From Deltaproteobacteria bacterium (GTDB lineage Bacteria; Myxococcota; Kuafuiibacteriia; Kuafuiibacteriales; Kuafuiibacteriaceae), in assembly GCA_040218735.1 (NCBI GenBank), contig JAVJQW010000042.1, forward strand, positions 256,001 to 320,000: DNA of 64,000 bases. The letters run 5' to 3'. The notes under the pieces were generated by a model, which saw only the letters and a list, made by a program, of their open reading frames with translations, had not been told where the DNA came from and made no database searches. Shown here piece by piece: positions 1-64,000 of this stretch. How positions within the stretch are numbered: the first letter of the stretch is position 1; the number at the start of each line of letters is the position of its first letter. The translations under genes and the position numbers were made by a program.

Positions 1-1725
1 GAGCAACATGAATTGCAGCGGGTCGTTGCGCTCCACGAGCTTCGGCGGGACGCGGTAGCGGCGCCAGTCGGCCTCGAAGTCGGTCACGAACGCACCGCGC
101 TTGGTGTACGTGCGGTACGGCGCGCGGTCGCCGGGTGCGAAGTAGACGTTGCTGTCCCAGCGGTCCGCCGGGACGTCCTGCGAGAGATCTTCGCCGGTGC
201 AGAGCTTCTCGAAGAACGCGGGGGCGCTGTCCGCGCCGGGGAAGCGGCCGCCGACGCCGACGATCGCGATGTCGCAGCGCTTTGCCTTGCGGCCGGACTC
301 GGAGAGCGCGGGGGTGGCGGCGGTGACGCGCGACGGCGCCTCCTCGACGACGACGTGGTAGTTGAGCCCGCCGATCCCGAACGCGTTGACGCCGACACGT
401 CGCACGCCGTCGGTCTCGAACGGGCGCGGCGCGGTGACGACCTCCACGGCGAGCTCGTTCCAGGGGATCTGATCGCTTGGGTTCTTGAAGTTGCCGGTGG
501 GCGGGATCGTCGCGTTCTCGAGCGCGAGGATCGCCTTCACGAGCCCGGCGGCGCCCGCGGCTTCGCGGCAGTGGCCGATGTTGCCCTTCACCGAGCCGAC
601 CGGCATCGGCTTGCCGCCGCGCGCTTCGGCGTAGACCTCGTGGAGGGATTCGAGCTCGGTGCGGTCGCCGAGGGGGGTGCTGGTGGCGTGGCCTTCGATC
701 AGATCCACGGTGCCGGGATCGATCTGCCCCATCGCGTACGCGCGGCGCATCGCGAGGACCTGGCCTTCGCGGCGCGGCGCCCAGAGGGCCTTGCCCTTGC
801 CGTCGCAGCTGCCGCCGACGCCGCGGATGATCGCGCGGATCTTGTTGCCGTCACGGAGCGCGTCTTCGAGGCGGCGGAGCATCACGAGGCCGAAGCCGTC
901 GGAGCTGATGAAGCCGTCGGCGCGTTGGTCGAAGGGGAAGCTGCCGTTCGGCGAGAGCGCGCGCGATTGCGCGAACATGATCACCGACAGCTCTTGCGAG
1001 TAACTCGCGCCGCCGACGATCGCGGCGTCGAGGCGGTTGTCGAGGAGGGCGCGGACACCGATGTCGAGGGCGGCGAAGGACGAGGCACACGCGGCGTCGA
1101 CGACCATGTGGCGGCCGGTGAGGCCGAAGCTGTTGGCGACGAGCCCGGCGAGCGCGGAGGTCATGGCGCCGACCGCGCCGTCCTCGGTGCGGCGCGGGTA
1201 GTGGGTATGGACGCGTTCGACGATCTCGGCCTTGAGGTCGGCGAGGCGGTCGAGGCCGAGCGCGGCGAGCGTGGGCGCGTCGTCGAGCGCTTGCACCATC
1301 TGTTCGACCGCGGTCGAAAACGCGATGTTGCTGGAGCGCTCGGAGCCGCGTGCGTGGCCGACGATGACGCCGACGTTGGCGCCGGTGAGCGCGAAGGGGT
1401 CGTAGCCGGCGTCTTCGAGCGTGGCGCGGGCGCACTCGAGGGCCCACAGGTGGGCGACGTCGGTGTTCTCGACGACCTTCGGCGGCATGCGGAACGCGGT
1501 GCTGTCGAAGGGGTGTTCGTCGACCAGGCCGCCGAGATCGCAGTAGCTCTTCCCGTACGCGCCGATCTCGGGATCGTAGTAACGCGCTCGGTCGAAGCGT
1601 TCGGCCGGCATCGGCGCGATCGCGTAGACGTCGTTCAGGACGTTGTCCCAGTACGCGTGTTCGTCGGCGGCGCCCGGAAATCGGCACGCCATCCCGACCA
1701 CGGCGATCGCGGTTTCGTCGGCCAA
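1..1725 (-). CDS. Iterative type I PKS / PUFA-synthase-like protein with tandem ketosynthase domains (runs off window edge)
   Basis: Not in ORF track; translated manually from the minus strand: TTG at 1725, AIAVVGMACRFPGA, VDAACASS (catalytic Cys), EGHATSTPLGD, SVKGNIGH, GVNAFGIGGLNYHVVVEE, then a second KS-type start DIAIVGVGGRFPGA. Frame is open to position 1. Confidence 0.9.
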   Translation of the reverse strand, partial: MADETAIAVVGMACRFPGAADEHAYWDNVLNDVYAIAPMPAERFDRARYYDPEIGAYGKSYCDLGGLVDEHPFDSTAFRMPPKVVENTDVAHLWALECARATLEDAGYDPFALTGANVGVIVGHARGSERSSNIAFSTAVEQMVQALDDAPTLAALGLDRLADLKAEIVERVHTHYPRRTEDGAVGAMTSALAGLVANSFGLTGRHMVVDAACASSFAALDIGVRALLDNRLDAAIVGGASYSQELSVIMFAQSRALSPNGSFPFDQRADGFISSDGFGLVMLRRLEDALRDGNKIRAIIRGVGGSCDGKGKALWAPRREGQVLAMRRAYAMGQIDPGTVDLIEGHATSTPLGDRTELESLHEVYAEARGGKPMPVGSVKGNIGHCREAAGAAGLVKAILALENATIPPTGNFKNPSDQIPWNELAVEVVTAPRPFETDGVRRVGVNAFGIGGLNYHVVVEEAPSRVTAATPALSESGRKAKRCDIAIVGVGGRFPGADSAPAFFEKLCTGEDLSQDVPADRWDSNVYFAPGDRAPYRTYTKRGAFVTDFEADWRRYRVPPKLVERNDPLQFMLL

Positions 1726-1908
1726 GGACTCCAGGGTCGAATCCCCCCAAATCTGAGTAAATACGACGACCTGCGTGGGGGATACGCCTGTTCAGACCGG
1801 GGTGGCTGGTCAAGGCCTCCGATCGATGCTACTTACCCGTCCCTTCGTCGGGACGACTGCAGACGGTCACCGACGATGATCCGAAGACCCCACGAGAGGT
1901 ACACGTAC

Positions 1909-2313
1909 ATGGCAACCCGTACCCGGAAGAGCAAGGAAGAGAAGCCGCTCTCCAAAAAGGAGCTCGAGCAGTTCAAGAAGCGGCTCGAAGACCTCCGCGA
2001 CGAAGTGAGCGCCCGAATCCGGGAGCGTGCGAGCACCGCGCGCGTCGACGAAAACGACCTCATCGAAGAGATGGACCAGGCCAATCGCGCCACCGAGGAG
2101 GCCTTCAACATGCGCCTGCTCGACAAGGAGGTGAAGCTCCTCCGCGAGATCCAGGTCGCCATCGCGAAGTTCGACGAAGGCACCTACGGCCTGTGTGAAG
2201 GCACCGAGGAGCAGATCGAGCGCCGGCGCCTGGAGGCCCGTCCTTGGACGCGTTACTCCGTCGCCTACAAGGAGCAGCTCGAACGCGAGAAGAAGGGCCG
2301 CGCCGCGCGCTGA
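1909..2313 (+). CDS. dksA: DksA/TraR-family RNA polymerase-binding factor, one-Cys (probably Zn-independent) type
   Basis: C-terminal 134 aa of track ORF 13..2313. ATG 1909 follows GAGGT. Coiled coil with EEMDQA tip, then GTYGLCEGTEEQIERRRLEARPWTRYSV. Confidence 0.85.
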   Translation: MATRTRKSKEEKPLSKKELEQFKKRLEDLRDEVSARIRERASTARVDENDLIEEMDQANRATEEAFNMRLLDKEVKLLREIQVAIAKFDEGTYGLCEGTEEQIERRRLEARPWTRYSVAYKEQLEREKKGRAAR

Positions 2314-2398
2314 GCGAGGGCCCCGAGCCCCATACTCTCCATGCGACCCCGTCGCAGCCTCGTGCGGGCGATCCCATCGCAGCCGCCGAGTTTCATCC

Positions 2399-2431
2399 CC
2401 GACCGTCGTAGGCTGGGGCCCCGACGGTCGG
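2399..2431. promoter_or_regulatory. 10-bp perfect inverted repeat enclosing a -10-like hexamer
   Basis: CCGACCGTCG (2399-2408) pairs with CGACGGTCGG (2422-2431). The spacer contains TAGGCT, and the repeat abuts the probable GTG start at 2431. Confidence 0.35.
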
Positions 2432-3627
2432 TGAAGGTGCGCGCGAACGCACTTCGGCGGTGGGTCCTCCCTTCGGCCTACGTACTTGCCTGGATGTTCG
2501 CACCCACCGCGGCGTGGGCGCAGGCCTTCGAGCCCGCCTACGGCGTCGAGCTGAGCCAGGGGACGTTGGTCGCGCCGTCCCGGATCGTCGGTATGGGGGG
2601 CGCCTTCGTGAGCATCGCGGAGGGGGCGGGCGCGTACGAGATCAACCCGGCGGCGGCGGCGATCCGGTACCCGCACAACAAGGACGAGCTGTGGGACTGG
2701 GACTTCGCGCTCGAGGGCATCGTGTCGCCGCGCGACTCGGCGGACTTCGAGAACAGCCGTCGTGAGGCGTCGCGCGTCGACAACCTCGCGGCGGCGTACG
2801 CGTCGCTCGGTTTCGTCGCGGAGCACTTCGGGATGGGCGTGGCGATCTCGGCGTCGTCGCTGCAGGTGAAAACGGAGGGGCAAGATCCCATCACGCTCAC
2901 CGGCGGCACGCTGTCGTTGGTCGGCGGCTACAACCTGATGCAGGGCCAGTTGGTGTTGGGGCTCGGCGTGGCGTTGGGTTCCACGAACGCGGATCGTGCG
3001 GCGCAGCTCGAGTTCTTCGGGATCGGCTTGGTCGCCGGCGGCGTCGCGCAGCCGAAGGGGCAGCCGTACCGGTTCGGCTTCACGCTGAAGACGCGCACCA
3101 CGATGAGCGCGCAGGAGGGGACGGTGCCGGGGATGCGCACGGCCGACCTGCTGGTGCCGACGTCGTTCGTCGTGCCCGCGCAGCTCACGGTCGGCATGTC
3201 GTACTCGTTCGGCAGCCGCGCGAACAACGTGACGAAGACGTTCGGCACGCGCGAAGCCGAAAAGGACGACGCGCTCCCCAAGGAACGCGACTTCGTGACC
3301 GTCGCGGCCGACGTCGTCTTCACGGAGGCCCTCGAACGCGTCGCGGGCTTCCAAGCCTGGGCCGACGACGTCCTCCAACCCGCCGGCCAAGCCGTCACGG
3401 TCGGTCTGCATATCGGCGCGGAGAGCGAGATCATCGACAACCGCCTGAAGCTACGCGCGGGCGGTTATTACGAACCGAGCCGCTTCGCGGGCAGCGGCCG
3501 CTTCCACGGAACGACGGGTTTCGACCTGCGGCTGTTCGAGTTGATCTGGGACTGGAAGTTCGCGTTCGCGGGTGACTTCGCGAAACGCTACACGAACCTG
3601 ATCTTCTCGATCGGGTTCTGGCACTGA
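2431..3627 (+). CDS. Outer-membrane beta-barrel, FadL/OmpP1-like
   Basis: Signal peptide ending AWA-Q; N-terminal RIVGMGGAFVSIAEGAGAYEINPAA motif; alternating amphipathic strands; aromatic C-terminus (IGFWH). Start uncertain (track starts at 2341). Confidence 0.65.
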   Translation: MKVRANALRRWVLPSAYVLAWMFAPTAAWAQAFEPAYGVELSQGTLVAPSRIVGMGGAFVSIAEGAGAYEINPAAAAIRYPHNKDELWDWDFALEGIVSPRDSADFENSRREASRVDNLAAAYASLGFVAEHFGMGVAISASSLQVKTEGQDPITLTGGTLSLVGGYNLMQGQLVLGLGVALGSTNADRAAQLEFFGIGLVAGGVAQPKGQPYRFGFTLKTRTTMSAQEGTVPGMRTADLLVPTSFVVPAQLTVGMSYSFGSRANNVTKTFGTREAEKDDALPKERDFVTVAADVVFTEALERVAGFQAWADDVLQPAGQAVTVGLHIGAESEIIDNRLKLRAGGYYEPSRFAGSGRFHGTTGFDLRLFELIWDWKFAFAGDFAKRYTNLIFSIGFWH

Positions 3628-3683
3628 CTCCGACCCCGCGGCCTGACCTCCGCTCGCGATCACGCTACTCTTGCGCCGCTGGC

Positions 3684-6600
3684 ATGGCGCGAATCTTCGT
3701 ATCGTACAGCCACCAGGATCGGGCCTGGAAATCGAGAGTGGTGAGTTACATCGACGCCGCGGATCTCGACACGTGGGACGACGATGACATCGAAGTTGGT
3801 GCCGACTGGTTCGGTCGGATTCGCGGAGCAATCGGAGCCGCTGACGCGGCCGTTCTCCTTATCTCTCCCGACTTCCTTCGGTCGAAGTTTGTCCGCGAGC
3901 ACGAGATGCCGCGACTGCTTGGGGAGCGCTCGAATCGCGGTATGAAGATCTTTCCGATCATCGTTCGGCCGTCTCCGCTCGAACCGCACGTCTGGCTGCG
4001 CGAGATGCAGGTTCGACCCCGTGACCTCGAACCCTTAAGCGCCATGACCGACGTCGATGCCGACAAGGTACTTGCCGAGTTTGCGAGTGAGGTACAGAGT
4101 CTCGTCCGTACCAACGTCTCGATGGCCGCGGTCTCCGTCGACGATGTCGAACCCTGGTGGCCAGATGGTGTTCCGCTTCCGCGCCGCCCCTACCCGCTGC
4201 TGGAGCCGTATCGTAGCCCAGAGCTCTACGCCGGCCGGACGCACGAGATCGACGCCTTCGCCTCAGCCGTTCGTGAACCCAAGTTAGTGACTCCGCTGTA
4301 CGGCTCATCCGGCGTTGGAAAGAGCTCATTCATAAACTGTGGTTTGGCACCACGCCTACGCGGTGATGCCGACGACCGCCAGAGTGCGGTTGCGGTGGAG
4401 CGAACGCCGGGGGCGCCGGGGCTATTGAATCGACTCCTCGTTGGCGTGCTGCGAACGCCTCTCGAACCCAAGGTCGGCGATCGCGATGTTGTTCGCTTCC
4501 TGTCAACGGTCGAACGTCTGCGCCAAAAGACTGGATATCCGCCGGTTTTCATTCTCGATCAGTTCGAGGACGCCTTCAAAGGAGACGAGAGTGCTCTTGC
4601 GCGGATTGGCCCCGTCTTGGGGCATACGGCCGTCCAGGGAGATCAACAGTTTCAGTTCGTCTGCCGGTGGGTTCTCTCGTATCGCGAGGAGTTTCATGGA
4701 GCTGTGGAGCAGTGGCTTGCCGACTATCTTCGTCCCGCGCGGATGTCCGAGGTTCTGGGGATCGACAACCTTCCCACGTCGCTTCTCACCCCGGAGTTCT
4801 ACAATCGGACCGTGGCGGGTTTGCGGCCCATGGCGACGCCGCTTCCCCCGCTGGCCGGTGACGCCGCGATGGAGTGGGTCACGGACCGATTCGTCGAGGC
4901 GATTGGCCGGCCCCTCGAGGCGCGACGGGAAGATGGGACCATGGCTTTCCACCTTAAGATTGCCGGCGATGGCCTGCGCAGGCTCGCAGCAGCGTTTGCG
5001 CGTGAGCGTGTCGCTCATCCACGGGCTCCACTTACAACGGAGCTCCAGGTGGTGCTCGATGCGTTGCTGCAAGGTGTGAGTTGGACGGACGACAGGACCG
5101 TGCAGCTGACGTCGGATCTCGACGCGTGCATCGAGGGCGCACTCGAACGTCACCTGGAGCGAAAGCTCCGCGAGGCCTTTCAGGCTGATGATCACCCTCA
5201 ACAAATGCGTACCCGCGGGCTGTTGGTCCTTCTGCGTCTGGCGGACGAGGCGGGCGCGTCCGCGCCGGTTCCGGTCGAGGAACTCGAGAGTTATCTCGGT
5301 AGCGAAGGAGCCGCGGTTCTGGACGGGCTCGCGAGGTCTGATGTGCGGCTGATCATGAAGCAGCGCCACGATCTCACGGCGGTTTATGCCCTTCCGCATG
5401 ACCGGCTCGCGAGTGTTGTGCGTCGGGTCGGCCAAGAGCCGCACACACGTGCGCGGTACGGGCTTGATGATGAGCTTCTTCGGACCCAGGAGCTCGTCGC
5501 GTCGTTGGTGGCTCTGCACCGCAAGGCCCGTGATCTACCTGAAGAAGAGGAGAAGCTACGTCATCAGGCATGTGACCTTAGCGCCGATGTGCGGAAATCC
5601 GTCGAACGCTACGCGCCCTTTCTCGTTGTCGGAGAAGACGCTTGTCTTTGGTGGGCCGACGTGAAGGCGTTCCAGATCCGGGCGCTGGCGCGCGCCCTTC
5701 GGAATCGGAGGATCAAGGTCCTCGTTGGTCTCGTGGTGACCGTCGTAGCTATCTCAGGGATCGCAATCCTCTACGCTTCGGTCTATCACGGCTTTCGCCG
5801 CGCAATCTGGGACGCAAATAGCTACCAAAGCGCGGTGAAAGCACGTGAGAGATTTCGCGTATTGCCGCTTGCTGGGGAACAGGCAGATTCGAGCTTCCGT
5901 GACTATCTTCTTGGCAAGGCTGCCAGGATCGCGTTGACGGGTGACACGCTCGCTGCTGGGCTCGTCCGACAAGAGGCCCTCAAATTGGCCCCTGATGAAG
6001 TCGTAGAACGTCGCGACAATCCGTGGCTCATTCACTTGCGCGAGCGGCCGATCGCTGTACGAATGTCTCCACACGGCGTCTTCGTGGCCATTAGACTTCG
6101 GAGTGGCTTGGAAGTCTGGGAGGTGGCGTCAGAAGGGGTTCGACACTATGCTCACTACCCTTCTTCGCGTTCGATCTCGTTGTTTGCAGTCGATGATGCT
6201 GGCCGCCTAGTGCTGCCGGGATCGAAGCCTAATACGGTACGTTATCGCGAACACGTAGTTCCCATTCCGGAATGGGCTGTCGATATCTGGGTAGACTGGA
6301 GGTCCGAGGATCGGCTGTGGGTGTCAGAGGATCTCGGGCCGAATCTCTGCCTGAACAGGATAGACATCGTAAGCGGTGCGGAGCTTGAACGCCGGCTCGT
6401 GGGTCGGCGTGCAGCCGAGGCTCGCAAGACAATCGAAGAAAAGGTCAAATTGGCTCGTCTTCCATGCCCTGAGCGATCTGGCGTGGAGTTTGTTGACCTC
6501 GGTGATCAGAGTATAGGCGGTGGATCCGAGAGTGTGTCCGATTCCGGAGTGCTTGATTGTGTTGAACGGGGCTGTGTTCATGCATTAATGCCAAGGTGCC

Positions 6601-7745
6601 TGGAGTTTCGTCCAGATTCAGAGTCCGGTACGCATGGTGGAGCATCATTCATTGGTCCTGTAGGTATGACCAGTGATGGCATGGCGGCTCTCCTGAGGGC
6701 TCCGACCTCGTCCGGTTCAGCTAGCTACGAACTGATTGTTGCCGACGTTCGCCGACGGCGAATTCTTCCAGATAGGGCTCTCGGCGTTCGTGTTGACCGG
6801 AACGAAGTAGCATCTTGGGTGGAAAGTCTGAGACTGGATGAGCTTCCTCCGGCGTATCGAGAGTTTCACATCGCACTCGGCGGTGCACTTTTCTCTTTTG
6901 CGGCGCATCGCTTGCATCGTACGGAGATCGCGTCCGCAAAGATCCAGTTCGGCAACGCGGTCGAAGACGCGAACTCCTTAGCCATTCTCGGGCGAAGAGG
7001 TTTCAGCGTGTGCCGAGTTTCCGGTGGATGCCTGCCTAATGTTGAGCTTCCGCGTATGCATAAAATCGTCGTTCCTTTGTCGAACGCCCGCACACTTGCA
7101 CTATCCGCTAGCGATGAAGCGCACCGGTGGTACCTTCTAGACGGGCTCGACGATACGAAAACAGAGCTGACGGCGGTTTCGGACCTCGGGATGTTTGATC
7201 TTCCGTTTGTTCTTGCCCCAGACCGTATACTGACGCGGAACATCTATGACTACAAGATCTCCATCCGCACTGCCGGCGGAAAGGTTCTGTGTAGTCTCCC
7301 GATCGAAGAGCGCGCCAAAGTGGCCCTTGGGCCTCAACGCCGTCACATGCTTGCCTACACGGAGTCTTCGACCCTACTTCACTACGATCTCGATCAGTGC
7401 ACTGGGACCACCATTCGCGTTCCCGGCCCCAAGGAGCCCTTTGGCGAACAAGTCGTAGCGTTTGATCCGACGGAGGGCTGGGCTCTGCTTGTTCTTAGCG
7501 ACAAGCGGCTCTACTTCCGGCTGTCGCTCGGCGAAATTCGTCTACGGGACGTGAGACCCAACGGCTTCAGGAGCCTTGAGAGGGGTAGGCGCGGCGCTCA
7601 AGGCGCGAGTTGGCTCGACCGGATCGACACCTGGGATAGGGTTCCATCCTCGCCGCGCCTAACGTTCGAAGAACGTGTAGGGTATCGACTCGATCCGGAA
7701 ACGCGTACGATAGATCCCATTGGAACCGTTGTCCCGCTTGACTAG
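3684..7745 (+). CDS. TIR domain - STAND NTPase (nSTAND1-like) - TM helix - C-terminal beta-rich sensor domain
   Basis: IFVSYSHQD...LLISPDFLRSKFVREHE (TIR); PYPLLEPY...YAGR, GSSGVGKSS (Walker A), FILDQFED (Walker B), LPHDRLA; TM IKVLVGLVVTVVAISGIAILY. GC is lower than the flanks. Confidence 0.85.
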   Translation: MARIFVSYSHQDRAWKSRVVSYIDAADLDTWDDDDIEVGADWFGRIRGAIGAADAAVLLISPDFLRSKFVREHEMPRLLGERSNRGMKIFPIIVRPSPLEPHVWLREMQVRPRDLEPLSAMTDVDADKVLAEFASEVQSLVRTNVSMAAVSVDDVEPWWPDGVPLPRRPYPLLEPYRSPELYAGRTHEIDAFASAVREPKLVTPLYGSSGVGKSSFINCGLAPRLRGDADDRQSAVAVERTPGAPGLLNRLLVGVLRTPLEPKVGDRDVVRFLSTVERLRQKTGYPPVFILDQFEDAFKGDESALARIGPVLGHTAVQGDQQFQFVCRWVLSYREEFHGAVEQWLADYLRPARMSEVLGIDNLPTSLLTPEFYNRTVAGLRPMATPLPPLAGDAAMEWVTDRFVEAIGRPLEARREDGTMAFHLKIAGDGLRRLAAAFARERVAHPRAPLTTELQVVLDALLQGVSWTDDRTVQLTSDLDACIEGALERHLERKLREAFQADDHPQQMRTRGLLVLLRLADEAGASAPVPVEELESYLGSEGAAVLDGLARSDVRLIMKQRHDLTAVYALPHDRLASVVRRVGQEPHTRARYGLDDELLRTQELVASLVALHRKARDLPEEEEKLRHQACDLSADVRKSVERYAPFLVVGEDACLWWADVKAFQIRALARALRNRRIKVLVGLVVTVVAISGIAILYASVYHGFRRAIWDANSYQSAVKARERFRVLPLAGEQADSSFRDYLLGKAARIALTGDTLAAGLVRQEALKLAPDEVVERRDNPWLIHLRERPIAVRMSPHGVFVAIRLRSGLEVWEVASEGVRHYAHYPSSRSISLFAVDDAGRLVLPGSKPNTVRYREHVVPIPEWAVDIWVDWRSEDRLWVSEDLGPNLCLNRIDIVSGAELERRLVGRRAAEARKTIEEKVKLARLPCPERSGVEFVDLGDQSIGGGSESVSDSGVLDCVERGCVHALMPRCLEFRPDSESGTHGGASFIGPVGMTSDGMAALLRAPTSSGSASYELIVADVRRRRILPDRALGVRVDRNEVASWVESLRLDELPPAYREFHIALGGALFSFAAHRLHRTEIASAKIQFGNAVEDANSLAILGRRGFSVCRVSGGCLPNVELPRMHKIVVPLSNARTLALSASDEAHRWYLLDGLDDTKTELTAVSDLGMFDLPFVLAPDRILTRNIYDYKISIRTAGGKVLCSLPIEERAKVALGPQRRHMLAYTESSTLLHYDLDQCTGTTIRVPGPKEPFGEQVVAFDPTEGWALLVLSDKRLYFRLSLGEIRLRDVRPNGFRSLERGRRGAQGASWLDRIDTWDRVPSSPRLTFEERVGYRLDPETRTIDPIGTVVPLD

Positions 7746-7763
7746 ACCGGTGTGAGACTAACC

Positions 7764-8627
7764 CTACTTCCCCGGGTGCGACTTCGGGAGCGCCTTCAGC
7801 TCGATCCCCTTCTCGTGACATTTCAAACAGTCCGCGTACGAGAAGGCGACCTCGCCCTGGTGGCACTCGACACACGTCGCCATCTTCGGGAGGACCAGCT
7901 TCGCGACCTTGCGGGCCTTCGGGACCTCGAAGTGGCAGCGCAGGCACGGGAGCGACGCGCCGCTGGTCGGGTCGGTCTTGTGGTCGGCGTGCGAGAACTT
8001 CCGGACCAGCGAGCGCGGGTTCTTCTGGTTCTTCGGTCGCTTGTGGCAGCCCGCGCAGTCGTTGATCGACGGCTCGACGTTTTTCTTCGTGTGGCAGTCG
8101 CAGCACTGCGCGTGCGCGGGGAGCTGCACCTTCTCGCCGCCGCGGACGAACGGGTGGCAGAACGTACAGTCCTTGTCGAAGCCGAAGCGCTTCTTCACGC
8201 GCATCTTCGGCGACAGGTGCAGCTTGTGGTCGAACACCGTGCGCAGCGGCGCGCGGTCGCCGGACTGGGGCTTCAGCGCCGACTGCTTCGTGATCGTGAT
8301 CTCCGTGTGGCAGTTCGTGCAGATCACCAGCGGCTTCTGGAAGAACGACGTCGGGTGGCAGCTGATGCACTTGTCGTGCGTCGGGTACGGCATCCGCGTG
8401 TCCTTGCAGATCGGGAACGCGCCCTTGTCCGCCACGTCCTTGTGCGCGTGGCAGTCGTTGCAGGTGTACTTGCGGTCCCCGGCCTTCGTCATCTGGGCCA
8501 GGTGTGTGTCGTGGTCGAACGGCTTCGACAGGTCCGCCGTTTCCTTGGGGAGGCCGGCCTGAGCGACGAGCGTCCCCGCCAGGCAACACGCAGCCGCCAG
8601 CGCCGCCAGCCCGATCCATCGCTTCAT
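7764..8627 (-). CDS. Periplasmic nonaheme cytochrome c (three c7/c3-type triheme repeats)
   Basis: Signal peptide MKRWIGLAALAAA. Nine CxxCH motifs (CNDCH, CISCH, CTNCH, CTFCH, CCDCH, CAGCH, CLRCH, CVECH, CLKCH) and three FxHxxH motifs. Confidence 0.9.
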   Translation of the reverse strand: MKRWIGLAALAAACCLAGTLVAQAGLPKETADLSKPFDHDTHLAQMTKAGDRKYTCNDCHAHKDVADKGAFPICKDTRMPYPTHDKCISCHPTSFFQKPLVICTNCHTEITITKQSALKPQSGDRAPLRTVFDHKLHLSPKMRVKKRFGFDKDCTFCHPFVRGGEKVQLPAHAQCCDCHTKKNVEPSINDCAGCHKRPKNQKNPRSLVRKFSHADHKTDPTSGASLPCLRCHFEVPKARKVAKLVLPKMATCVECHQGEVAFSYADCLKCHEKGIELKALPKSHPGK

Positions 8628-8841
8628 CACGCCCCGAATCTCTATCACAAACCGAAGGTTGGGCCACCGATTCGCCGACCCGCGAACTAGGGACGGACCC
8701 TCATGAGTCGAGCAGTGAAAACGTGCCGTCGAACCGGCGCCCGCAGGTTGAGACGACCGTTCCGCCCCGCCGATTCACTCCCTGCGGTCCGCGCTTGAAC
8801 GAAAGCGTGCTTCGGCCGACGATTCGCCCGACGGACTCCAC

Positions 8842-11184
8842 TTGAGAGACGATGTTTCGATTCTGAAGCGCGTTGCGCTCTTCTCCGGCGTCGACGACGA
8901 AACCCTGGAACGCTTGTACTCCGTCGGGACCCTCCGCGAGATGGCGCCCGGCGACTACGTCGTTCGCCAGGGCGAGTTCGGCGACAGCTTCTTCGTACTG
9001 CTCGACGGCCTCGCCACCGTCGAGGTCGTCGGCGAAGACGGGCGCAGCCGCGAGGTCGCCTCCATCCAACCGAGCCAGTACTTCGGCGAGCTCGCGCTCG
9101 TCGGGCGCGGCGAGCGCAAGGCCTCGGTGCGCGCGCGGACCCAAGCCGCCCTCCTCGAGCTCGGCAAGGGCGAGTTCAACCAGGTCATCAAGCGCAACAA
9201 GCTGGTGAAGGGCCGCATCCAAGAGGCCTACAACAAGAGCGCGCTCTCCACGTTCGTCCGGCAGAGCCGCTACTTCCGCGGGCTGCCTCCGGAGCGCATC
9301 GACGAGATCGTCCTCAACTCGTCCCTCGAGTCGTTCAAGAAGGACGATCTCATCGCACGCGAAGGTGACCCGGCGCAGAAGCTGTTCGTGGTGCGCAGCG
9401 GCTTCGTCCGGATCAGCCGCCTCGTCAGCCGCGGCGCCGACATGGAGAGCGGCGAAGAGATCCTCGCCTACCTCGGACCGGAGGACTTCTTCGGCGACGA
9501 GGAGGTCAGCGTCGGCGCCCCCTACGGCGCGACGGCGATGGCGGTCGAGCCTGTCGAGTGCATGGTCGTGCCGCGCTCGGTGGTGTGGAACATCTACGTC
9601 AAACACCCCGAGGTGTTCTCGTCGTTCCGCCGCTACTCGCTCGCGCGCTCGCAGCAGCAGTCCGGCATCCTGCAGAGCCAGACGTCGATGGGCTTCGTGC
9701 GCGACATGCTCGAAGCCGGCCTCGGCCAGGCGCGCTCCGCGCTGATCATCAACCTCGACACCTGCATCCGCTGCGGCAACTGCGTACAGGCCTGCGACGA
9801 CCTGCACGGCTACTCGCGCCTCGCGCGTCGCGGCAAGAAACTCACGCGTCGCACCGAGGTCGCGTCGACGCGCCACGAATCGCTCTACTTCCCGACGAGC
9901 TGCCTGCAATGCGCCGCGCCCGAGTGCATGGTCGGCTGCCCGACCGGCGCCATCGCGCGCGACGTCGGCGGCGAGGTGTACATCAAGGACACCTGCATCG
10001 GCTGCGGCAGCTGCGCGCGCAACTGCGACTTCGGGAACATCTCGATGGCCAAGGCCAAGGAGGAAGACGGCTGGCTCGTCGGGCTCCTCGGCGGCGGCGC
10101 GAAGGACGAGGCCGACAACAAGAAACACGTCCCGGCCGACCGCGCGCACACGACGATCGCCGAGCCGGCCAAGGCGTCGGGGCTCCCGAAGATCGCGAAG
10201 TCGGATCTGCTCGCGGTGAAGTGCGACGTCTGCTTCGAGCGCGAGTTCGCGGCGTGTGTCTACAACTGTCCGACGGAGTCGATCCTCCGCATCGACCCGC
10301 GGAACTACTTTCACGAGCTCCGTCGCATCGCGCCGAAGCTCGCGGTGAACGAACAGTCGCCGACGGCGGCGAAGACGACGACGTCGCGCCGCAAGAGCCG
10401 CGTCGGTGTCGCCATCCTCGAGATCCTCACCTTCCTGGTCACGATCGCCGGCGGGTACGTGCTGCACGGCTTCCTCGAACCCACGCCGTGGCGCGGCGTC
10501 GGGATGTACGCGGGCGTCGCGGCGGCGGCGATCATGGGCGTGCTCTCGCTGATGGGCCTGCGCAAGCGGATGCGAACGCACGGCATCGGCTCACTCGCCG
10601 CGTGGGTGAAGGTACACGCGGTGCTGGGCGGGTTGCTCTACGGCACGGTGCTGTTCCACGCCGGGTACCAAGCGACGAGTGTCCTCACCGCGACGCTCCT
10701 GACGCTGCTCACCATCTCCTCGCTCGTCGCGATCGGCGGGCAGCTCGCGAGTGTGTTCATCCCGGCGATCCTCGCGCGCTCGGAGGACGAGGCGCTGCTG
10801 CCGGAGGACGTCGGGCCCAAGGTGCGCGAGCTCGCGGCGGCGTCGGAGGAGTTCCTGGAGGGGCTCGACGAACGCACGCGCAAGAAGGTCGAGCAGCACG
10901 CCCAGCGCATGACGCAGGGCGGGTTCGCGTACGTGCTCAAGGGCACCTCGCCGAAGGACCTCGACGGTCTCCTCGAGACCCGCGCGAAGAAGCTCCGCGC
11001 GTTGCCGGACAAGGAGCACGCGGTTGCAATCCGTGTTGCGCACAACCTGGCCGTCGCGCGGATGCACTCGGTGCGGCGCGGGTTGGAGATCCTGCTCACT
11101 TCGTGGGTGCCGCTTCACCTCGTCGCCTCCGCGCTCGCGCTGATGCTGTTGTTCGGTCACATCCTGACCGTGTTCCTGTGGTGA
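8842..11184 (+). CDS. Tandem cNMP-binding domains + NrfC/DmsB-type 4x[4Fe-4S] domain + multi-pass di-heme-b-like membrane domain
   Basis: FGELALVGRGERKASVRA phosphate-binding cassette; second, degenerate cNMP domain; CIRCGNCVQAC, CLQCAAPECMVGCP, CIGCGSCARNC, CDVC..ACVYNCP; two H-x13-H pairs in TM helices. TTG start. Confidence 0.85.
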   Translation: MRDDVSILKRVALFSGVDDETLERLYSVGTLREMAPGDYVVRQGEFGDSFFVLLDGLATVEVVGEDGRSREVASIQPSQYFGELALVGRGERKASVRARTQAALLELGKGEFNQVIKRNKLVKGRIQEAYNKSALSTFVRQSRYFRGLPPERIDEIVLNSSLESFKKDDLIAREGDPAQKLFVVRSGFVRISRLVSRGADMESGEEILAYLGPEDFFGDEEVSVGAPYGATAMAVEPVECMVVPRSVVWNIYVKHPEVFSSFRRYSLARSQQQSGILQSQTSMGFVRDMLEAGLGQARSALIINLDTCIRCGNCVQACDDLHGYSRLARRGKKLTRRTEVASTRHESLYFPTSCLQCAAPECMVGCPTGAIARDVGGEVYIKDTCIGCGSCARNCDFGNISMAKAKEEDGWLVGLLGGGAKDEADNKKHVPADRAHTTIAEPAKASGLPKIAKSDLLAVKCDVCFEREFAACVYNCPTESILRIDPRNYFHELRRIAPKLAVNEQSPTAAKTTTSRRKSRVGVAILEILTFLVTIAGGYVLHGFLEPTPWRGVGMYAGVAAAAIMGVLSLMGLRKRMRTHGIGSLAAWVKVHAVLGGLLYGTVLFHAGYQATSVLTATLLTLLTISSLVAIGGQLASVFIPAILARSEDEALLPEDVGPKVRELAAASEEFLEGLDERTRKKVEQHAQRMTQGGFAYVLKGTSPKDLDGLLETRAKKLRALPDKEHAVAIRVAHNLAVARMHSVRRGLEILLTSWVPLHLVASALALMLLFGHILTVFLW

Positions 11185-11191
11185 CCGCGGC

Positions 11192-12979
11192 GTGTTCGTC
11201 CTGCAGATCATCTCGGGTCCGTACAAGGACCAGGCGGTGCGCTTGGAGCTCGACCGCCCGCTCACGGTCGGCCGCTCGCCGTCGTGCAACATCCGCCTCG
11301 ACGACAAACACATGTCGTCCGCGCACGCCGAGGTCTCGTGGACTTCGGACGGGTTCTCCGTCTTCGACCTGAGCTCCGCGAACGGGACACTCGTCAACGG
11401 CAACAAGGTCACGGGGCGCACGCCGCTACGGCTGGGTGATCACATCCAAACCGGGAGCACGGTGTTCCTGCTCAAGGACGTCGACCTGGAGGTCGAGGGC
11501 GACCTGGAGCTGATCGAAGCGCAACAGAGCGGGGGCGGCATCCTCGCGTTCGACGCCGGCAAGACCGAAGTCGCGATGCGCGGGATGATCCCGGTCGCGT
11601 CGACCGAGGCCTTCGCGGCGGTGAAGAAACGTGCGCCCGAGCCGATGATCCTCGGCGACCGCGCCAACCGCACGCAGATGGCGGCGCACGTCGCCTCGGC
11701 TCGGCTCGACGACGCAGCGATCAGTGACATCGCGACGCTGAAGCAGCGCGTGGAGGCCGGCGGCAACGGCGCGATGGTCATCGTGCAGTGGGACGACCGG
11801 ATGGATCCCTTCTGGTCGACGCCCGTCTCGATCGGTCGCGAGCACTCCAGCGGCGTCGTGCTCGAAGACAACGCGGTCAGCCTCCGCCACGCGGCGATCG
11901 ATCAACGCGACGGGGGCTTCCTCGTCCGCGACGTCGGTTCCTCGAACGGCGTCTACGTGAACCGCAAGCGCATCGTCGAACACCGCGTGATGGACGGCGA
12001 CATCATCTCCATCGGTTCGCACACGATGGTGGTCGTCCTCGGGCCGGGGTGTCTCGGCCTATCGGTACGCACGCCGACGCTCACCGGCGATCTCCCCGCG
12101 CACGACGCACGTGCGATCGGTGTCGTCGACCAGCCGCTCGCCAAGGACGGCAAGAAGAAGAAGCGCAAGAAGGCGTCCGAGCTCGTCTGGTACGCGACGT
12201 CCGATCTGGATCGCGGCGGCTTCCGCGCGCGCGCCGCGCTGGTGGCGCTCCTGTTCGGTCTCGGGCTCACCGGGTGGATGCTCTACGACGGTGACTCGGA
12301 GATCCTCGCCGGGCGTCGACTCGCCGAGCACCACGAGGCGCCGGAGTTCGTCGCGGCCGCCGCGGACAACGGCCTCGACCGCTGCACCGCTTGTCACGTC
12401 GGCGCTGGCCAGGTCTCCACGCTCAAGTGTCTCGACTGCCACCCGCACAACCGGCCCACGCCGGGGCACGTCGGGGCCGACCTCGAGTGCGCCGCGTGCC
12501 ACCTCGAACATCAGGGGCCGAAGTTCCAGGCCTCGGCTTCGGCGGTCTTCTCGTGCGCGGGGTGCCACGAGAACCCGCACGACGCGCTCGCTCGGACGCG
12601 CCCGCAGCTCGTCGCGACCTTCGACATCGACATGCCGGGTGATGTCGACTTCCACCTGACCCACGACGATCAGGACGTCGGCTGCCTCGCGTGCCACGCG
12701 TACGAGACGACCGGTCGCGAGGACGGGATTCGCGACGCGTGCGGACAGTGCCACGCGCCCGACCACCCTGCGGCCGCGGACTGCCAGCTCTGCCACGGCG
12801 GGCACCCCGACCGGGAGACGCCACCGCGTTACGCGGAGGTCCCGCCGAACCCGCCGAAGCGCTTCGCGCTCAAGGGGTTGGTGTGGACGGTGATGCTGTT
12901 GGTGTTGTCGTTCCTCCTCGCCGCGATGATTCCGAGACGTCGCAAGGTCGCGATCGAGACAGCCGAATCCGAGGTGTGA
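11192..12979 (+). CDS. Double-FHA, membrane-anchored heptaheme cytochrome c
   Basis: Two FHA domains (VGRS..SSAHA..SANGT; IGRE..SLRHA..SSNGV), TM helix, seven CxxCH, C-terminal TM followed by RRRK. Confidence 0.85.
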   Translation: MFVLQIISGPYKDQAVRLELDRPLTVGRSPSCNIRLDDKHMSSAHAEVSWTSDGFSVFDLSSANGTLVNGNKVTGRTPLRLGDHIQTGSTVFLLKDVDLEVEGDLELIEAQQSGGGILAFDAGKTEVAMRGMIPVASTEAFAAVKKRAPEPMILGDRANRTQMAAHVASARLDDAAISDIATLKQRVEAGGNGAMVIVQWDDRMDPFWSTPVSIGREHSSGVVLEDNAVSLRHAAIDQRDGGFLVRDVGSSNGVYVNRKRIVEHRVMDGDIISIGSHTMVVVLGPGCLGLSVRTPTLTGDLPAHDARAIGVVDQPLAKDGKKKKRKKASELVWYATSDLDRGGFRARAALVALLFGLGLTGWMLYDGDSEILAGRRLAEHHEAPEFVAAAADNGLDRCTACHVGAGQVSTLKCLDCHPHNRPTPGHVGADLECAACHLEHQGPKFQASASAVFSCAGCHENPHDALARTRPQLVATFDIDMPGDVDFHLTHDDQDVGCLACHAYETTGREDGIRDACGQCHAPDHPAAADCQLCHGGHPDRETPPRYAEVPPNPPKRFALKGLVWTVMLLVLSFLLAAMIPRRRKVAIETAESEV

Positions 12980-13036
12980 CCCGCGTCGGAACTCTCGGCT
13001 TCAGATTTCTGCCGAGCGTCCGATTCCCGTGGTCGG

Positions 13037-14572
13037 ATGACTGTGCCCACCGCCGATCTGACGCGCCTCGATGATCCTCGGGGTGTCGCGCAGATCCTCG
13101 CGAGCCTCGAACAGGATGTGCCCACCTCGGCGGAGAGCGCGCCGGAGCCGCAGCGCCTCTCCATGTATGGCGCGTCGTTCGAGGTGCACGACGCCGGCGA
13201 CGAGCAGGAGCCTCAGGTCTTCTCGAAGAACCACCGGCGGTACCCGCGCGTCCCGCTGCAGGGGAAGGTGAGGTTCGGGCTCGACGACGGGCCGCGCGCG
13301 GGGCTCGTCGACATCAACGCTTCGGGCTTCTCGGCGCGCATTCACCCGACGGCGGCGGAGCGGCTGCCTTCTTACGGCTGGGTGGAGATCGACCTCGGCC
13401 ACGCGCGGGTCTGTGGGTACGCGCGGCTGCGGCGCCAGTACGCTCTGGGGCATCACGTGGTTCTGGGATTCGAGCTCGAGCCCGATCGCGAGCGCTCCGA
13501 GATCATCCGCAGCATCCTCGACCGCGCGTATCCCGCGATCATGCCGCGCGCGGACCTCCCCGCGGCGGCCGTGGCGCGTCTGTTGGACGAGAGCGGTTAC
13601 CTCGAGCTGTGCGAGGACGGGCAGCTCCCGGACGATTGGCTCGGCTTTCGGAGCCCGGAGTCCTTCGACCTCGTGTCGCTCGGGGACGATGCAACTCCGC
13701 TTGCGCACCTGTCGATCACGAAGGCGTTCTCGACGACCTGGGTGGCGCACCAGCTCGCCTCGCGGTCGAAGCACCACGAGAGCTTCTGGAGTTGGTATCA
13801 GCTGCACCGCTACCTCGCGTGTATGCCCGCGATGATGGACGGCGAGAACGCGCACGTCGTCGCCTACTACAACCCGGCGCAGCCGTACCATCAGCGGTAC
13901 CTGCGAGCGTTCGGGAGCTGGATGCAGTCCGAAGCGGACGTGTCGATCGCGCAGTACTCGATGTTCCACCTCGACGCCGCGTCGAACGACGTGGGTGCAG
14001 CGTCGCTGGTGTCCGGGTGGTCGGTCACGCCGCTGACCTCCGCGGCGCGGCCCGACGTGCACCGGGTCGTACTGCAGAACCTCTCCCCCCTCGTCGCGCG
14101 TGCGTTCGACCTCGCGCCGGTGACGCTGGAGAGCGTCAACCTCACGCGCGATCCGTATAGTCTACTCAATAGAAAGCGCCGAGTCTTCCTGCTGTGGCAT
14201 GACGGCCGGGTGCAGGCGGTCGCGCTGTGCGAGCGCGGCGCGAGCTCCGTCTCGATCTTTGGCCTATTCGATCTCGTGCAAGTGCTCCCGACCCGCGATG
14301 GATTCGTGGCTCCGCAGGCGGCACTGGGGATGCTGATGGACGCGGTGCGGGGCTTCTATCGCGCGGAAGGCGCAGAGCGTGCGCTGGTGTTCGCGCCGAT
14401 CGGTTGCATGATCGCCGAGGCCCATCCGGCCCTCGAGTACTCGCACGTCGTCGAGCGCTTCATCATGGGCGGGCGCGCGCTCCGCCACTACGAGAACTTC
14501 GTTCGCTACACCTTCGGCCGGGCGGCGCGCGCGGTGGGTCGCAAGATGAAATGGAAAGCGGACCATCAATGA
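13037..14572 (+). CDS. PilZ domain + GNAT-like acyl/aminoacyl-transferase-fold protein (paralog 1)
   Basis: RRYPRVP (RxxxR) and DINASG (D/N-x-S/N-x-x-G) PilZ motifs. C-terminal ~330 aa alpha/beta region has a GNAT-like strand/helix pattern (fold is inference). Confidence 0.7.
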   Translation: MTVPTADLTRLDDPRGVAQILASLEQDVPTSAESAPEPQRLSMYGASFEVHDAGDEQEPQVFSKNHRRYPRVPLQGKVRFGLDDGPRAGLVDINASGFSARIHPTAAERLPSYGWVEIDLGHARVCGYARLRRQYALGHHVVLGFELEPDRERSEIIRSILDRAYPAIMPRADLPAAAVARLLDESGYLELCEDGQLPDDWLGFRSPESFDLVSLGDDATPLAHLSITKAFSTTWVAHQLASRSKHHESFWSWYQLHRYLACMPAMMDGENAHVVAYYNPAQPYHQRYLRAFGSWMQSEADVSIAQYSMFHLDAASNDVGAASLVSGWSVTPLTSAARPDVHRVVLQNLSPLVARAFDLAPVTLESVNLTRDPYSLLNRKRRVFLLWHDGRVQAVALCERGASSVSIFGLFDLVQVLPTRDGFVAPQAALGMLMDAVRGFYRAEGAERALVFAPIGCMIAEAHPALEYSHVVERFIMGGRALRHYENFVRYTFGRAARAVGRKMKWKADHQ

Positions 14573-14734
14573 GGGGAACCGAAGTGGTCGAGCCCGCGCC
14601 GAGATCCCTCGTGTCTCATTTTGTTTCACACGCGGCGCACCCGTTTTCGATTCATTTCAGGAAAGCGCAAAACCGTGTCAAACTTGTGCGGTGGCCAACC
14701 GCTCGGTCACACAAACAGGTTACAGTCGAGCGCG

Positions 14735-16267
14735 ATGCCGCGGCTCGATCCCAACTTCTCCCGCGTCGAAGATCCGCGCGGTACCGAGCAGATGCTCCGC
14801 GCGCTCGAAGCAAACGGGCCCGAGGCGAGACACGGACCCGGGCGTCGTCGCTTCTCGCTCTACGGCGCCTCGTTCGAAGTCGATCGCGGCGAGGATGCGC
14901 TGGCTGCCGCCGAGTCCGCGCGTGTCTACAGCACGAACCAACGGCGACACCCACGCGTTCCACTGAATGGACGCGTGAGGTTCGGTCCCAAGGGGCCGGT
15001 CGCGGGCCTGATCGACATCAACGCCGATGGCTTCGCCGCGCGCGTCCACCCCGCCGCTCGACACCGCATCCCCGGCTACGCGTGGGTCGAGATCGTCCTG
15101 GGTCGCGACGTGATCGCCGGCTACGCGCGACTACGTCGAACGGAAGAACGGCAGCACCACATCGTGCTGGGCTTCGAGCTGGAACCGGAGCACGAACGCG
15201 TCGACGTCGTTCGCAACATCCTCGAACACGCCTTCCCGTCGATCATCCCGCGCGCGGATCTCCCGCCGAACGCCGTGTCTCGGTTGCTGATGGAGAGTGG
15301 CTACCTCGACCTGTGCGAAGACGGAGGTCTCCCGGAGGCGTGGCTCGCCTTTCGGGATCCGCGTTCGTTCGATCTCGTCGCCGTGGGGGACGACGCAACC
15401 CCGGTTGCACACCTGTCGATCACGAAGGCCTTCTCGACGACGTGGGTAGCGCACCAACTCGCGTCGCGCTCGACGCACAACGAGAGCTTCTGGAGTTGGT
15501 ATCAGCTCCACCGCTACCTCGCGTGCCTCCCCGCGATGATGGACGGAGCGAACGCGCACGTCGTCGCCTACTACAACCCTTCGCAGCCGTACCATCAGCG
15601 CTACCTGCGCGCGTTCGGCGGATGGATGCGCTCCGAAGACGACGTCGTCATCGCGCAAGCCAACATGTTCCACCTGGACGCCGCCTCCGACGACGTCGCG
15701 GCGCCTGAGTCCCTCGATGAGTGGTCCGTCAGCCTGCTCACGTCCCACGACCGCGAGGCGGCGCACCGCATCGCGATGCAGAACATGCGACCCCTCGTCG
15801 CACGTGCGTTCGACATCACGCCTTCCACGCTGGAGACCGCCGATCTCACCCGGTCCACCGGCGACCTCGAACGTGCGCGTCGCGTCTTCGTCCTGCGCCG
15901 CCGCGGGGAAGTGCTCGCGATTGCGCTGTGCGAACGTGGTCACTCCGCGATCTCGATCTTCGGTCTGTTCGACCTCGTCTACGTGTTGCCGTCACGTGAC
16001 GGCCTCGTCGTCCCGCAGCGTGCGATCGGCATGCTGATGGAAGCGGCCCGCGGCTTCTACCGCACCGAGGGCGTCGACCGAGCGCTCGTGTTCGCGCCGG
16101 TCGGCTACATGATCTCCGAAGCACACCCCGCGCTCGAGTACTCGCACGTGGTGGAGCGCTTCATCATGGGGGGCCACGCCCTCCGTCACTATGAGAACTT
16201 CGTCCGCTACACGTTCGGGCGAGCCGCGCGAGCGGTGAAAAGGAAGATGAAATGGAAGGAACGATGA
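14735..16267 (+). CDS. PilZ domain + GNAT-like protein (paralog 2)
   Basis: Collinear with paralog 1 (RRHPRVP, DINADG, identical HLSITKAFSTTWVAHQLASRS and ESFWSWYQLHRYLAC). ATG 14735 chosen by alignment with paralog 1. Confidence 0.7.
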   Translation: MPRLDPNFSRVEDPRGTEQMLRALEANGPEARHGPGRRRFSLYGASFEVDRGEDALAAAESARVYSTNQRRHPRVPLNGRVRFGPKGPVAGLIDINADGFAARVHPAARHRIPGYAWVEIVLGRDVIAGYARLRRTEERQHHIVLGFELEPEHERVDVVRNILEHAFPSIIPRADLPPNAVSRLLMESGYLDLCEDGGLPEAWLAFRDPRSFDLVAVGDDATPVAHLSITKAFSTTWVAHQLASRSTHNESFWSWYQLHRYLACLPAMMDGANAHVVAYYNPSQPYHQRYLRAFGGWMRSEDDVVIAQANMFHLDAASDDVAAPESLDEWSVSLLTSHDREAAHRIAMQNMRPLVARAFDITPSTLETADLTRSTGDLERARRVFVLRRRGEVLAIALCERGHSAISIFGLFDLVYVLPSRDGLVVPQRAIGMLMEAARGFYRTEGVDRALVFAPVGYMISEAHPALEYSHVVERFIMGGHALRHYENFVRYTFGRAARAVKRKMKWKER

Positions 16268-16995
16268 TCGAAGCCTACGCCGCGCGGGTCGCGGGGGTGC
16301 GCGAGCGCCTGCGAAGCTGCGCGACGACGAAACGCCTTTGCGATCCCGACCTCGACCCCGACGTGTTCCTGCGTTGGCTGATCGAGTTCAGCTCCTACGG
16401 CGTGCAGAACACCAAGCCGGTCGTCCGCTGGATGACGCAGGCCGGTGAGCACATGATGGCGCAGGGTTTCGAGGAGATCGGCGCCGCGTTCAAGGCCCAC
16501 GGCAAACACGAAGGTGGGCACGACGAGCTGATGGTCGCCGACACGCACCGCCTCGTCGCGCGTTGGAACGCCAAACACGGCGACAGCCTCGACGCCGAGG
16601 CGCTGATCAACCGCCCGCCGACGCCGTCCGTTCAGCTCTACGTCGACCTCCACGAAGACCTCGCCGCCGGCGATCGCCCTTGGCGCAACCTCGCCATCGC
16701 GAGGGAGATCGAAGGCGTCGCAACGACGATCGGCCCGATGGTCCTCGACCAGTGCCGCCGCGTCCTCGGCGAGGAGGGCATGAAGGAAGTCAGCTTCATC
16801 GTCGACCACGTCGAGCTCGACGTCGGCCACACGGCCTCCGACGACAAGATGATCGACCGCCTCCTCACGAAGCGTCCGGAGCTTCTCGACGAGATGGCCG
16901 AGCGCGGCGAGGTCACCCTCGACGCTTACATCGGCTTCCTCGAGGAGTGTTTCATCGAGGCGGACGCCTGGGTCGAACGCCAGCGCGCCGCGTGA
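16264..16995 (+). CDS. Heme-oxygenase-like diiron oxidase (CADD/PqqC/TenA-like iron-containing redox enzyme)
   Basis: HEGGH, IEG and HVELDVGH (H-x3-D-x2-H, as in CADD) metal-ligand motifs in a helical protein. ATGA overlap with the upstream stop. Confidence 0.75.
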   Translation: MIEAYAARVAGVRERLRSCATTKRLCDPDLDPDVFLRWLIEFSSYGVQNTKPVVRWMTQAGEHMMAQGFEEIGAAFKAHGKHEGGHDELMVADTHRLVARWNAKHGDSLDAEALINRPPTPSVQLYVDLHEDLAAGDRPWRNLAIAREIEGVATTIGPMVLDQCRRVLGEEGMKEVSFIVDHVELDVGHTASDDKMIDRLLTKRPELLDEMAERGEVTLDAYIGFLEECFIEADAWVERQRAA

Positions 16996-17002
16996 CCCGC
17001 GC

Positions 17003-17926
17003 CTAAGCCAGTCGCGTCGAGCGGAGCGCGTCTTCGATGGCGACGCTCGGCGCGAAGTCGAACGTCTCGCGGATCTTCGCGTCGGAGATCACGCACGGGT
17101 ACATGAAGAAGTTCACCATGTACGGCGGTAGCGCGCGCGACATGAGCCCCGCCATCTTCAGGTACGTGATCGCGGCCGTCGACGGGATCGGGATCTGCTG
17201 CATCCCCACCACGTCGAGCGCCGTGCGCCACGGCAGCGTGCCCTGGCCGACGACGTTGTAGATCCCGACCGCCTCCCCCGCCGCCACCGCGACGAGCGCG
17301 TCCACGAGATCGTTCTCGTGGATGAACTGCACCATCGGATCGAAGCCCATCATCACCGGCCCGCGCTTCGACCTCAGGAAGTTGCTCATCGCGTTCTTGA
17401 TGTTCGGGCCGATGACGTTGGTCGGGCGGAGAATCGCCGTCTTGCACTCGGGGTGCTGGTAGGTCCACGTGATGGCCTGGTTGTCGAGCTGGATGGCGTC
17501 GCCGATCTGCGGCGACTCCATTCCGGCGCGCAGCGGCTCGTCCTCGTAGATCGGGATGTGGTTGTGCGGGTGCGCGCCGTAGATGTGGAACGTGGAGAGC
17601 ACGACCATGCGCTTGGCGCCGTAGCGGCCCGCGAGGTCCATCACCTTGCGGCTCCCGATGACGTTGAGGTCGAAGCGCTTCTTGATCGTCTGCTTGAGGT
17701 TTCCGACGCGCCCGAGGTGCAGCACGTGGGACGGCGGGTGGCGCCGGAAGACGTCCTCGATCTTCGTCTTGTTGTAGTTGGCCTGGTAGACGTGGTCGAC
17801 GAACGGGAGCTCGCTCCGCATCGGTCGGTAGTCCACGCCGACGACCTTGTAGCCTTCCTCTTTCAGCCGGCGTGCGACGAGGCCGGCGAGGCCGCCGGCG
17901 ATCCCGGTGACGATCGCAGTCTTCAT
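17003..17926 (-). CDS. NAD-dependent epimerase/dehydratase (extended SDR)
   Basis: VTGIAGGLA nucleotide-binding motif, LSTFHIYG, LRPTNVIGP, QFIHEND. Confidence 0.85.
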   Translation of the reverse strand: MKTAIVTGIAGGLAGLVARRLKEEGYKVVGVDYRPMRSELPFVDHVYQANYNKTKIEDVFRRHPPSHVLHLGRVGNLKQTIKKRFDLNVIGSRKVMDLAGRYGAKRMVVLSTFHIYGAHPHNHIPIYEDEPLRAGMESPQIGDAIQLDNQAITWTYQHPECKTAILRPTNVIGPNIKNAMSNFLRSKRGPVMMGFDPMVQFIHENDLVDALVAVAAGEAVGIYNVVGQGTLPWRTALDVVGMQQIPIPSTAAITYLKMAGLMSRALPPYMVNFFMYPCVISDAKIRETFDFAPSVAIEDALRSTRLA

Positions 17927-17936
17927 CCGTGGGCCC

Positions 17937-18767
17937 TCAGAAGATCGACGGCCGCTCCTGCCGTCGGTGGTCGATCATCGACTGAATGCGATCCATGACG
18001 TCGCGGACCTTCTTGTCGATCACCTCGTCCTCGTCGTCGAACGGGCCTTCGAAGTGCATCGGCTCGCCGAAGTCGATGTAGAACTTCGTCGGCAGCGGGA
18101 TGTACGCGAGCGGCCCGAGGATCGGGAGCAGCGGGTGGATCGGGAAGTACGGCGTGCCGAGCAGATCCGCGAGGGTCTTGGCGTTGTGCACGCTGACGAT
18201 CGACTCCTCCGCGCCGACGACGGACACCGGAACGATCGGCGCGTTGGTCTGGAGCGCGAGCCGCATGAAGCCGCGCCCGAACGGGACGAGTCGATACCGG
18301 TGGTCCCAGGTCTTGCCGCTGCCGCGTGCGCCCTCCGGGAAGACGAGGATCGCGTTCTCCTGCTCGAGCAGGTTGCGGCAGTTGATCGGGTCGCCGACGA
18401 CGACCCCCGAGCGCGAGAACATCACGTTGATGAACGGGAGCGTCGGGAACCAGCGCTCGGCCATCGCGCGCGCGAGGCGCGGCGGTTTGCCTTCGAGGAC
18501 ACACGCCATCCCGACCACGAGGCCGTCCATCGGGAGCTGGCCGGAGTGGTTCGGTACGAGGAGCACGCGCCCCTCCGGTATGTTCTCGATGCCGCGGATC
18601 TCGGGGTGGAAGTAGCGGTAGAGGAAGTACGCGAGCTTGGTGAACGGGCGGATCTCGGCGGGGTTGAAGCCCCAGGCGTCGTAGCCGGGGTTGTCGGCGA
18701 CGAGTGCGTCGATCGCCGCGTCGAGCTTCGGATTCTCGAGCCACTTCGCGAGCCGGTCGCGGATCAT
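17937..18767 (-). CDS. Lysophospholipid/1-acyl-G3P acyltransferase (PlsC family)
   Basis: NHSGQLPMD (HX4D), VFPEGARG, PIVPVSVVG. Start taken at MIRDRL (ATG 18767). Confidence 0.85.
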   Translation of the reverse strand: MIRDRLAKWLENPKLDAAIDALVADNPGYDAWGFNPAEIRPFTKLAYFLYRYFHPEIRGIENIPEGRVLLVPNHSGQLPMDGLVVGMACVLEGKPPRLARAMAERWFPTLPFINVMFSRSGVVVGDPINCRNLLEQENAILVFPEGARGSGKTWDHRYRLVPFGRGFMRLALQTNAPIVPVSVVGAEESIVSVHNAKTLADLLGTPYFPIHPLLPILGPLAYIPLPTKFYIDFGEPMHFEGPFDDEDEVIDKKVRDVMDRIQSMIDHRRQERPSIF

Positions 18768-18806
18768 CGGCGCGCATGATGGCACACAACGTGGCATCGT
18801 TGGGGC

Positions 18807-19331
18807 GTGGCGCGGTTGTTTGTGGCGATCGTTCCGCCGGACGACGTGAAGGACGCGGCGGCCGCCTTTCCCGCGTCCGAGCCCGGTGTCCGCCTCGCGC
18901 GCCGCGAGCAGCTGCACGTGACGCTGCGCTTCGCCAGTGAGTTCCCGGACGAGCGAATCGCGTCGTTGAAGGAGCGCCTCCGGAGGATCGAGCATCCCGC
19001 CTTCGCGCTGACGGTCGGACCGTGGGGACGCTTCGGTCATCGCACCGCGTGGCTCGGCGTCGCCCCGGAGGCGCCGGTGATCGCGCTCGCCGACGCGGTC
19101 GACGCCGCCTTCCGCGCCGAAGGAACGCCGCGGCGTGAGTTGCCGTTTCGTCCGCACCTGACGGTGGCGCGTTTGACGAAGCTGTCGCCCGTGAAGGCGC
19201 GGCAACTCTTGGAGTCCGCGCCGCCGTTGCCCGAGCTTCGGTGGGACGTCGGCGCGTTCGTGCTGGTGCAGAGCACGTTGTCACCCGACGGCGCGACGCA
19301 CACGCCACTGCTCGAGGTGCCCTTGCGATGA
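18807..19331 (+). CDS. thpR: RNA 2',3'-cyclic phosphodiesterase (2H family)
   Basis: RLFVAI start; HVTL and PHLTVAR 2H motifs. Confidence 0.88.
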   Translation: MARLFVAIVPPDDVKDAAAAFPASEPGVRLARREQLHVTLRFASEFPDERIASLKERLRRIEHPAFALTVGPWGRFGHRTAWLGVAPEAPVIALADAVDAAFRAEGTPRRELPFRPHLTVARLTKLSPVKARQLLESAPPLPELRWDVGAFVLVQSTLSPDGATHTPLLEVPLR

Positions 19332-20089
19332 AGGCGCTCGTTCGCCGTCGTCAGGACGAGCTCCCCAAGGCGTTGCGGGTGCGGATGCCCTTCGTCGTGG
19401 AGCGCGAATTCGCGCCGCCGCCGGTGCTCCCGGAGATCCTTCGCAAGGCGGCTTACGCTCTGTCGGGTGCGTTCGTCACGGGGCTGGTGTTGCTCATGAC
19501 TTCGCCGCTTCGTTACGGCCGCTACGGGTCGATTCTGCTGATGGTGGGGGCCGGGTGTGTCGGCCTGGGTTTCGTCGCGCGGAGCCTGCGCGCGCTCCCG
19601 CGCGTCGCGGTCGGGAGCGCGCGGGCCTGGGAGCGGGACTACCTCACGCTCGAGGCGAAGCCGATCGCGTCGTTGCTCGGCGAGGACGAGTACGTCCTCG
19701 ACTACTGCGCGGTCTCGGGAGACCGCGCCGGCCGCTTCGGGCGAACGCGCATCTACATGCTCACGAGCTTCCGCGTCCTCGAGATCGGGGGCACGGGTCG
19801 GCGGCTCCGCGTGACGCAGAGCCTCGCGCTCCGCGGCCTGCGTTCGGTCGAGGTCGACCGCGCGCGGACCGGCATCCTCACGCTCGAAGCCGTCGAGTCC
19901 CAGCGCGACGTCACCCTCGCGTTCCCTTCCCTGACCGAGGCCTACCTCGCACGCGACGCGATCCGCGAAGCCCGACGCAACGTCCCCGTCGCCGAGCCGG
20001 GCGCGCTCGCTGTCGTCGAAGCCGAAGGCGTCGGAGCCCTCGCGCTCGCCGATGCCTCGGGGCTCGCGCTCTCCGAGGAGGACACGTGA
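19328..20089 (+). CDS. Two-TM membrane protein with PH-like cytoplasmic domain (paralog 1)
   Basis: ATGA overlap with thpR. Two hydrophobic helices, E-YVLDYCAV...YMLTSFRVL pattern, GALA-repeat acidic tail. Confidence 0.55.
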   Translation: MKALVRRRQDELPKALRVRMPFVVEREFAPPPVLPEILRKAAYALSGAFVTGLVLLMTSPLRYGRYGSILLMVGAGCVGLGFVARSLRALPRVAVGSARAWERDYLTLEAKPIASLLGEDEYVLDYCAVSGDRAGRFGRTRIYMLTSFRVLEIGGTGRRLRVTQSLALRGLRSVEVDRARTGILTLEAVESQRDVTLAFPSLTEAYLARDAIREARRNVPVAEPGALAVVEAEGVGALALADASGLALSEEDT

Positions 20090-20877
20090 CCGACGCGTTC
20101 ACCGAGCCCACGAACGTGGCCCTCGCGAAGCGGCTCGCGCTCGTGGTGCGGCGCGAGAACGTCGACGTCCCGAAGGGCGTCGCGCAGCTGCAGAAGGTTG
20201 CGATCGGGACGGTCGGGGTCTTCGTCGTCGGGATGGCGGCGCTGTTCGGGCTGCCCGAGCTCCTCCACCCCATCGCGCCGTACGTCGGCGCGTCGGGGGT
20301 CGTCGCGATCGTGCTGGGCGTCGTCGCCGTGAACACCACGCGGAGGAACGGCGCGGCGGTGCGGCGCGCGCGCGATTGGGAGGCGCACTTCATCCGTACC
20401 CACGGTGCCGGCCTCCTGGAGCGGCTCGGCGCGCACGAGCGAGTGCTCGACTACTGCGCCGTCGTCCGGGGCGACGCGCGCCGGTACGCCCCCTTCGGTC
20501 TCTTCGTTCTCACCAACGCGCGGCTCCTCGTGTTCGTCGGGACCTCGCGTCTGTCCGTCGACACCAACATCGCCCTGCGTACGGTGCAGAGCCTCTACGC
20601 CGGTCCCCTGGGCACCCTGGAGGACGCGGGTGACTTCCTCGACCTCAAGCGCGGCACCGGGATGCTGGCCATCGAACACGGTGTCCGCCGACGCCTCGTG
20701 CTCCTCTTCCCGACCCCCGGCGAGGCCCAAACGGCCTACGACGTCATCCTCGAGGTCCAGCGAAACGCCCCCGTCGCCGAGCGGGGTGCGCTGGCGATCG
20801 CGGAGCCGGACGGCGCCGGTGAGCTGGCGCTCGTGGACGCCCCCGGCCTCGCCGTCGTCGACGACGAAGACCCCTAG
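20086..20877 (+). CDS. Two-TM membrane protein with PH-like domain (paralog 2)
   Basis: GTGA overlap with the upstream gene. Shares AR.WE, VLDYCAV, LT..R.L, L.FP and RN.PVAE.GALA with paralog 1. Confidence 0.55.
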   Translation: MTDAFTEPTNVALAKRLALVVRRENVDVPKGVAQLQKVAIGTVGVFVVGMAALFGLPELLHPIAPYVGASGVVAIVLGVVAVNTTRRNGAAVRRARDWEAHFIRTHGAGLLERLGAHERVLDYCAVVRGDARRYAPFGLFVLTNARLLVFVGTSRLSVDTNIALRTVQSLYAGPLGTLEDAGDFLDLKRGTGMLAIEHGVRRRLVLLFPTPGEAQTAYDVILEVQRNAPVAERGALAIAEPDGAGELALVDAPGLAVVDDEDP

Positions 20878-20941
20878 GCCACCGAAACGACACCGAGCTC
20901 GACGCACCGGTCACGCCATCTCGCCGATAACCAGCGCCACT

Positions 20942-21778
20942 ATGTCCCAGGTCATCGGCGGCGCCGGGCGCGTCAAAGGGTTCGTCTTCGAGACGCCGTC
21001 GGGCGAGCGGCGCCTCTCGGCGACCGTGGACTTCGACGATCGCGCGGTCTGGGCGCGCCGCTCGGACTTCGACGGGCGCGAGGTCGTCACCGTCGAGGCC
21101 CCGGGAGCGAACGGACCCTGGCGCTCCATTCCCACGACGTACCGCGGGACCAGCCCCTCGCTGCGGGATCTGCACGCCGCCACCGTGGACCTCGGGCGCG
21201 CCGGCATCGACGTCGCGTCGCTCCTCCGCTACGGCCTCGCCGCGACCGCCACGGTCCGCGGCCCGATCCGCGGTGCGGAGATCGTTCATCTCCAGCGCTA
21301 CGCCGACAACGCGCGGGTCTACGACGTCGGGCGCGTCGACGACCACGGAATCGCGTTCGCCGGGCGCCCCGCGATGAACCGCATCAGCGGAACGCATCAC
21401 ATGCGCCAGCCGCTCTTCGACGGCACGCGCGTCGGGTTCTCGTCACGTGACTTCGGCGTCCCCGCGAACCTCCGGTTCGAGATGGACGTGTTCGCGCCGG
21501 CCGTCACCCCGCACTACGGCCTGAGCGACGCCGACAAGGCCCAGGCGATCCGCGACATGAACCTACGCGTCGAGTCGCCGTTCGTGCCCGGCGGCTCGCA
21601 GCCCCTGCAGTACGTGAACAACGTCGGCCCCCAGGGCAACGACTTCCGCGTGATGTTCCAGCTCGCGGATCCGAACCTCCTCCAGAACGGCGGCCCGCGC
21701 ACCGGCGAGTATCCGGTGCGTCTGATGGCCGGCGATCGGCAGGTCGCGAGCTTCACCCTGGACTGGCGCAACGGCTGA
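20942..21778 (+). CDS. Hypothetical protein (beta-rich, two-domain)
   Basis: High-GC3 coding frame from ATG 20942; no family recognised. Confidence 0.55.
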   Translation: MSQVIGGAGRVKGFVFETPSGERRLSATVDFDDRAVWARRSDFDGREVVTVEAPGANGPWRSIPTTYRGTSPSLRDLHAATVDLGRAGIDVASLLRYGLAATATVRGPIRGAEIVHLQRYADNARVYDVGRVDDHGIAFAGRPAMNRISGTHHMRQPLFDGTRVGFSSRDFGVPANLRFEMDVFAPAVTPHYGLSDADKAQAIRDMNLRVESPFVPGGSQPLQYVNNVGPQGNDFRVMFQLADPNLLQNGGPRTGEYPVRLMAGDRQVASFTLDWRNG

Positions 21779-22439
21779 GTCGTCGCTCCCGCAAGGGAAC
21801 TTGCACGGGGCGGACCTCGCCGTCGATCACATCGAACACCGTCGGGTCGCGTTCACACTCCCACGTCGTCACGTTCAGGAACCACGTCGAGCCGTTGGTC
21901 CACGCGCCGCCGTCCTGATGGATGTGCCCGAACAGGTGTGCGCGCGGCTTCGTGCGCTGAACGGCGGTGAGCAGCTCCTCACACCCGGTGCGCCCCGCCA
22001 TCGAGACGCGGTCCCCGATCCCGAACGGTGGGCCGTGGGTGATCAACACGTGCAGGTCGTTCGGGATCCGATCCCACTTCGCGGCGAGCGCGTCCCCGCG
22101 CGGGAGGTTGAACGCCCAGCCGCCGAACTCCGGCTGCCACGGGCTCCCCCAGAAGCGCACGCCGTCGAGTGTGCACCCCGAGTCCTGCAGGTAGATCACC
22201 TCCGGACCGAGGACCGCCTCCGCCTGTTTGCGTTCGCGCGCGAAGCACCAGTCGTGGTTCCCGGAGACGACGATCTTGTGCCGGTGCGGGAGCGCGCGGA
22301 TCCACCGCGCGACGCCCTCCAGCTCTTCGAGCGTCCCGGCGCGGATGAGATCGCCGGCGTGCACGAACACGTCGCCGTCCGGGACGTCGGCGAGGTCGTC
22401 TTCGAACGTGTGGGTGTCCGCGACGGCGACGATGCGCAC
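21753..22439 (-). CDS. Metallophosphoesterase (MPPED/239FB-like)
   Basis: DTH, HAGD, GNHD, THGPP and FGHIH motifs. Confidence 0.88.
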   Translation of the reverse strand: MRIVAVADTHTFEDDLADVPDGDVFVHAGDLIRAGTLEELEGVARWIRALPHRHKIVVSGNHDWCFARERKQAEAVLGPEVIYLQDSGCTLDGVRFWGSPWQPEFGGWAFNLPRGDALAAKWDRIPNDLHVLITHGPPFGIGDRVSMAGRTGCEELLTAVQRTKPRAHLFGHIHQDGGAWTNGSTWFLNVTTWECERDPTVFDVIDGEVRPVQVPLRERRLSRCASPG

Positions 22440-22443
22440 TTGT

Positions 22444-23268
22444 CTATAGTAGCGCGTCGAAGTCGGAGGCGGAGTGCCGTTCCGCCAGCCCGTGGTCCTT
22501 ACGGTTCACGCGCCGTCCGCGCCGAACGGCGGGGCGCTCCGCGACCTGGTCGGCCCAGCGGATGACGTGTTCGTAGCCCGCGACGTCCAGGAACTCCGCG
22601 GCGTCGTACACCTTCCCCTTCACGAGCCCGCCGTACCAAGGCCAGATCGCCATGTCCGCGATCGAGTACTCCGCGCCCGCGAAGTACTCGTTCTCGGCGA
22701 GGTGACGGTCGAGCACGTCGAGCTGCCGTTTGGCCTCCATCGCGTAGCGGTCGATCGGGTACTGGAGCTTCTCCGGCGCGTACCGGTAGAAGTGCCCGAA
22801 CCCGCCGCCGATGAACGGCCCCGCGCCCATCTGCCAGAACAGCCAGTTGAGGCACTCGGTGCGTCGGTCCTTCGGGATGAACGCGTCGAACTTCTCGGCG
22901 AGGTACAACAGGATCGAGCCGGACTCGAACACACGCGTCGGCGGTGACGTGCTGTGGTCCATCAAGCCGGGGATCTTCGAGTTCGGGTTCACGTCGACGA
23001 AGCCGCTTCCGAACTGGTCCCCCGCGTTGATGTCGATGAGCCACGCGTCGTACTCCGCTCCCTCACGTCCGATGGCGAGGAGCTCCTCGAGCATCACCGT
23101 GACCTTCACGCCGTTGGGCGTGCCGAGTGAGTAGAGCTGCAGCGGGTGCTCGCCGATCGGGAGCTCCTTGTCGTGGGTGGCCCCGGCGATGGGGCGGTTG
23201 ATCTTCGCGAACACACCTCCGGACTCACGGTCCCAGGTCCAGACGCGGGGCGGGGTATAGGCCGACAT
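22444..23268 (-). CDS. yghU: Glutathione-dependent disulfide-bond oxidoreductase (nu-class GST)
   Basis: YTPPRVWTW, INRPIAGATHDKELP, LYSLGTPNGVKV, NPNSKIP, WLFWQMG. Confidence 0.9.
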   Translation of the reverse strand: MSAYTPPRVWTWDRESGGVFAKINRPIAGATHDKELPIGEHPLQLYSLGTPNGVKVTVMLEELLAIGREGAEYDAWLIDINAGDQFGSGFVDVNPNSKIPGLMDHSTSPPTRVFESGSILLYLAEKFDAFIPKDRRTECLNWLFWQMGAGPFIGGGFGHFYRYAPEKLQYPIDRYAMEAKRQLDVLDRHLAENEYFAGAEYSIADMAIWPWYGGLVKGKVYDAAEFLDVAGYEHVIRWADQVAERPAVRRGRRVNRKDHGLAERHSASDFDALL

Positions 23269-23320
23269 GTCGGCGACAACACCCCGAACGTCGATTGCCT
23301 TCCCATCCTCCAGGACGCGG

Positions 23321-24583
23321 TCAGGCGGTCGGTGCCGCGGGGAGCTCAACGCGGATCGCGAGGCCCGGATCGAGGTTTCGCGCCGTGATGTGTCCGCCGT
23401 GCAGGTCGACGACCTGCCGCGCGATCATCAGGCCCAGGCCCAGCCCCGTGGCGCTCTTCTTGCCGCCGGGGCTCCGGTAGAAGGGCTCGAAGAGGCGCGC
23501 CAGATCCTCTGGCGGGACCCCAGGGCCCTCGTCGCGAATCTCGAACGACGTCCCCTCCAACACGATCGTCACCTTCGTCCCGCGCGGCGCGTACTTGTTC
23601 GCGTTCTGCAGCAGGTTCTGCACGAGGCGGACGAGCCGAGGCCGATCCCCGCGGATGGCGCCGCCCTCACCCTCGATGGTCAGCTCGTGTTTCGGGAGGG
23701 GGTGGCGTTGGAGCGCCTCGTCGACGATGTCGCGTATATTGAGTGGAGCGCGCTCCAGCGTGCGCTCGCCGAGCTGCAAACGCGACATCTCCAGCAGCTC
23801 GCCGATCAGGCGGTCGACCTCTGCGAGGTCTTCCTCCATCGCATCGATCCGCTTCGACGGGACCTCGTGATCGCGGAGCATCTCCAGCTCCAACCGCAGC
23901 CGCGCGAGCGGCGTGCGGAGCTCGTGGGAGATGCCGGCCATCAGCTCGCGCTCGGTGCGAAGGAGGGCGTCCACGCGGTCCGCCATCTTGTTGAACGCGT
24001 GCGCCACCTCGGCGAGCTCACGGCCTCCGGTCTCCGGCAGACGGTGTGACAGATCGCCGCCCGCCATGCGCTCCATCGCGCCGACGGTGGTCCTCAGCGG
24101 ACGCGTCGCGATCGTCGCGGCGTAGATTGCAACGAGGATCACGAACCCCGCGATCGCCAGGAGCACCCAGCCCACGCGCTGTTGCGGCTGCTCGACGTCG
24201 AGGTCGCGACGCACCACCACCCAGCCGACGCTGGTCTCGACCGCCGCCGGCGCCAGGCGTCCGCGACACACGAACAAATGACGCTCGCGGTGCGTCCGCT
24301 CTTCGCACCGCGGATGAGGACGGTCGCGCCGCGGCTTTCGACGGACGAACCGCGGCGGGCGGTGTCGGACGCGGATGTCGAGGCCGAGGCGGCGCCCCAG
24401 CTCCGCGGCGTCGCCGCCCTTCTCCAGCTCGTCGGCGACGTAGGTGACTTGGTCGAGGTGGGCCTCCAGCACCTCGCGCGCGAACGGCGCGATCACCGCG
24501 CGGCGCGTGACGAACCAGGCGATGAACAGACTCGTCGCGACCGCCAACGCGAGGAGGAGCGCGAGCCGGACGCGGACGCTCAT
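23321..24583 (-). CDS. HAMP-domain sensor histidine kinase (CpxA-like)
   Basis: Two TMs, HAMP domain, ISHELRTPL, NLLQNANKY, DEGPG, GLGLGL. Confidence 0.9.
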   Translation of the reverse strand: MSVRVRLALLLALAVATSLFIAWFVTRRAVIAPFAREVLEAHLDQVTYVADELEKGGDAAELGRRLGLDIRVRHRPPRFVRRKPRRDRPHPRCEERTHRERHLFVCRGRLAPAAVETSVGWVVVRRDLDVEQPQQRVGWVLLAIAGFVILVAIYAATIATRPLRTTVGAMERMAGGDLSHRLPETGGRELAEVAHAFNKMADRVDALLRTERELMAGISHELRTPLARLRLELEMLRDHEVPSKRIDAMEEDLAEVDRLIGELLEMSRLQLGERTLERAPLNIRDIVDEALQRHPLPKHELTIEGEGGAIRGDRPRLVRLVQNLLQNANKYAPRGTKVTIVLEGTSFEIRDEGPGVPPEDLARLFEPFYRSPGGKKSATGLGLGLMIARQVVDLHGGHITARNLDPGLAIRVELPAAPTA

Positions 24584-25266
24584 GCCGGCGCCTTCGGCAT
24601 CGTGTAACCGACGCCGCGCACCGTCTTCACGTAGGTCGGGTTCTTCGGATCGTCGCCGAGCTTCTTGCGGATGTGGCTGACGTGCACGTCGACGCTGCGC
24701 TCGAACGACGCGTACTCGTCGCCGCGCGCGAGCTCCATCAAACGTTCGCGCGGGATGATGCGCCCCGCGTTGGCCGCGAGCGTGCGGAGGATCTCGAACT
24801 CTGTCGTGGTGAGCTCGACGTAGGTGCCGTCGAGGTGGACCTCGCGTCGATCGACGTCGACGCGCAGCGCGCCGAGCTCGAGCAAACTGCTCGGCGCGGC
24901 GGAGGCGTCGGTGCGGCGGAGCACCGCCTGGATGCGCGCGAGGAGCTCGCGCGGGTTGAAGGGTTTGGGCATGTAGTCGTCGGCGCCGATCTCCAGCCCG
25001 ACGATGCGGTCCATCTCGTCGCCGCGTGCGGTGAGCATGATGACGGGCGTGCGCGAGAACTTGCGGAGCTCGCGCACGACCTCGAACCCGTCGAGGCCCG
25101 GCATCATCACGTCGAGGACCACGAGATCCACCGCTTCACCGCGTAGGCGCGCGAGGCCGTCTTCGCCGTCCTCGGCGGTGACCACCGCGAAGCCCCGACC
25201 TTCGAGGTACTCGGCGACGAGCGACCGCAGCCGCTCGTCGTCGTCGACGACGAGGATCTTCTTCAC
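24580..25266 (-). CDS. OmpR/CpxR-family response regulator
   Basis: VVDDD, LDVMMP, KPFNPRELLAR, winged-helix RSVDVHVSHIRKKL...TVRGVGY. Confidence 0.92.
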   Translation of the reverse strand: MKKILVVDDDERLRSLVAEYLEGRGFAVVTAEDGEDGLARLRGEAVDLVVLDVMMPGLDGFEVVRELRKFSRTPVIMLTARGDEMDRIVGLEIGADDYMPKPFNPRELLARIQAVLRRTDASAAPSSLLELGALRVDVDRREVHLDGTYVELTTTEFEILRTLAANAGRIIPRERLMELARGDEYASFERSVDVHVSHIRKKLGDDPKNPTYVKTVRGVGYTMPKAPA

Positions 25267-25277
25267 GTCTTCGCGTC

Positions 25278-25772
25278 TTACTCCCCAATGGCGCCGCGGT
25301 CACGTCGTCCGCGTCGTTCGGCGCGGCGCTCGAGACGCTTGCCGAGCTTCTCGCGCTGTTCGGGGGTGAAGGTGGCGTGCAGCTCCAGGAACTTGTCGAT
25401 CGCCGCGTGGGTCATCTTGCTCATGCGCGCGAGCATCTGGTCGGCGATGCCGTGGAGCTTCGCAGCGTCGGGGGTGGGTTTGGCGAGCTCGGTCGCGACG
25501 GCCTTCATCTGCGCCGGGCGGTCGACCTTGCCGGCCTGCATCTCTTCCTTCATCTGGTGGCGGAGGCGGACGGCCTTCACCTCCTGCTCTTCGGTGAGGT
25601 CGAGGTGTCGGACCATGCGCATCAGGCGGAAGCCGAGGCCGGGGCCGCCGCCGGGCCCGCCGCGGCGACCCTTGTGCGGGCCGGCGAGGGCGACGCCGCC
25701 GAGCGCGAGCGCGCCGACGACGGAAGCAACGATGAGGAGGTGTTTCTTGGAGGGGGAGGGGGTGCCGTTCAT
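25278..25772 (-). CDS. Spy/CpxP-family periplasmic chaperone
   Basis: Signal peptide; LDLTEEQ and FTPEQRE (LTxxQ) motifs; upstream of the RR-HK pair. Alternative start at 25781. Confidence 0.8.
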   Translation of the reverse strand: MNGTPSPSKKHLLIVASVVGALALGGVALAGPHKGRRGGPGGGPGLGFRLMRMVRHLDLTEEQEVKAVRLRHQMKEEMQAGKVDRPAQMKAVATELAKPTPDAAKLHGIADQMLARMSKMTHAAIDKFLELHATFTPEQREKLGKRLERRAERRGRRDRGAIGE

Positions 25773-25829
25773 GACGAACATTCAACACCCAAACGCGGGC
25801 GGGAGGGGCCGAAGAAGGGCGACCGATCG

Positions 25830-26591
25830 TCAAGGTTTGTTAAGGGTCAGGATCTCCGCGCCGTCCGGTCCGACGTAGACCGTGTGCTCGGCCTGCGCCG
25901 ACAGGCTCCCGTCGTCGGTGACGACCGTCCAGTCGTCGCCGAGGACGCGGACGTCCGCGCCGCCGAGGTTCACCATGGGTTCGATCGTGAAGACCATGCC
26001 TTCGCGCAACCGCAACCCGCGGCCCGCCTTGCCGTGATGCGGGACGTGCGGCGCCTCGTGCATGGTGCGGCCGATGCCGTGCCCGCCGTAGTCGCGGACC
26101 ACGCTGCACCCCTCGCGCTCGACGAACGCCTGGATGGCGGCGCCGATGTCACCGAGCCGCGCGCCCGGGCGCACCTGCGCGATGCCGATCATGAGCGCCT
26201 CCTTCGCCACGCGGACCACGTGTTCGGCGTCCGGCGAGGGGGTCCCGACGAAGAACATGGTCGAGGTGTCTCCGCAGTAGCCGTCGAGCTCGGTGGTGCA
26301 GTCGATGTTGATGATGTCGCCGTCCTCGAGGACGACGTCGGGGGAGGGGATGCCGTGGCAGACGACGTGGTTCACGCTCGTGCAAACGGCTGCGGGGAAC
26401 CCGTGGTAGCCGAGCTGCGTGGGGCGCCCGCCCCGCGCGGCGGTGTCCTTGCGGACGAGGGTGTCGATCTGCGCCGTGGTGAGGCCGGGGCGCACCGCGG
26501 CGCCCGCCGCGTAGAGCGTCGAGGCTGCGGCGCGGCCGGCGGCGCGCAGGCGGCGTCGGGCGTCTTCGGTGTTGTGCAGCTCGATCGCCAC
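25830..26591 (-). CDS. map: Type I methionine aminopeptidase
   Basis: [41 protein letters not shown]. Start taken at GTG 26591. Confidence 0.92.
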
Positions 26592-26626
26592 GGGAGCAGG
26601 TTCGGCGGGCGGGCGGATGGGGTCCA

Positions 26627-26641
26627 ATACCGATGCGGTAT
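26627..26641. promoter_or_regulatory. LysR-type binding site ATAC-N7-GTAT
   Basis: ATACCGATGCGGTAT: a 6-bp-arm palindrome with T-N11-A, between the divergent map and LysR genes. Matches the BenM/CatM consensus. Confidence 0.7.
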
Positions 26642-26658
26642 CGTGTAGCTTGGAGCGC

Positions 26659-26973
26659 GTGAGCCTCGACCAGATTCGGTACTTCGTCGCCGTCGCCGAG
26701 GAGCAGAACCTCACCCGCGCCGCCGCGCGGCTTCACATCAGCCAGCCCCCGCTCACGCGACAGATTCGCGCGCTCGAAGACGAGCTCGGATCGAATCTAT
26801 TCGAGCGAACGCCCCGCGGGATGTCGTTGCTCCCCGCCGGACGGAAGTTTCTCGGACACGCACGACTCATCCTCGACGAAGTCGAGCGCGCGCGTGCCTC
26901 GGTCGGATCACTCCGTGGGGAGGACGTCGTAGAGGCGGGCGTGGATCTCGAACCGCGAGACGTCGGCGCCTAG
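26659..26973 (+). CDS. LysR-family regulator, DNA-binding domain only
   Basis: [47 protein letters not shown]. Ends after ~104 aa with no effector domain. Confidence 0.8.
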
Positions 26974-27621
26974 GGCGGCGATCGCAGCGCGGGTCGCGTC
27001 GATGTCTTCGACGCCGGTCAGGACGAGCCGGTACTTCGGCGCGATGTCACTCTTCGTGTACCCCGCGATCGTCCGGAAGAAGACGTCGTTCGGGGCCTGA
27101 GCGGTCGACAGATCCAGGATGGCCTTCGAGGCCCCCGCCGCGGCGCACTCCGCGAACAGGCGGCCCGCGATCGCGTCGATGGTGTCGGCGAGCATCGGGC
27201 CGACGATCCAACCCACGACGGCGCCCGGCACTCGGAGCACCGGCGTCGACGTTCGCAGCATCTTGTTCTGGCGCGTCTCGAGGCGCTCGGTCGTCCCGAG
27301 CGCGTGGGCGTCGGCGATGATCTTCACGAGCTCGCGGACCCGCCCCGCGAAGCGGTGGTCGGGACCGAGCACGTCAGCGAGGAGCAGCGGCTGGAGGATC
27401 GCCGCGGACGCCGGCCGCCCCTCCTGTCCGAGGCGTCGGCCGTGCATGGCGCAGAGGCGGTACAGGTCACCCTCGGCGCTGCTGTCACCTTCGGTCGCGC
27501 GCTCCAGCAGCTCCAGCCACCCGGCGAACTCCGAAGCCACGGCTTCGGCGCCGGCCATCGTGACCCGAGCGGCCGCGAGCCGCTCCAGCCAGGCGGTGAG
27601 GGTGAGGTCGTCCGTTGCCAA
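26908..27621 (-). CDS. RsbR/STAS-like protein (degenerate)
   Basis: Helical N-terminus followed by STPVLRV...IVGPM...AILDLS, the RsbR linker-STAS pattern. Start uncertain. Confidence 0.5.
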
Positions 27622-27703
27622 CCCGAATACCCTGGCACGCACGACGCGCGGTTCCAAGCGGACTTGACCGGCGGCGGCCCCTGCGGCGACTTCACCGGGC
27701 GCC

Positions 27704-28663
27704 ATGGGACTCGACTTCGTCTACGTGATGGACCCGATCGAGCGCATCGACATCGATGCGGACTCGACCTTCGTGCTGATGCTCGAAGCGCAAAAACGCG
27801 GGCACCGCGTGCTGTACGGGCAGATGAACCAGCTCGCGCTGAGGGGCGGGGATCCGGTCATGTCGGTGCAGCCGGCCACGCTGCAGCGCAAGCGCGGGGA
27901 CCACGTGGCGCTGGGCGAGCGGGAGACGGTGCGCCTCTCGCAGTGCGACGCGGTGTTCATGCGGAAGGACCCGCCGTTCGACGTGGACTTCCTCCTCGCG
28001 ACGCTCCTCCTGGATCGGGTCGACCACGATCGCGTGGTGATGGTGAACCGGCCGCAGACGCTACGGGACTTCAACGAGAAGCTCGCGGCGCTCTACTGGC
28101 CCGAGCTGATGCCGCCCACGATGATCAGCGCCGACCGCGCCGAGATCCGCGCCTTCATCGCCGAGCACGGGCGCGCCGTGGTGAAGCCGCTCTCCGGAGC
28201 GGGCGGGGCGGGGGTCCTGCTGCTCGAACACGGAGACCGGAACATCGGTTCGGTGCTCGACCTGTTGACCGTGGAGGGCCGGCGCCTGATCGAGGTCCAA
28301 GGGTTCATCGAGGCGGTGCAGGAGGGGGACAAGCGCGTCATCCTGCTGGAGGGCGAGCCGATCGGCGCCGTGAACCGAGTCCCGCAGAAGGGTGACCTCC
28401 GGGCGAACATGCACGTCGGCGGGTCGGCTCAGCCGACCGAATTGACGGATCGGGACCGAGAAATCGCTGCGGCGCTCGCGCCGGAAATGAAAAAGCGCGG
28501 GCTGGTGTTCGTCGGCATAGACGTCATCGGTGGGTATCTCACCGAGGTGAATGTCACGAGCCCGACGGGTCTCCAGGAGATCGATCGCTTCGATGGCGTG
28601 TGCCTCGAGGGTCAGATCATCGATTGGGTCGAGGCCAGGCACGCGGAGCTTCGCAAGGCCTAG
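27704..28663 (+). CDS. gshB: Glutathione synthetase
   Basis: VMDPIERI...DST, MRKDPPFD, NEKL, GDKRV, RANMHVGG, FVGIDVIGGYLTEVNVTSPTG. Confidence 0.95.
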   Translation: MGLDFVYVMDPIERIDIDADSTFVLMLEAQKRGHRVLYGQMNQLALRGGDPVMSVQPATLQRKRGDHVALGERETVRLSQCDAVFMRKDPPFDVDFLLATLLLDRVDHDRVVMVNRPQTLRDFNEKLAALYWPELMPPTMISADRAEIRAFIAEHGRAVVKPLSGAGGAGVLLLEHGDRNIGSVLDLLTVEGRRLIEVQGFIEAVQEGDKRVILLEGEPIGAVNRVPQKGDLRANMHVGGSAQPTELTDRDREIAAALAPEMKKRGLVFVGIDVIGGYLTEVNVTSPTGLQEIDRFDGVCLEGQIIDWVEARHAELRKA

Positions 28664-28727
28664 ACGCTTCGAACCACGTTCCTGACTCGCCGGGCGACGA
28701 ACTCATTGTCGCTTAGGAGGAGTCCCC

Positions 28728-30188
28728 ATGGAACGTATCGACCACAGGGTACCCGGCTTCGCGCTCGTCGCCGTCGTACTCACCACCCTGTTCTCTTGCG
28801 GATCCGCGTTCGAGGCCGAGCGCGCAGAAGCGGTGCCGGAGCTGCAGTCCGCCGTCACCCCCGCCGTGGGCGGCGGGACGCAGGGCCTCACGGCGATCGC
28901 GGACGTGTCCGAGCGCGCGGTCCGCAGCGTGGTCAACATCTCGACCACGAAGAAGGCCTCGGCGCCGCGCGCGAGCCCGTACTCCCAGGACCCGTTCTTC
29001 CAGCACTTCTTCCGTCAGCACCCGCGTCGCCAGATGCCGCAGGAGCGCCTCGAGCGCAGCCGTGGCTCGGGGGTGATCGTGCAGGCCGACGGCGTCGTGC
29101 TCACCAACAACCACGTGGTCGATGGCGCCGACGAGGTCGTCGTGACGCTGCACGACGGCCGTGAGGTCGAGGCGGAGATCGCGGGGACGGACCCGGCGAG
29201 CGACCTGGCGGTGCTTCGGCTGAAGGACGCGCCCAACGATCTGCAGGCGCTGGGTTTCGGTGACTCGGACGCGCTGCGGCTCGGTGAGGTGGTGGTTGCG
29301 ATCGGCAACCCGTTCGGCGTGGGTCAGACGGTGACGATGGGGATCGTTTCGGCGAAGGGTCGAGCGAATGTCGGAATCGTCGATTACGAAGATTTCATTC
29401 AGACCGACGCTGCGATCAATCCCGGAAACTCGGGCGGAGCTCTGCTGAATCTGAAGGGTGAGTTGGTGGGTATCAACACCGCCATTCTCAGCCGTAGCGG
29501 TGGGTACCAGGGCATTGGTTTTGCCGTGCCGTCGACGATGGCGCAGTCCATCATGTCCGACCTGCTCGACGACGGTAAGGTCGTGCGCGGGTTCCTCGGG
29601 GTGATGATTCAGGATCTCACGCCGGCTTTGGCGCGAGCGATGAAGGTCGAGGGCACGGCGGGGGTGTTGATCTCCGATGTCGTCGACGGCTCGCCGGCCG
29701 ATCGCGCGGGGCTCGAGCCCGGCGACGTGGTCGAGAAGATCGACGGCCGGCCGGTGCAGTCGGCGGCGAAGCTGCGGAACCTCGTCGCGTCGGTCGGCGC
29801 GGGGCGCACGGTGGCGATCGAGCTCAAACGGAACGGCGACGCGAAGAAGATCGACGTCGAGCTCGAGGAGAAGGCGGGCGGACAGCGCGCCTCGGCGCGA
29901 GGTGGCGACGCCTCGGACGGTATCGCGGTCGAGCCGCTCTCCGACATGCTGCGCTCCCGGTACGAGATCGACCGGCGCGTCGAGGAAGGCGTCGTCGTGA
30001 CCGCCGTGAAGCCGGGGAGCTGGGCCGCCCGCGCCGGACTCCGCCCGGGCGACGTGATCCTCGGGATCGACCAGTCCCGGATCGAGGATCCGCAGGACCT
30101 CGCGGATGCGCTGAAGGAGGCTAAGGACGAGTTCCTAGTACGCGTGCATCGCCGTGGCGGCTCGCTGTTCGTCGTCGCGAAAAAGTAG
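28728..30188 (+). CDS. DegP/DegQ (HtrA) serine endoprotease with two PDZ domains
   Basis: TNNHV, SDLAV, QTDAAINPGNSGG, two PDZ domains; RBS AGGAGG. Confidence 0.95.
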   Translation: MERIDHRVPGFALVAVVLTTLFSCGSAFEAERAEAVPELQSAVTPAVGGGTQGLTAIADVSERAVRSVVNISTTKKASAPRASPYSQDPFFQHFFRQHPRRQMPQERLERSRGSGVIVQADGVVLTNNHVVDGADEVVVTLHDGREVEAEIAGTDPASDLAVLRLKDAPNDLQALGFGDSDALRLGEVVVAIGNPFGVGQTVTMGIVSAKGRANVGIVDYEDFIQTDAAINPGNSGGALLNLKGELVGINTAILSRSGGYQGIGFAVPSTMAQSIMSDLLDDGKVVRGFLGVMIQDLTPALARAMKVEGTAGVLISDVVDGSPADRAGLEPGDVVEKIDGRPVQSAAKLRNLVASVGAGRTVAIELKRNGDAKKIDVELEEKAGGQRASARGGDASDGIAVEPLSDMLRSRYEIDRRVEEGVVVTAVKPGSWAARAGLRPGDVILGIDQSRIEDPQDLADALKEAKDEFLVRVHRRGGSLFVVAKK

Positions 30189-30404
30189 GCTGCGACGCGC
30201 TTGACGCGGGCGGAGCCGCGTCTACCCGATCGAGCGAACATCACGTGCGGGTGGAGAGTCGCCATGGTGGGACACGGTGCAACCGAGGCCGCGCGTGCCG
30301 CGGTCCCCGACATTTCCACGACGACTCGCGCCGACCCTCCGTCGCTGTCTCACCGAGCTGGAGGGGCGTGTGCGAGCGACGCACAAACCGAAGGAGGAGA
30401 GTCC

Positions 30405-31364
30405 ATGTCCAGTTTGAATACTTCACTCGCCCGCTCGACCGGGCGCCCTCGTACGCCGTTCGTCCCGGCGCGGGTCGAGACTCGGATGCGTCTCGACCCG
30501 CTCGCGATCCCCATGACGCTGCCCCTCGAGAGCACACTCGATCTTCTGTTCGAAGAAGAGGCCGACTGGGCGCTCGTCGTGAACGAGACCGAGGAGCTCG
30601 TGGGCGTCGTTGCCAGGTCGCAGGTGGAGGATGCGCTGGGGCGCGAGCCCGACGTGACGGAAGAGCTCGATGGCTACTTCGTCGAGTCGGTGTTCGTCGC
30701 CGCTGATGTGATGCAACCCTACGTTCGTGTGCTGCGGCCGTGGATGACGGCATCCGAGGCGCTCGCCCTGATGGAGGCGGAGGGGCTGGAGTTCGCACCC
30801 GTCGTCATCGAGGGTGACACTCGGGCCGCAGGAGCGGTGCACCGCTCAGACTTGGAGGACATCGTCGCGGCGTCCTCGGCCACGTGGCGATCCGAACCCC
30901 ATGGGACCTACCGGGACGGCTTCGGGATCGTGGACGAAGGCATCGCGGATGACCGGCGCGATCTCGTCCGCCGGGCGTCGAGGATCGCGGACGCTTGGCT
31001 CGGAGCGACGGCGGTGGCGGCCGATGCGCCGGGAGCCGTGACATTCGCGGCCGTGATGCTCCCGGTACTTTCTGAGTTGTACGACAAGCTCGTCGAGCAC
31101 TACTCGGATCTTCAGGAGCATGCGCTCGAGGAGATCGAGGAGGCGAGCCCGTCGCTGTCGGCGAGGATCGACGACCTGCGGCGTCGCCAGGGCGATGCGC
31201 TCGCGCATCTGTCTGGGCTCATGGGGGCGATTCGGCGGGAGCGACGCCCGAGGCAGGATCGCCTGCAGTCGATCCAGGCGCACCTCGAGGTGATCGACCG
31301 GATCGAGACGGACGAGAACGAGCTGTTCTACGTCGCGCACTACGTCGACGTTGGCGAGGTTTAG
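30405..31364 (+). CDS. CBS-pair protein with C-terminal degenerate hemerythrin-like helical bundle
   Basis: RBS AGGAGG; ALVVNETEELVGVV and AADVMQP...APVV...GAVHRSDL CBS patterns; C-terminal ETDENELFY..HYVDVG. Confidence 0.6.
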   Translation: MSSLNTSLARSTGRPRTPFVPARVETRMRLDPLAIPMTLPLESTLDLLFEEEADWALVVNETEELVGVVARSQVEDALGREPDVTEELDGYFVESVFVAADVMQPYVRVLRPWMTASEALALMEAEGLEFAPVVIEGDTRAAGAVHRSDLEDIVAASSATWRSEPHGTYRDGFGIVDEGIADDRRDLVRRASRIADAWLGATAVAADAPGAVTFAAVMLPVLSELYDKLVEHYSDLQEHALEEIEEASPSLSARIDDLRRRQGDALAHLSGLMGAIRRERRPRQDRLQSIQAHLEVIDRIETDENELFYVAHYVDVGEV

Positions 31365-31380
31365 TGCTCAACTCCGCCGG

Positions 31381-31908
31381 ATGAAGCTCCTCAAGAAGCT
31401 CCTCCTCGCCATCGTGGTCCTCGTGCTGTTGCTCGTGGGGAGCGCGTTCCTGCTCCCTGCGAAGTACGGGGTGGAGCGCAGCGTAGAGATCGCGGCGTCG
31501 CCCGAGAAGGTGTTCGACCACGTGAACCACCTCCAGAAGAACGAGGCGTGGTCGCCCTGGGCCGCCGCCGACCCGTCGATCAAGACGACGTACTCCAGCT
31601 CCGTCGCGAAGGGCGTCGGCGCTTGGTACTCGTGGACGAGCGAGAACTCGGGCGACGGCAAACTCACCATCGAGGTGAGCGAGCCGCCGAAGCGCATCGT
31701 GAACGAGCTCGACTTCATGGAGAACGGGAAAGGCAAGGGCTACTGGACCTTCGAGGCCACCAAGGCGGGCACGATCGCGACGTGGCGCATGGAGGGCGAC
31801 GCCGGTAACGACCCGGTGGGCCGCTGGTTCGGCTTCTTCATCGATGGGTTCGTGGGTCCGATGTTCGAGGACGGCCTCGCGCGCCTGAAGAAGGTCAGCG
31901 AGAGTTAG
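31381..31908 (+). CDS. SRPBCC (polyketide cyclase/dehydrase-like) family protein
   Basis: N-terminal anchor, VERSVEIAASPEKVF, WSPW, GVGAWYSW, FEDGLARLK. Confidence 0.85.
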   Translation: MKLLKKLLLAIVVLVLLLVGSAFLLPAKYGVERSVEIAASPEKVFDHVNHLQKNEAWSPWAAADPSIKTTYSSSVAKGVGAWYSWTSENSGDGKLTIEVSEPPKRIVNELDFMENGKGKGYWTFEATKAGTIATWRMEGDAGNDPVGRWFGFFIDGFVGPMFEDGLARLKKVSES

Positions 31909-32477
31909 TCACCAGGGGATCGTGGCGCCGTCCCAGGCGACGAAGCGTCCGTTGTCCTTGGGACCGACGCGGTCGACGATGTTCAGGAACTGCCGCGCGG
32001 CACGTTCTACTGAAAAGAGGCTTTCGACGCGCGGTAGGCGTACCAGCCGCCGAGGCGGTCATCGGTGATGCTGCCGACGCGCGCGGAGACGTTGGCGAGG
32101 ACCGCGCGTTCGTCGTGTTGGAGGAAACGCGCGAAGTGTTTGGCGACGAGCAGGGGGCCCGAGGCGTTCACCGCGAACGCGCGCGCGAGGTTCTCGGGGG
32201 CGACCTCCGTGAGGCGGCGCTCGGGGCCGAAGCCGTCGCCGTGCAGGACGCCGGCGACGTTCATCAGGAGGTGCAGGCGCTCGGTGTGTTGGGCGACGGC
32301 CGCGGCGGCGGCTTCGATCGAGGCCTCGTCGGTGACGTCGAGCGGGATCGTGGGGACGTCGAGGTCGACACCCGCGGGGTCGCGGCAGGTTGCGATGACC
32401 TGAACGCCGCGCGCGTGGAGCTGGCGTACGAGCTCGCGGCCGAGGCCGCGGCTCGCGCCTTGGATGAGCGCCCACAT
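31909..32477 (-). pseudogene. CsgA/C-factor-like short-chain dehydrogenase with internal deletion and frameshift
   Basis: QGASRGLG, NVAG, SARVGSI.D..LGGWYAYRASKA then a premature stop at 32007. The family C-terminus LFSVERAARQ...GRFVAWDGATIPW* follows immediately in another frame. Confidence 0.75.
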
Positions 32478-32506
32478 CGCGGACCCGAACAAAGCAGGGG
32501 CGCGGA

Positions 32507-33295
32507 TCACTCCGGGAGAATCGTGAGCTTCAGCTCGACGAAGCGGTCGTCGCGCCGGAGGAGGACGTCGAAGTGGTTCGTCGCGTCGTCGCGCCACTTC
32601 TTCTGGAGGTGTGCGTAGGACGCGAGCGCCTGGTCTACGTTGGGGATGGGGAGGTCGTCGATGCAGACGATGATGTCGCCGTGTTCGAGCCCTGCGCGTT
32701 CGTACGCGCTGTCCGGTCGAAAGCCGAGGATCTTGAACCCGATGGGTCGCTGGTCCTCGAACGCGGGGACGATTCGGGTCCGACACGCGACGCCGTGCAC
32801 CGACGACGTCGGCATTCGGCGCATCGTTCGGGAGAGCGTCGCCGACCCTCGGTACGGACACGCGGGCAGGACGAGCACGTTGAGTTTCAGGTCGACGTAA
32901 CACCCGCGTCTCCGCACGAGCATCTCCAACCGATTCGGTCCGCCCTTGCGCCAGCGCCTCGTCGTGCGGTGCCAGGTTCGTTGGGCGCTGTCGACGTCGC
33001 CGACCTTCTCTCCGTCGATGCTGATCAGGATGTCGCCGTTCTCGAACCCATAGCGCGCCGGGAGAGACTCGGGGGGGAGGTCGATGAGTTTGAGGCCCAC
33101 CGCGTGGCCGCGTTCGTACACCGGCGCGAGGGTGTGGGCCCACCACGGCGCGTCTTCGATGCTCGCGTGCCGGACCGTGAGGTCGATCGTCGTCGCCACG
33201 CCGGGCGACGTTGCGCAGTACGGCGGAGGTGGCTCGGGTGTGGTGGGCTCGAAGAGGGCGAGCACGGGGGTGAGCAGGAGCTCCCAGGCGATCAT
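32507..33295 (-). CDS. Protein with two GspC-type PDZ domains
   Basis: APVYERGHAVGLKL..PESLPARYGFENGDIL and VPAFEDQRPIGFKI..RPDSAYERAGLEHGDII repeats. Confidence 0.65.
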   Translation of the reverse strand: MIAWELLLTPVLALFEPTTPEPPPPYCATSPGVATTIDLTVRHASIEDAPWWAHTLAPVYERGHAVGLKLIDLPPESLPARYGFENGDILISIDGEKVGDVDSAQRTWHRTTRRWRKGGPNRLEMLVRRRGCYVDLKLNVLVLPACPYRGSATLSRTMRRMPTSSVHGVACRTRIVPAFEDQRPIGFKILGFRPDSAYERAGLEHGDIIVCIDDLPIPNVDQALASYAHLQKKWRDDATNHFDVLLRRDDRFVELKLTILPE

Positions 33296-33397
33296 GCCGT
33301 CTGCGCATCGCAAGGCACGTGCCGCGCGTGCTTTCGCATCGATCGACGCGGCGCCGCGACACGCTGTCACGAACGCGTCGTATCGGCTGCCATCGCG

Positions 33398-34153
33398 TCA
33401 GACGGGTCGCGCCAGGTACACCGTCGTGTCGTAGACGATCGTCACGCGTCCGTCGTCTGCGTGGGCGTCGAACAGCGCATCGATCCCCGCCTGCATCGAC
33501 TTGTACTTCGGGTGGTCCGCCTTCGGGATGTACGAGCAGGACTGGATGCGTTGCCGCAGGCCGTCGCGGTCGAGGTGCTGAAGGTTCTCGAACAGCGCGG
33601 GCTCGGGCGGCGGTGCGCCGAAGACCGTCGTCATCGCGTCGGGGGATTGGTAGCTGGCCTTCACCGCGAGGTAGTCGATGCCCCACGCCACGAGGAAGGC
33701 CTCGTACGCGCGGAGGAACGCGGTGTCCTCCAGGCGGCGTTCGTTCCAGAACAGCGCGACGTGTCCGCCGGGGCGGAGGATGCGTCTCACTTCCTTCGCG
33801 AAGCCGTCCGCGTCGAACCAGTGGAACGCCTGCGCCGCCGCGACGAGGGACGCGGATGCGTCGTCGAGGGTCGTCGCCTCGGCGCGCGCCTCCACGATCC
33901 GAGCGCGGTCACCGAAACGCTCGCGTGCGAGCGCGACCATCGCGGCGTTGGGTTCGACGAGCGTCGTCGGGTGCCCCGACTCCACGAACCGGATCGTCGA
34001 CAGGCCGGTCCCCGCGCCGACGTCGACCACCGGGTCTACGACCGCGAGCCCGGCCTTGGAGATCACGTGGTCGATCGCCGCGTCCGGGTAGCGAGGACGC
34101 GCGCGGTCGTAGTCGTCGGCGCGGTCGGAGAAGCGGGTGGTGACGTCGGCCAT
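33398..34153 (-). CDS. Class I SAM-dependent methyltransferase
   Basis: RFSDRADDYDRARPRYP, VDVGAGTG, AAQAFHWF, LRPGG. Confidence 0.9.
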   Translation of the reverse strand: MADVTTRFSDRADDYDRARPRYPDAAIDHVISKAGLAVVDPVVDVGAGTGLSTIRFVESGHPTTLVEPNAAMVALARERFGDRARIVEARAEATTLDDASASLVAAAQAFHWFDADGFAKEVRRILRPGGHVALFWNERRLEDTAFLRAYEAFLVAWGIDYLAVKASYQSPDAMTTVFGAPPPEPALFENLQHLDRDGLRQRIQSCSYIPKADHPKYKSMQAGIDALFDAHADDGRVTIVYDTTVYLARPV

Positions 34154-34181
34154 GGCGGCGGCGACTCTAACCACGGGAGCT

Positions 34182-34643
34182 TCAGCCCGGCCACTGAAGG
34201 ATCATCGCTTCGCGAAAGGGCGTCGCGCGCCACCGACCGCGTAGGCCCCTAAGGATCTCGAGCGCCTCGCGGAGCATCGTCGGCGTGACCCACGCCGAGA
34301 GCTCAGCGTCTTGCGCAGCCGCCCCCGCAGCGAGCCGCGCGAAGATCGTCTCCGCGTCGGCCGTCGTCTTCAGCGTGCCCTGAACCTGCGCCACGACGTT
34401 CTCGATCGTCGCCATCCCCTCGAAGACCGTCTCACGATCGTTGAGCACGGCGAGCGGGGCGCCCGCGGCGAGGCGTCCGTAGAATCCGTCGCCGCGCCGC
34501 CCCGCCGACTCCACCGCGTAGTGCACGAAGTCGTGCAGGAGGAACGAGCGCGTCTCACACTCGACGCGCTCGTCGCGCGCTCCGGGTCCGACGACCCGCA
34601 GCGTGTGCGTCGCGTCGTCGATGCGCTGGAAGTGGAGCTCCAT
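34182..34643 (-). CDS. Hypothetical protein with HDxxHYAVE motif
   Basis: C-terminal part of track ORF 34182..35090; start overlaps the upstream stop. LLHDFVHYAVES...GFYG. Confidence 0.6.
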   Translation of the reverse strand: MELHFQRIDDATHTLRVVGPGARDERVECETRSFLLHDFVHYAVESAGRRGDGFYGRLAAGAPLAVLNDRETVFEGMATIENVVAQVQGTLKTTADAETIFARLAAGAAAQDAELSAWVTPTMLREALEILRGLRGRWRATPFREAMILQWPG

Positions 34644-35728
34644 CAGGCCACCGGCTGCATCGTCGCCAAGTCGAGCAGCTCGTAGCGCGGGGCGCCGCCG
34701 TACCCCATGCCGCCGTCGACGAACACCATCGCGGCTTCGTCTTCGCCCACCGCTTCGACCGTTCCGAAGTCGTAGGTGCGTTGCGGGATGCGGAGCACGC
34801 GGAGGGGGCCGTCGATCGCTTCGCCGCCGACGCCCAGCAACGCGCGACACTTTCGGTCGCGGATGTGTCCCACGATCTGGAGCACGCCGCGCGGGAGCTG
34901 CATCGGATCGAAGCGGCGGCGGTACGGACCCGAGAACCAGCGTGTGTCCCCGTGCGGCCACGCGGGGCGGTGGTAGAGGACGCCGCCCCCTTCGCCGTCC
35001 GTCGCGTTGCCGGGGTGGTGGAGGGCGTCGATCACGAGCGGGCCGTCCGTCCACGCGTCGACCGCGGCGTCGAGGCGTTCGTCGAGCCACTCTGCAATCG
35101 AGCTTGCATCGTCGCCCTCGACGTCGTCCCGCGTGACGCCCGCGTGCACGATCAGCTTCGACCCGACCGCGCGCGCCATCCGCATTCGACGAGACCGGAG
35201 CAGGTGCGTTACGAGCTCGCGCTGCGCGACCGTGAACGCCGAGAAGTCCCGCGCCGCGACCTCCGAGCTCGGGAGCTCCGGATACGCCGCGAGGAACGCT
35301 GCCTCCGCTTCGGCGTCACCGCTGCCGTACACCCGCGCCGCGCGGTTCTGCGCGGTCGCGAACCGTGTGTCGTCGAACGCGGCGAGCTCTCCCACGCGGC
35401 CGAGGTCGTGGTTGCCGGCGATGATCGTTGCGCGCGACGGGTCGTGCGCCGCGAGCCACCCGAGGAGCAGCAGGCCATCGCGCGCTGCGTCGCGGGCGCG
35501 GTCGAGCCCGCCGTAGTCGAAGTGATCCCCCACCGAGGTCAGGTGCACACCGTCCGCGAGGGTGCCGTCCGTGCCGATCAGCCCGTGTCGGTCGAGGATC
35601 TCGAAGAAGGTGCGGATCGGCGCCTGCGGGTCACCGATCACGACGTCACGCCGCACCGTGTCACACCGCCCCGTGAACGGGCCGCCGGCCACGGCGCGTT
35701 CGAGCGCCGCGTGTACGCGCTCCGTCAT
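34643..35728 (-). CDS. Calcineurin-like metallophosphoesterase
   Basis: GDPQ (DxH variant), GDHFD, GNHD, HAG, QIVGH. Confidence 0.8.
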   Translation of the reverse strand: MTERVHAALERAVAGGPFTGRCDTVRRDVVIGDPQAPIRTFFEILDRHGLIGTDGTLADGVHLTSVGDHFDYGGLDRARDAARDGLLLLGWLAAHDPSRATIIAGNHDLGRVGELAAFDDTRFATAQNRAARVYGSGDAEAEAAFLAAYPELPSSEVAARDFSAFTVAQRELVTHLLRSRRMRMARAVGSKLIVHAGVTRDDVEGDDASSIAEWLDERLDAAVDAWTDGPLVIDALHHPGNATDGEGGGVLYHRPAWPHGDTRWFSGPYRRRFDPMQLPRGVLQIVGHIRDRKCRALLGVGGEAIDGPLRVLRIPQRTYDFGTVEAVGEDEAAMVFVDGGMGYGGAPRYELLDLATMQPVA

Positions 35729-35774
35729 CCTTCGACACTACACCCCAATCACAACTCGACGTATCCTCGCGCGA

Positions 35775-36494
35775 ATGCTCGACCCTCGCGACATGCTCAA
35801 CACCGCCTACAAGTACTTCCGCGGCCACCCCGAGGAGGTCGCTCGGCTCGTGAAGAGTGGCTTCGGGCTCCGGTTCGGCGTCCCGCTCGCGGCGTTCCGC
35901 TGGATGATCGAGCAGGTGGTCAACGACATCGACGGCCTCGACCCGCAGATCGAAGCCGTGCCTCCGGGCATCAAGCTCGGCGCGACGCTCGAGCGCATGG
36001 AGACGCGCATTCGCGTTTCGATGATCCTCTACGTCACGCGCGTGCAGATCTCCTCCGACCAAGCGCGCGTGCACCTGCGCTTCGAAGACGTCGCGCTCAA
36101 GGTGCTCAGTGAGAAGAAGACCCTCGTGTCGGCGCTGATCAACTCGGGCGCGCTCGACATCGGACAGATCGGCAACCTCGTCCGCGAGCTGCCGCAGCGC
36201 CCGCCGGTGATCGTCGAGGCGGGCAACGATCGCATCGTCATCGACCTGATGCAGTCGCCGCGGTTCTCGGACAACAACATCGTCCGCCACCTCGCCGGCC
36301 TGATGTCCTCGCTCATCACCGTGCACGGCGTACAGACCGAGACCGAGCACCTCGACGTCGTGTTCCGCGCGCTCCCGCGCGGCGGAGGTGCGGCGGTCGA
36401 CGCGATCGAGAACCACTTCGTCGGGCCCGGCCTGCGTCGCGTCCGCTCGTTGCTCGGGCGCGATCAGCGGCAGCTCGCCGAATCGATCTTCTGA
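35775..36494 (+). CDS. Hypothetical protein
   Basis: High-GC3 frame from ATG 35775; TGATG coupling to the next gene. Confidence 0.65.
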   Translation: MLDPRDMLNTAYKYFRGHPEEVARLVKSGFGLRFGVPLAAFRWMIEQVVNDIDGLDPQIEAVPPGIKLGATLERMETRIRVSMILYVTRVQISSDQARVHLRFEDVALKVLSEKKTLVSALINSGALDIGQIGNLVRELPQRPPVIVEAGNDRIVIDLMQSPRFSDNNIVRHLAGLMSSLITVHGVQTETEHLDVVFRALPRGGGAAVDAIENHFVGPGLRRVRSLLGRDQRQLAESIF

Positions 36495-37045
36495 TGGCGT
36501 TCGTCGACCTGCAGAAGAACAAACTCGTCCTCAAGGTCGTGCTCGCCGGCCCGCCCGCCGTCGGGAAGACGGAGCGCCTCGAACAGATCGGCGCGGTGGG
36601 TGAGAACCATCGTTTCGGGTCGTCGCTCATGGGGCCGACGCAGATGGCGACGCTCCCGCTCACCGCGGAGCGCGACGGCCGGCCCGTGCAGATCGAAGTC
36701 TACGAGTGGCACGGCCCCGAGAAGGCGGACGTGCGCGCGAAGGGGCTTTTCGTCGGGCTCGACGGCATCGTGTACATCGCCGACGCGCGCGAGGATCGGT
36801 ACGTCGACTCCGTGCGGCAGTTCGAGTTCCTCGTGAAGGAGGCCGGCAAGTCGAAGGTGCAGCGCCTCCCCGGCCTGCTCGTGCTCGGCATGAAGGACGA
36901 GGGCGTCCTGCGGTTGTCGTCGCTCGAGAAGAAGCTGATGGGCCCGACCTGGAGTGACCGCGTCGAGACCGAGGTCGACGACGCCGAGCCGTTCATCGAG
37001 GCCTTGCGCGTGTTCGGCGAGGTGATGATGGCGCGGGCGCTCTGA
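36494..37045 (+). CDS. Divergent MglA-like small GTPase
   Basis: MAFVD...LKVVLAGPPAVGKT (cf. MglA KIVYYGPGLCGKT), GLDGIVYIADA. G3 and G4 motifs are atypical. Confidence 0.7.
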   Translation: MAFVDLQKNKLVLKVVLAGPPAVGKTERLEQIGAVGENHRFGSSLMGPTQMATLPLTAERDGRPVQIEVYEWHGPEKADVRAKGLFVGLDGIVYIADAREDRYVDSVRQFEFLVKEAGKSKVQRLPGLLVLGMKDEGVLRLSSLEKKLMGPTWSDRVETEVDDAEPFIEALRVFGEVMMARAL

Positions 37046-37046
37046 G

Positions 37047-38153
37047 CTACGCAGGGGGGTTCGCTTCCAGAGCGGCCCGACGATCCTCGTTGTCGGCGAC
37101 GCGATAGAACCTCTGGCTCGGCAGTGGCACCTTCATCCGCGCGATGGCGCGCGGGGCCTCGTCGCTGGCGGGGCCGTCGGCGTCGCGCACCACGAACACC
37201 GCGAGCGCACGCGCGTCGTCCGGGAGGTCCGACAGGTCGAACGTCGCCGTGCCCGACTCACAGCCCGCGGCCATCGCGAGGTACGCGCGCGGCTTCGGGA
37301 GATCTTGGGTCGCGAGGTAGTCGCCGACGCACTTGCCCTTGCCGTCGAGCGCCCGGATGACGACGCGACTCCCGGCGGGGGCGTCGATGTCCACGCGGCC
37401 TCGGTCGTTCTCGAACCACAACACACCCTTGTTCTCGTCGCCCGCGCAGATGTCGCGCCCGCCGATGTTGTCGTTGGACAGCGGCACCGAGAACCCGCCT
37501 TCGAACGAGTAGTCGTGGTTGCGCTGCGCCGTGCGCTTCATGAACACGAGCGGCGCGGCGAACGTCGGCGTCTCGCGGTTCCGGAACGTGAGGCCGATGC
37601 CGTCCTTCTCGTACTTCACGCTCACGTCGCGTCCGAAGTAGGTCTTCAGGAGGTTCGGCATCGCCTTCTGCTCTTCGGAGGTCAGCGCGTCCCATGCGTC
37701 CGTCACCGCGCGCAGATGCACGAGGTCCGTCTCGCCGTCGCGGTTCTCGAGCGACGTCTCGGCGATGCGCTTCGCAAGCGCGCGCAGATCCGCGTCACCG
37801 TCGCTGCAGGGCCGGACGTCCTCCCAACGCACCGACGCGAAGTTCCAGTCCGACCAGATGCGGTCGAGATCGTCGAGCGGCGTCGTGAGGTCCGTGAAGA
37901 GCGGCGCCATGCGCAGCTCCCCCTTCGTGAGGTTCTCGCCGTTGCGACACTTGATCCAATCCTTCAGCCACTGGCCCTCGTAGTGGTTGCTCGCGTTGTC
38001 CTTGTAGCCGTGTCCGCCGCGGTCCGGTCGGTTCATGTCCATCGCATCGGTGCGCGCGACGAAGCGCGCCCAGTCTTGTCTGCAGATGTCCGTGTCCGCC
38101 GGCAGCGCCGCTTCCATCGTCTTGTGTGAAACTCGGTAGTTCGTGTAGTCCAT
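37047..38153 (-). CDS. Hypothetical protein
   Basis: ATG 38153 with GGAGGGAG RBS; good coding frame; no family recognised. Confidence 0.65.
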   Translation of the reverse strand: MDYTNYRVSHKTMEAALPADTDICRQDWARFVARTDAMDMNRPDRGGHGYKDNASNHYEGQWLKDWIKCRNGENLTKGELRMAPLFTDLTTPLDDLDRIWSDWNFASVRWEDVRPCSDGDADLRALAKRIAETSLENRDGETDLVHLRAVTDAWDALTSEEQKAMPNLLKTYFGRDVSVKYEKDGIGLTFRNRETPTFAAPLVFMKRTAQRNHDYSFEGGFSVPLSNDNIGGRDICAGDENKGVLWFENDRGRVDIDAPAGSRVVIRALDGKGKCVGDYLATQDLPKPRAYLAMAAGCESGTATFDLSDLPDDARALAVFVVRDADGPASDEAPRAIARMKVPLPSQRFYRVADNEDRRAALEANPPA

Positions 38154-38265
38154 TTGGTTCTCCCTCCGTGTGTAGAGGTCTTCGTCAGGACCGCACAGGA
38201 CGGTGCCCGGTCGCCCGGGGCATCGCGCCTTGATCACGATCAAGACGCTCGCTAAACGCGATGAT

Positions 38266-38928
38266 GTGGGGATCGTCGAAGTGTTCGAAGCCGCCCGCCG
38301 CGGTCCGGAAGCCGCAGAGGCGACGCACGACGGGCGTTCGCTCACGACGCGCGCGGATCAGCTGATCTACGTCGAGCTCGATCCACCGAGCGAGGTCTAC
38401 CTGCTGACGCGCGGGTGGGTTCAGCTCTTCGTCGGCGACGGCAAACAGAGACAAACGTCCCTCTTCCTGCGCGCGCCGGCGTTGTTCGGGGACCGCGACG
38501 TCATTGCGGGGTGCGCCATCACGCACGAGTCGGCGCGGAGTGTGTCGTCCGCGAACCTGCTGTGTTTTTCGCGCGAGTCGCTCGAAGAGGCGTACGCCGC
38601 CGACCGGGACTTCGCGGACGCGCTCCACCGTGACCTCGTCGTTCGCTACGCACGCTCGCTCACGTTCTCGAGCTTTCGTGCGATGAACCTCGAGAACCGT
38701 GTCTTGTGGATCCTCTGGGAGCTCGGATCCACGACGCTGCCGACCTACGAGACACTCGCGCTGCTCACCGACGCATCACAGAAGTCCGTCGGCCGCGCGG
38801 TGAAGGCGCTGCAGGACGACGGGCGCCTCGAGCTCCGCGCGGAACGACAGCTCGTCGTTTCGCAGCAGACCTGGGACGAGCTCGGCGCGCCCGAGTCACT
38901 CGGGCTCTTCCACAGCATCGGGCACTGA
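38266..38928 (+). CDS. Crp/Fnr-family transcriptional regulator
   Basis: VYLLTRGWVQL..LFGD cNMP-like barrel; TYETLALLTDASQKSVGRAVKAL HTH. Start uncertain. Confidence 0.75.
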   Translation: MGIVEVFEAARRGPEAAEATHDGRSLTTRADQLIYVELDPPSEVYLLTRGWVQLFVGDGKQRQTSLFLRAPALFGDRDVIAGCAITHESARSVSSANLLCFSRESLEEAYAADRDFADALHRDLVVRYARSLTFSSFRAMNLENRVLWILWELGSTTLPTYETLALLTDASQKSVGRAVKALQDDGRLELRAERQLVVSQQTWDELGAPESLGLFHSIGH

Positions 38929-39654
38929 GCACACGCGGATGAGCGGCGCGTCCGTCGGGCCGACGACGAGCGCCGCGACGCCTTCGCGGTCGACCACCGC
39001 CAAGCCGTGGTTCGAGAGCTCGACGAGCCCCGCCTTCTGCCACGCCTTGAGGAGTCGGTTCACGGTCTCGGGCCGAACGCCGACCGCCTGCGCGAGCTCG
39101 ACCTGCCGGATCGGAATCGTGCGACCGTCGTGGTCGTCCTCGACGTCCTCGAAGACCTGCAGCAGACAGGTGAGGTAGCGTGCGCAGCTCTCGGCGGGTT
39201 TGAGCGACGGCTCGTAGCGCCAGGTCTCGATCGCGCCGAGGAACCGGTGGCTGAGCTCGAGGTAGAGGCGTCGCGTCAGCGCGAGGTAGCGCGAGATCAG
39301 CGCGACGAAGTTCTTCTTCGAGAGGCCGAGCGCGAGCACGCGTGTGATGGCCACGCCCGTACCGGACCACGGCTTGCCCGCGATGACCTGCGCCTCGCCG
39401 AGGAACGACGGCGCCGCGAGGATCGCCGCGACCGGCCCCCGCGTCTCACCGCTCCTCGGGTACTCGACCTGGATGGCGCCCGAGAGGATCACGAACACCT
39501 GCGTGGCGGTCTCACCGCTCGTGTAGAGCGTCTCGCCTCGCTCCACGTGGATCTCGGCGGCGGTCTCGACGATGTGTTTCAGCGCGTCGTCGTCGAGGTC
39601 GCAGAAGATCGGGTGACGACCGAGGGCCGTCGCGAGCGCGTCGATCCGTGACAC
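38896..39654 (-). CDS. Crp/Fnr-family transcriptional regulator
   Basis: HPIFCDL, GETLY..GE..VFVILSG, FLGE; RQVELAQAVGVRPETVNRLL HTH. Confidence 0.85.
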   Translation of the reverse strand: MSRIDALATALGRHPIFCDLDDDALKHIVETAAEIHVERGETLYTSGETATQVFVILSGAIQVEYPRSGETRGPVAAILAAPSFLGEAQVIAGKPWSGTGVAITRVLALGLSKKNFVALISRYLALTRRLYLELSHRFLGAIETWRYEPSLKPAESCARYLTCLLQVFEDVEDDHDGRTIPIRQVELAQAVGVRPETVNRLLKAWQKAGLVELSNHGLAVVDREGVAALVVGPTDAPLIRVCSVPDAVEEPE

Positions 39655-39655
39655 C

Positions 39656-41638
39656 TCAGCGCGCCTTCGGCGTGAAGCTGTCGAGGTCGCGGCGGAGCGC
39701 TACGGGGTCGTCGCCGTCGCGCGCGTCGAGGGGGCGCGGCGCGAGGAGCCCGGTCGTCTCGGCGGCGCGGATCAGCTTGGCGTCGAGCTCGGGATCGAAG
39801 GGCACGATTCCGGGTCGGTCGAGGTCCATGCACTGCAACGTGCAGGCGGTGATGCCGATGCTCGTGACCTGGAATCGGTCCGCCCACATGTCGTCGGTGA
39901 GGTTCGGCGGTTGGCCCTCCGTGAGGAGGTGGATCCGCGTGTCGCCGATCGTCAGCGCTAGGTCCGGCGTCGGCTCGCGGCGCTCGCGGGTGCGCGTGAC
40001 CTCTTGGTGGGTAGCCGCCTTGCGGAGCGCCGCAGTGTCGACGCCCTTGCCGCCCGACGTCAGCGGGATCACGACGAGCTCCTCGGCGTAGTCGTGGGCG
40101 GTCTTCACGTCGAAACCGACGCCGGGCGTCGCGACGAACAGCACACCCTTGTCTTCCCGTCGGTCGGGGGCGTCGTCGGCGTGGCGCGTCGAGAACCCGA
40201 GCGACTCCGCGCGAGCGAGCACCTCCGGGTCGACGTCGATGATCGTGATCTTCGAGCGGTCCATCCCGAATGCGTCGAGCGCATCGACCACCGCCTGTCC
40301 GAGCAGACCGGCGCCCTTCACGAACACCGGTACGTCGCCGATGCGCTCGCCCAGCTTCTCGCGCGCCTCGCGCGCGCCGATCAGCGCGTACTGCTCGCCG
40401 AGGAAGGTCGCCTCCAGCGCCTTGATGCGGCTGCCCGCGAAGTCCACGCCCCACACGTGGTCCTTCACCGCGCCGAGCGCATCGACGTCGTCGCGGTTGT
40501 GCACGATCGCGCGCACCGCGCCGTTCGTGACGGCGTCGGGGAGCTCCTCGCCGAGTGACTTCAGCCAGGCGCCGCCCTTGTCGAGCACCATCGTGTCGCC
40601 GCCCCACGTCGACCAGCCGCTGAGGATCGCGTGGTCGAGGAAGCCGCCGACCGTGTAGTTTCGGTGGCGTCGTGGGTCGGCGTAGAGCTTCTCTTCGTCC
40701 GTGTGGGCGCTGAACGAAGCGTCGAGCCCTTCGAGGGCCAGGACACTCTTGGCTTCGGCGCAGCCCGTGCGGTTCGAAAGCCAGGTCACGACTTGGTCCG
40801 CCCCGAACGCACGCAGGCCGGGGAGGAGCGAGGTCATCGCCCACGTGGGGTGGCCGTTGTAGAGCAGCTTGGTCTTGGAGAGCACGTCGCCGTCGGCAGG
40901 GATCGCGAAGTGGTCGTCGAGGATCGTCATCGCCTCCGACCAGTAGTCGCCGAACAGCCCGAGCGACTGCATCGTGTCGAGCGTCGCGCGCCCGACGTCG
41001 GTGCTTCGCTTCGGGTGTTCGTGGAGGAGGCCCAGCATTAGTCGCCCCGTCTTCTGTCGGCTCGCGCTCCCGACGCGCTTGGCCCACCCGCGGAGCGCGG
41101 TGCGTTCGTGGTCGTCGAACTCCGCGTCGAGGACACGCACGAGGTCGTCCTTCAGACCGACGAGCTGCTGTAGTCGAATGCACGAGTGCATCGGCGGCGC
41201 CGCGGCGTCGACGACCTGGTCCATGCGGACGACGACGTTCGGGAAGAGCACGTCGCTCGGCCACTTGTCGGCGAGGAGGTCGCGGAGCTCGACGTCCGAC
41301 TTGGGGGACGACGACTTCGCGACGACGTCGATGAACGTGTTGTCTCGGTAGCCGAGCCGCGGCGTCTCCAGCTTCGCGGAGGTGATGTGCTCGGCGACCT
41401 CGGGGTCCGCGAGGAGCGCCGCCGTGTGTCGCTCGAGCGTTCCGGGTGCGACGCCGGCCCAGGGGTCGAGCGTCGTGAACGGCATGTCGAAGCGCACCGC
41501 GTTGTAGCCGGCGCGCCCTTCGAGGAAGTCGACGTAGCGGTGGCCGCGCGGCGCGATCTCGACGTCCCGGGACGGCGTCGCGTCCGGGGCGATCGGTCCG
41601 GCCGGCGTGTTCGCCAGGTTGTAGAGGGTCGGCTTCAC
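39656..41638 (-). CDS. Divergent S-adenosylhomocysteine-hydrolase-fold, NAD-binding protein with long N-terminal extension
   Basis: MVLDKGG (cf. ILDDGG), VKGAGLLGQAV..IIDVDP Rossmann motif, FVATPG, HLLTEGQPPNL (cf. LLAEGRLVNL). Confidence 0.55.
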   Translation of the reverse strand: MKPTLYNLANTPAGPIAPDATPSRDVEIAPRGHRYVDFLEGRAGYNAVRFDMPFTTLDPWAGVAPGTLERHTAALLADPEVAEHITSAKLETPRLGYRDNTFIDVVAKSSSPKSDVELRDLLADKWPSDVLFPNVVVRMDQVVDAAAPPMHSCIRLQQLVGLKDDLVRVLDAEFDDHERTALRGWAKRVGSASRQKTGRLMLGLLHEHPKRSTDVGRATLDTMQSLGLFGDYWSEAMTILDDHFAIPADGDVLSKTKLLYNGHPTWAMTSLLPGLRAFGADQVVTWLSNRTGCAEAKSVLALEGLDASFSAHTDEEKLYADPRRHRNYTVGGFLDHAILSGWSTWGGDTMVLDKGGAWLKSLGEELPDAVTNGAVRAIVHNRDDVDALGAVKDHVWGVDFAGSRIKALEATFLGEQYALIGAREAREKLGERIGDVPVFVKGAGLLGQAVVDALDAFGMDRSKITIIDVDPEVLARAESLGFSTRHADDAPDRREDKGVLFVATPGVGFDVKTAHDYAEELVVIPLTSGGKGVDTAALRKAATHQEVTRTRERREPTPDLALTIGDTRIHLLTEGQPPNLTDDMWADRFQVTSIGITACTLQCMDLDRPGIVPFDPELDAKLIRAAETTGLLAPRPLDARDGDDPVALRRDLDSFTPKAR

Positions 41639-41790
41639 CGCAGCCCGCCGATTATAGGGAGCGCGTGGTGGTGTGAGCAGGGGGGCTGTCGCCCCCAACC
41701 TCTCGCATTCGAGGCACGCGACCCACCCCGCGGGTGCGGCGCTCGCGGGGCTTTGTGGTCCCTCGCCCCGGCCCGGTAGAGTTCGAGACG

Positions 41791-44124
41791 ATGCGCCGCT
41801 CGCTCCTCCTCGCCCCCGCGCTCCTGTTCGCCGCGTGCACCGGTGACACCACGATCGACGAGACGACCACCATCGCCGGCGTCGTGATCGACGCCGACAC
41901 GATGACCCCCCTCGCCGACGCGCGGATCACCGCGACGCCTCGGTTGGGCACCGTCATCACCGACGCCACGGGGAGCTTCGAGTTCGAAGGCGCGCGCTAC
42001 GGCACGCTCTACCAGCTCCGCATCGAGAGCCAGGGCTACCAGGACGCGACCGTCAACGTGACGCCGAGCGTGAGCGACGACGAGCCGATCGAAGTGCGCA
42101 TGTCGGTCGTCGTCGCGTGCAGCCCCGGCGCGCGCTCGTGTCTGGTTGGCGCCCAGATCGAGGGCATTCAGACCTGTAACGCGCGCGGCAACGAGTTCAC
42201 CGTCAACGAGTGCCCGACGGCGCAGGTCTGCGACCCCGCGACGATCGCGTGCAGCGTCGCGCACACCCTCACGATCGAAGCGCCCACCGGCGGTGTGATC
42301 ACCTCCCAGCCCGCCGGGCTCAACTGCGGTGTCAGCTGCGAGAAGGCGTTCGTCGCCGGCACGATGGTCACGCTCCGCGCCAACCCCCTCGGCGCGGCGA
42401 CCTTCACGGGGTGGACCGGCGACTGCGCGGCGCAGGGCTCGATGCCGACGTGCACACTCACGATGGACGCCGCCCACACCGCGGGCGCCGCGTTCGACGA
42501 CTTCTCGCTGACCGTCGAGCGGCGCGGTGACGGTGAGGGGGCCGTGACCTCGATGCCCGCCGGGATCGACTGCGGCACGACCTGCACCTCCAACTTCGAC
42601 GAGAACACCACGGTGACGCTCACCGCAGCGCCGACCGCGCCGTCGATCTTCGAGAGCTGGGGCGGCGACTGCAGCGGCGCGTCCCCGACGTGCACCGTGA
42701 CGATCGACGGTAGCAAACGCGCCGTCGCTCGGTTCCAGATACCGCGCTTCCCGCTCGACGTCTCTCTCGCGGGGACCGGCGCCGGCGTCGTCACTTCGAT
42801 GCCCGCCGGGATCGACTGCGGGTCGGAGTGCAGCTTCGACTTCGTGATCGACACGATGGTCACGCTCACCGCCGAGCCGGCGAACGGCTCGACGTTCGAA
42901 GGCTTCGCCGGCGCGTGCACCGGAATGACTTGCACCGTCACGATGGACCAGGCGCGGAGCGTGACCGCGAGCTTCGACGGCATCGCCTACCCGCTCACCG
43001 TCACGAACGGCGGGACGGGCGGCGGCGTCGTGACGTCGATGCCGGGGGGCATCGACTGCGGCGCGACGTGCTCCGCGTCGTACGGCCCGGGGACGGTCGT
43101 CACGCTCACGGCGGCGCCCGCTGCGAACAGCCTGTTCGGCGGGTGGTCGGACGCGTGCGCGGCGCAAGGGACGATGCCGACCTGCGACGTCACGATGGAC
43201 ATGGCGCAGTCGGTCGGCGCGCAGTTCGACATCAACGCGGTCGCGCTCACCGTCAACGTGAGCGGCGGCGGGCGGATCGTGTCGACGCCCGTCGGGATCG
43301 ACTGCCCGGGTGACTGCGACGAAGCGTTCACGCCGGGCACGATGGTGACGCTGGACGCGACCGCCAACCCGGGGAGCGGCTTCGCGGCCTGGCAGGGCGA
43401 CTGCGCGGGGAGCGGCGCGAGCTGCATGATCACCGCGATGGCCGGGAGCGCCGCGACGGCGGAGTTCCTCCCGTCGACCGAGCTGCCGCTCGTCGCCGAC
43501 GGGTCGTGCACGACGCTCTACCACTTCGACGGCGCGCAGCCTTACAGCTCCGCGTGTGGCGCGGGGGGCCCGGCTTCGATCGTCGGGACGTATGCGGTGG
43601 CGGCGTCGCGGAACACGTATCTTCAGGACGCGCTCGACGCGGGCGGCGCGACCGAGGAGGCCTGGATCGACACCGTGGCGACGGGGCCCGCTCCGCCGAA
43701 CGCGACGGTGGAGATGACGGTGCGCAAGGACGGTCCGGCCTTCGACGGGCGGACCCGGGGCACGCTCTACGCCGACTACGACACCACCGACCCGAACCGC
43801 GTCGGCTTCTCGCTCGTGGTGGTCGACGACGGGACGCTCGTCGCCCAGACCCGCAACGCTGCGCAACAGACCACGACCGCGAGCACCGCGGTGGGTCAAC
43901 TCACCGATGGGGTGTGGTATCACGTCAGCGCGACCATCAGTGATACGGGAGGGCTCGCGTTGTTCGTCGACGGAGTGGAGGTTGCGCGCACGGCCGGAGC
44001 GCCGAACTGGACGGCGTCGTCGTCCACGGCGTGGGTAGGCGCCGCCCGAGAGGGCGCCGGCGCGATCGACCGCTTCGACGGCGCGGTCGACGAGCTACGG
44101 GTAAGCAACGTTGTCCGCTACTAG
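41791..44124 (+). CDS. Surface lipoprotein: carboxypeptidase-regulatory-like domain, 5 InlB-B-type repeats, LamG/concanavalin-like domain
   Basis: Lipobox LLFAAC; five TS.P.G..C...C...F/Y repeats; WYHVSAT..LFVDGVE..FDGAVDELRVSN. Confidence 0.85.
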   Translation: MRRSLLLAPALLFAACTGDTTIDETTTIAGVVIDADTMTPLADARITATPRLGTVITDATGSFEFEGARYGTLYQLRIESQGYQDATVNVTPSVSDDEPIEVRMSVVVACSPGARSCLVGAQIEGIQTCNARGNEFTVNECPTAQVCDPATIACSVAHTLTIEAPTGGVITSQPAGLNCGVSCEKAFVAGTMVTLRANPLGAATFTGWTGDCAAQGSMPTCTLTMDAAHTAGAAFDDFSLTVERRGDGEGAVTSMPAGIDCGTTCTSNFDENTTVTLTAAPTAPSIFESWGGDCSGASPTCTVTIDGSKRAVARFQIPRFPLDVSLAGTGAGVVTSMPAGIDCGSECSFDFVIDTMVTLTAEPANGSTFEGFAGACTGMTCTVTMDQARSVTASFDGIAYPLTVTNGGTGGGVVTSMPGGIDCGATCSASYGPGTVVTLTAAPAANSLFGGWSDACAAQGTMPTCDVTMDMAQSVGAQFDINAVALTVNVSGGGRIVSTPVGIDCPGDCDEAFTPGTMVTLDATANPGSGFAAWQGDCAGSGASCMITAMAGSAATAEFLPSTELPLVADGSCTTLYHFDGAQPYSSACGAGGPASIVGTYAVAASRNTYLQDALDAGGATEEAWIDTVATGPAPPNATVEMTVRKDGPAFDGRTRGTLYADYDTTDPNRVGFSLVVVDDGTLVAQTRNAAQQTTTASTAVGQLTDGVWYHVSATISDTGGLALFVDGVEVARTAGAPNWTASSSTAWVGAAREGAGAIDRFDGAVDELRVSNVVRY
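42262..43470 (+). repeat. Five ~77-80 aa Cys-containing InlB-B-like repeats (coding)
   Basis: Recurrent VTSMPAGIDCG / VTLTA / C(T/D)VTMD units, with DNA-level similarity such as TCGATGCCCGCCGGGATCGACTGCGG. Confidence 0.85.
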
Positions 44125-45280
44125 TCCGACGACCGGAGATCTCATCGGCAAACGCGCCACTGCGGCGATCCATTCGATAGAAGACGCCTCGCTGCGCGAG
44201 CGTGTCCTCCGCGCCGTCGTCATCTGCGACGACGCGCTCGAGACCGTCGACGCCCTGGACCTCGCCCCCTACGAGCTCGACGACGACGGGAGCCCCGACC
44301 TGTCCGTCTGGGAGGCGCTCGCCCCCGACATTCGCAACATCCTCGTCGCGGTGCGCAACACGAGTGAAGAGCTCGCGATGTTGTTCCCGCCGTCGGAGAC
44401 CCCGGAGCCGGACGACTTCGACTTCGAGCTCGTGCTCGACGAGGACGGCCTGCCCGAGCCCATCCGCGACACGCGGGACATCGAGCTCGACGCGCTCGTC
44501 GAGGGGAACCCGAACGAAGAGGTGGGGGCGTCGATCGCGGTGCTCGCGTCGATGCTCCGGAGCGACATCGTCCAGTTCGGCACGCGCCTGCGGAACCCGC
44601 GGGTGACGGCGGATCGGTGGTTCCTGCTCGGGGAGCTCCAGGAGATGCGCTCGAAGTGTTCGCAGTGCCTGACGGCGATCGTCGCTTCGATCATCTCCGC
44701 GTTCACGGAGGCCGACGTCGCCGAGGTCTTGCCGCGGTACGCGAGCGCGACGGCGCGCGCCATCAAGCTGCGGACGCGCGTCGTGGATCTGTCGTTCGAC
44801 GTGAATCGTCTGAACACGGCGCTCGCCGGGAGCGGCGTCGCGCAGGCGTCGGCGGTGCGCACGGCGTTGGCGATGCGGTTGAACGAGTTCGAGAAGAGCG
44901 AGGCGTACCCGGAGCTTCGACCGCAGGACAAACGGTTGCTGATCGACTTCCGGAACAAACTCGCTTCGTACCGGGACATCTCTGCGCAGCGGATGGAGCT
45001 GGTGCGCGACGCGGAGGGGCTGTCGAAGTTCCTCGAGGTGATGCGCGCGATCAACCAGCGCGAGGTGTTGATCGCGAGCGACAAGAGTCGGCTCCAGACG
45101 ATCCGAATGCTCCTCGAGTCGGAGGTCGACCTCGACGAAGTGCAGGAACACCTCGAGGCGATCTACGGTCGGTGGCCGGCGATCGACGACTTCGTTCGGC
45201 TCGGACGCAAGGGCCGCTACGCCGCGGCCGAGGACGTACTCCCGATCGTCCTCGAAGCGCAGGAGAGTCTGCGGGACTGA
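44111..45280 (+). CDS. Hypothetical all-helical protein
   Basis: High-GC3 frame overlapping the upstream stop; no family recognised. Confidence 0.7.
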   Translation: MSATSPTTGDLIGKRATAAIHSIEDASLRERVLRAVVICDDALETVDALDLAPYELDDDGSPDLSVWEALAPDIRNILVAVRNTSEELAMLFPPSETPEPDDFDFELVLDEDGLPEPIRDTRDIELDALVEGNPNEEVGASIAVLASMLRSDIVQFGTRLRNPRVTADRWFLLGELQEMRSKCSQCLTAIVASIISAFTEADVAEVLPRYASATARAIKLRTRVVDLSFDVNRLNTALAGSGVAQASAVRTALAMRLNEFEKSEAYPELRPQDKRLLIDFRNKLASYRDISAQRMELVRDAEGLSKFLEVMRAINQREVLIASDKSRLQTIRMLLESEVDLDEVQEHLEAIYGRWPAIDDFVRLGRKGRYAAAEDVLPIVLEAQESLRD

Positions 45281-45329
45281 GCCTGCGCAGGTTGCCTGGC
45301 CGAGCGCCGTGTGCGACGACGGCGGGGCG

Positions 45330-46496
45330 ATGGATTTCAAGCTCGACGACATCCAGCAGCAGATTCACGACATGACGCAGGACTTCGCGGCGAAGGAGAT
45401 TCGCCCGGTCGCTGCGACGCTCGATGAGGAGCAGCAGTTCCCGGCGGACCTCGTGAAGCGCATGGCCGAGCTGGGCCTCATGGGCATGATGGTCCCCGAA
45501 GAGTGGGGCGGCACCGGCATCGACACGGTGAGTTACGCGATCGCGATCGAGAACATCTCGTGGGGGTGCGCGAGCACAGGCGTGATCATGAGCGTCAACA
45601 ACTCGCTGTACTGCGACCCGGTGTGGAAGTTCGGGACGGACGCGCAGAAGGCAGAGTGGCTCCGTCCGTACGCGTCCGGCGAAAAGCTCGGGTGTTACGG
45701 GCTGACGGAGCCGATGAGCGGCTCGGACGCCTCGCACATGAACACGCGCGCGGAGAAGAAGGGCGACACGTACATCCTCCGCGGGCAGAAGAACTTCATC
45801 ACGAACGGTCCGCAGGCGGACGCGATCGTCGTGTTCGCGGCGACGGATCCCGAGAAGGGCTCGCGCGGTGCGACGGCCTTCGTCGTCCCGCGCGACGCGA
45901 AGGGTTACGTGATCGAGCCGAAGGACAAGAAGCTCGGCATCCGCGGATCCCACTCGTGCACGATCACGTTCGACGAGTGTGAAGTGCCCGAGGCGCAGCG
46001 GCTCGGCGACGAGGGGCAGGGTTTCAAGATCGCGATGGGGACGCTCGACGGTGGGCGCATCGGCATCGCGGCGCAGGCGCTCGGGATCGCGCGAGCGGCG
46101 TACGAAGCGGCGCGTGACTGGTCGCTGGAGCGCAAGGCGTTCGGCGTGCCGATCTCTCAGCACCAGGCGATTCAGTTCAAGCTCGCCGACATGGCGACGC
46201 AGATCGACGCGGCGCGGATGCTCACGTGGCGCGCGGCGTTCTTGAAGGACAAGGGTGTGCGGCACTCGCGCGAGTCAGCGATGGCGAAGCTCTACGCGAG
46301 CGAGGTCGCGATGCGCGTGACGACGGAGGCCGTACAGGTCTTCGGCGGGTACGGCTACGTGACGGAGTACCCGGTCGAACGCCACTTCCGCGACGCGAAG
46401 ATCTGCGAGCTCTACGAGGGCACGTCGGAGATTCAGCGGATCGTCATCGCGGCGAACGTCCTCAAGAGCGGGCCCTTCGGGGCGCTCGGGTACTGA
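45330..46496 (+). CDS. Acyl-CoA dehydrogenase (short/branched-chain type)
   Basis: GLTEPMSGSD, GQKNFITNG, KLGIRGS, GRIGIAAQALG, FGGYGY, LYEGTSEIQR. Confidence 0.95.
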   Translation: MDFKLDDIQQQIHDMTQDFAAKEIRPVAATLDEEQQFPADLVKRMAELGLMGMMVPEEWGGTGIDTVSYAIAIENISWGCASTGVIMSVNNSLYCDPVWKFGTDAQKAEWLRPYASGEKLGCYGLTEPMSGSDASHMNTRAEKKGDTYILRGQKNFITNGPQADAIVVFAATDPEKGSRGATAFVVPRDAKGYVIEPKDKKLGIRGSHSCTITFDECEVPEAQRLGDEGQGFKIAMGTLDGGRIGIAAQALGIARAAYEAARDWSLERKAFGVPISQHQAIQFKLADMATQIDAARMLTWRAAFLKDKGVRHSRESAMAKLYASEVAMRVTTEAVQVFGGYGYVTEYPVERHFRDAKICELYEGTSEIQRIVIAANVLKSGPFGALGY

Positions 46497-46503
46497 CCTC
46501 TCC

Positions 46504-48039
46504 GTGCGGCGCCTCGGCTTCGTGTTGGTCGCCGCGCTCGCGGTCGCCGGTTGCCGTTGCACGGAGACGACCTCCGCCGTCGACATCCCGATCGATCTCG
46601 ACCAGCTGCGGGAGCGTCACGCGCCGCCGCAGGTCGTCGTGAAGATCGTGGAGCAGACCCGACGCCGGGGCGGCGGTGGCGGGTGCGGGCACTCTCCGCT
46701 GTGCGTCATCGTGCTCCCGTTCATGGTGTACGACGCCGTGTTCCCCGAGCGGTGGGAAGAGGTCACCGTCACGGAGGGGGGCAAGGTCACGTTCGTCGGC
46801 TCCTACGAGCGGAGCGGTCCGCTGATCGAGGCGCACGCGCAGGAGGGCGATCGTGTCCGGTACTTCGGTCGCCTGGAGTTGAAGGCGCTTCACCGTCGAC
46901 TCTACGTGCAGCTCGGGGAGGCGACCCTCGCGGAAGACGGCACGGTGGGGGCGCGGCATCGGACGCCGATCCAGCCGCAGGTCGACGTCCTCGCGCTGTA
47001 CGAGAAAGCGCTCGCCGAAGAAGACGACGCCGATGACCGCGCGCGGTTGATCCTCGAGGCGGTGGAGTGGCTCGGTCCGGAGGCGGACGCGTTCCTCGAA
47101 GCGCGGTTGCGCGACGCCGCAGAGCCCGACGCCTCGCGCGCCGAGCTCGTCAAGGCACGTTGCAAGTACGCCACCGACGCGCGCAAGGCATGTATCGCGG
47201 CGGAGACGTCCGGCGTGAAGACCGCGCTCGCGGTGGGCGCGTGCATCTACCATCACGAGGAGCTCGGCGATCTCGCGCACGAGCATGCGGCGGCGGTCGG
47301 CGCGCTGATCTGCGACGACCACGATTCGGACGAGCTCGTTTCGCTGTCGTGGGTCCTCGGAAACATGCGGACGCGGGGCGCGACGGTCACCGCGACGTGT
47401 CAGGCGCCGGCCGCTCAGGTGTTGGTCGACCGTGCGCTGGGGCGCTCGATCGCCGCCGAGGCCGCGGAGGCGGCGGTCCGGGGCGACGATCCCCACGGGC
47501 ATGCGTTTGCGATGCGGTTGAAGGCCCGGGGGGCGGACCGGAAGATCCTCTTCGCCGCACTGGATGCACACCCAGACGACGAGTCGATCCTGAAGCGCAT
47601 CGGAGAGTCGCCGCAGGCGTTCACCGATGGGGAGCTCGATCTGATCGCGAAGAGTTACCTCGCGAGCCCGCGCGCGCAGCGCAAGGCCGGCACGCTCGAT
47701 CTGTTCTACCGGTCCACGCTCGCGGGCGCGAAGCGCGACGCGGCCCGGCGTCGCGTTACGGCGGCGCTGGAGGCGGAGAAGCCGAAGCGTCGTGCGCCGC
47801 TCCACGCCGCTCTGCTCGTGCTCGGGGACCGCGACCACGCGGCGCCGGCGGCGGCGATCGTGGATGACCCGCGACCGCGTGTCCCCGACCAACCCAACTT
47901 CGTGTACGACGACGAAGATCTCGTCTTGTACGCGCTGCGTCGAATGGGTTGCGACCGGGCCTCGCTGATCGCGGCGCTCGCCGAGGGGCGCCCCACGGAT
48001 GAATCACGCGGTCCCCTGTGCACGAAGCCGATGCGGTAG
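46504..48039 (+). CDS. Hypothetical lipoprotein
   Basis: Lipobox LAVAGC followed by a helical-repeat-like body. Confidence 0.7.
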   Translation: MRRLGFVLVAALAVAGCRCTETTSAVDIPIDLDQLRERHAPPQVVVKIVEQTRRRGGGGGCGHSPLCVIVLPFMVYDAVFPERWEEVTVTEGGKVTFVGSYERSGPLIEAHAQEGDRVRYFGRLELKALHRRLYVQLGEATLAEDGTVGARHRTPIQPQVDVLALYEKALAEEDDADDRARLILEAVEWLGPEADAFLEARLRDAAEPDASRAELVKARCKYATDARKACIAAETSGVKTALAVGACIYHHEELGDLAHEHAAAVGALICDDHDSDELVSLSWVLGNMRTRGATVTATCQAPAAQVLVDRALGRSIAAEAAEAAVRGDDPHGHAFAMRLKARGADRKILFAALDAHPDDESILKRIGESPQAFTDGELDLIAKSYLASPRAQRKAGTLDLFYRSTLAGAKRDAARRRVTAALEAEKPKRRAPLHAALLVLGDRDHAAPAAAIVDDPRPRVPDQPNFVYDDEDLVLYALRRMGCDRASLIAALAEGRPTDESRGPLCTKPMR

Positions 48040-48048
48040 AATGAGGGC

Positions 48049-48747
48049 GTGCGTTACGCGCTCCTCCTGATGATCGCGTTGGTCGCGTGTCGGCCGGCGA
48101 CGTCGCCTCGTCACCCGGCGATGGCGAAGGGGGTCGAGGCGCTGGAGCGCATCACCGCGCAGACGCTGGACCAGGACTTCGGTGATCCGCAGTTCGAGAC
48201 GGCGGCGCGGTACTTCGAAGCGGTGCCGGAGGACTCGCCGGATCACCCGACGGCGCAGGCGTTGCTCGCGCAGATTCGGGAGGGCCGGGCGCGACACGAG
48301 GCGCGCCAGCGCGAGGAGGCCGAAGAAGCGGTCGCGCGCGCGGAGGCCGAGGAGCGCGCAGAGCAAGTGAGCTTGCAGCGCACGATCGCGCTCGCGAAGG
48401 AGCAGCGCGCGGCGTTCGAGGAGCGCGAGCGCGAGTCGCGTGTCGCCGCAGCGCAGGCGGAGCTCGCACGCCGGAAGCGACTGGAGGTCGCGCGCAAGGA
48501 GGGCGACCGTCTGGTCGCGAAGCGCGAGGGCCTCGCCGCGAAGCGCCGCCGTGAAGCCGAGGAAGCACGGCTCGCGGCCCAGGCCGCCGCCGCCGAGCGC
48601 GCGAAGTGCGAGGCGGCGCGAAAGAAGTGCCGTTCGACGTGCGCGTGGGTTCGGGATCCCACGACCGGGCGCACCGGGGGGATCGGATCGCCGATCTCGA
48701 TGCAGTGTTACGCGACGTGCCCGGAGTGCGACGGGATTGGGCGCTAG
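48049..48747 (+). CDS. Coiled-coil lipoprotein with Cys-rich C-terminus
   Basis: Lipobox ALVAC; long A/E/R coiled coil; six Cys in the last ~45 aa. Confidence 0.7.
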   Translation: MRYALLLMIALVACRPATSPRHPAMAKGVEALERITAQTLDQDFGDPQFETAARYFEAVPEDSPDHPTAQALLAQIREGRARHEARQREEAEEAVARAEAEERAEQVSLQRTIALAKEQRAAFEERERESRVAAAQAELARRKRLEVARKEGDRLVAKREGLAAKRRREAEEARLAAQAAAAERAKCEAARKKCRSTCAWVRDPTTGRTGGIGSPISMQCYATCPECDGIGR

Positions 48748-48800
48748 TCCGAGCGCCGGGGCCGTGCTCGACTTCGCCGAACCACGTATAATGACGGGGC

Positions 48801-49313
48801 GTGCCCAGCAGTGGCTCCTTCTATCAAGACGTTCTCGAGGCACTCTCGCGAGCGAAGGTACGTTTTGTCATCGTCGGTGGCGTCGCAGTGAACCTCCAAG
48901 GCGTTCCGCGCTTTACAGCCGATCTCGACGTAGCTGTCGCGCTCGACGCTGAGAACCTGCGCATCGTCGCGATGGCGATGGATGAGCTCGGACTCGTCGC
49001 ACGGCTCCCCGGTTCGCTCGATCTGCTTGCTGACCCGGATACCGTTCGATCGTGGATCGACGAGCGAAATCTCAAAGCGTACACGTTCCAGGATTCGAAC
49101 AACCCGCTCCGGCAGGTCGACCTCCTCCTCGACATGCCGCTCACGCTCGAAGAGCTCGAGCACGACGCGGATGTGATTACTGCCGGTGGAGTCGTGGCAC
49201 GGGTCGCCTCGATCGAGTCGCTCATCCGGATGAAGTCAGGCACCGGTCGAGCGCAGGATGCCTCCGATGTCGAGGCGCTACGACGCATCCAGGAGCTCGA
49301 AGATGGACCGTGA
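48801..49313 (+). CDS. Nucleotidyltransferase (DUF6036/AbiEii-like Pol-beta fold), putative toxin
   Basis: IVGGVAVNLQGVPRFTADLDV, VDLL, LIRMK..GRAQDASD. Confidence 0.8.
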   Translation: MPSSGSFYQDVLEALSRAKVRFVIVGGVAVNLQGVPRFTADLDVAVALDAENLRIVAMAMDELGLVARLPGSLDLLADPDTVRSWIDERNLKAYTFQDSNNPLRQVDLLLDMPLTLEELEHDADVITAGGVVARVASIESLIRMKSGTGRAQDASDVEALRRIQELEDGP

Positions 49314-49485
49314 TTCCAAGCGTGGGTTCTCGCATCACCACACCGACGAGGAGCTTCGCGCCTACCGCAAGCTCAGCGCGGAGCAGAAGCTCCAGTGGCT
49401 GCAGGACGCCTGGCAGTTCACGGTCGACTTTCTCCCCGAGGAGAAGCGACGAATCATGGAGAAGATGCGCAAGGGGGAAATCTAG
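49303..49485 (+). CDS. Small protein, putative antitoxin partner of the nucleotidyltransferase
   Basis: 60 aa, overlaps the upstream gene, AGGAG RBS; YRKLSAEQKLQWL pattern. Confidence 0.6.
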   Translation: MDRDSKRGFSHHHTDEELRAYRKLSAEQKLQWLQDAWQFTVDFLPEEKRRIMEKMRKGEI

Positions 49486-50351
49486 TTCCCTTCCTGACAG
49501 AGCTCCTGACCGGTGGGGGCTCGGCACTGTCCGGCTTCGCAGACGAGTGACTCGCACTGGTAGTCGAACGTGTTCGGGTGCGACACACACGCGGCGCCCG
49601 GTGCTTGAAATGGGCGGCACGTCGGCGTCGATAGGCCGTCGTCGGCGCACGCTTCGCCGGCGAAGACGTTGCAGAAGTTGTCCGCGTCGTTGCTCGGATC
49701 ACACGTGGCGCCCGAGGGGAGGAGCTCGAGGCAGCGGCCCTGGTGGCACGAGCCGTCGCGGCACTCCATGAAGCCGAGGTCTTGGGGGAGTGCGCCGCAC
49801 GACGCCCCGGGCGGCAGCGTGCCTTCGAACGCGCCGAGGCAAAGGTAGAGCTGGGAGAGGGGAGGACGCGTGCAGCTCCCGGCGGCGAGCGCGTCGAGGT
49901 CGGCGCGACATTGCGCGAGGCGCTCCTCGTTCAGGACGGTGACGCCCGAGTCGAGGAGGTCGTCGAGGCCGGACTCTGCGGCGTACTGCCGGAAGCTCAC
50001 GAACTGGATGGTGCAGTCGTCGACGGATCCGCCGAAGCTGTCGAGGACCCTGATGTCGGTACAGCACGCGAACAGCGCGTCGCAGGTGGCGCGCGCCACG
50101 GTGTCGACCCAGCGGTCGATCGCGATGGTCCCGATCGAAGATCCGGCGTCGCGTGCGCCTGCGTCGCGTGGGGTTCCGGCATCCGAAGCGCCTGCGTCCG
50201 AAGCGCCCGCGTCGGCGAAGCCTGCGTCGCGAGGTCTTCCGGCGTCCGTGGCGACGGACGCGTCGCCGACGCCCGCATCGATCTCGCGCGTAGGCGCTTC
50301 ACAGGCGAGGAGTGTGAACAGACAGGCGCTGATGGCAGAGTTTCGTAGCAT
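49482..50351 (-). CDS. Cys-rich lipoprotein with DAGxx low-complexity linker
   Basis: Lipobox LLAC; DAG pentapeptide repeats; about 20 Cys. Confidence 0.75.
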   Translation of the reverse strand: MLRNSAISACLFTLLACEAPTREIDAGVGDASVATDAGRPRDAGFADAGASDAGASDAGTPRDAGARDAGSSIGTIAIDRWVDTVARATCDALFACCTDIRVLDSFGGSVDDCTIQFVSFRQYAAESGLDDLLDSGVTVLNEERLAQCRADLDALAAGSCTRPPLSQLYLCLGAFEGTLPPGASCGALPQDLGFMECRDGSCHQGRCLELLPSGATCDPSNDADNFCNVFAGEACADDGLSTPTCRPFQAPGAACVSHPNTFDYQCESLVCEAGQCRAPTGQELCQEGN

Positions 50352-50446
50352 CACGACGGTGCTACGCAAGGCGCGTACCGGTGCGCGCAGGGGTCGACCT
50401 GACTCGCGATCCGACGCGCCGAGCGCGGACGGCAGCGACAGTCGCG

Positions 50447-53110
50447 TCAGACCGGCTTGAGCAGCTCGGTCTCGACGAGCACGTAAGCCATCGTCAGGTA
50501 CAGACGCTTCTCTTCCGGCCACTGCCGGATGAGCGCGCCGATCTTCTTGCCGTTCGCGAGATACGACGCGACGGTGAGCTGCGTGCGGGTCAGCGCCATC
50601 TCGTCGATGCGGCGGCCGAAGTTCTCGCAGGGTCGGAGCTCGGCGTCCATCACCGAGCGCAGCGCGTGTTTCAGCGCCTGGTTGTCGATCGAGCGGTGCA
50701 CGAGCTCGGGCAACAGCGCGTTGAGTGACTTCGCGAACGGCCGCTTGTGTTTGACGTCCGTGCGCTCCTCGAAAGTGAACTTGCCGGCCGAGCGCGCGAA
50801 GGCCTCCACCAGCCGCTCCTTCATGAACAGCGGCACGTAACGCCCGAGGTCGGTCGCGAGGTACGCGCTCGCGAGCGACGCGAGGGTCTTTCGCTGCTTC
50901 AACGCGTCGTGCACCAGCCGCCCGATGAACGTGGGGGGCACCAGCTCCTTGTCGACGAGCAGGTCCGGCAGCTGCAGCCGCGGCACGTTCGCGTACACGT
51001 ACGTGGGGCGGCCCTTCACGACTTCGATCTCGCGGAAGTCCGTCGACTGGCTCAGGCGCTCCACGACGAACAGCCGGCCGGTCGCCTGGTTGCGGGAGAG
51101 CATGCCGAAGACGGACGCGAGCGAGCGACGACCCAACGTCCCGACGAGCAACCCGCTCTTGGGGACGAGCTCGTCGTCGTGACGGAGCATCGACTCCATC
51201 CCCACGAGGAGCGCGAAGTCACGGAGCGTCGTCCAGTGCGCGCCGTCCGGTGAGATCTCCGAGGTCGCGGACAACCGCGCGCGCAGCTCCGAGCGTGCGA
51301 TCTGCGCGGCCTTGTCGTACGCGCAGGGACCGATCTTCGCCTGGTCGTTGTCGCGCAACCAGAACGGGTGCTCGCCCTCGTACGCCATCTCGTCGAGGCC
51401 GAAGGATCCCCACTTCCGCAGCGCGTGATCCGAGACGCGGTCCGCGTGCCGCCGGACGTCGAAGCCCGCGATCATCGTGTCGTGCGGGACCAGCTCGAGC
51501 TTGGCCTCGGGCATGTTGCGGACGTCCGAAACCGCCTCCGCGACCAACGCCTCCATCGCATCGTCGGCCGGCGTGTTGTCCGGGATCGGCGTGAGTGCGT
51601 TCGGGCCGAGCGGGAGCGGCGCGCTGGGACGTCGCGGTGGCGGGAGGCGCGACGGCGTCTGGTTCAGCGGGGGCAGGTCCGAAGTGATCGCCTCGAGGCG
51701 CCGCATCGAATCGTTCGGCGTCGACGACCGTAGCGGCGCGGCCTTCGGCGGGAGCGGCGGCGCCGACTGCGGGCCCCGCGCCCACGCCGACGGACGCGGC
51801 GTCCCGCCGGGGGGCGTCTCCACGGTGTTCGGTGGCGTCACGGACTGCGAGAGGCCGCGTTGGATCTCGGCGTCGGACGCCTCGACAACCGGTGGCGGCG
51901 TCGGCGGCGGCCCCGCGGGATCGTCGAACACGTGCGCGTAGCCGCCGTTCACCGCCTGACGGCTCGCGGCCGGCACGGGCGTCGAGTCGCCGACGCGTTT
52001 GTAATAGAGCGGGTCTTCGACGAGGCCATCCGGGATCGGCGACTGCGTCCCCGTCGTGGAGAAGGAGCGGAAGCCGGACGTCGAACGCGAACGTGCGTTG
52101 GGGTGGCTCCCCGAGCCGGTGGGTTTCTTGGCGTCGTCGATCGAGCCGACGCCCGCGGTCTCGGCGGCGGCGCGCCCGCACATCACTTCGATGACGGAGC
52201 GCATCGCGTCGTCGTTCGGGGTCGTGCCGAGCTGCGCGCCGAGCTCCTGCACGGCGGCCTTCATCTCTCGCGCGGACTGGAAGCGTTGCTGCGGGTCGAC
52301 GGAGACCGCTTTGAAGAGGAGCTGATCGAACTCCGCGGGGACGTCCTTGGCGTAGTGCGTGACGGCGCGACGCGGGCCGTTCACGATTCGGTTCATCACC
52401 TCGATGTCGGGCCCGCCGCCGAAGAGCCGGCGTTGCGCGAGGCCCTCCCAGAGGACGACGCCGGCGGCGAACAGATCGGTGCGGGCGTCGATCGCTCGGG
52501 TGTAGAGCTGCTCGGGCGCCATGTACGCGACCTTGCCCTTGAGCTGGCCGGCCTGCGTCTGCCACGGGCGCGCGGTGTCGTGCGCGACGCCGAAGTCACC
52601 CAGCTTCACTTCACCGCGAACGGACAAGAAGAGGTTCGACGGCGTGACGTCGCGGTGAACGATGTTGCGCAAGTTGCCTTGCTCGTCGCGCAAGCCGTGC
52701 GCGTAGTCGAGGGCGTCGAGGAGCTCCGTGACGATGCGGAGCGTGAACCACGGCGGCACCCGGAGTTTACGGCGCGCGGCGATCTTGAGGAGCTGACGGA
52801 AGTCGAGCCCCTCGATGAGCTCCATGACGATGAAGTACTCGCCGCTGTCGAGCTGCGACAGCTCGAACACCTGCACCACGTTCTTGTGTTGCACCTGCGC
52901 GGCGAGCGTCGCTTCGGCGACGAACATGTCGACGTACTGCGGTTTGCGAACGAGGTGCGGAAGCATTCGCTTCACGACGACGGTCTTCGAAAAGCCCGCG
53001 ACGCCGACGAAGCGCGCACGGAAGACCTCGGCCATGCCGCCATCGCCGATCCGTTCCAGGAGCTCGTACTTGCCGAACTTCACCGGCAGGTCTGAGGCGT
53101 CGTCCGCCAT
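50447..53110 (-). CDS. Hanks-type Ser/Thr protein kinase with Pro-rich linker and DUF4388-like C-terminal region
   Basis: IGDGGMAEV, VVKRM, HRDVTPSN, DFG, KGKVAYMAPEQ, DLFAAG; no TM helix. Confidence 0.92.
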   Translation of the reverse strand: MADDASDLPVKFGKYELLERIGDGGMAEVFRARFVGVAGFSKTVVVKRMLPHLVRKPQYVDMFVAEATLAAQVQHKNVVQVFELSQLDSGEYFIVMELIEGLDFRQLLKIAARRKLRVPPWFTLRIVTELLDALDYAHGLRDEQGNLRNIVHRDVTPSNLFLSVRGEVKLGDFGVAHDTARPWQTQAGQLKGKVAYMAPEQLYTRAIDARTDLFAAGVVLWEGLAQRRLFGGGPDIEVMNRIVNGPRRAVTHYAKDVPAEFDQLLFKAVSVDPQQRFQSAREMKAAVQELGAQLGTTPNDDAMRSVIEVMCGRAAAETAGVGSIDDAKKPTGSGSHPNARSRSTSGFRSFSTTGTQSPIPDGLVEDPLYYKRVGDSTPVPAASRQAVNGGYAHVFDDPAGPPPTPPPVVEASDAEIQRGLSQSVTPPNTVETPPGGTPRPSAWARGPQSAPPLPPKAAPLRSSTPNDSMRRLEAITSDLPPLNQTPSRLPPPRRPSAPLPLGPNALTPIPDNTPADDAMEALVAEAVSDVRNMPEAKLELVPHDTMIAGFDVRRHADRVSDHALRKWGSFGLDEMAYEGEHPFWLRDNDQAKIGPCAYDKAAQIARSELRARLSATSEISPDGAHWTTLRDFALLVGMESMLRHDDELVPKSGLLVGTLGRRSLASVFGMLSRNQATGRLFVVERLSQSTDFREIEVVKGRPTYVYANVPRLQLPDLLVDKELVPPTFIGRLVHDALKQRKTLASLASAYLATDLGRYVPLFMKERLVEAFARSAGKFTFEERTDVKHKRPFAKSLNALLPELVHRSIDNQALKHALRSVMDAELRPCENFGRRIDEMALTRTQLTVASYLANGKKIGALIRQWPEEKRLYLTMAYVLVETELLKPV

Positions 53111-53221
53111 GGATGGGGCGAAAGCGTAGCGAAGAAACGTCGCGCCGAACTACCGCCGATGTAGCCGTAGAGGGGACTTTCCGACGGGACGACCACACTT
53201 GCGTATGCTATCGATACACGC

Positions 53222-54355
53222 GTGGACCTCGAGCTTTCGGAAGTGCAAACCCGCGTCCGTGAAACCGCGCGTCGCATCGCCGAGACCGAGCTTCTCCCGC
53301 GTGCGAAGGAAGCGGATCGAAACGCAAAGTTCCCTGCGGAACAGATCCGGGCGCTCGCAAAGGAAGGGTTCCTCGCGATGCTCGTCCCGGAGGCGTTCGG
53401 CGGTACCGATCTGGGATCCGTTTGTTACAGCCTTGCGATGACCGAGATCGCACGTGCGTGTGCGTCGACCGCCGTCACCATGGCCGTGACGAACATGGTG
53501 GGCGATGCGATCTGCGCGTGGGGCAACGACACACAAAAGAAGAAGTACGTGCCCCGGCTCGCGCGCGCAGAGCTGCTCGCCGGGTCGTTTGCGCTCTCCG
53601 AGCCGGGCGCGGGCTCCGACGCTGCGGCGCTCCAGGCGAGCGCGGTGTTGGACGGGGATCACTATCGGCTCAACGGCAGCAAGTGCTGGATCACGAGCGG
53701 TGATGTGGCGGGGGTCATCCTCGTCATGGCGAAGACGGATCCGGCGGCGGGTGCGCGAGGGATCTCCACGTTCCTCGTCGAGCCGTCGATGCCCGGCTTC
53801 TCGGTCGGACGGCACGAAGAGAAGATGGGCATCCGCGGTTCGAGCACGGTGACGATCAACCTCGACGACGTCCGCGTCCCGGTCGAGAACCGCCTCGGCG
53901 AAGAGGGCGTGGGGTTCAAGGTCGCGATGCGTGCGCTCGACGGCGGGCGGATCGGGATCGGCTCGCAGGCGCTCGGGATGGGGCGCGCCGCGCTCGAGAC
54001 CGCCGCCGAGTACGTGCGGGGGCACGAGACCCTCGCGAAGAAGCAATCCATTCAGTGGAAACTCGCCGACACCGCGACCGAGCTGGACGCCGCGCGGATG
54101 CTCGTGCTGCGCGCCGCCACGATGAAGCATGCGTCGATCCCCTTCTCGAAGGAGGCGTCGATGGCCAAGGTCTACGCGACGGAGGCCGCGAACCGGGCCA
54201 CGCACGCGGCGGTCGAGATCTGCGGGGACGCTGCGCTCTCGGACGACCTCCCCCTGGAGCGCTTCCTGAGGGACGTTCGGGTGACGACGATCTACGAGGG
54301 CACCAGCGAAATCCAGCGCTTCGTCATCGCCCGACAGCTCCTCGCCGAGGCTTGA
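53222..54355 (+). CDS. Acyl-CoA dehydrogenase
   Basis: ALSEPGAGSD, GSKCWIT, KMGIRGS, GRIGIGSQALG, IYEGTSEIQR. Confidence 0.93.
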   Translation: MDLELSEVQTRVRETARRIAETELLPRAKEADRNAKFPAEQIRALAKEGFLAMLVPEAFGGTDLGSVCYSLAMTEIARACASTAVTMAVTNMVGDAICAWGNDTQKKKYVPRLARAELLAGSFALSEPGAGSDAAALQASAVLDGDHYRLNGSKCWITSGDVAGVILVMAKTDPAAGARGISTFLVEPSMPGFSVGRHEEKMGIRGSSTVTINLDDVRVPVENRLGEEGVGFKVAMRALDGGRIGIGSQALGMGRAALETAAEYVRGHETLAKKQSIQWKLADTATELDAARMLVLRAATMKHASIPFSKEASMAKVYATEAANRATHAAVEICGDAALSDDLPLERFLRDVRVTTIYEGTSEIQRFVIARQLLAEA

Positions 54356-54371
54356 CCGCCGTCACGACTGC

Positions 54372-54389
54372 GTTGGGCGGGGGCCCAAC
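54372..54389 (+). terminator. GC-rich hairpin after acyl-CoA dehydrogenase
   Basis: GTTGGGC-GGGG-GCCCAAC; no U-tract, so function is uncertain. Confidence 0.3.
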
Positions 54390-54459
54390 TCCGTATCTAC
54401 ACTGAGCGGCATCTGCGTTCTTGACCGGCGCGGGGCCCGACTCTTAGTGGAGAGCCCGC

Positions 54460-55038
54460 ATGCGTGGATGGATGACAGCCTGTTTGATGACCGGCGCCCT
54501 CTTGGTCGGTTCCCCCGCGGACGCGGCGATGAAGGTCGCCGTCGTCGACGTGCAGAAGGTCATGGAGGCGACCGGGCACTGGAAGGAAGCCGTGCAGCGC
54601 CTCGAGACCGAGCGCACCGCGCGCCAGGCCGTCCTCGAGAAGAAGCAGAAGGAGCTGCGCAAGAAGAACGAGCAGATCGAGGCGAAGGCCGCGGTCGTCG
54701 CTCCGGACGCGCTCCTCGCCGAGAAGGAAGAGCTGCAGCGCGACGCGGCGCAGCTCACCGAGGCGTTCATGCAGAACCAACGCGCGCTCACCGCCCTCGA
54801 GCAGGAAGTGACCGGCATGATGCTCACGCGTGTGAACGCGGTCGTTCAGCAGATCGCGCAGCAGGAAGACTACGCGTTTGTCTTCGAGACCGGGCCCGAG
54901 ACCGCGCCGAACGTGCTCTTCAGCCAGCGTAAGATCGACATCACGAAGATCGTCACGCAGACCTACGAGAAGGCCTACAAGGGCAAGCCGCTCGACTTCT
55001 CGCGCGTCGGTCTGGACATGCCGGGCAGGAACAAGTGA
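54460..55038 (+). CDS. skp: OmpH/Skp periplasmic chaperone
   Basis: Signal peptide, [10 protein letters not shown], coiled coil, IDIT..V; immediately upstream of lpxD. Confidence 0.88.
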
Positions 55039-56111
55039 GCGCGGCGGTTTCGACCACCGTCGCCGAGCTCGCGGCGCTCGTGGACGGGGAGCTCGTCCGC
55101 GGCGACGGTGCGCTCCCGATCCTCCGCGTCATGCCGACGGATCGCGCCGACCAGGGCGCGGTCACGTTCGTCACGCGGCCCGAGTACCTCGCGATGCTCG
55201 CGGGGACGAACGCGTCGGCGGTGATCATCGCGCCGGACGTCCTCGAGCGGGACGACGTCTCGATCCCCGAGCAGGTCGCGGTTATCGCGGCGAAGAAGCC
55301 GTACGTCGCGTTTGCGAAGGCAGCGCAGCTGCTCGCGAAGAAGGTTCCGGCTCCGGTCGGCGTGCACCCTGCGGCGGTAATCGAGGACGGCGCAGAGCTC
55401 GGTGCGGACGTCGCGATCGGTGCGTTCTGCGTCATCGGGCGCGGCGCGAGGATCGGCGACGGCGCGGTCCTGTACCCCGGCGTGCACGTGGAAGCGGAGT
55501 CGACGGTCGGTGCGGGCTCGGTGCTCTACAACCACGTCGTCGTTCGGCACGGATGCCAAGTCGGCGCGCGCTGCATCCTCCACCCGGGCGTAGTGGTCGG
55601 CTCCGACGGCTTCGGCTTTGCGTTGTCGGTCGACGAGTCCGGCGTCCCGGCGCACCACAAGATCCCGCAGGTCGGCGACGTGGTGTTGGAGGACGACGTG
55701 GAGATCGGCTCCAACAGCTGCATCGATCGCGGCGCGTTGGGCAGCACGACGATCGGCACGGGCACCAAGGTCGACAACCTCGTGCAGATCGGACACAACG
55801 TCACGATCGGACGCGGGGCCATCCTCGTCGCGCAGTCTGGTGTCGCCGGATCCAGCACACTCGAAGACGGCGTGATCCTCGGCGCGCAGTCCGGGATCTC
55901 GGGCCACCTCACGATCGGCGCGGGCGCGGTGGTGCTCGGGCAGGCCGGCGTGATGAAGGACCTCGAGCCGAAGGCCCAGGTCGCGGGGACTCCCGCCGAG
56001 CCGAAGGGCGACTTCTTCCGCAAGGTCGTTCGGTTGGGAAAGCTTGACTCACTCTTTTCGCGGGTGAAGAAGCTCGAAGCCCTCGCGTCTCGCGAGGGAT
56101 CTTCGTCATGA
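55035..56111 (+). CDS. lpxD: UDP-3-O-(3-hydroxyacyl)glucosamine N-acyltransferase
   Basis: Hexapeptide repeats, [28 protein letters not shown]. Confidence 0.95.
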
Positions 56112-56599
56112 CCCTGCTGAACCTGAGCCAGATCAAACAGTACCTCCCCCACCGCTATCCCTTCCTGTTCGTGGATTCGGTCGAGGAGCTCGTGCCCAAC
56201 GAGTACATCATCGCCAAGAAGGGCGTGACCGGGAACGAGGACTTCTTCAACGGCCACTTCCCGGGCAACCCGGTGATGCCAGGGGTGCTGCAGATCGAGG
56301 CGATGGGGCAGGCGGGTGCGCTGCTCGCGATCATGTCCGGCGCGAAGCTCGACGAGGAGACTTCGATCTACGTCACGAGCATCACCGACTGCCGCTTCAA
56401 GAAGCCGGTGGTGCCGGGCGACATGCTCGAGCTGCGGTCCAAGGTGATCCGACAGCGCATGGGCGTGTGGAAGCTCGGGTGCGAAGTGCGCGTCGGCGGC
56501 GACATCGCGTCGATGGCGACGGTGACCGCGACCTCCGGGCCGAAGGTGAAGCAACCGGAGCTTCCGGCCGACTTCCGAAAGCCGATCTTCAACGACTGA
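56108..56599 (+). CDS. fabZ: 3-hydroxyacyl-ACP dehydratase
   Basis: [34 protein letters not shown]. Confidence 0.95.
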
Positions 56600-56617
56600 A
56601 GTTCCAAGGAGCAAACG

Positions 56618-57415
56618 ATGGCCGACACGAACATCCACGCGAGCTCGATCGTCGACCCGAAGGCGGAGCTCGGCGAGGGCGTGACGGTCGGACCGTTCTC
56701 GATCGTCGGGCCCCACGTGAAGCTCGGCGACGGCGTGAAGATCCACTCCCACGCGGTCATCGACGGGCACACCACGCTCGGCCGCGAGGTCCAGGTCTAT
56801 CCGCAGGCCGCCGTCGGGCTGCCGCCGCAGGATCTCAAGTACGACGGCTCGGCGACGACGCTCGAGGTCGGCGACCGCACGGTGATCCGCGAGTGCGCGA
56901 CCCTGCAGCCGGGGAGCATCGGCGAGGGGTGCGGCGAGACCGTCGTCGGGAGTGACTGCCTGATCATGGCGTACTGCCACGTCGCGCACGACTGCCGGAT
57001 CGGCAACCGCGTGATCATGGCGAACGCAACCCAGGTTGCGGGCCACTGCACGATCGAGGACTTCGTGATCCTCGGCGGCGTGACGACGGTGCACCAGTTC
57101 GTCCGCATCGGGACGCGCGCCTTCACCGGCGCGTCGACGCGCGTGGTGATGGACATCCCGCCGTTCACGACGGCGGACGGGCACCCGGCGCGCCTCGTTG
57201 GGCTGAACCGCGTCGGGCTGGAGCGCGGCGGGATGCCCGAGCCGGTGCGGCGTGCGATCAAGCAGGCGTACCGCGCGATCTTCATGCGCGGTCCGTACGC
57301 GGACGCGCTCGCGGAGGTCGAAGGGACCCTCGCGAAGGAGCACGAGGAGGTCGCGTACTTCTGCAACTTCCTGCGCGGCTCCGAGCGCGGCGTGACGCGC
57401 GGACGCAAGAAGTAG
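56618..57415 (+). CDS. lpxA: UDP-N-acetylglucosamine O-acyltransferase
   Basis: PQDLKY, IRE, MAYCHVAHDC, AGH, VHQFVRIG, GLNRVGL. Confidence 0.95.
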   Translation: MADTNIHASSIVDPKAELGEGVTVGPFSIVGPHVKLGDGVKIHSHAVIDGHTTLGREVQVYPQAAVGLPPQDLKYDGSATTLEVGDRTVIRECATLQPGSIGEGCGETVVGSDCLIMAYCHVAHDCRIGNRVIMANATQVAGHCTIEDFVILGGVTTVHQFVRIGTRAFTGASTRVVMDIPPFTTADGHPARLVGLNRVGLERGGMPEPVRRAIKQAYRAIFMRGPYADALAEVEGTLAKEHEEVAYFCNFLRGSERGVTRGRKK

Positions 57416-58563
57416 TGCGTGTCTTCATCAGCGCGGGGGAGGCCAGCGGCGACGCGCTTGGCGCCGCGCTGGTTCGGGAGCTCAAGGCCCGGCGGCCGGA
57501 TCTCATCGCTTACGGCATGGGCGGGCCGCGAATGCAGGCCGAGGGGTTCGAGGTCGTGAAGTCCTCGAACGAGCTGAACGTCGTGGGTTTGTTCGAGGTG
57601 CTACGGCACCTGCCGCGGCTGTTCCGCTTGCTCGACGAGCTCGCGCGCGCCGCCATCGCGGGGAAGCCGGACGTCGCGGTGCTGATCGACGTGCCCGACT
57701 TCAACGTGCGCCTCGCCCGGCGCCTCACGCGCGCGAAGGTTCCGGTGGCGGGCTACGTCGGACCGTCGGTGTGGGCGTGGCGCGCGGGGCGGACCAAGAC
57801 GTTCAAGCGGTGGATGAACCGGATGCTGGTGCTGTTCCCGTTCGAGGTCGACGTTTGGCGCGACGCGGGGATGGACGTGGAGTGCGTCGGTCACCCGCTG
57901 CTCGACGAGGTGGCGCCGGCGCCGATCGCGCTCGCGAAGCCGCGGGTGGTGGCGTTGCTGCCGGGGAGTCGGCACTCGGAGATCAAGCGGCACCTCGAGG
58001 TGATGCTGCGGACGGCGAAGCGCCTGCGCGACGACGGGTTGGTGGATCGCTTCGTCCTCCCCGTCGCGCCGACGCTCGACCTCGACGCGCTCGCCGCGCG
58101 CGTAGACGAGCACGGGTTGTCGGAGGTCGTGACGCTCGTGGAGGCGGACGCCGAGGCGCGCCGGAAAGCGATCGCGGAGAGCTCCGTCGCGTTGGTGGCG
58201 AGCGGTACGGCGACGCTCGAGACCACCTTGGTCGGTCGCCCGCAGGTCATCTTCTATCGCGTGAACTGGCTGTCGTTCTGGATCGGCCGGATGCTGATGA
58301 AGGTGAAACACTTCGGCCTCCCGAACATCATCGCGGGGCGGGAGATCGCCCCGGAGCTGCTGCAGGGGGAGCTCAACGTCGACCGGCTCTACGGTGAGGC
58401 GCAGAGGCTCCTCGCCGACGAGCAGGCGCGGCAAGTTGCCTTGCAAGGGGTCGAGGAAGTGCGCGAGCGCCTCGGCGAGGCGCGTGCCGCCGCGCGGGCG
58501 GCGGAGGCGGTGCTGGCGATGGTGCCGGAAGCCCTCCCGGCCGGGGATCACTCCGGACCGTAG
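57415..58563 (+). CDS. lpxB: Lipid-A-disaccharide synthase
   Basis: AGEASGD, IDVPDFN, PSVWAWR, LFPFE, VGHPL, LLPGSR, SGTATLE, LPNI. Confidence 0.95.
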   Translation: MRVFISAGEASGDALGAALVRELKARRPDLIAYGMGGPRMQAEGFEVVKSSNELNVVGLFEVLRHLPRLFRLLDELARAAIAGKPDVAVLIDVPDFNVRLARRLTRAKVPVAGYVGPSVWAWRAGRTKTFKRWMNRMLVLFPFEVDVWRDAGMDVECVGHPLLDEVAPAPIALAKPRVVALLPGSRHSEIKRHLEVMLRTAKRLRDDGLVDRFVLPVAPTLDLDALAARVDEHGLSEVVTLVEADAEARRKAIAESSVALVASGTATLETTLVGRPQVIFYRVNWLSFWIGRMLMKVKHFGLPNIIAGREIAPELLQGELNVDRLYGEAQRLLADEQARQVALQGVEEVRERLGEARAAARAAEAVLAMVPEALPAGDHSGP

Positions 58564-58606
58564 AAGCTGATGTTCAGCCGGTGCGCGGCGACGCGATGAC
58601 TTCAGA

Positions 58607-59818
58607 TCATCGCAGGCCTTGGATCTCTGCGGCGATCCCGGACATCGAGAAGGCGACGGAGAACGCGTCCTGCGCCCGCGGAGACTGTACGCAGCTCTTT
58701 GGATCGTCGGGATCGACAGGGAGGATCGTGTTGGCGGGGCACGATGCGGTCGCGCTCGGGCAGACCGGGTTACCGGTGCCGTCGCAGCAGAGATCGACGA
58801 GGCCGTCGCCGTCGCGATCGAAGAAACACTCCCGCCCGTCGCCGTCCACGTCGATGTCCGGGTCCTGGAGTCCCTGGGAGCGGACGAGGGAGTACAGGTC
58901 GTCGGCGAGGGCGACCGGACACCGTGGTGAGACGGTCCTGCAGTAGGGGTTCCTGTTCGACGCGAGGTTGCCCACCGGCATCGCGCCGGCGAGGACACCC
59001 GCAGTCAACGTGAACATGCCCTCGTCGATCACGCCGGTGAAGGACGCGTTGAAGAGATCGACCACGAACGTCGGCGGCTCACACGCCGAGGGGATCACAC
59101 GCGCGTTCACGGCGTGTGTGGTTTCGATGCGGTAGTCGACGATACGCGCGGGGATGCGGGCGGTCGGCTGTCCGTTGCCGTCCAGTCGGCTGCTCCGCAC
59201 GAGGAACTGGCAACAGGTCGTGTGTCCCGGCGGGACCTTGAAGTTGTTCGCGGGGAAGAACGGATCGTCGGCGTCGGCGAGGACGTAGATCTTGATCGTG
59301 ACGGATCGATCGTAGCCGCGGAACGGGGTCGTCAGCCCCGCGATCTCCACGCCGATGAGCGTCTCGCCGCCGAGCAACCCTTGTCGGATCTGGTCGTTCG
59401 CGAGGTCGCCCAGCGGTGCGAGCGCATTGTCGAGGCACACGCCGTTGCGGCACTTCCCGTCGACGTTCGCGCCGACCGTCGCTGGCGCGATGGCCACCGT
59501 GTTGATCACGAACGTGGGGCCCGACGCGACGGGGTCGTCCCAGCCGTCGGGCGGGAAGGGCGCCTCGCCGGTGCACTGTTCGAGCGGGATCTCTTCGCGA
59601 ACGCAGCGGCCGTTTTCGTCGCAGAAGGGTTCCGTCGAACAGCACACGCTGCTGCCGTCACACGCGAAGGACGCGCAGTCCGAGGCGACGGTGCAGTCGC
59701 TCACGCACGCGCCGCCTTCGCAGTAGGTGCCGGACGGGCATGACGATTCGGTGCAGGTGTCGCTGCAGGCGGCGGCGAGCAGCAACGCGAGGACGGCTCC
59801 GCGGACGATCGGCGGCAC
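58607..59818 (-). CDS. Cys-rich lipoprotein
   Basis: Lipobox LAAAC; N-terminal Cys-rich repeats; DxDGDG Ca-binding-like motifs near the C-terminus. Confidence 0.75.
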   Translation of the reverse strand: MPPIVRGAVLALLLAAACSDTCTESSCPSGTYCEGGACVSDCTVASDCASFACDGSSVCCSTEPFCDENGRCVREEIPLEQCTGEAPFPPDGWDDPVASGPTFVINTVAIAPATVGANVDGKCRNGVCLDNALAPLGDLANDQIRQGLLGGETLIGVEIAGLTTPFRGYDRSVTIKIYVLADADDPFFPANNFKVPPGHTTCCQFLVRSSRLDGNGQPTARIPARIVDYRIETTHAVNARVIPSACEPPTFVVDLFNASFTGVIDEGMFTLTAGVLAGAMPVGNLASNRNPYCRTVSPRCPVALADDLYSLVRSQGLQDPDIDVDGDGRECFFDRDGDGLVDLCCDGTGNPVCPSATASCPANTILPVDPDDPKSCVQSPRAQDAFSVAFSMSGIAAEIQGLR

Positions 59819-59833
59819 GGCCGCAGTATGCCT

Positions 59834-60652
59834 CTACTCGGGCGTTGGCTGCGAGGCGGGCTGCGAGGCCGGAGGCGCGGGTCGGGACGACGGGTTCTTC
59901 GGCGCGCCGAGCTCCGCGAAGGGGTCCTCGTCGAACATCATCGAGACGTCGTTGGCGCCGGCGAGGCCTTCGATTTCGAACGGGATCAGCCAGTCGTGCT
60001 TCGTCGAGATCTGCGCCCCCGTCTGCAGGGTCTGGTAGCGCTCCCAGGTCACGGCGAGGCCGCCGACGGGGATGATGTCGACCCACATCTTCCAGCGGTT
60101 CGGTTTCCAGCGGCCGTCGTGGAAGAAGAGGTACTTGTCGCCGGGGGTCACGCCGCCGGAGCCGTAGCTCACGAGGAGCGCCTGTTTGTTGCCTTCGAGC
60201 TCGACGATCTCGCGCGTGACACCTTCGTTGAAGAAGGTGGCCATCGGGTTGAGCCAGAACGTGTCGTTGACGAAGCGGACGTTGGCTTCTTCGAGCGCCG
60301 CCTTCGCTGCGTCGCCCTCGACTACTTCGCCCTTCACGCGCACGATCCCGCTGCGGTCGTCGAGGCGCATCAACACCTCGGTCTCACCCCAGCGAATGCG
60401 CGCGTAGCGGCGGTTCCGATCCCACACGTGTTGGAAGCGCCCACCGAAGTCGAAGCGCACGATGCCGGTCGCGTTCCACCGGTCCATCTCCACGGCGCCC
60501 TGCATTCGGCGCGCGAGGAGGTCGGCGAAGGGGCCCGCCTTGCCGGTCGGCGGTGCTTCGTCGGCGACGACGATCGTGATGACGAGCGCGGCGACGAGCA
60601 CGAGGAGGAGGGCGGCGATGCGAACGAGCCAACGTTTCATCGGGACCTTCAT
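59834..60652 (-). CDS. Exported/membrane-anchored hypothetical protein
   Basis: N-terminal TM; FVNDTFWL and GGVTPGDKY motifs. Start at 60652 or 60640. Confidence 0.7.
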   Translation of the reverse strand: MKVPMKRWLVRIAALLLVLVAALVITIVVADEAPPTGKAGPFADLLARRMQGAVEMDRWNATGIVRFDFGGRFQHVWDRNRRYARIRWGETEVLMRLDDRSGIVRVKGEVVEGDAAKAALEEANVRFVNDTFWLNPMATFFNEGVTREIVELEGNKQALLVSYGSGGVTPGDKYLFFHDGRWKPNRWKMWVDIIPVGGLAVTWERYQTLQTGAQISTKHDWLIPFEIEGLAGANDVSMMFDEDPFAELGAPKNPSSRPAPPASQPASQPTPE

Positions 60653-60729
60653 CAACCGCAAGGGGCGCCGCATGTAAACCGATGGCGCCGGTGGCGCTCG
60701 CCGGGGGCGTCTGGTAAGCGGGCGGGGTC

Positions 60730-61434
60730 GTGCGCACCGTCATCTGCATGCCCACGTACAACGAGCGCGAGAACCTCCCGTCGCTCCTCGAAGAGATCTT
60801 CGCGACCGTCGAGGGCGTCGACGTCATGGTCCTCGACGACAACTCACCCGACGGGACGGGCGCCGCGGCGGATGGGTTGGCCAAGAAACACAAACGCCTG
60901 CAGGTCGTGCACCGGCCGGGGAAGGCCGGCATCGCCGCCGCGTACGCGGACGGGTTCGCGCGTGCGATCGAGCAGGGCTACGACCGCATCTTCCAGATGG
61001 ACGCGGACTACTCCCACCAGCCGCGTTACCTGCCAAAGCTGATCGAGGCGCTCGACCGCGCCGACATGGTGATCGGATCGCGTTACGTGGAGGGGGGGCG
61101 CGTCGAGCAGTGGTCGGCGCCGCGTCGCCTGCTGTCGCGCGCCGGAAACACGTACGCCAACACGCTCCTCGGGCTCCCCTACCGCGACGCGACGGCCGGG
61201 TTCTGCGGGTACCGCCGGCACGTCCTCGAGGCGATCGAGCTGGGGTCGAGCACGAAGGACAACCACGCGTTCCAGGTCGAGCTGAAGCTCCGCGTGCACG
61301 AGAAGGGCTTCACGATCGTCGAGGTGCCCATCGTGTTCTGGGACCGCGTGGTGGGGGCGTCGAAGCTGCCGCCGCGCGCGGCGCTCGGGTCGGCGATGCG
61401 GATCCTGCGCCTGCGTATCAAAGGCACCGACTGA
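60730..61434 (+). CDS. Polyprenol-phosphate glycosyltransferase (GT2, Ppm1/DPM1-like)
   Basis: PTYNERENL, DDNSPDGTG, QMDADYSHQP, GSRY, FQVE, EVPIVF.DR..G.SK. Confidence 0.9.
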   Translation: MRTVICMPTYNERENLPSLLEEIFATVEGVDVMVLDDNSPDGTGAAADGLAKKHKRLQVVHRPGKAGIAAAYADGFARAIEQGYDRIFQMDADYSHQPRYLPKLIEALDRADMVIGSRYVEGGRVEQWSAPRRLLSRAGNTYANTLLGLPYRDATAGFCGYRRHVLEAIELGSSTKDNHAFQVELKLRVHEKGFTIVEVPIVFWDRVVGASKLPPRAALGSAMRILRLRIKGTD

Positions 61435-61442
61435 ACCGCGAC

Positions 61443-62822
61443 GTGGACAAGAGGGCCGGTCTCGTCGTCGTCGGCGCGCTCATGATCGCGGCGGCGTACT
61501 GCCTCCCGCCGGCGTTCGACGAGGTCTACTACTGGACCTGGGCGTCCGCTCCGGGGTGGACGTACTACGACCACCCGCCCGGCGTCGCGTGGGCGATCGC
61601 CGCGGCGCGTGTGGTGTTCGGCGACGGGCTCCTCGCGCTTCGTGTGGTCGGGCTCGGTGGTGCGGCGGTCGTTGCGGTCGCCTCCGTCGCGTCGGCGCGG
61701 CGCCTCGCAGACGATCCGCGCGATGCAAGCTACCTTGCGCTGCTCACCCTCGCGGGCTCGATGATGTTCGTCATCGGCTACCTCCCGGCGACGCCCGACG
61801 TCGTCCAGGGGGCGGTGCTCGCGCTCGCCACACATGCGTTGATCCGGTCGCGGACCTCGCGCGTGGCGGCGGTGGTGGCGGCCGCGCTGTTCGTCGGAGG
61901 CATCGTCGTCAAACACTCCTCGGCGCTGGTGTTGATCGGCGTGGCGGCGACGCTCGTGATGCGCCGGCCGCGGGTGTTCAACTCGCCCTGGCCGTGGTTG
62001 GGCGCTGCGCTCGGCGCTGCGCTCCTCGTGCCGTGGTGGCTCGCGGACACCGAGGGCTCGACCGCGTTCCAGGCGGCGCGCGTGTTCTCGGCGGCGAAGG
62101 TCCGCGGCGTGGTCGGGGTGCCGCTGACGGTCGGCGCGATGTTGCTGACGCTCGGCGTGCCCTTCACGGTCGCGTTCTTCGCGCTGCCGATGCGCCGCCT
62201 CTCGGTGGTGGAGTCCGCGCTGACCGCCGGCGCGTGGTGCCTCGTGTTGGCGTGCGCGGTCGCGGCGTGGCTCGGGACGGGGGAGATCAACTGGGTAATG
62301 CCGGCTCTGGTCGTCGCGCTGCCGGTGGCCGTCGCGCGCCTGTCGGCGAAGCGTCGGAGGCTCTACGTCGTGGTGACCGCGGTGACCGCCGCGGTCTGGG
62401 CGGCCGGGCTCCTCCACATCGTCACGCCGTATCTCCCCCTCGAGCCCGCGAAGGACCGGACGCTCCGCTCCGCGGGGTTCGACGTGATCGCCGCCGAGGC
62501 CGAGGCGCTCGCCCGGACCCACGGCGCCGACACCCTCGTCGCGCGTCGCTACCAGATCGCGAGCATGATGCGGTTCTGGACCGCCGACCGGCTCGCCGTC
62601 TACGAGCTCGGGACCTCCCGCGAGAGCCAGTACGACCGGTGGCCGCGACCGCCGCTTCGGGCGGGGGACCGCGCCGTGGTGGTGCTCCCCACCCAGCGCC
62701 TCCCGGACGGCCTGACGCCGATCGGCCCGGCGACGCGGGTCGAGCAGACCCGAGCCGGCCGGGCCCTCGGCACGTACGTGCTCACTCCCGTCGTAGTCTC
62801 GGCGGAATTTACCCGGCAGTAA
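61443..62822 (+). CDS. GT-C fold membrane glycosyltransferase (GT39/ArnT-like)
   Basis: DEVYYWTW, YYDHPPG, many TM helices, SQYDRW. GTG start at 61443. Confidence 0.8.
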   Translation: MDKRAGLVVVGALMIAAAYCLPPAFDEVYYWTWASAPGWTYYDHPPGVAWAIAAARVVFGDGLLALRVVGLGGAAVVAVASVASARRLADDPRDASYLALLTLAGSMMFVIGYLPATPDVVQGAVLALATHALIRSRTSRVAAVVAAALFVGGIVVKHSSALVLIGVAATLVMRRPRVFNSPWPWLGAALGAALLVPWWLADTEGSTAFQAARVFSAAKVRGVVGVPLTVGAMLLTLGVPFTVAFFALPMRRLSVVESALTAGAWCLVLACAVAAWLGTGEINWVMPALVVALPVAVARLSAKRRRLYVVVTAVTAAVWAAGLLHIVTPYLPLEPAKDRTLRSAGFDVIAAEAEALARTHGADTLVARRYQIASMMRFWTADRLAVYELGTSRESQYDRWPRPPLRAGDRAVVVLPTQRLPDGLTPIGPATRVEQTRAGRALGTYVLTPVVVSAEFTRQ

Positions 62823-63005
62823 CGCGGGGCGTCACGTGCGTGGGGCGCTGAATCGCCTGCGTGTCCAGCGGATGGGCCACAAATCCCCGTTCTGACCGCG
62901 TCTTGGGCGCGGAAGCGGACAACAACTGACGTCCGCGCGCCGATATCCTACATAACCTGACAAGGTGCGAAGGTGTCGTACCAGTTCAGGTGACGGGCGG
63001 CACCG

Positions 63006-64000
63006 ATGGGATTCTTGAACCGAGCGCTGGGGTGGAGGCCGATTCGAACGTCGGCCGTCGCGCCGACGCACGCTCGGCCCGCCGACCAGACGGCCGCCAC
63101 GCCCGTCGCCCCGGTCGTCGTCGAGGGGGCGCCGTCCGAGCTGATCAGCCCGCACCGCCTGCGGCTGACGAACGACGACGGCGAGATCGTCACCCGACCG
63201 GCGAGCAACTACTACGTGCACGAGGACGGGAGCCGGCGCCCGATCGTCGACGACCTCGCGAAGCTCGTGCTCAGCCGCCCGGCCGAGGCGCAGCGAATGT
63301 TCGCCGACCGCATCACGCGGGCGCACGCCGACGCAGAGATGTCGTTCCGCGTGAAGGACCCCGAGACCGGCGCCTACGACAAGGTGTTCGAGGTCCCGTG
63401 TCACCCGAACCCCATCCCCCTCGAGCAGCGGCACTTCGACGCGCTCGTGGAGTCGACCGGCCCCGTGATGCGCTCGCTGCGCGAGCTGCTCCAGGTCTTC
63501 TACTCGAAGCCCGACGCCACCGCGGAAGACCTCGGCCTCGCCGACCTGCCCGCTGAGGAGCGCGACCGGTTGATGGAGACGATACGCGGGTCGGTCTACT
63601 TCGAGCCGAAGCTCGTCGACGCCAACATGGCCGACTACCCGTTCCTCTCCGTCGCCGGGTTCGACGCTGCCGTCGGTGACCTCGACGATCCGGATCCCAT
63701 CTTCTTCGAGTTCAACCTCGGGACGCCGAGTGGACTGTCGAACAACATCCAGCTCCTCGAAGTCCTGCGCGAGCAGGACCCCGAGATGTACGAAGTGCTC
63801 CGGCAGCGCCTCCCGAAGGACGAGACGTTCACGATCCTCGCGGATGCGATCCGCTCCAACGCAGAGGCGTGGACGAAGCGCCCCGACGGCATATCCGTCG
63901 TCATCGGCCCCGGCGTCGCGAACGGCGCGCACCCTGACGTCGCGTCGATCGCACACTACTCCGGGATGCCGCTCGTGAACCCGAGCGACCTCTACGAAGA
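63006..64000 (+). CDS. Circularly permuted ATP-grasp (type 2)-like protein (runs off window edge)
   Basis: Not in ORF track; manual translation from ATG 63006: VAGFD, FEFNLGTPSGLS (cf. EDNLRxPSGxS), VVIGPGVANGAH, GMPLVNPSDL. Confidence 0.75.
   Translation, partial: MGFLNRALGWRPIRTSAVAPTHARPADQTAATPVAPVVVEGAPSELISPHRLRLTNDDGEIVTRPASNYYVHEDGSRRPIVDDLAKLVLSRPAEAQRMFADRITRAHADAEMSFRVKDPETGAYDKVFEVPCHPNPIPLEQRHFDALVESTGPVMRSLRELLQVFYSKPDATAEDLGLADLPAEERDRLMETIRGSVYFEPKLVDANMADYPFLSVAGFDAAVGDLDDPDPIFFEFNLGTPSGLSNNIQLLEVLREQDPEMYEVLRQRLPKDETFTILADAIRSNAEAWTKRPDGISVVIGPGVANGAHPDVASIAHYSGMPLVNPSDLYE

What the first reader, a model, noticed from the sequence alone, without database searches (positions are those of the whole stretch)
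7764..12979. Candidate cNMP- and phosphothreonine-gated trans-membrane electron conduit
Seen in sequence: three adjacent redox genes, two of them fused to signalling domains. Gene A (8842-11184) has two cNMP-binding domains (the first with an intact GE..R cassette), a 16-Cys NrfC/DmsB-type ferredoxin and a membrane domain with two H-x13-H pairs. Gene B (11192-12979, 7 nt downstream) has two intact FHA domains, a TM, 7 CxxCH and a second TM. Gene C is a divergent, exported nonaheme cytochrome. Established: paired TM histidines ligate b hemes in ferric-reductase-like domains, FHA binds pThr, and CxxCH hemes are attached in the periplasm. Inference: a continuous cytoplasmic Fe-S to heme b to periplasmic heme c wire. 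No catalytic (molybdopterin, flavin or NiFe) subunit is encoded nearby, so it is either gated by cAMP/cGMP and Ser/Thr phosphorylation or works in reverse as a redox sensor feeding those pathways. I know of no characterised complex with this architecture.
Basis: partly seen in the sequence, partly recalled or inferred. Interest (0 to 1): 0.85.

Follow-up and report, generated by a model that had tools for sequence, protein, structure and literature searches.

The report
Signal-gated electron wire across the membrane
Three neighbouring genes encode what looks like a wire of iron-sulfur clusters and hemes that carries electrons from the cell interior to the periplasm and bears built-in docking sites for cyclic nucleotides and phosphorylated proteins; it belongs to a large, widespread family that nobody has yet characterised.

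Summary
Gene A (8842-11184) has two cNMP-binding domains, 16 Cys forming four [4Fe-4S] motifs and a five-helix membrane domain with two H-x13-H pairs. Gene B (11192-12979) has two intact FHA domains, a TM helix, 7 CxxCH and a second TM helix. Gene C (7764-8648, minus strand) is an exported nonaheme cytochrome. The four membrane histidines are invariant in 48 aligned domains. The membrane module occurs fused or as a separate gene. A multiheme cytochrome lies within 4 kb in 53 of 54 well-flanked relatives. A complex prediction places B's two TM helices and first heme motif on A's periplasmic face (ipSAE 0.70, best control 0.00). The "wire" reading is therefore well supported.

Two points need correcting. 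Relatives do carry catalytic flavin modules (NuoEF-like or Fer4-Pyr_redox, 46 of 54 loci), so the family is probably NAD(P)H-linked; only this clade lacks one in cis. Two preprints have already noticed similar operons (ptdEFG; a Ferrigenium FHA-nonaheme cluster) and left them uncharacterised. cNMP and FHA domains are input modules, which favours a gated conduit over a redox sensor. Direction, donor and gating remain inferred.

The parts
7764..8648 (-). Gene C: exported nonaheme cytochrome c (294 aa), divergent from A. Likely the periplasmic acceptor or relay.
   Evidence: 9 CxxCH and an N-terminal hydrophobic segment at 10-33. Cytochrome_C7 E 2.4e-14. Orthologs at 59-91% identity lie divergently beside A in G011, G013, G001 and G019 and in L001 and L002. 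Best solved relative is 6f0k_A, a 'cytochrome c family protein', E 8.6e-6.
8649..8841 (.). Divergent intergenic region between C and A (193 nt); presumed promoter region.
   Evidence: Gene coordinates. No sigma-70 consensus site was found, which is not informative for this organism.
8842..11184 (+). Gene A (780 aa): cNMP x2, then a four-[4Fe-4S] ferredoxin, then a di-heme-b membrane domain.
   Evidence: AlphaFold2 of the whole protein gives confident domains but flexible linkers (mean pLDDT 78.8, pTM 0.58).
8869..9246 (+). A, cNMP-binding domain 1 (about residues 10-135) with an intact phosphate-binding cassette FGELALVGRGERKAS.
   Evidence: Pfam best stretch 32-119. G82, R92 and A94 invariant and E83 nearly invariant in 25 homologs. 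The family profile's best solved matches are PKG and PKA regulatory subunits, E 7e-52 to 2e-39.
9289..9627 (+). A, cNMP-binding domain 2 (about residues 150-262); the cassette lacks the phosphate-binding Arg in this clade.
   Evidence: Second Pfam stretch and alignment columns. In Acidobacteriota homologs both domains keep FGE...R[ST]A.
9739..10311 (+). A, four-cluster ferredoxin domain (about residues 300-490). It has no Tat signal, so it is cytoplasmic.
   Evidence: 16 Cys in four motifs, all invariant in 25 homologs. NCBIfam similarities to AegA, ArrB, DsrO, DmsB, NrfC and HydN are all far under their cut-offs. [quoted passage not shown]
10387..11181 (+). A, membrane domain (about residues 516-780): five TM helices plus a cytoplasmic helical insert. 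H592/H759 form the inner heme site and H606/H773 the outer heme site.
   Evidence: The four His are the only invariant columns in 48 domains. Two H-x13-H pairs were found in 65 of 65 evaluated loci and in 146 of 149 top family representatives. AlphaFold2 mean pLDDT 89.7, pTM 0.81. Sub-threshold DUF4405, Ni_hydr_CYTB and Ferric_reduct hits occur in relatives.
11192..12979 (+). Gene B (595 aa): FHA x2, TM, heptaheme c domain, TM.
   Evidence: The start is confirmed by the N-terminus MFVL, conserved in 30 of 31 orthologs.
11192..11479 (+). B, FHA domain 1 (residues 1-96), cytoplasmic.
   Evidence: Pfam 25-87. G27, H45 and G65 invariant; R28, S42 and N64 nearly invariant.
11774..12046 (+). B, FHA domain 2 (residues 195-285), cytoplasmic.
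   Evidence: G215, R216, S230, H233, S250, N252 and G253 invariant. Best solved matches are GarA and OdhI, E about 1e-15.
12218..12289 (+). B, first TM helix (about residues 343-366), preceded by the conserved lysine-rich ASELVWYATSDLDRG segment.
   Evidence: Hydropathy and conservation. Residues 344-364 lie in the predicted interface with A.
12329..12811 (+). B, periplasmic heptaheme domain (about residues 380-540).
   Evidence: 7 CxxCH plus 7 further invariant His: 381, 426, 440, 463, 488, 491 and 538. The first heme motif (398-406) contacts A's periplasmic face in the predicted complex.
12860..12937 (+). B, second TM helix (about residues 557-582). In relatives it continues into a cytoplasmic Fer4-Pyr_redox flavoprotein; here the protein ends 13 residues later.
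   Evidence: Hydropathy. Residues 555-574 lie in the predicted interface. Long forms are seen in L005, L018, L073, L030 and the genome's own paralog.

Best explanation
A, B and C form an inner-membrane electron conduit that bypasses the quinone pool.

Anatomy:
- A's N-terminal part is cytoplasmic. It has a PKA/PKG-type tandem of cyclic-nucleotide-binding domains, then a chain of four [4Fe-4S] clusters.
- A's C-terminal five-helix domain holds two b hemes stacked across the membrane. H592 and H759 ligate the inner heme; H606 and H773 ligate the outer heme.
- B is anchored by two TM helices that pack against A's TM4 and TM5. Its first c heme sits next to A's outer b heme, and six more c hemes follow.
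- C is the exported nonaheme relay or acceptor.

Proposed electron path: from a cytoplasmic low-potential donor to Fe-S x4, then heme b x2, then heme c x7, then C, and on to a periplasmic or extracellular acceptor. In relatives the donor is NAD(P)H, via a NuoEF-like or Fer4-Pyr_redox flavoprotein. In this clade the donor is unidentified and encoded elsewhere.

Proposed control: the cNMP domains and B's two cytoplasmic FHA domains are inputs, so cAMP/cGMP and Ser/Thr phosphorylation switch the flow on or off. The likely means is a change in how the donor module or the Fe-S domain docks.

Shown: the domains, cofactor motifs, their conservation, the gene linkage and the fused/split forms.
Predicted: the fold and the A-B interface.
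Inferred: cofactor loading, direction of flow, identity of the donor, and gating.
For: Domains and motifs.

Heme-b site:
- The four His are invariant in 25 whole proteins down to 26% identity. They are the only invariant columns in 48 membrane domains.
- Two H-x13-H pairs occur in 65 of 65 evaluated loci and in 146 of 149 top representatives of a family of 5886 clusters at E<=1e-3.
- By hydropathy and the positive-inside rule the two His-bearing helices run in parallel, in-to-out.
- Relatives give sub-threshold hits to DUF4405 (17 of 48), Ni_hydr_CYTB (10 of 48) and Ferric_reduct (5 of 48). One DUF4405 protein has been shown to bind heme b (PMC11334425, passages read).

One functional unit:
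- The Fe-S and membrane modules are fused in Myxococcota and encoded by adjacent genes in Acidobacteriota and Verrucomicrobiia.
- A cytochrome with at least 4 hemes lies within 4 kb in 53 of 54 well-flanked loci.
- In 5 of 5 genomes of the order that have the membrane domain, a B cytochrome homolog follows immediately on the same strand.
- C orthologs are divergent neighbours in 4 of 4 window-type genomes.

A-B contact: the complex prediction gave ipSAE 0.69, 0.72 and 0.70 (median 0.70), with the best of 3 controls at 0.00. That mark was reached by 116 of 157 solved complexes and 2 of 215 mismatched pairs; these counts hold only roughly here, because my own alignments were used and heme rode along. 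The runs agree in at least 88% of contacts and the partner's pLDDT is at least 74. The interface comprises A 609-618 (the periplasmic loop after H606), A 756-780 (the helix carrying H759 and H773), B's TM1 and TM2, and B 398-406, the first CxxCH.

Donor side: 46 of 54 loci encode a flavoprotein (25 NuoEF-type, 21 Pyr_redox-type). In Acidobacteriota the cNMP tandem lies between a NuoG-like Fe-S module and the four-cluster domain, that is, in the electron path.

Regulatory inputs:
- The cNMP tandem is most like PKG/PKA regulatory subunits.
- A canonical cassette is present in the A homolog of 71 of 80 loci.
- FHA recurs in three arrangements: fused to the cytochrome, fused to the A homolog (L039), and stand-alone (L059).
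- A Ser/Thr kinase gene lies just upstream of the cluster in the two Polyangiaceae loci I scanned with Pfam (L014, L034), and kinase-like ORFs occur in 17 of 54 well-flanked loci.
- The genome has 7 class III cyclase genes.
Against: - No cofactor, cNMP or pThr binding has been measured for any member.
- In this clade no electron donor is encoded in cis: window, L001 and L002, 3 of 3. The first step of the wire is therefore unknown here.
- The window's own membrane domain gets no Pfam hit better than E 0.22. A profile search of solved chains found nothing significant; the best relevant hit, 5o0t_A, has E 0.62.
- Foldseek found no match at E<=0.001.
- The all-against-representatives structure search gave only Z<=8.8, within the noise range for helical bundles.
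- AlphaFold2 does not fix the relative placement of the cNMP, Fe-S and membrane domains (pTM 0.58).
- No model coordinates were available, so no cofactor distances could be measured.
- The direction of flow rests on thermodynamic reasoning and on the NAD(P)H modules of relatives.
- A quinone site in the membrane domain cannot be excluded.
- The second cNMP domain lacks the phosphate-binding Arg in this clade.
- The distribution is patchy, 7 of 20 genomes of the order, so this is an accessory function.
Confidence: 0.6

Rival explanations
1. The same complex runs inward. Periplasmic cytochromes, reduced by an external donor such as Fe(II), H2 or formate, deliver electrons through heme b to the cytoplasmic Fe-S chain. 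This is how the Tmc, Hmc and DsrMKJOP complexes of sulfate reducers are understood to work (recalled). It is also what the Ferrigenium preprint leans towards for its look-alike cluster.
For: The anatomy is symmetric and would allow either direction. A look-alike cluster (an FHA-bearing nonaheme cytochrome, a 5-TM protein and a [4Fe-4S] protein) sits in an Fe(II) oxidiser and is expressed under all tested conditions (bioRxiv 10.64898/2026.01.22.701106, section 6.3.2 read). NuoEF-type modules work reversibly in other enzymes (recalled).
Against: Moving an electron inward works against the membrane potential. Reducing [4Fe-4S] clusters or NAD+ from bis-His c hemes is steeply uphill (established bioenergetics, not computed here). 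No cytoplasmic acceptor enzyme is encoded in cis in this clade. The hosts carrying the family are mostly aerobic heterotrophs, Myxococcota and Acidobacteriota.
Confidence: 0.13
2. The membrane domain is a quinol or quinone site, as in NarI, FdnI, CybB or Geobacter CbcL. The unit would then be a quinol:cytochrome c oxidoreductase, or a donor:quinone reductase, with the Fe-S domain as a second entry rather than part of a quinone-independent through-wire.
For: There are weak Ni_hydr_CYTB hits in 10 of 48 relatives. The model superposes on E. coli CybB (5oc0_A) at Z 8.0, rmsd 3.5 A, 128 residues aligned. Di-heme b subunits that dock four-cluster proteins (NarHI, FdnHI) are quinone-reactive (recalled).
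Against: Apart from the four His, no column is invariant in the membrane domain. The Fe-S domain and a multiheme cytochrome flank the membrane module in nearly every locus, which gives both ends of a through-path. The structural matches are within noise.
Confidence: 0.15
3. It is a redox sensor. The redox state of the periplasmic hemes is relayed to the cytoplasmic cNMP and FHA domains, which then signal onward.
For: No catalytic partner is encoded in cis in this clade. Signalling domains are fused to both membrane proteins.
Against: cNMP-binding and FHA domains read a ligand or a phosphopeptide; they emit nothing. No output domain is fused or linked. Four Fe-S clusters, two b hemes and 16 c hemes are far more than a sensor needs. 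46 of 54 relatives couple the same core to NAD(P)H-type flavoproteins.
Confidence: 0.05
4. The three genes are unrelated neighbours that do not work together.
For: None beyond the absence of experiments.
Against: The gene order is conserved across genera. The modules occur fused or split. The interface is predicted with controls at zero.
Confidence: 0.02

Closest known systems
ptdEFG part of the ptdABCDEFG operon (bioRxiv 10.1101/2023.11.21.568154; the section on the multiheme complex and the Discussion passages read)
   Same: As described there: PtdE is a cyclic-nucleotide-binding protein with 4Fe-4S clusters, PtdF a transmembrane ferric-reductase-like protein, PtdG a periplasmic decaheme cytochrome and PtdC a FAD/NAD(P) oxidoreductase. 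That is the same module order as the split Acidobacteriota forms found here. The authors state that the function is completely unknown.
   Different: Here the Fe-S and membrane parts are one polypeptide. The cytochrome has 7 hemes and carries two FHA domains. No porin, pentaheme or flavoprotein gene is adjacent. The preprint counts two clusters where I count four. Its supplementary tables are closed, so sequence-level homology could not be tested.
Ferrigenium straubiae nonaheme cytochrome cluster (bioRxiv 10.64898/2026.01.22.701106, section 6.3.2 read)
   Same: A membrane-anchored multiheme cytochrome with a cytosolic FHA domain, next to a 5-TM protein with no known motif and a [4Fe-4S] protein. 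The authors note that FHA had not been reported with multiheme cytochromes.
   Different: That cytochrome has nine hemes and one TM helix. No cNMP domain is mentioned. The authors did not recognise the TM protein as a heme-b carrier, and they favour inward flow to quinone. No sequences were available for comparison.
Four-cluster protein plus di-heme b anchor of the molybdoenzyme family (NarH-NarI, FdnH-FdnI); recalled knowledge
   Same: A ferredoxin with 16 Cys and four clusters docks on a membrane subunit that holds two bis-His b hemes stacked across the bilayer. In Nar the Fe-S protein is cytoplasmic, as it is here.
   Different: There is no molybdopterin subunit. The membrane fold is not NarI or FdnI by sequence (no Pfam or NCBIfam hit). 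The partner on the far side is a multiheme cytochrome c rather than quinol. The cNMP domains are fused.
TmcABCD, HmcABCDEF and DsrMKJOP transmembrane redox complexes of sulfate reducers; recalled knowledge
   Same: Periplasmic multiheme cytochrome c, membrane heme b and cytoplasmic Fe-S protein act together as one transmembrane electron path.
   Different: Those use HdrD/CCG-type Fe-S proteins and NarI-like or NrfD-like membrane subunits, and they run inward. Only weak sub-cut-off NCBIfam similarities were seen here: DsrO 51 bits against a cut-off of 200, and HmcA 27.9 against 400. They carry no signalling domains.
Ferric-reductase / NOX / MsrQ / DUF4405 / cytochrome b561 (CybB) group of di-heme membrane proteins
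   Same: Two helices each carry two His about 13 residues apart and hold two b hemes across the membrane. They are fed from the cytoplasmic side and deliver outside. Relatives give sub-threshold hits to these Pfam families, and an Atlas neighbour is auto-named ferric-reductase-like. One DUF4405 protein was shown to bind heme b (PMC11334425).
   Different: There are five helices rather than six, with a roughly 100-residue cytoplasmic helical insert. The donor is an Fe-S chain instead of a flavin domain. The window protein itself does not reach any Pfam threshold, and the fold searches were inconclusive.
PKA/PKG regulatory-subunit tandem cNMP domains, and the GarA/OdhI FHA regulators
   Same: These are the best solved sequence matches for the tandem cNMP domains (E 7e-52 to 2e-39) and for FHA domain 2 (about 1e-15). 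The ligand-contact residues are conserved.
   Different: Here they are fused to respiratory-type redox modules rather than regulating a kinase or a dehydrogenase.

Membership tests
cNMP_binding (PF00027) | Profile match above the curated cut-off | tested here: met
   135.7 bits against a cut-off of 27.5, in two stretches.
cNMP_binding (PF00027) | Phosphate-binding cassette G-E...R-[ST/x]-A | tested here: met
   Domain 1: FGELALVGRGERKAS, with G82, R92 and A94 invariant and E83 nearly so. Domain 2 lacks the Arg in this clade.
cNMP_binding (PF00027) | Actual binding of cAMP or cGMP | not testable with these tools
   Needs ITC or a fluorescence assay.
FHA (PF00498) | Profile match, and the pThr pocket residues (G-R, S-x-x-H, N-G) | tested here: met
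   120.6 bits against a cut-off of 20.7, in two stretches. The pocket residues are invariant or nearly so in 31 orthologs.
Four-cluster ferredoxin of the DmsB/NrfC/NarH/HycB type | Four Cys groups (16 Cys) in the family's order | tested here: met
   Motifs at 308-318, 354-366, 385-395 and 461-476; all 16 Cys are invariant. Fer4_11 scores 26.7 bits against a cut-off of 26.2.
Named equivalogs ArrB, DsrO, NrfC, DmsB, HydN, AegA (NCBIfam) | Score at or above the curated equivalog cut-off | tested here: not met
   The best are AegA at 53.2 bits against 1003, ArrB at 52 against 450 and DsrO at 51 against 200.
Periplasmic NrfC/DmsB/HybA-type subunits | N-terminal Tat signal | tested here: not met
   The N-terminus is a cNMP domain with no signal sequence. 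The Fe-S domain is therefore cytoplasmic.
Multiheme cytochrome c | Several CxxCH motifs in an exported or membrane-anchored protein | tested here: met
   B has 7 and C has 9. All of B's motifs and 7 further His are invariant. Covalent attachment of heme is not testable here.
Ferric_reduct (PF01794), DUF4405 (PF14358), Ni_hydr_CYTB (PF01292) | Profile match above the gathering score | tested here: not met
   The window's domain gives no hit. Relatives give sub-threshold hits in 5, 17 and 10 of 48 respectively.
Ferric_reduct (PF01794), DUF4405 (PF14358), Ni_hydr_CYTB (PF01292) | Two pairs of heme-ligating His on two transmembrane helices | tested here: met
   H592/H606 and H759/H773 are invariant.
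Ferric_reduct (PF01794), DUF4405 (PF14358), Ni_hydr_CYTB (PF01292) | Shared fold with a solved member | tested here: inconclusive
   Foldseek found nothing at E<=0.001. VIA-align gave CybB 5oc0_A at Z 8.0 and the designed di-heme bundle 7ah0_A at Z 8.7, both within the noise range for helical bundles.
NADPH oxidase (NOX) | FAD/NADPH dehydrogenase domain fused to the di-heme membrane domain | tested here: not met
   No flavin domain is present in A, B or C. Relatives carry separate or B-fused Pyr_redox modules.
NapC/NirT/CymA quinol dehydrogenases | Tetraheme domain on a single N-terminal TM helix; family profile match | tested here: not met
   B has 7 hemes, two TM helices and N-terminal FHA domains. 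No family hit was found apart from NrfH at E 0.013 in the solved-structure search.
ptdEFG module (preprint) | Sequence homology to PtdE, PtdF and PtdG | not testable with these tools
   Only the verbal domain description could be compared, and it matches. The supplementary tables are closed.

The most novel reading that the evidence does not exclude
This would be the first respiratory-type electron conduit that is switched directly by second messengers. It would be a quinone-independent valve that lets NAD(P)H- or ferredoxin-derived electrons leave the cytoplasm for periplasmic multiheme cytochromes only under two conditions: cAMP/cGMP is bound to the tandem cNMP domains that sit in (or cap) the Fe-S path, and a Ser/Thr kinase has phosphorylated a partner read by the FHA domains. 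Signalling would thus control transmembrane electron flow by conformational gating of cofactor distances, across thousands of bacterial lineages.
Probability: 0.3. Interest if true: 0.88.

Novelty: new variant of a known kind. Interest (0 to 1): 0.7.

Why it matters
Transmembrane electron export is normally thought to pass through the quinone pool and to be controlled at the level of transcription. This family joins cytoplasmic Fe-S clusters, membrane b hemes and periplasmic c hemes in one unit. It carries cyclic-nucleotide and phospho-threonine readers on the redox proteins themselves.

The membrane module alone has 5886 cluster representatives at E<=1e-3 and no Pfam model. It is found in Myxococcota, Acidobacteriota, Verrucomicrobiia and, by the preprints' description, in marine Proteobacteria, Nitrospirales and iron oxidisers.

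If the gating is real, it gives a directly testable case of post-translational control of respiration or extracellular electron transfer. It would also be a compact, switchable wire for bioelectrochemical engineering. Cultured carriers exist for genetics: Chondromyces apiculatus DSM 436, Polyangium sp. 6x1 and Granulicella aggregans M8UP14.

Tried and rejected
- Sequence route to a known family for the membrane domain. Pfam on the window protein found nothing. A profile search against solved chains gave only coiled-coil noise, with 5o0t_A at E 0.62.
- Fold route. Foldseek against the PDB gave no match at E<=0.001; the best was YetJ at E 0.23. The wide VIA-align search gave Z<=8.8, which is the noise level for helical bundles. 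I therefore do not claim a fold family.
- Full-length AlphaFold2 of A does not fix the inter-domain geometry (pTM 0.58). Coordinates are not exposed, so no cofactor distances could be measured.
- Search for a cis-encoded donor, cyclase or kinase in the window: none near the genes. The promoter and terminator scans were uninformative: 0 promoters, and terminator count equal to that of shuffles.
- Transcription. One biofloc metatranscriptome run holds short contigs (151-292 nt, 1-12 mismatches) on C, A and B. DNA carry-over cannot be excluded and the contigs come from a relative, so this is no more than a weak hint. Parts of the stretch without cover mean nothing.
- Habitat. DNA runs holding the stretch come from aquaculture/biofloc, sponge and seawater metagenomes. 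Only four runs were laid, so this is a lead, not a conclusion.
- The NuoG_N column of my neighbourhood table was discarded, because the exemplar contained generic Fer4 motifs and hit A itself.
- L003 and L004 (the short cNMP-Fe-S form, sister to the window clade) show no membrane partner within their short contigs. These are contig-end cases, not evidence of absence.
- Rejected: that A is a CRP/FNR-type transcription factor. That was the JGI auto-name of relatives, but A has no HTH domain and carries Fe-S and membrane domains instead.

Full report
**1. The observation**

Their third-position GC is 0.90-0.95, as expected of real genes in this 68% GC window.

Gene A (8842-11184, 780 aa):
- It matches cNMP_binding twice (E 5.3e-40) and a range of 4Fe-4S families.
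- Sixteen of its 17 Cys form four cluster motifs at 308-318, 354-366, 385-395 and 461-476.
- Its C-terminal third is hydrophobic and carries H592/H606 and H759/H773, each pair spaced by 13 residues.

Gene B (11192-12979, 595 aa):
- It starts 7 nt after A's stop.
- It has two FHA domains (E 3.7e-35), hydrophobic segments at 346-364 and 557-582, and seven CxxCH between them.

Gene C (7764-8648, minus strand, 294 aa):
- It has an N-terminal signal-like segment and nine CxxCH.

None of the window's ORFs that passed my GC3 filter and were scanned with Pfam encodes a molybdopterin, flavin or NiFe enzyme or a nucleotide cyclase. The only Ser/Thr kinase lies 37 kb away.

**2. Are the cofactor and ligand sites conserved?**

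A search of 5.8 billion proteins returned 377 relatives of A at E<=1e-3 among the 8000 candidates scored. I aligned 25 of them, chosen to span 84% to 26% identity. In that alignment all 16 cluster Cys and H592, H606, H759 and H773 are invariant. So are G82, R92 and A94 of the first cNMP cassette, and E83 is nearly so.

For the membrane domain alone I aligned 48 examples, fused or free-standing. The four His are the only invariant columns.

Two H-x13-H pairs at matching positions were present in 65 of 65 loci where I could delimit the domain. Fifteen of the 80 loci were not evaluated: either the contig ended, my Cys-motif anchor failed, or BLAST missed the partner. L038 and L074 were later seen to have the partner.

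A profile of the 48 domains finds 5886 cluster representatives at E<=1e-3 among 1.84 billion proteins (3943 at <=1e-10, 1008 at <=1e-30). Of the 149 best other than A itself, 146 have at least two H-x13-H pairs, and 98 are free-standing proteins of 360 aa or fewer.

In B, 31 orthologs keep all seven CxxCH, seven further His, and the pThr-pocket residues of both FHA domains.

**3. What the membrane domain is**

Pfam has no model for it. The window's copy gives nothing. Relatives give sub-threshold hits to DUF4405 (17 of 48), Ni_hydr_CYTB (10 of 48) and Ferric_reduct (5 of 48). One DUF4405 protein has been purified and shown to bind heme b (PMC11334425, passages read).

AlphaFold2 gives a confident model (mean pLDDT 89.7, pTM 0.81). 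It has five long helices plus a cytoplasmic helical insert of about 65 residues. The His pairs sit on helix 3 and on the last helix.

Hydropathy and the RKRMR loop after helix 2 put both His-bearing helices in the in-to-out orientation. H592 and H759 would then face each other near the cytoplasm, and H606 and H773 near the periplasm. This is my inference.

Fold searches did not settle a family. Foldseek found nothing at E<=0.001. The wide VIA-align search peaked at Z 8.8. A designed two-heme four-helix bundle (7ah0_A: Z 8.7, rmsd 2.4 A, 100 residues) and E. coli CybB (5oc0_A: Z 8.0, rmsd 3.5 A, 128 residues) are among the top rows, but that Z range is noise for helical bundles. I therefore describe it as working like a di-heme b four-helix-bundle cytochrome, without filing it in a named family.

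**4. Do the genes belong together?**

They come from:
- Myxococcota: Kofleriaceae, Polyangiaceae including Chondromyces apiculatus DSM 436, Nannocystaceae and Haliangiales;
- Acidobacteriota, including Granulicella aggregans;
- one Verrucomicrobiia MAG.

In Myxococcota the Fe-S and membrane modules are one protein. In Acidobacteriota and Verrucomicrobiia they are adjacent genes.

I then restricted the count to the 54 loci with at least 3 kb upstream and 5 kb downstream; 26 were dropped for short flanks. Of these 54:
- 53 have a cytochrome with at least 4 hemes within 4 kb;
- 12 have FHA;
- 17 have a protein-kinase hit.

In the window's own order the membrane domain occurs in 7 of 20 genomes (6 of 12 genera), so it is accessory. 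In all 5 genomes tested, a B cytochrome-domain homolog follows directly on the same strand. In the 4 window-type genomes a C ortholog (59-91% identity) lies divergently upstream. Some of these genomes are probably the same as L001 and L002, so I do not add the counts together.

B's close orthologs form 37 clusters at 44% identity or more. For at least 18 of them the longest-contig length equals that of an A ortholog, which I take to mean the same contig.

**5. Predicted A-B contact**

The result supports binding:
- ipSAE was 0.69, 0.72 and 0.70 (median 0.70). The best of 3 controls was 0.00.
- The mark was reached by 116 of 157 solved complexes and 2 of 215 mismatched pairs. These counts hold only roughly here, because my own alignments were used and a small molecule rode along.
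- The runs agree in at least 88% of contacts, and the partner's pLDDT is at least 74.
- The confident interface comprises A 609-618 (the periplasmic loop right after H606), A 756-780 (the helix with H759 and H773), both TM helices of B (344-364 and 555-574), and B 398-406, its first heme motif.

This is the geometry a heme b to heme c hand-over needs. It is the model's own confidence, not a measurement. I know of no solved complex of this kind that it could have memorised.

**6.

Pfam scans of neighbours in relatives changed the picture.

- Acidobacteriota (L022, L076, L039). A fused NuoE+NuoF-like protein (2Fe-2S_thioredx, Complex1_51K, NADH_4Fe-4S) precedes the A homolog. The A homolog itself begins with a NuoG-like Fe-S module, continues with two or three cNMP domains, and ends with the four-cluster domain. 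A 300-aa membrane protein and a decaheme cytochrome follow.
- Kofleriaceae-type loci (L005, L018), Bryobacteraceae (L073) and Nannocystaceae (L030). The B homolog continues after its second TM helix into a cytoplasmic Fer4 plus Pyr_redox_3 flavoprotein.
- Polyangiaceae (L014, L034). A separate tetraheme-Fer4-Pyr_redox protein is present, and a Ser/Thr kinase gene lies just upstream.

Overall, 46 of the 54 well-flanked loci carry such a flavoprotein: 25 NuoEF-type and 21 Pyr_redox-type.

A maximum-likelihood tree of the Fe-S core had 75 rows. Six loci were left out because my anchor motif failed: L029, L058, L061, L064, L073 and L080. The tree separates four groups:
- an Acidobacteriota NuoEF clade (35 rows);
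- a Kofleriaceae-type FHA+Pyr clade (15 rows);
- a Polyangiaceae/Nannocystaceae Pyr clade (18 rows);
- a group holding the window, L001, L002, L003, L004, L028 and L059, with no flavoprotein in cis. L028 ends inside its B homolog, so it is undecided.

The window's own 11.6-Mb genome carries two further modules:
- On contig C60: a 726-aa cNMP-Fer4-membrane protein with two H-x13-H pairs, followed by an FHA-heptaheme-Fer4-Pyr_redox protein.
- On contig C29: a 252-aa di-His-pair membrane protein, a 467-aa Fer4-Pyr_redox protein and a heptaheme cytochrome.

So the family is tied to NAD(P)H-type dehydrogenase modules. This clade has either lost the cis copy or uses a donor encoded elsewhere.

**7. 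Regulation**

The family profile's best solved matches for the N-terminal tandem are PKG and PKA regulatory subunits (E 7e-52 to 2e-39). CRP-type regulators appear only around 1e-20. A canonical FGE...R[ST]A cassette is found in the A homolog of 71 of 80 loci, and twice per protein in 43 of them (several misses are truncated ORFs). FHA domain 2 is closest to GarA and OdhI.

FHA is attached to the system in three ways: fused to the cytochrome, fused to the N-terminus of the A homolog (L039), and stand-alone (L059). That argues for a functional link rather than a chance fusion.

The genome has seven class III cyclase genes, none of them linked.

cNMP and FHA domains both receive signals, and no output domain is present. 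I therefore read them as gates on the conduit, not as the outputs of a sensor. In the Acidobacteriota forms the cNMP tandem sits between two Fe-S modules. This suggests a mechanism: ligand-driven movement that opens or closes the gap in the electron path. That is inference.

**8. Direction**

Outward flow is my preferred reading, for these reasons:
- The cytoplasmic partner modules are NAD(P)H dehydrogenase-like.
- Electron export runs with the membrane potential.
- Bis-His c hemes are generally higher in potential than [4Fe-4S] clusters (established knowledge, not computed here).
- The hosts are mostly aerobic heterotrophs.

Inward flow, a quinone-linked function and a sensor role are kept as rivals.

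**9. What is known**

Six full-text searches found no characterised complex of this make-up. Two preprints describe look-alikes:
- The ptdABCDEFG operon of marine bacteria. PtdE is a cNMP-binding 4Fe-4S protein, PtdF a ferric-reductase-like membrane protein, PtdG a decaheme cytochrome and PtdC a FAD/NAD(P) oxidoreductase. Its function is called "completely unknown" (10.1101/2023.11.21.568154, one section and passages read).
- A Ferrigenium straubiae cluster: an FHA-bearing nonaheme cytochrome, a 5-TM protein without known motifs and a [4Fe-4S] protein, expressed in all conditions tested (10.64898/2026.01.22.701106, section 6.3.2 read).

A Gallionellaceae pangenome table also lists a 10-heme "Forkhead-associated protein" cluster in 27 genomes, without comment (PMC9900912, passage read).

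Supplements of the two bioRxiv preprints are closed, so homology to A and B rests on their verbal descriptions.

The closest characterised systems in logic are NarHI/FdnHI, Tmc/Hmc/Dsr and NOX/MsrQ (recalled). None shares the membrane family, the partner set or the signalling domains.

**10. Weak or negative results**

- NCBIfam gives no equivalog. The nearest is FhaB/FipA, at 123.7 bits against a cut-off of 125, and that match is on the FHA domains only.
- Full-length A folds into confident domains joined by low-confidence linkers (pTM 0.58).
- An RNA library from a biofloc community contains short contigs on C, A and B from a close relative. That does not prove transcription.

**Verdict**

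This is a real, conserved and uncharacterised transmembrane Fe-S / heme b / heme c module with built-in cNMP and pThr readers. It has been noticed in print but not understood. The wire is well supported. The donor, the direction of flow and the gating remain to be tested.

Noticed in passing
window 3684-7745 (+): A 1353-aa TIR + nSTAND1 NTPase gene with markedly lower GC: the 4001-8000 block is 0.60 against about 0.68 elsewhere. It is wedged right beside gene C. The TIR part hits the PADLOC ThsB/TIR models. It is probably a horizontally acquired defence gene and not part of the conduit. No relative was found in the 80 loci.
   Followed up: partly
window 13037-14572 (+) and 14621-16267 (+): Two tandem paralogs (511 and 548 aa) directly downstream of B on the same strand, with no Pfam family. 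The first gives a weak PilZ hit (E 0.037) at residues 66-159. They were found only in the closest relative, L001. A metagenome contig (run X3) joins 12982 to 14925 with 310 other letters between, so a relative carries one copy or a replaced stretch.
   Followed up: partly
window 16252-16995 (+): A 247-aa 'iron-containing redox enzyme' (Haem_oxygenas_2, 29.0 bits against a cut-off of 28.9). Its start overlaps the end of the second paralog, so it is possibly co-transcribed with A and B in this genome.
   Followed up: no
L101 (G000:C60:96000-114000) 7680-12967: A second, paralogous module in the same genome. It consists of a cNMP-Fer4-membrane protein (726 aa, H-x13-H at 601 and 700), followed by an FHA x2 / heptaheme / Fer4 / Pyr_redox protein. 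An ECF sigma factor and a heptaheme cytochrome lie upstream.
   Followed up: partly
L081 (G000:C29:152561-156682): A third module without a cNMP domain: a 252-aa membrane protein with two H-x13-H pairs, a 467-aa Fer4-Pyr_redox protein and a 353-aa heptaheme cytochrome. This 467-aa flavoprotein is a candidate trans-acting donor for the window's system.
   Followed up: no
G000:C9:740284-741792 (-): A class III nucleotidyl cyclase hit and an FHA hit both report a 660-aa open frame on the same strand about 0.8 kb apart, so they are probably one ORF. That suggests an FHA-cyclase fusion that would link pThr reading to cNMP synthesis in this organism.
   Followed up: no
representatives P0183-P0275: Many members of the membrane-domain family are 470-880 aa long because a large insertion sits between the two His-bearing halves, in the cytoplasmic insert. 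The inserted domains were not examined.
   Followed up: no
G013:C2:743830-744680: In one relative the membrane domain of the A homolog is matched in two overlapping pieces in different open frames (622 and 318 aa). This is a frameshift, a sequencing error or a natural split.
   Followed up: no
window 38896-39654 (-): A classical CRP-type regulator (cNMP_binding + HTH_Crp_2) lies 26 kb from the conduit. There is no evidence of a link.
   Followed up: no
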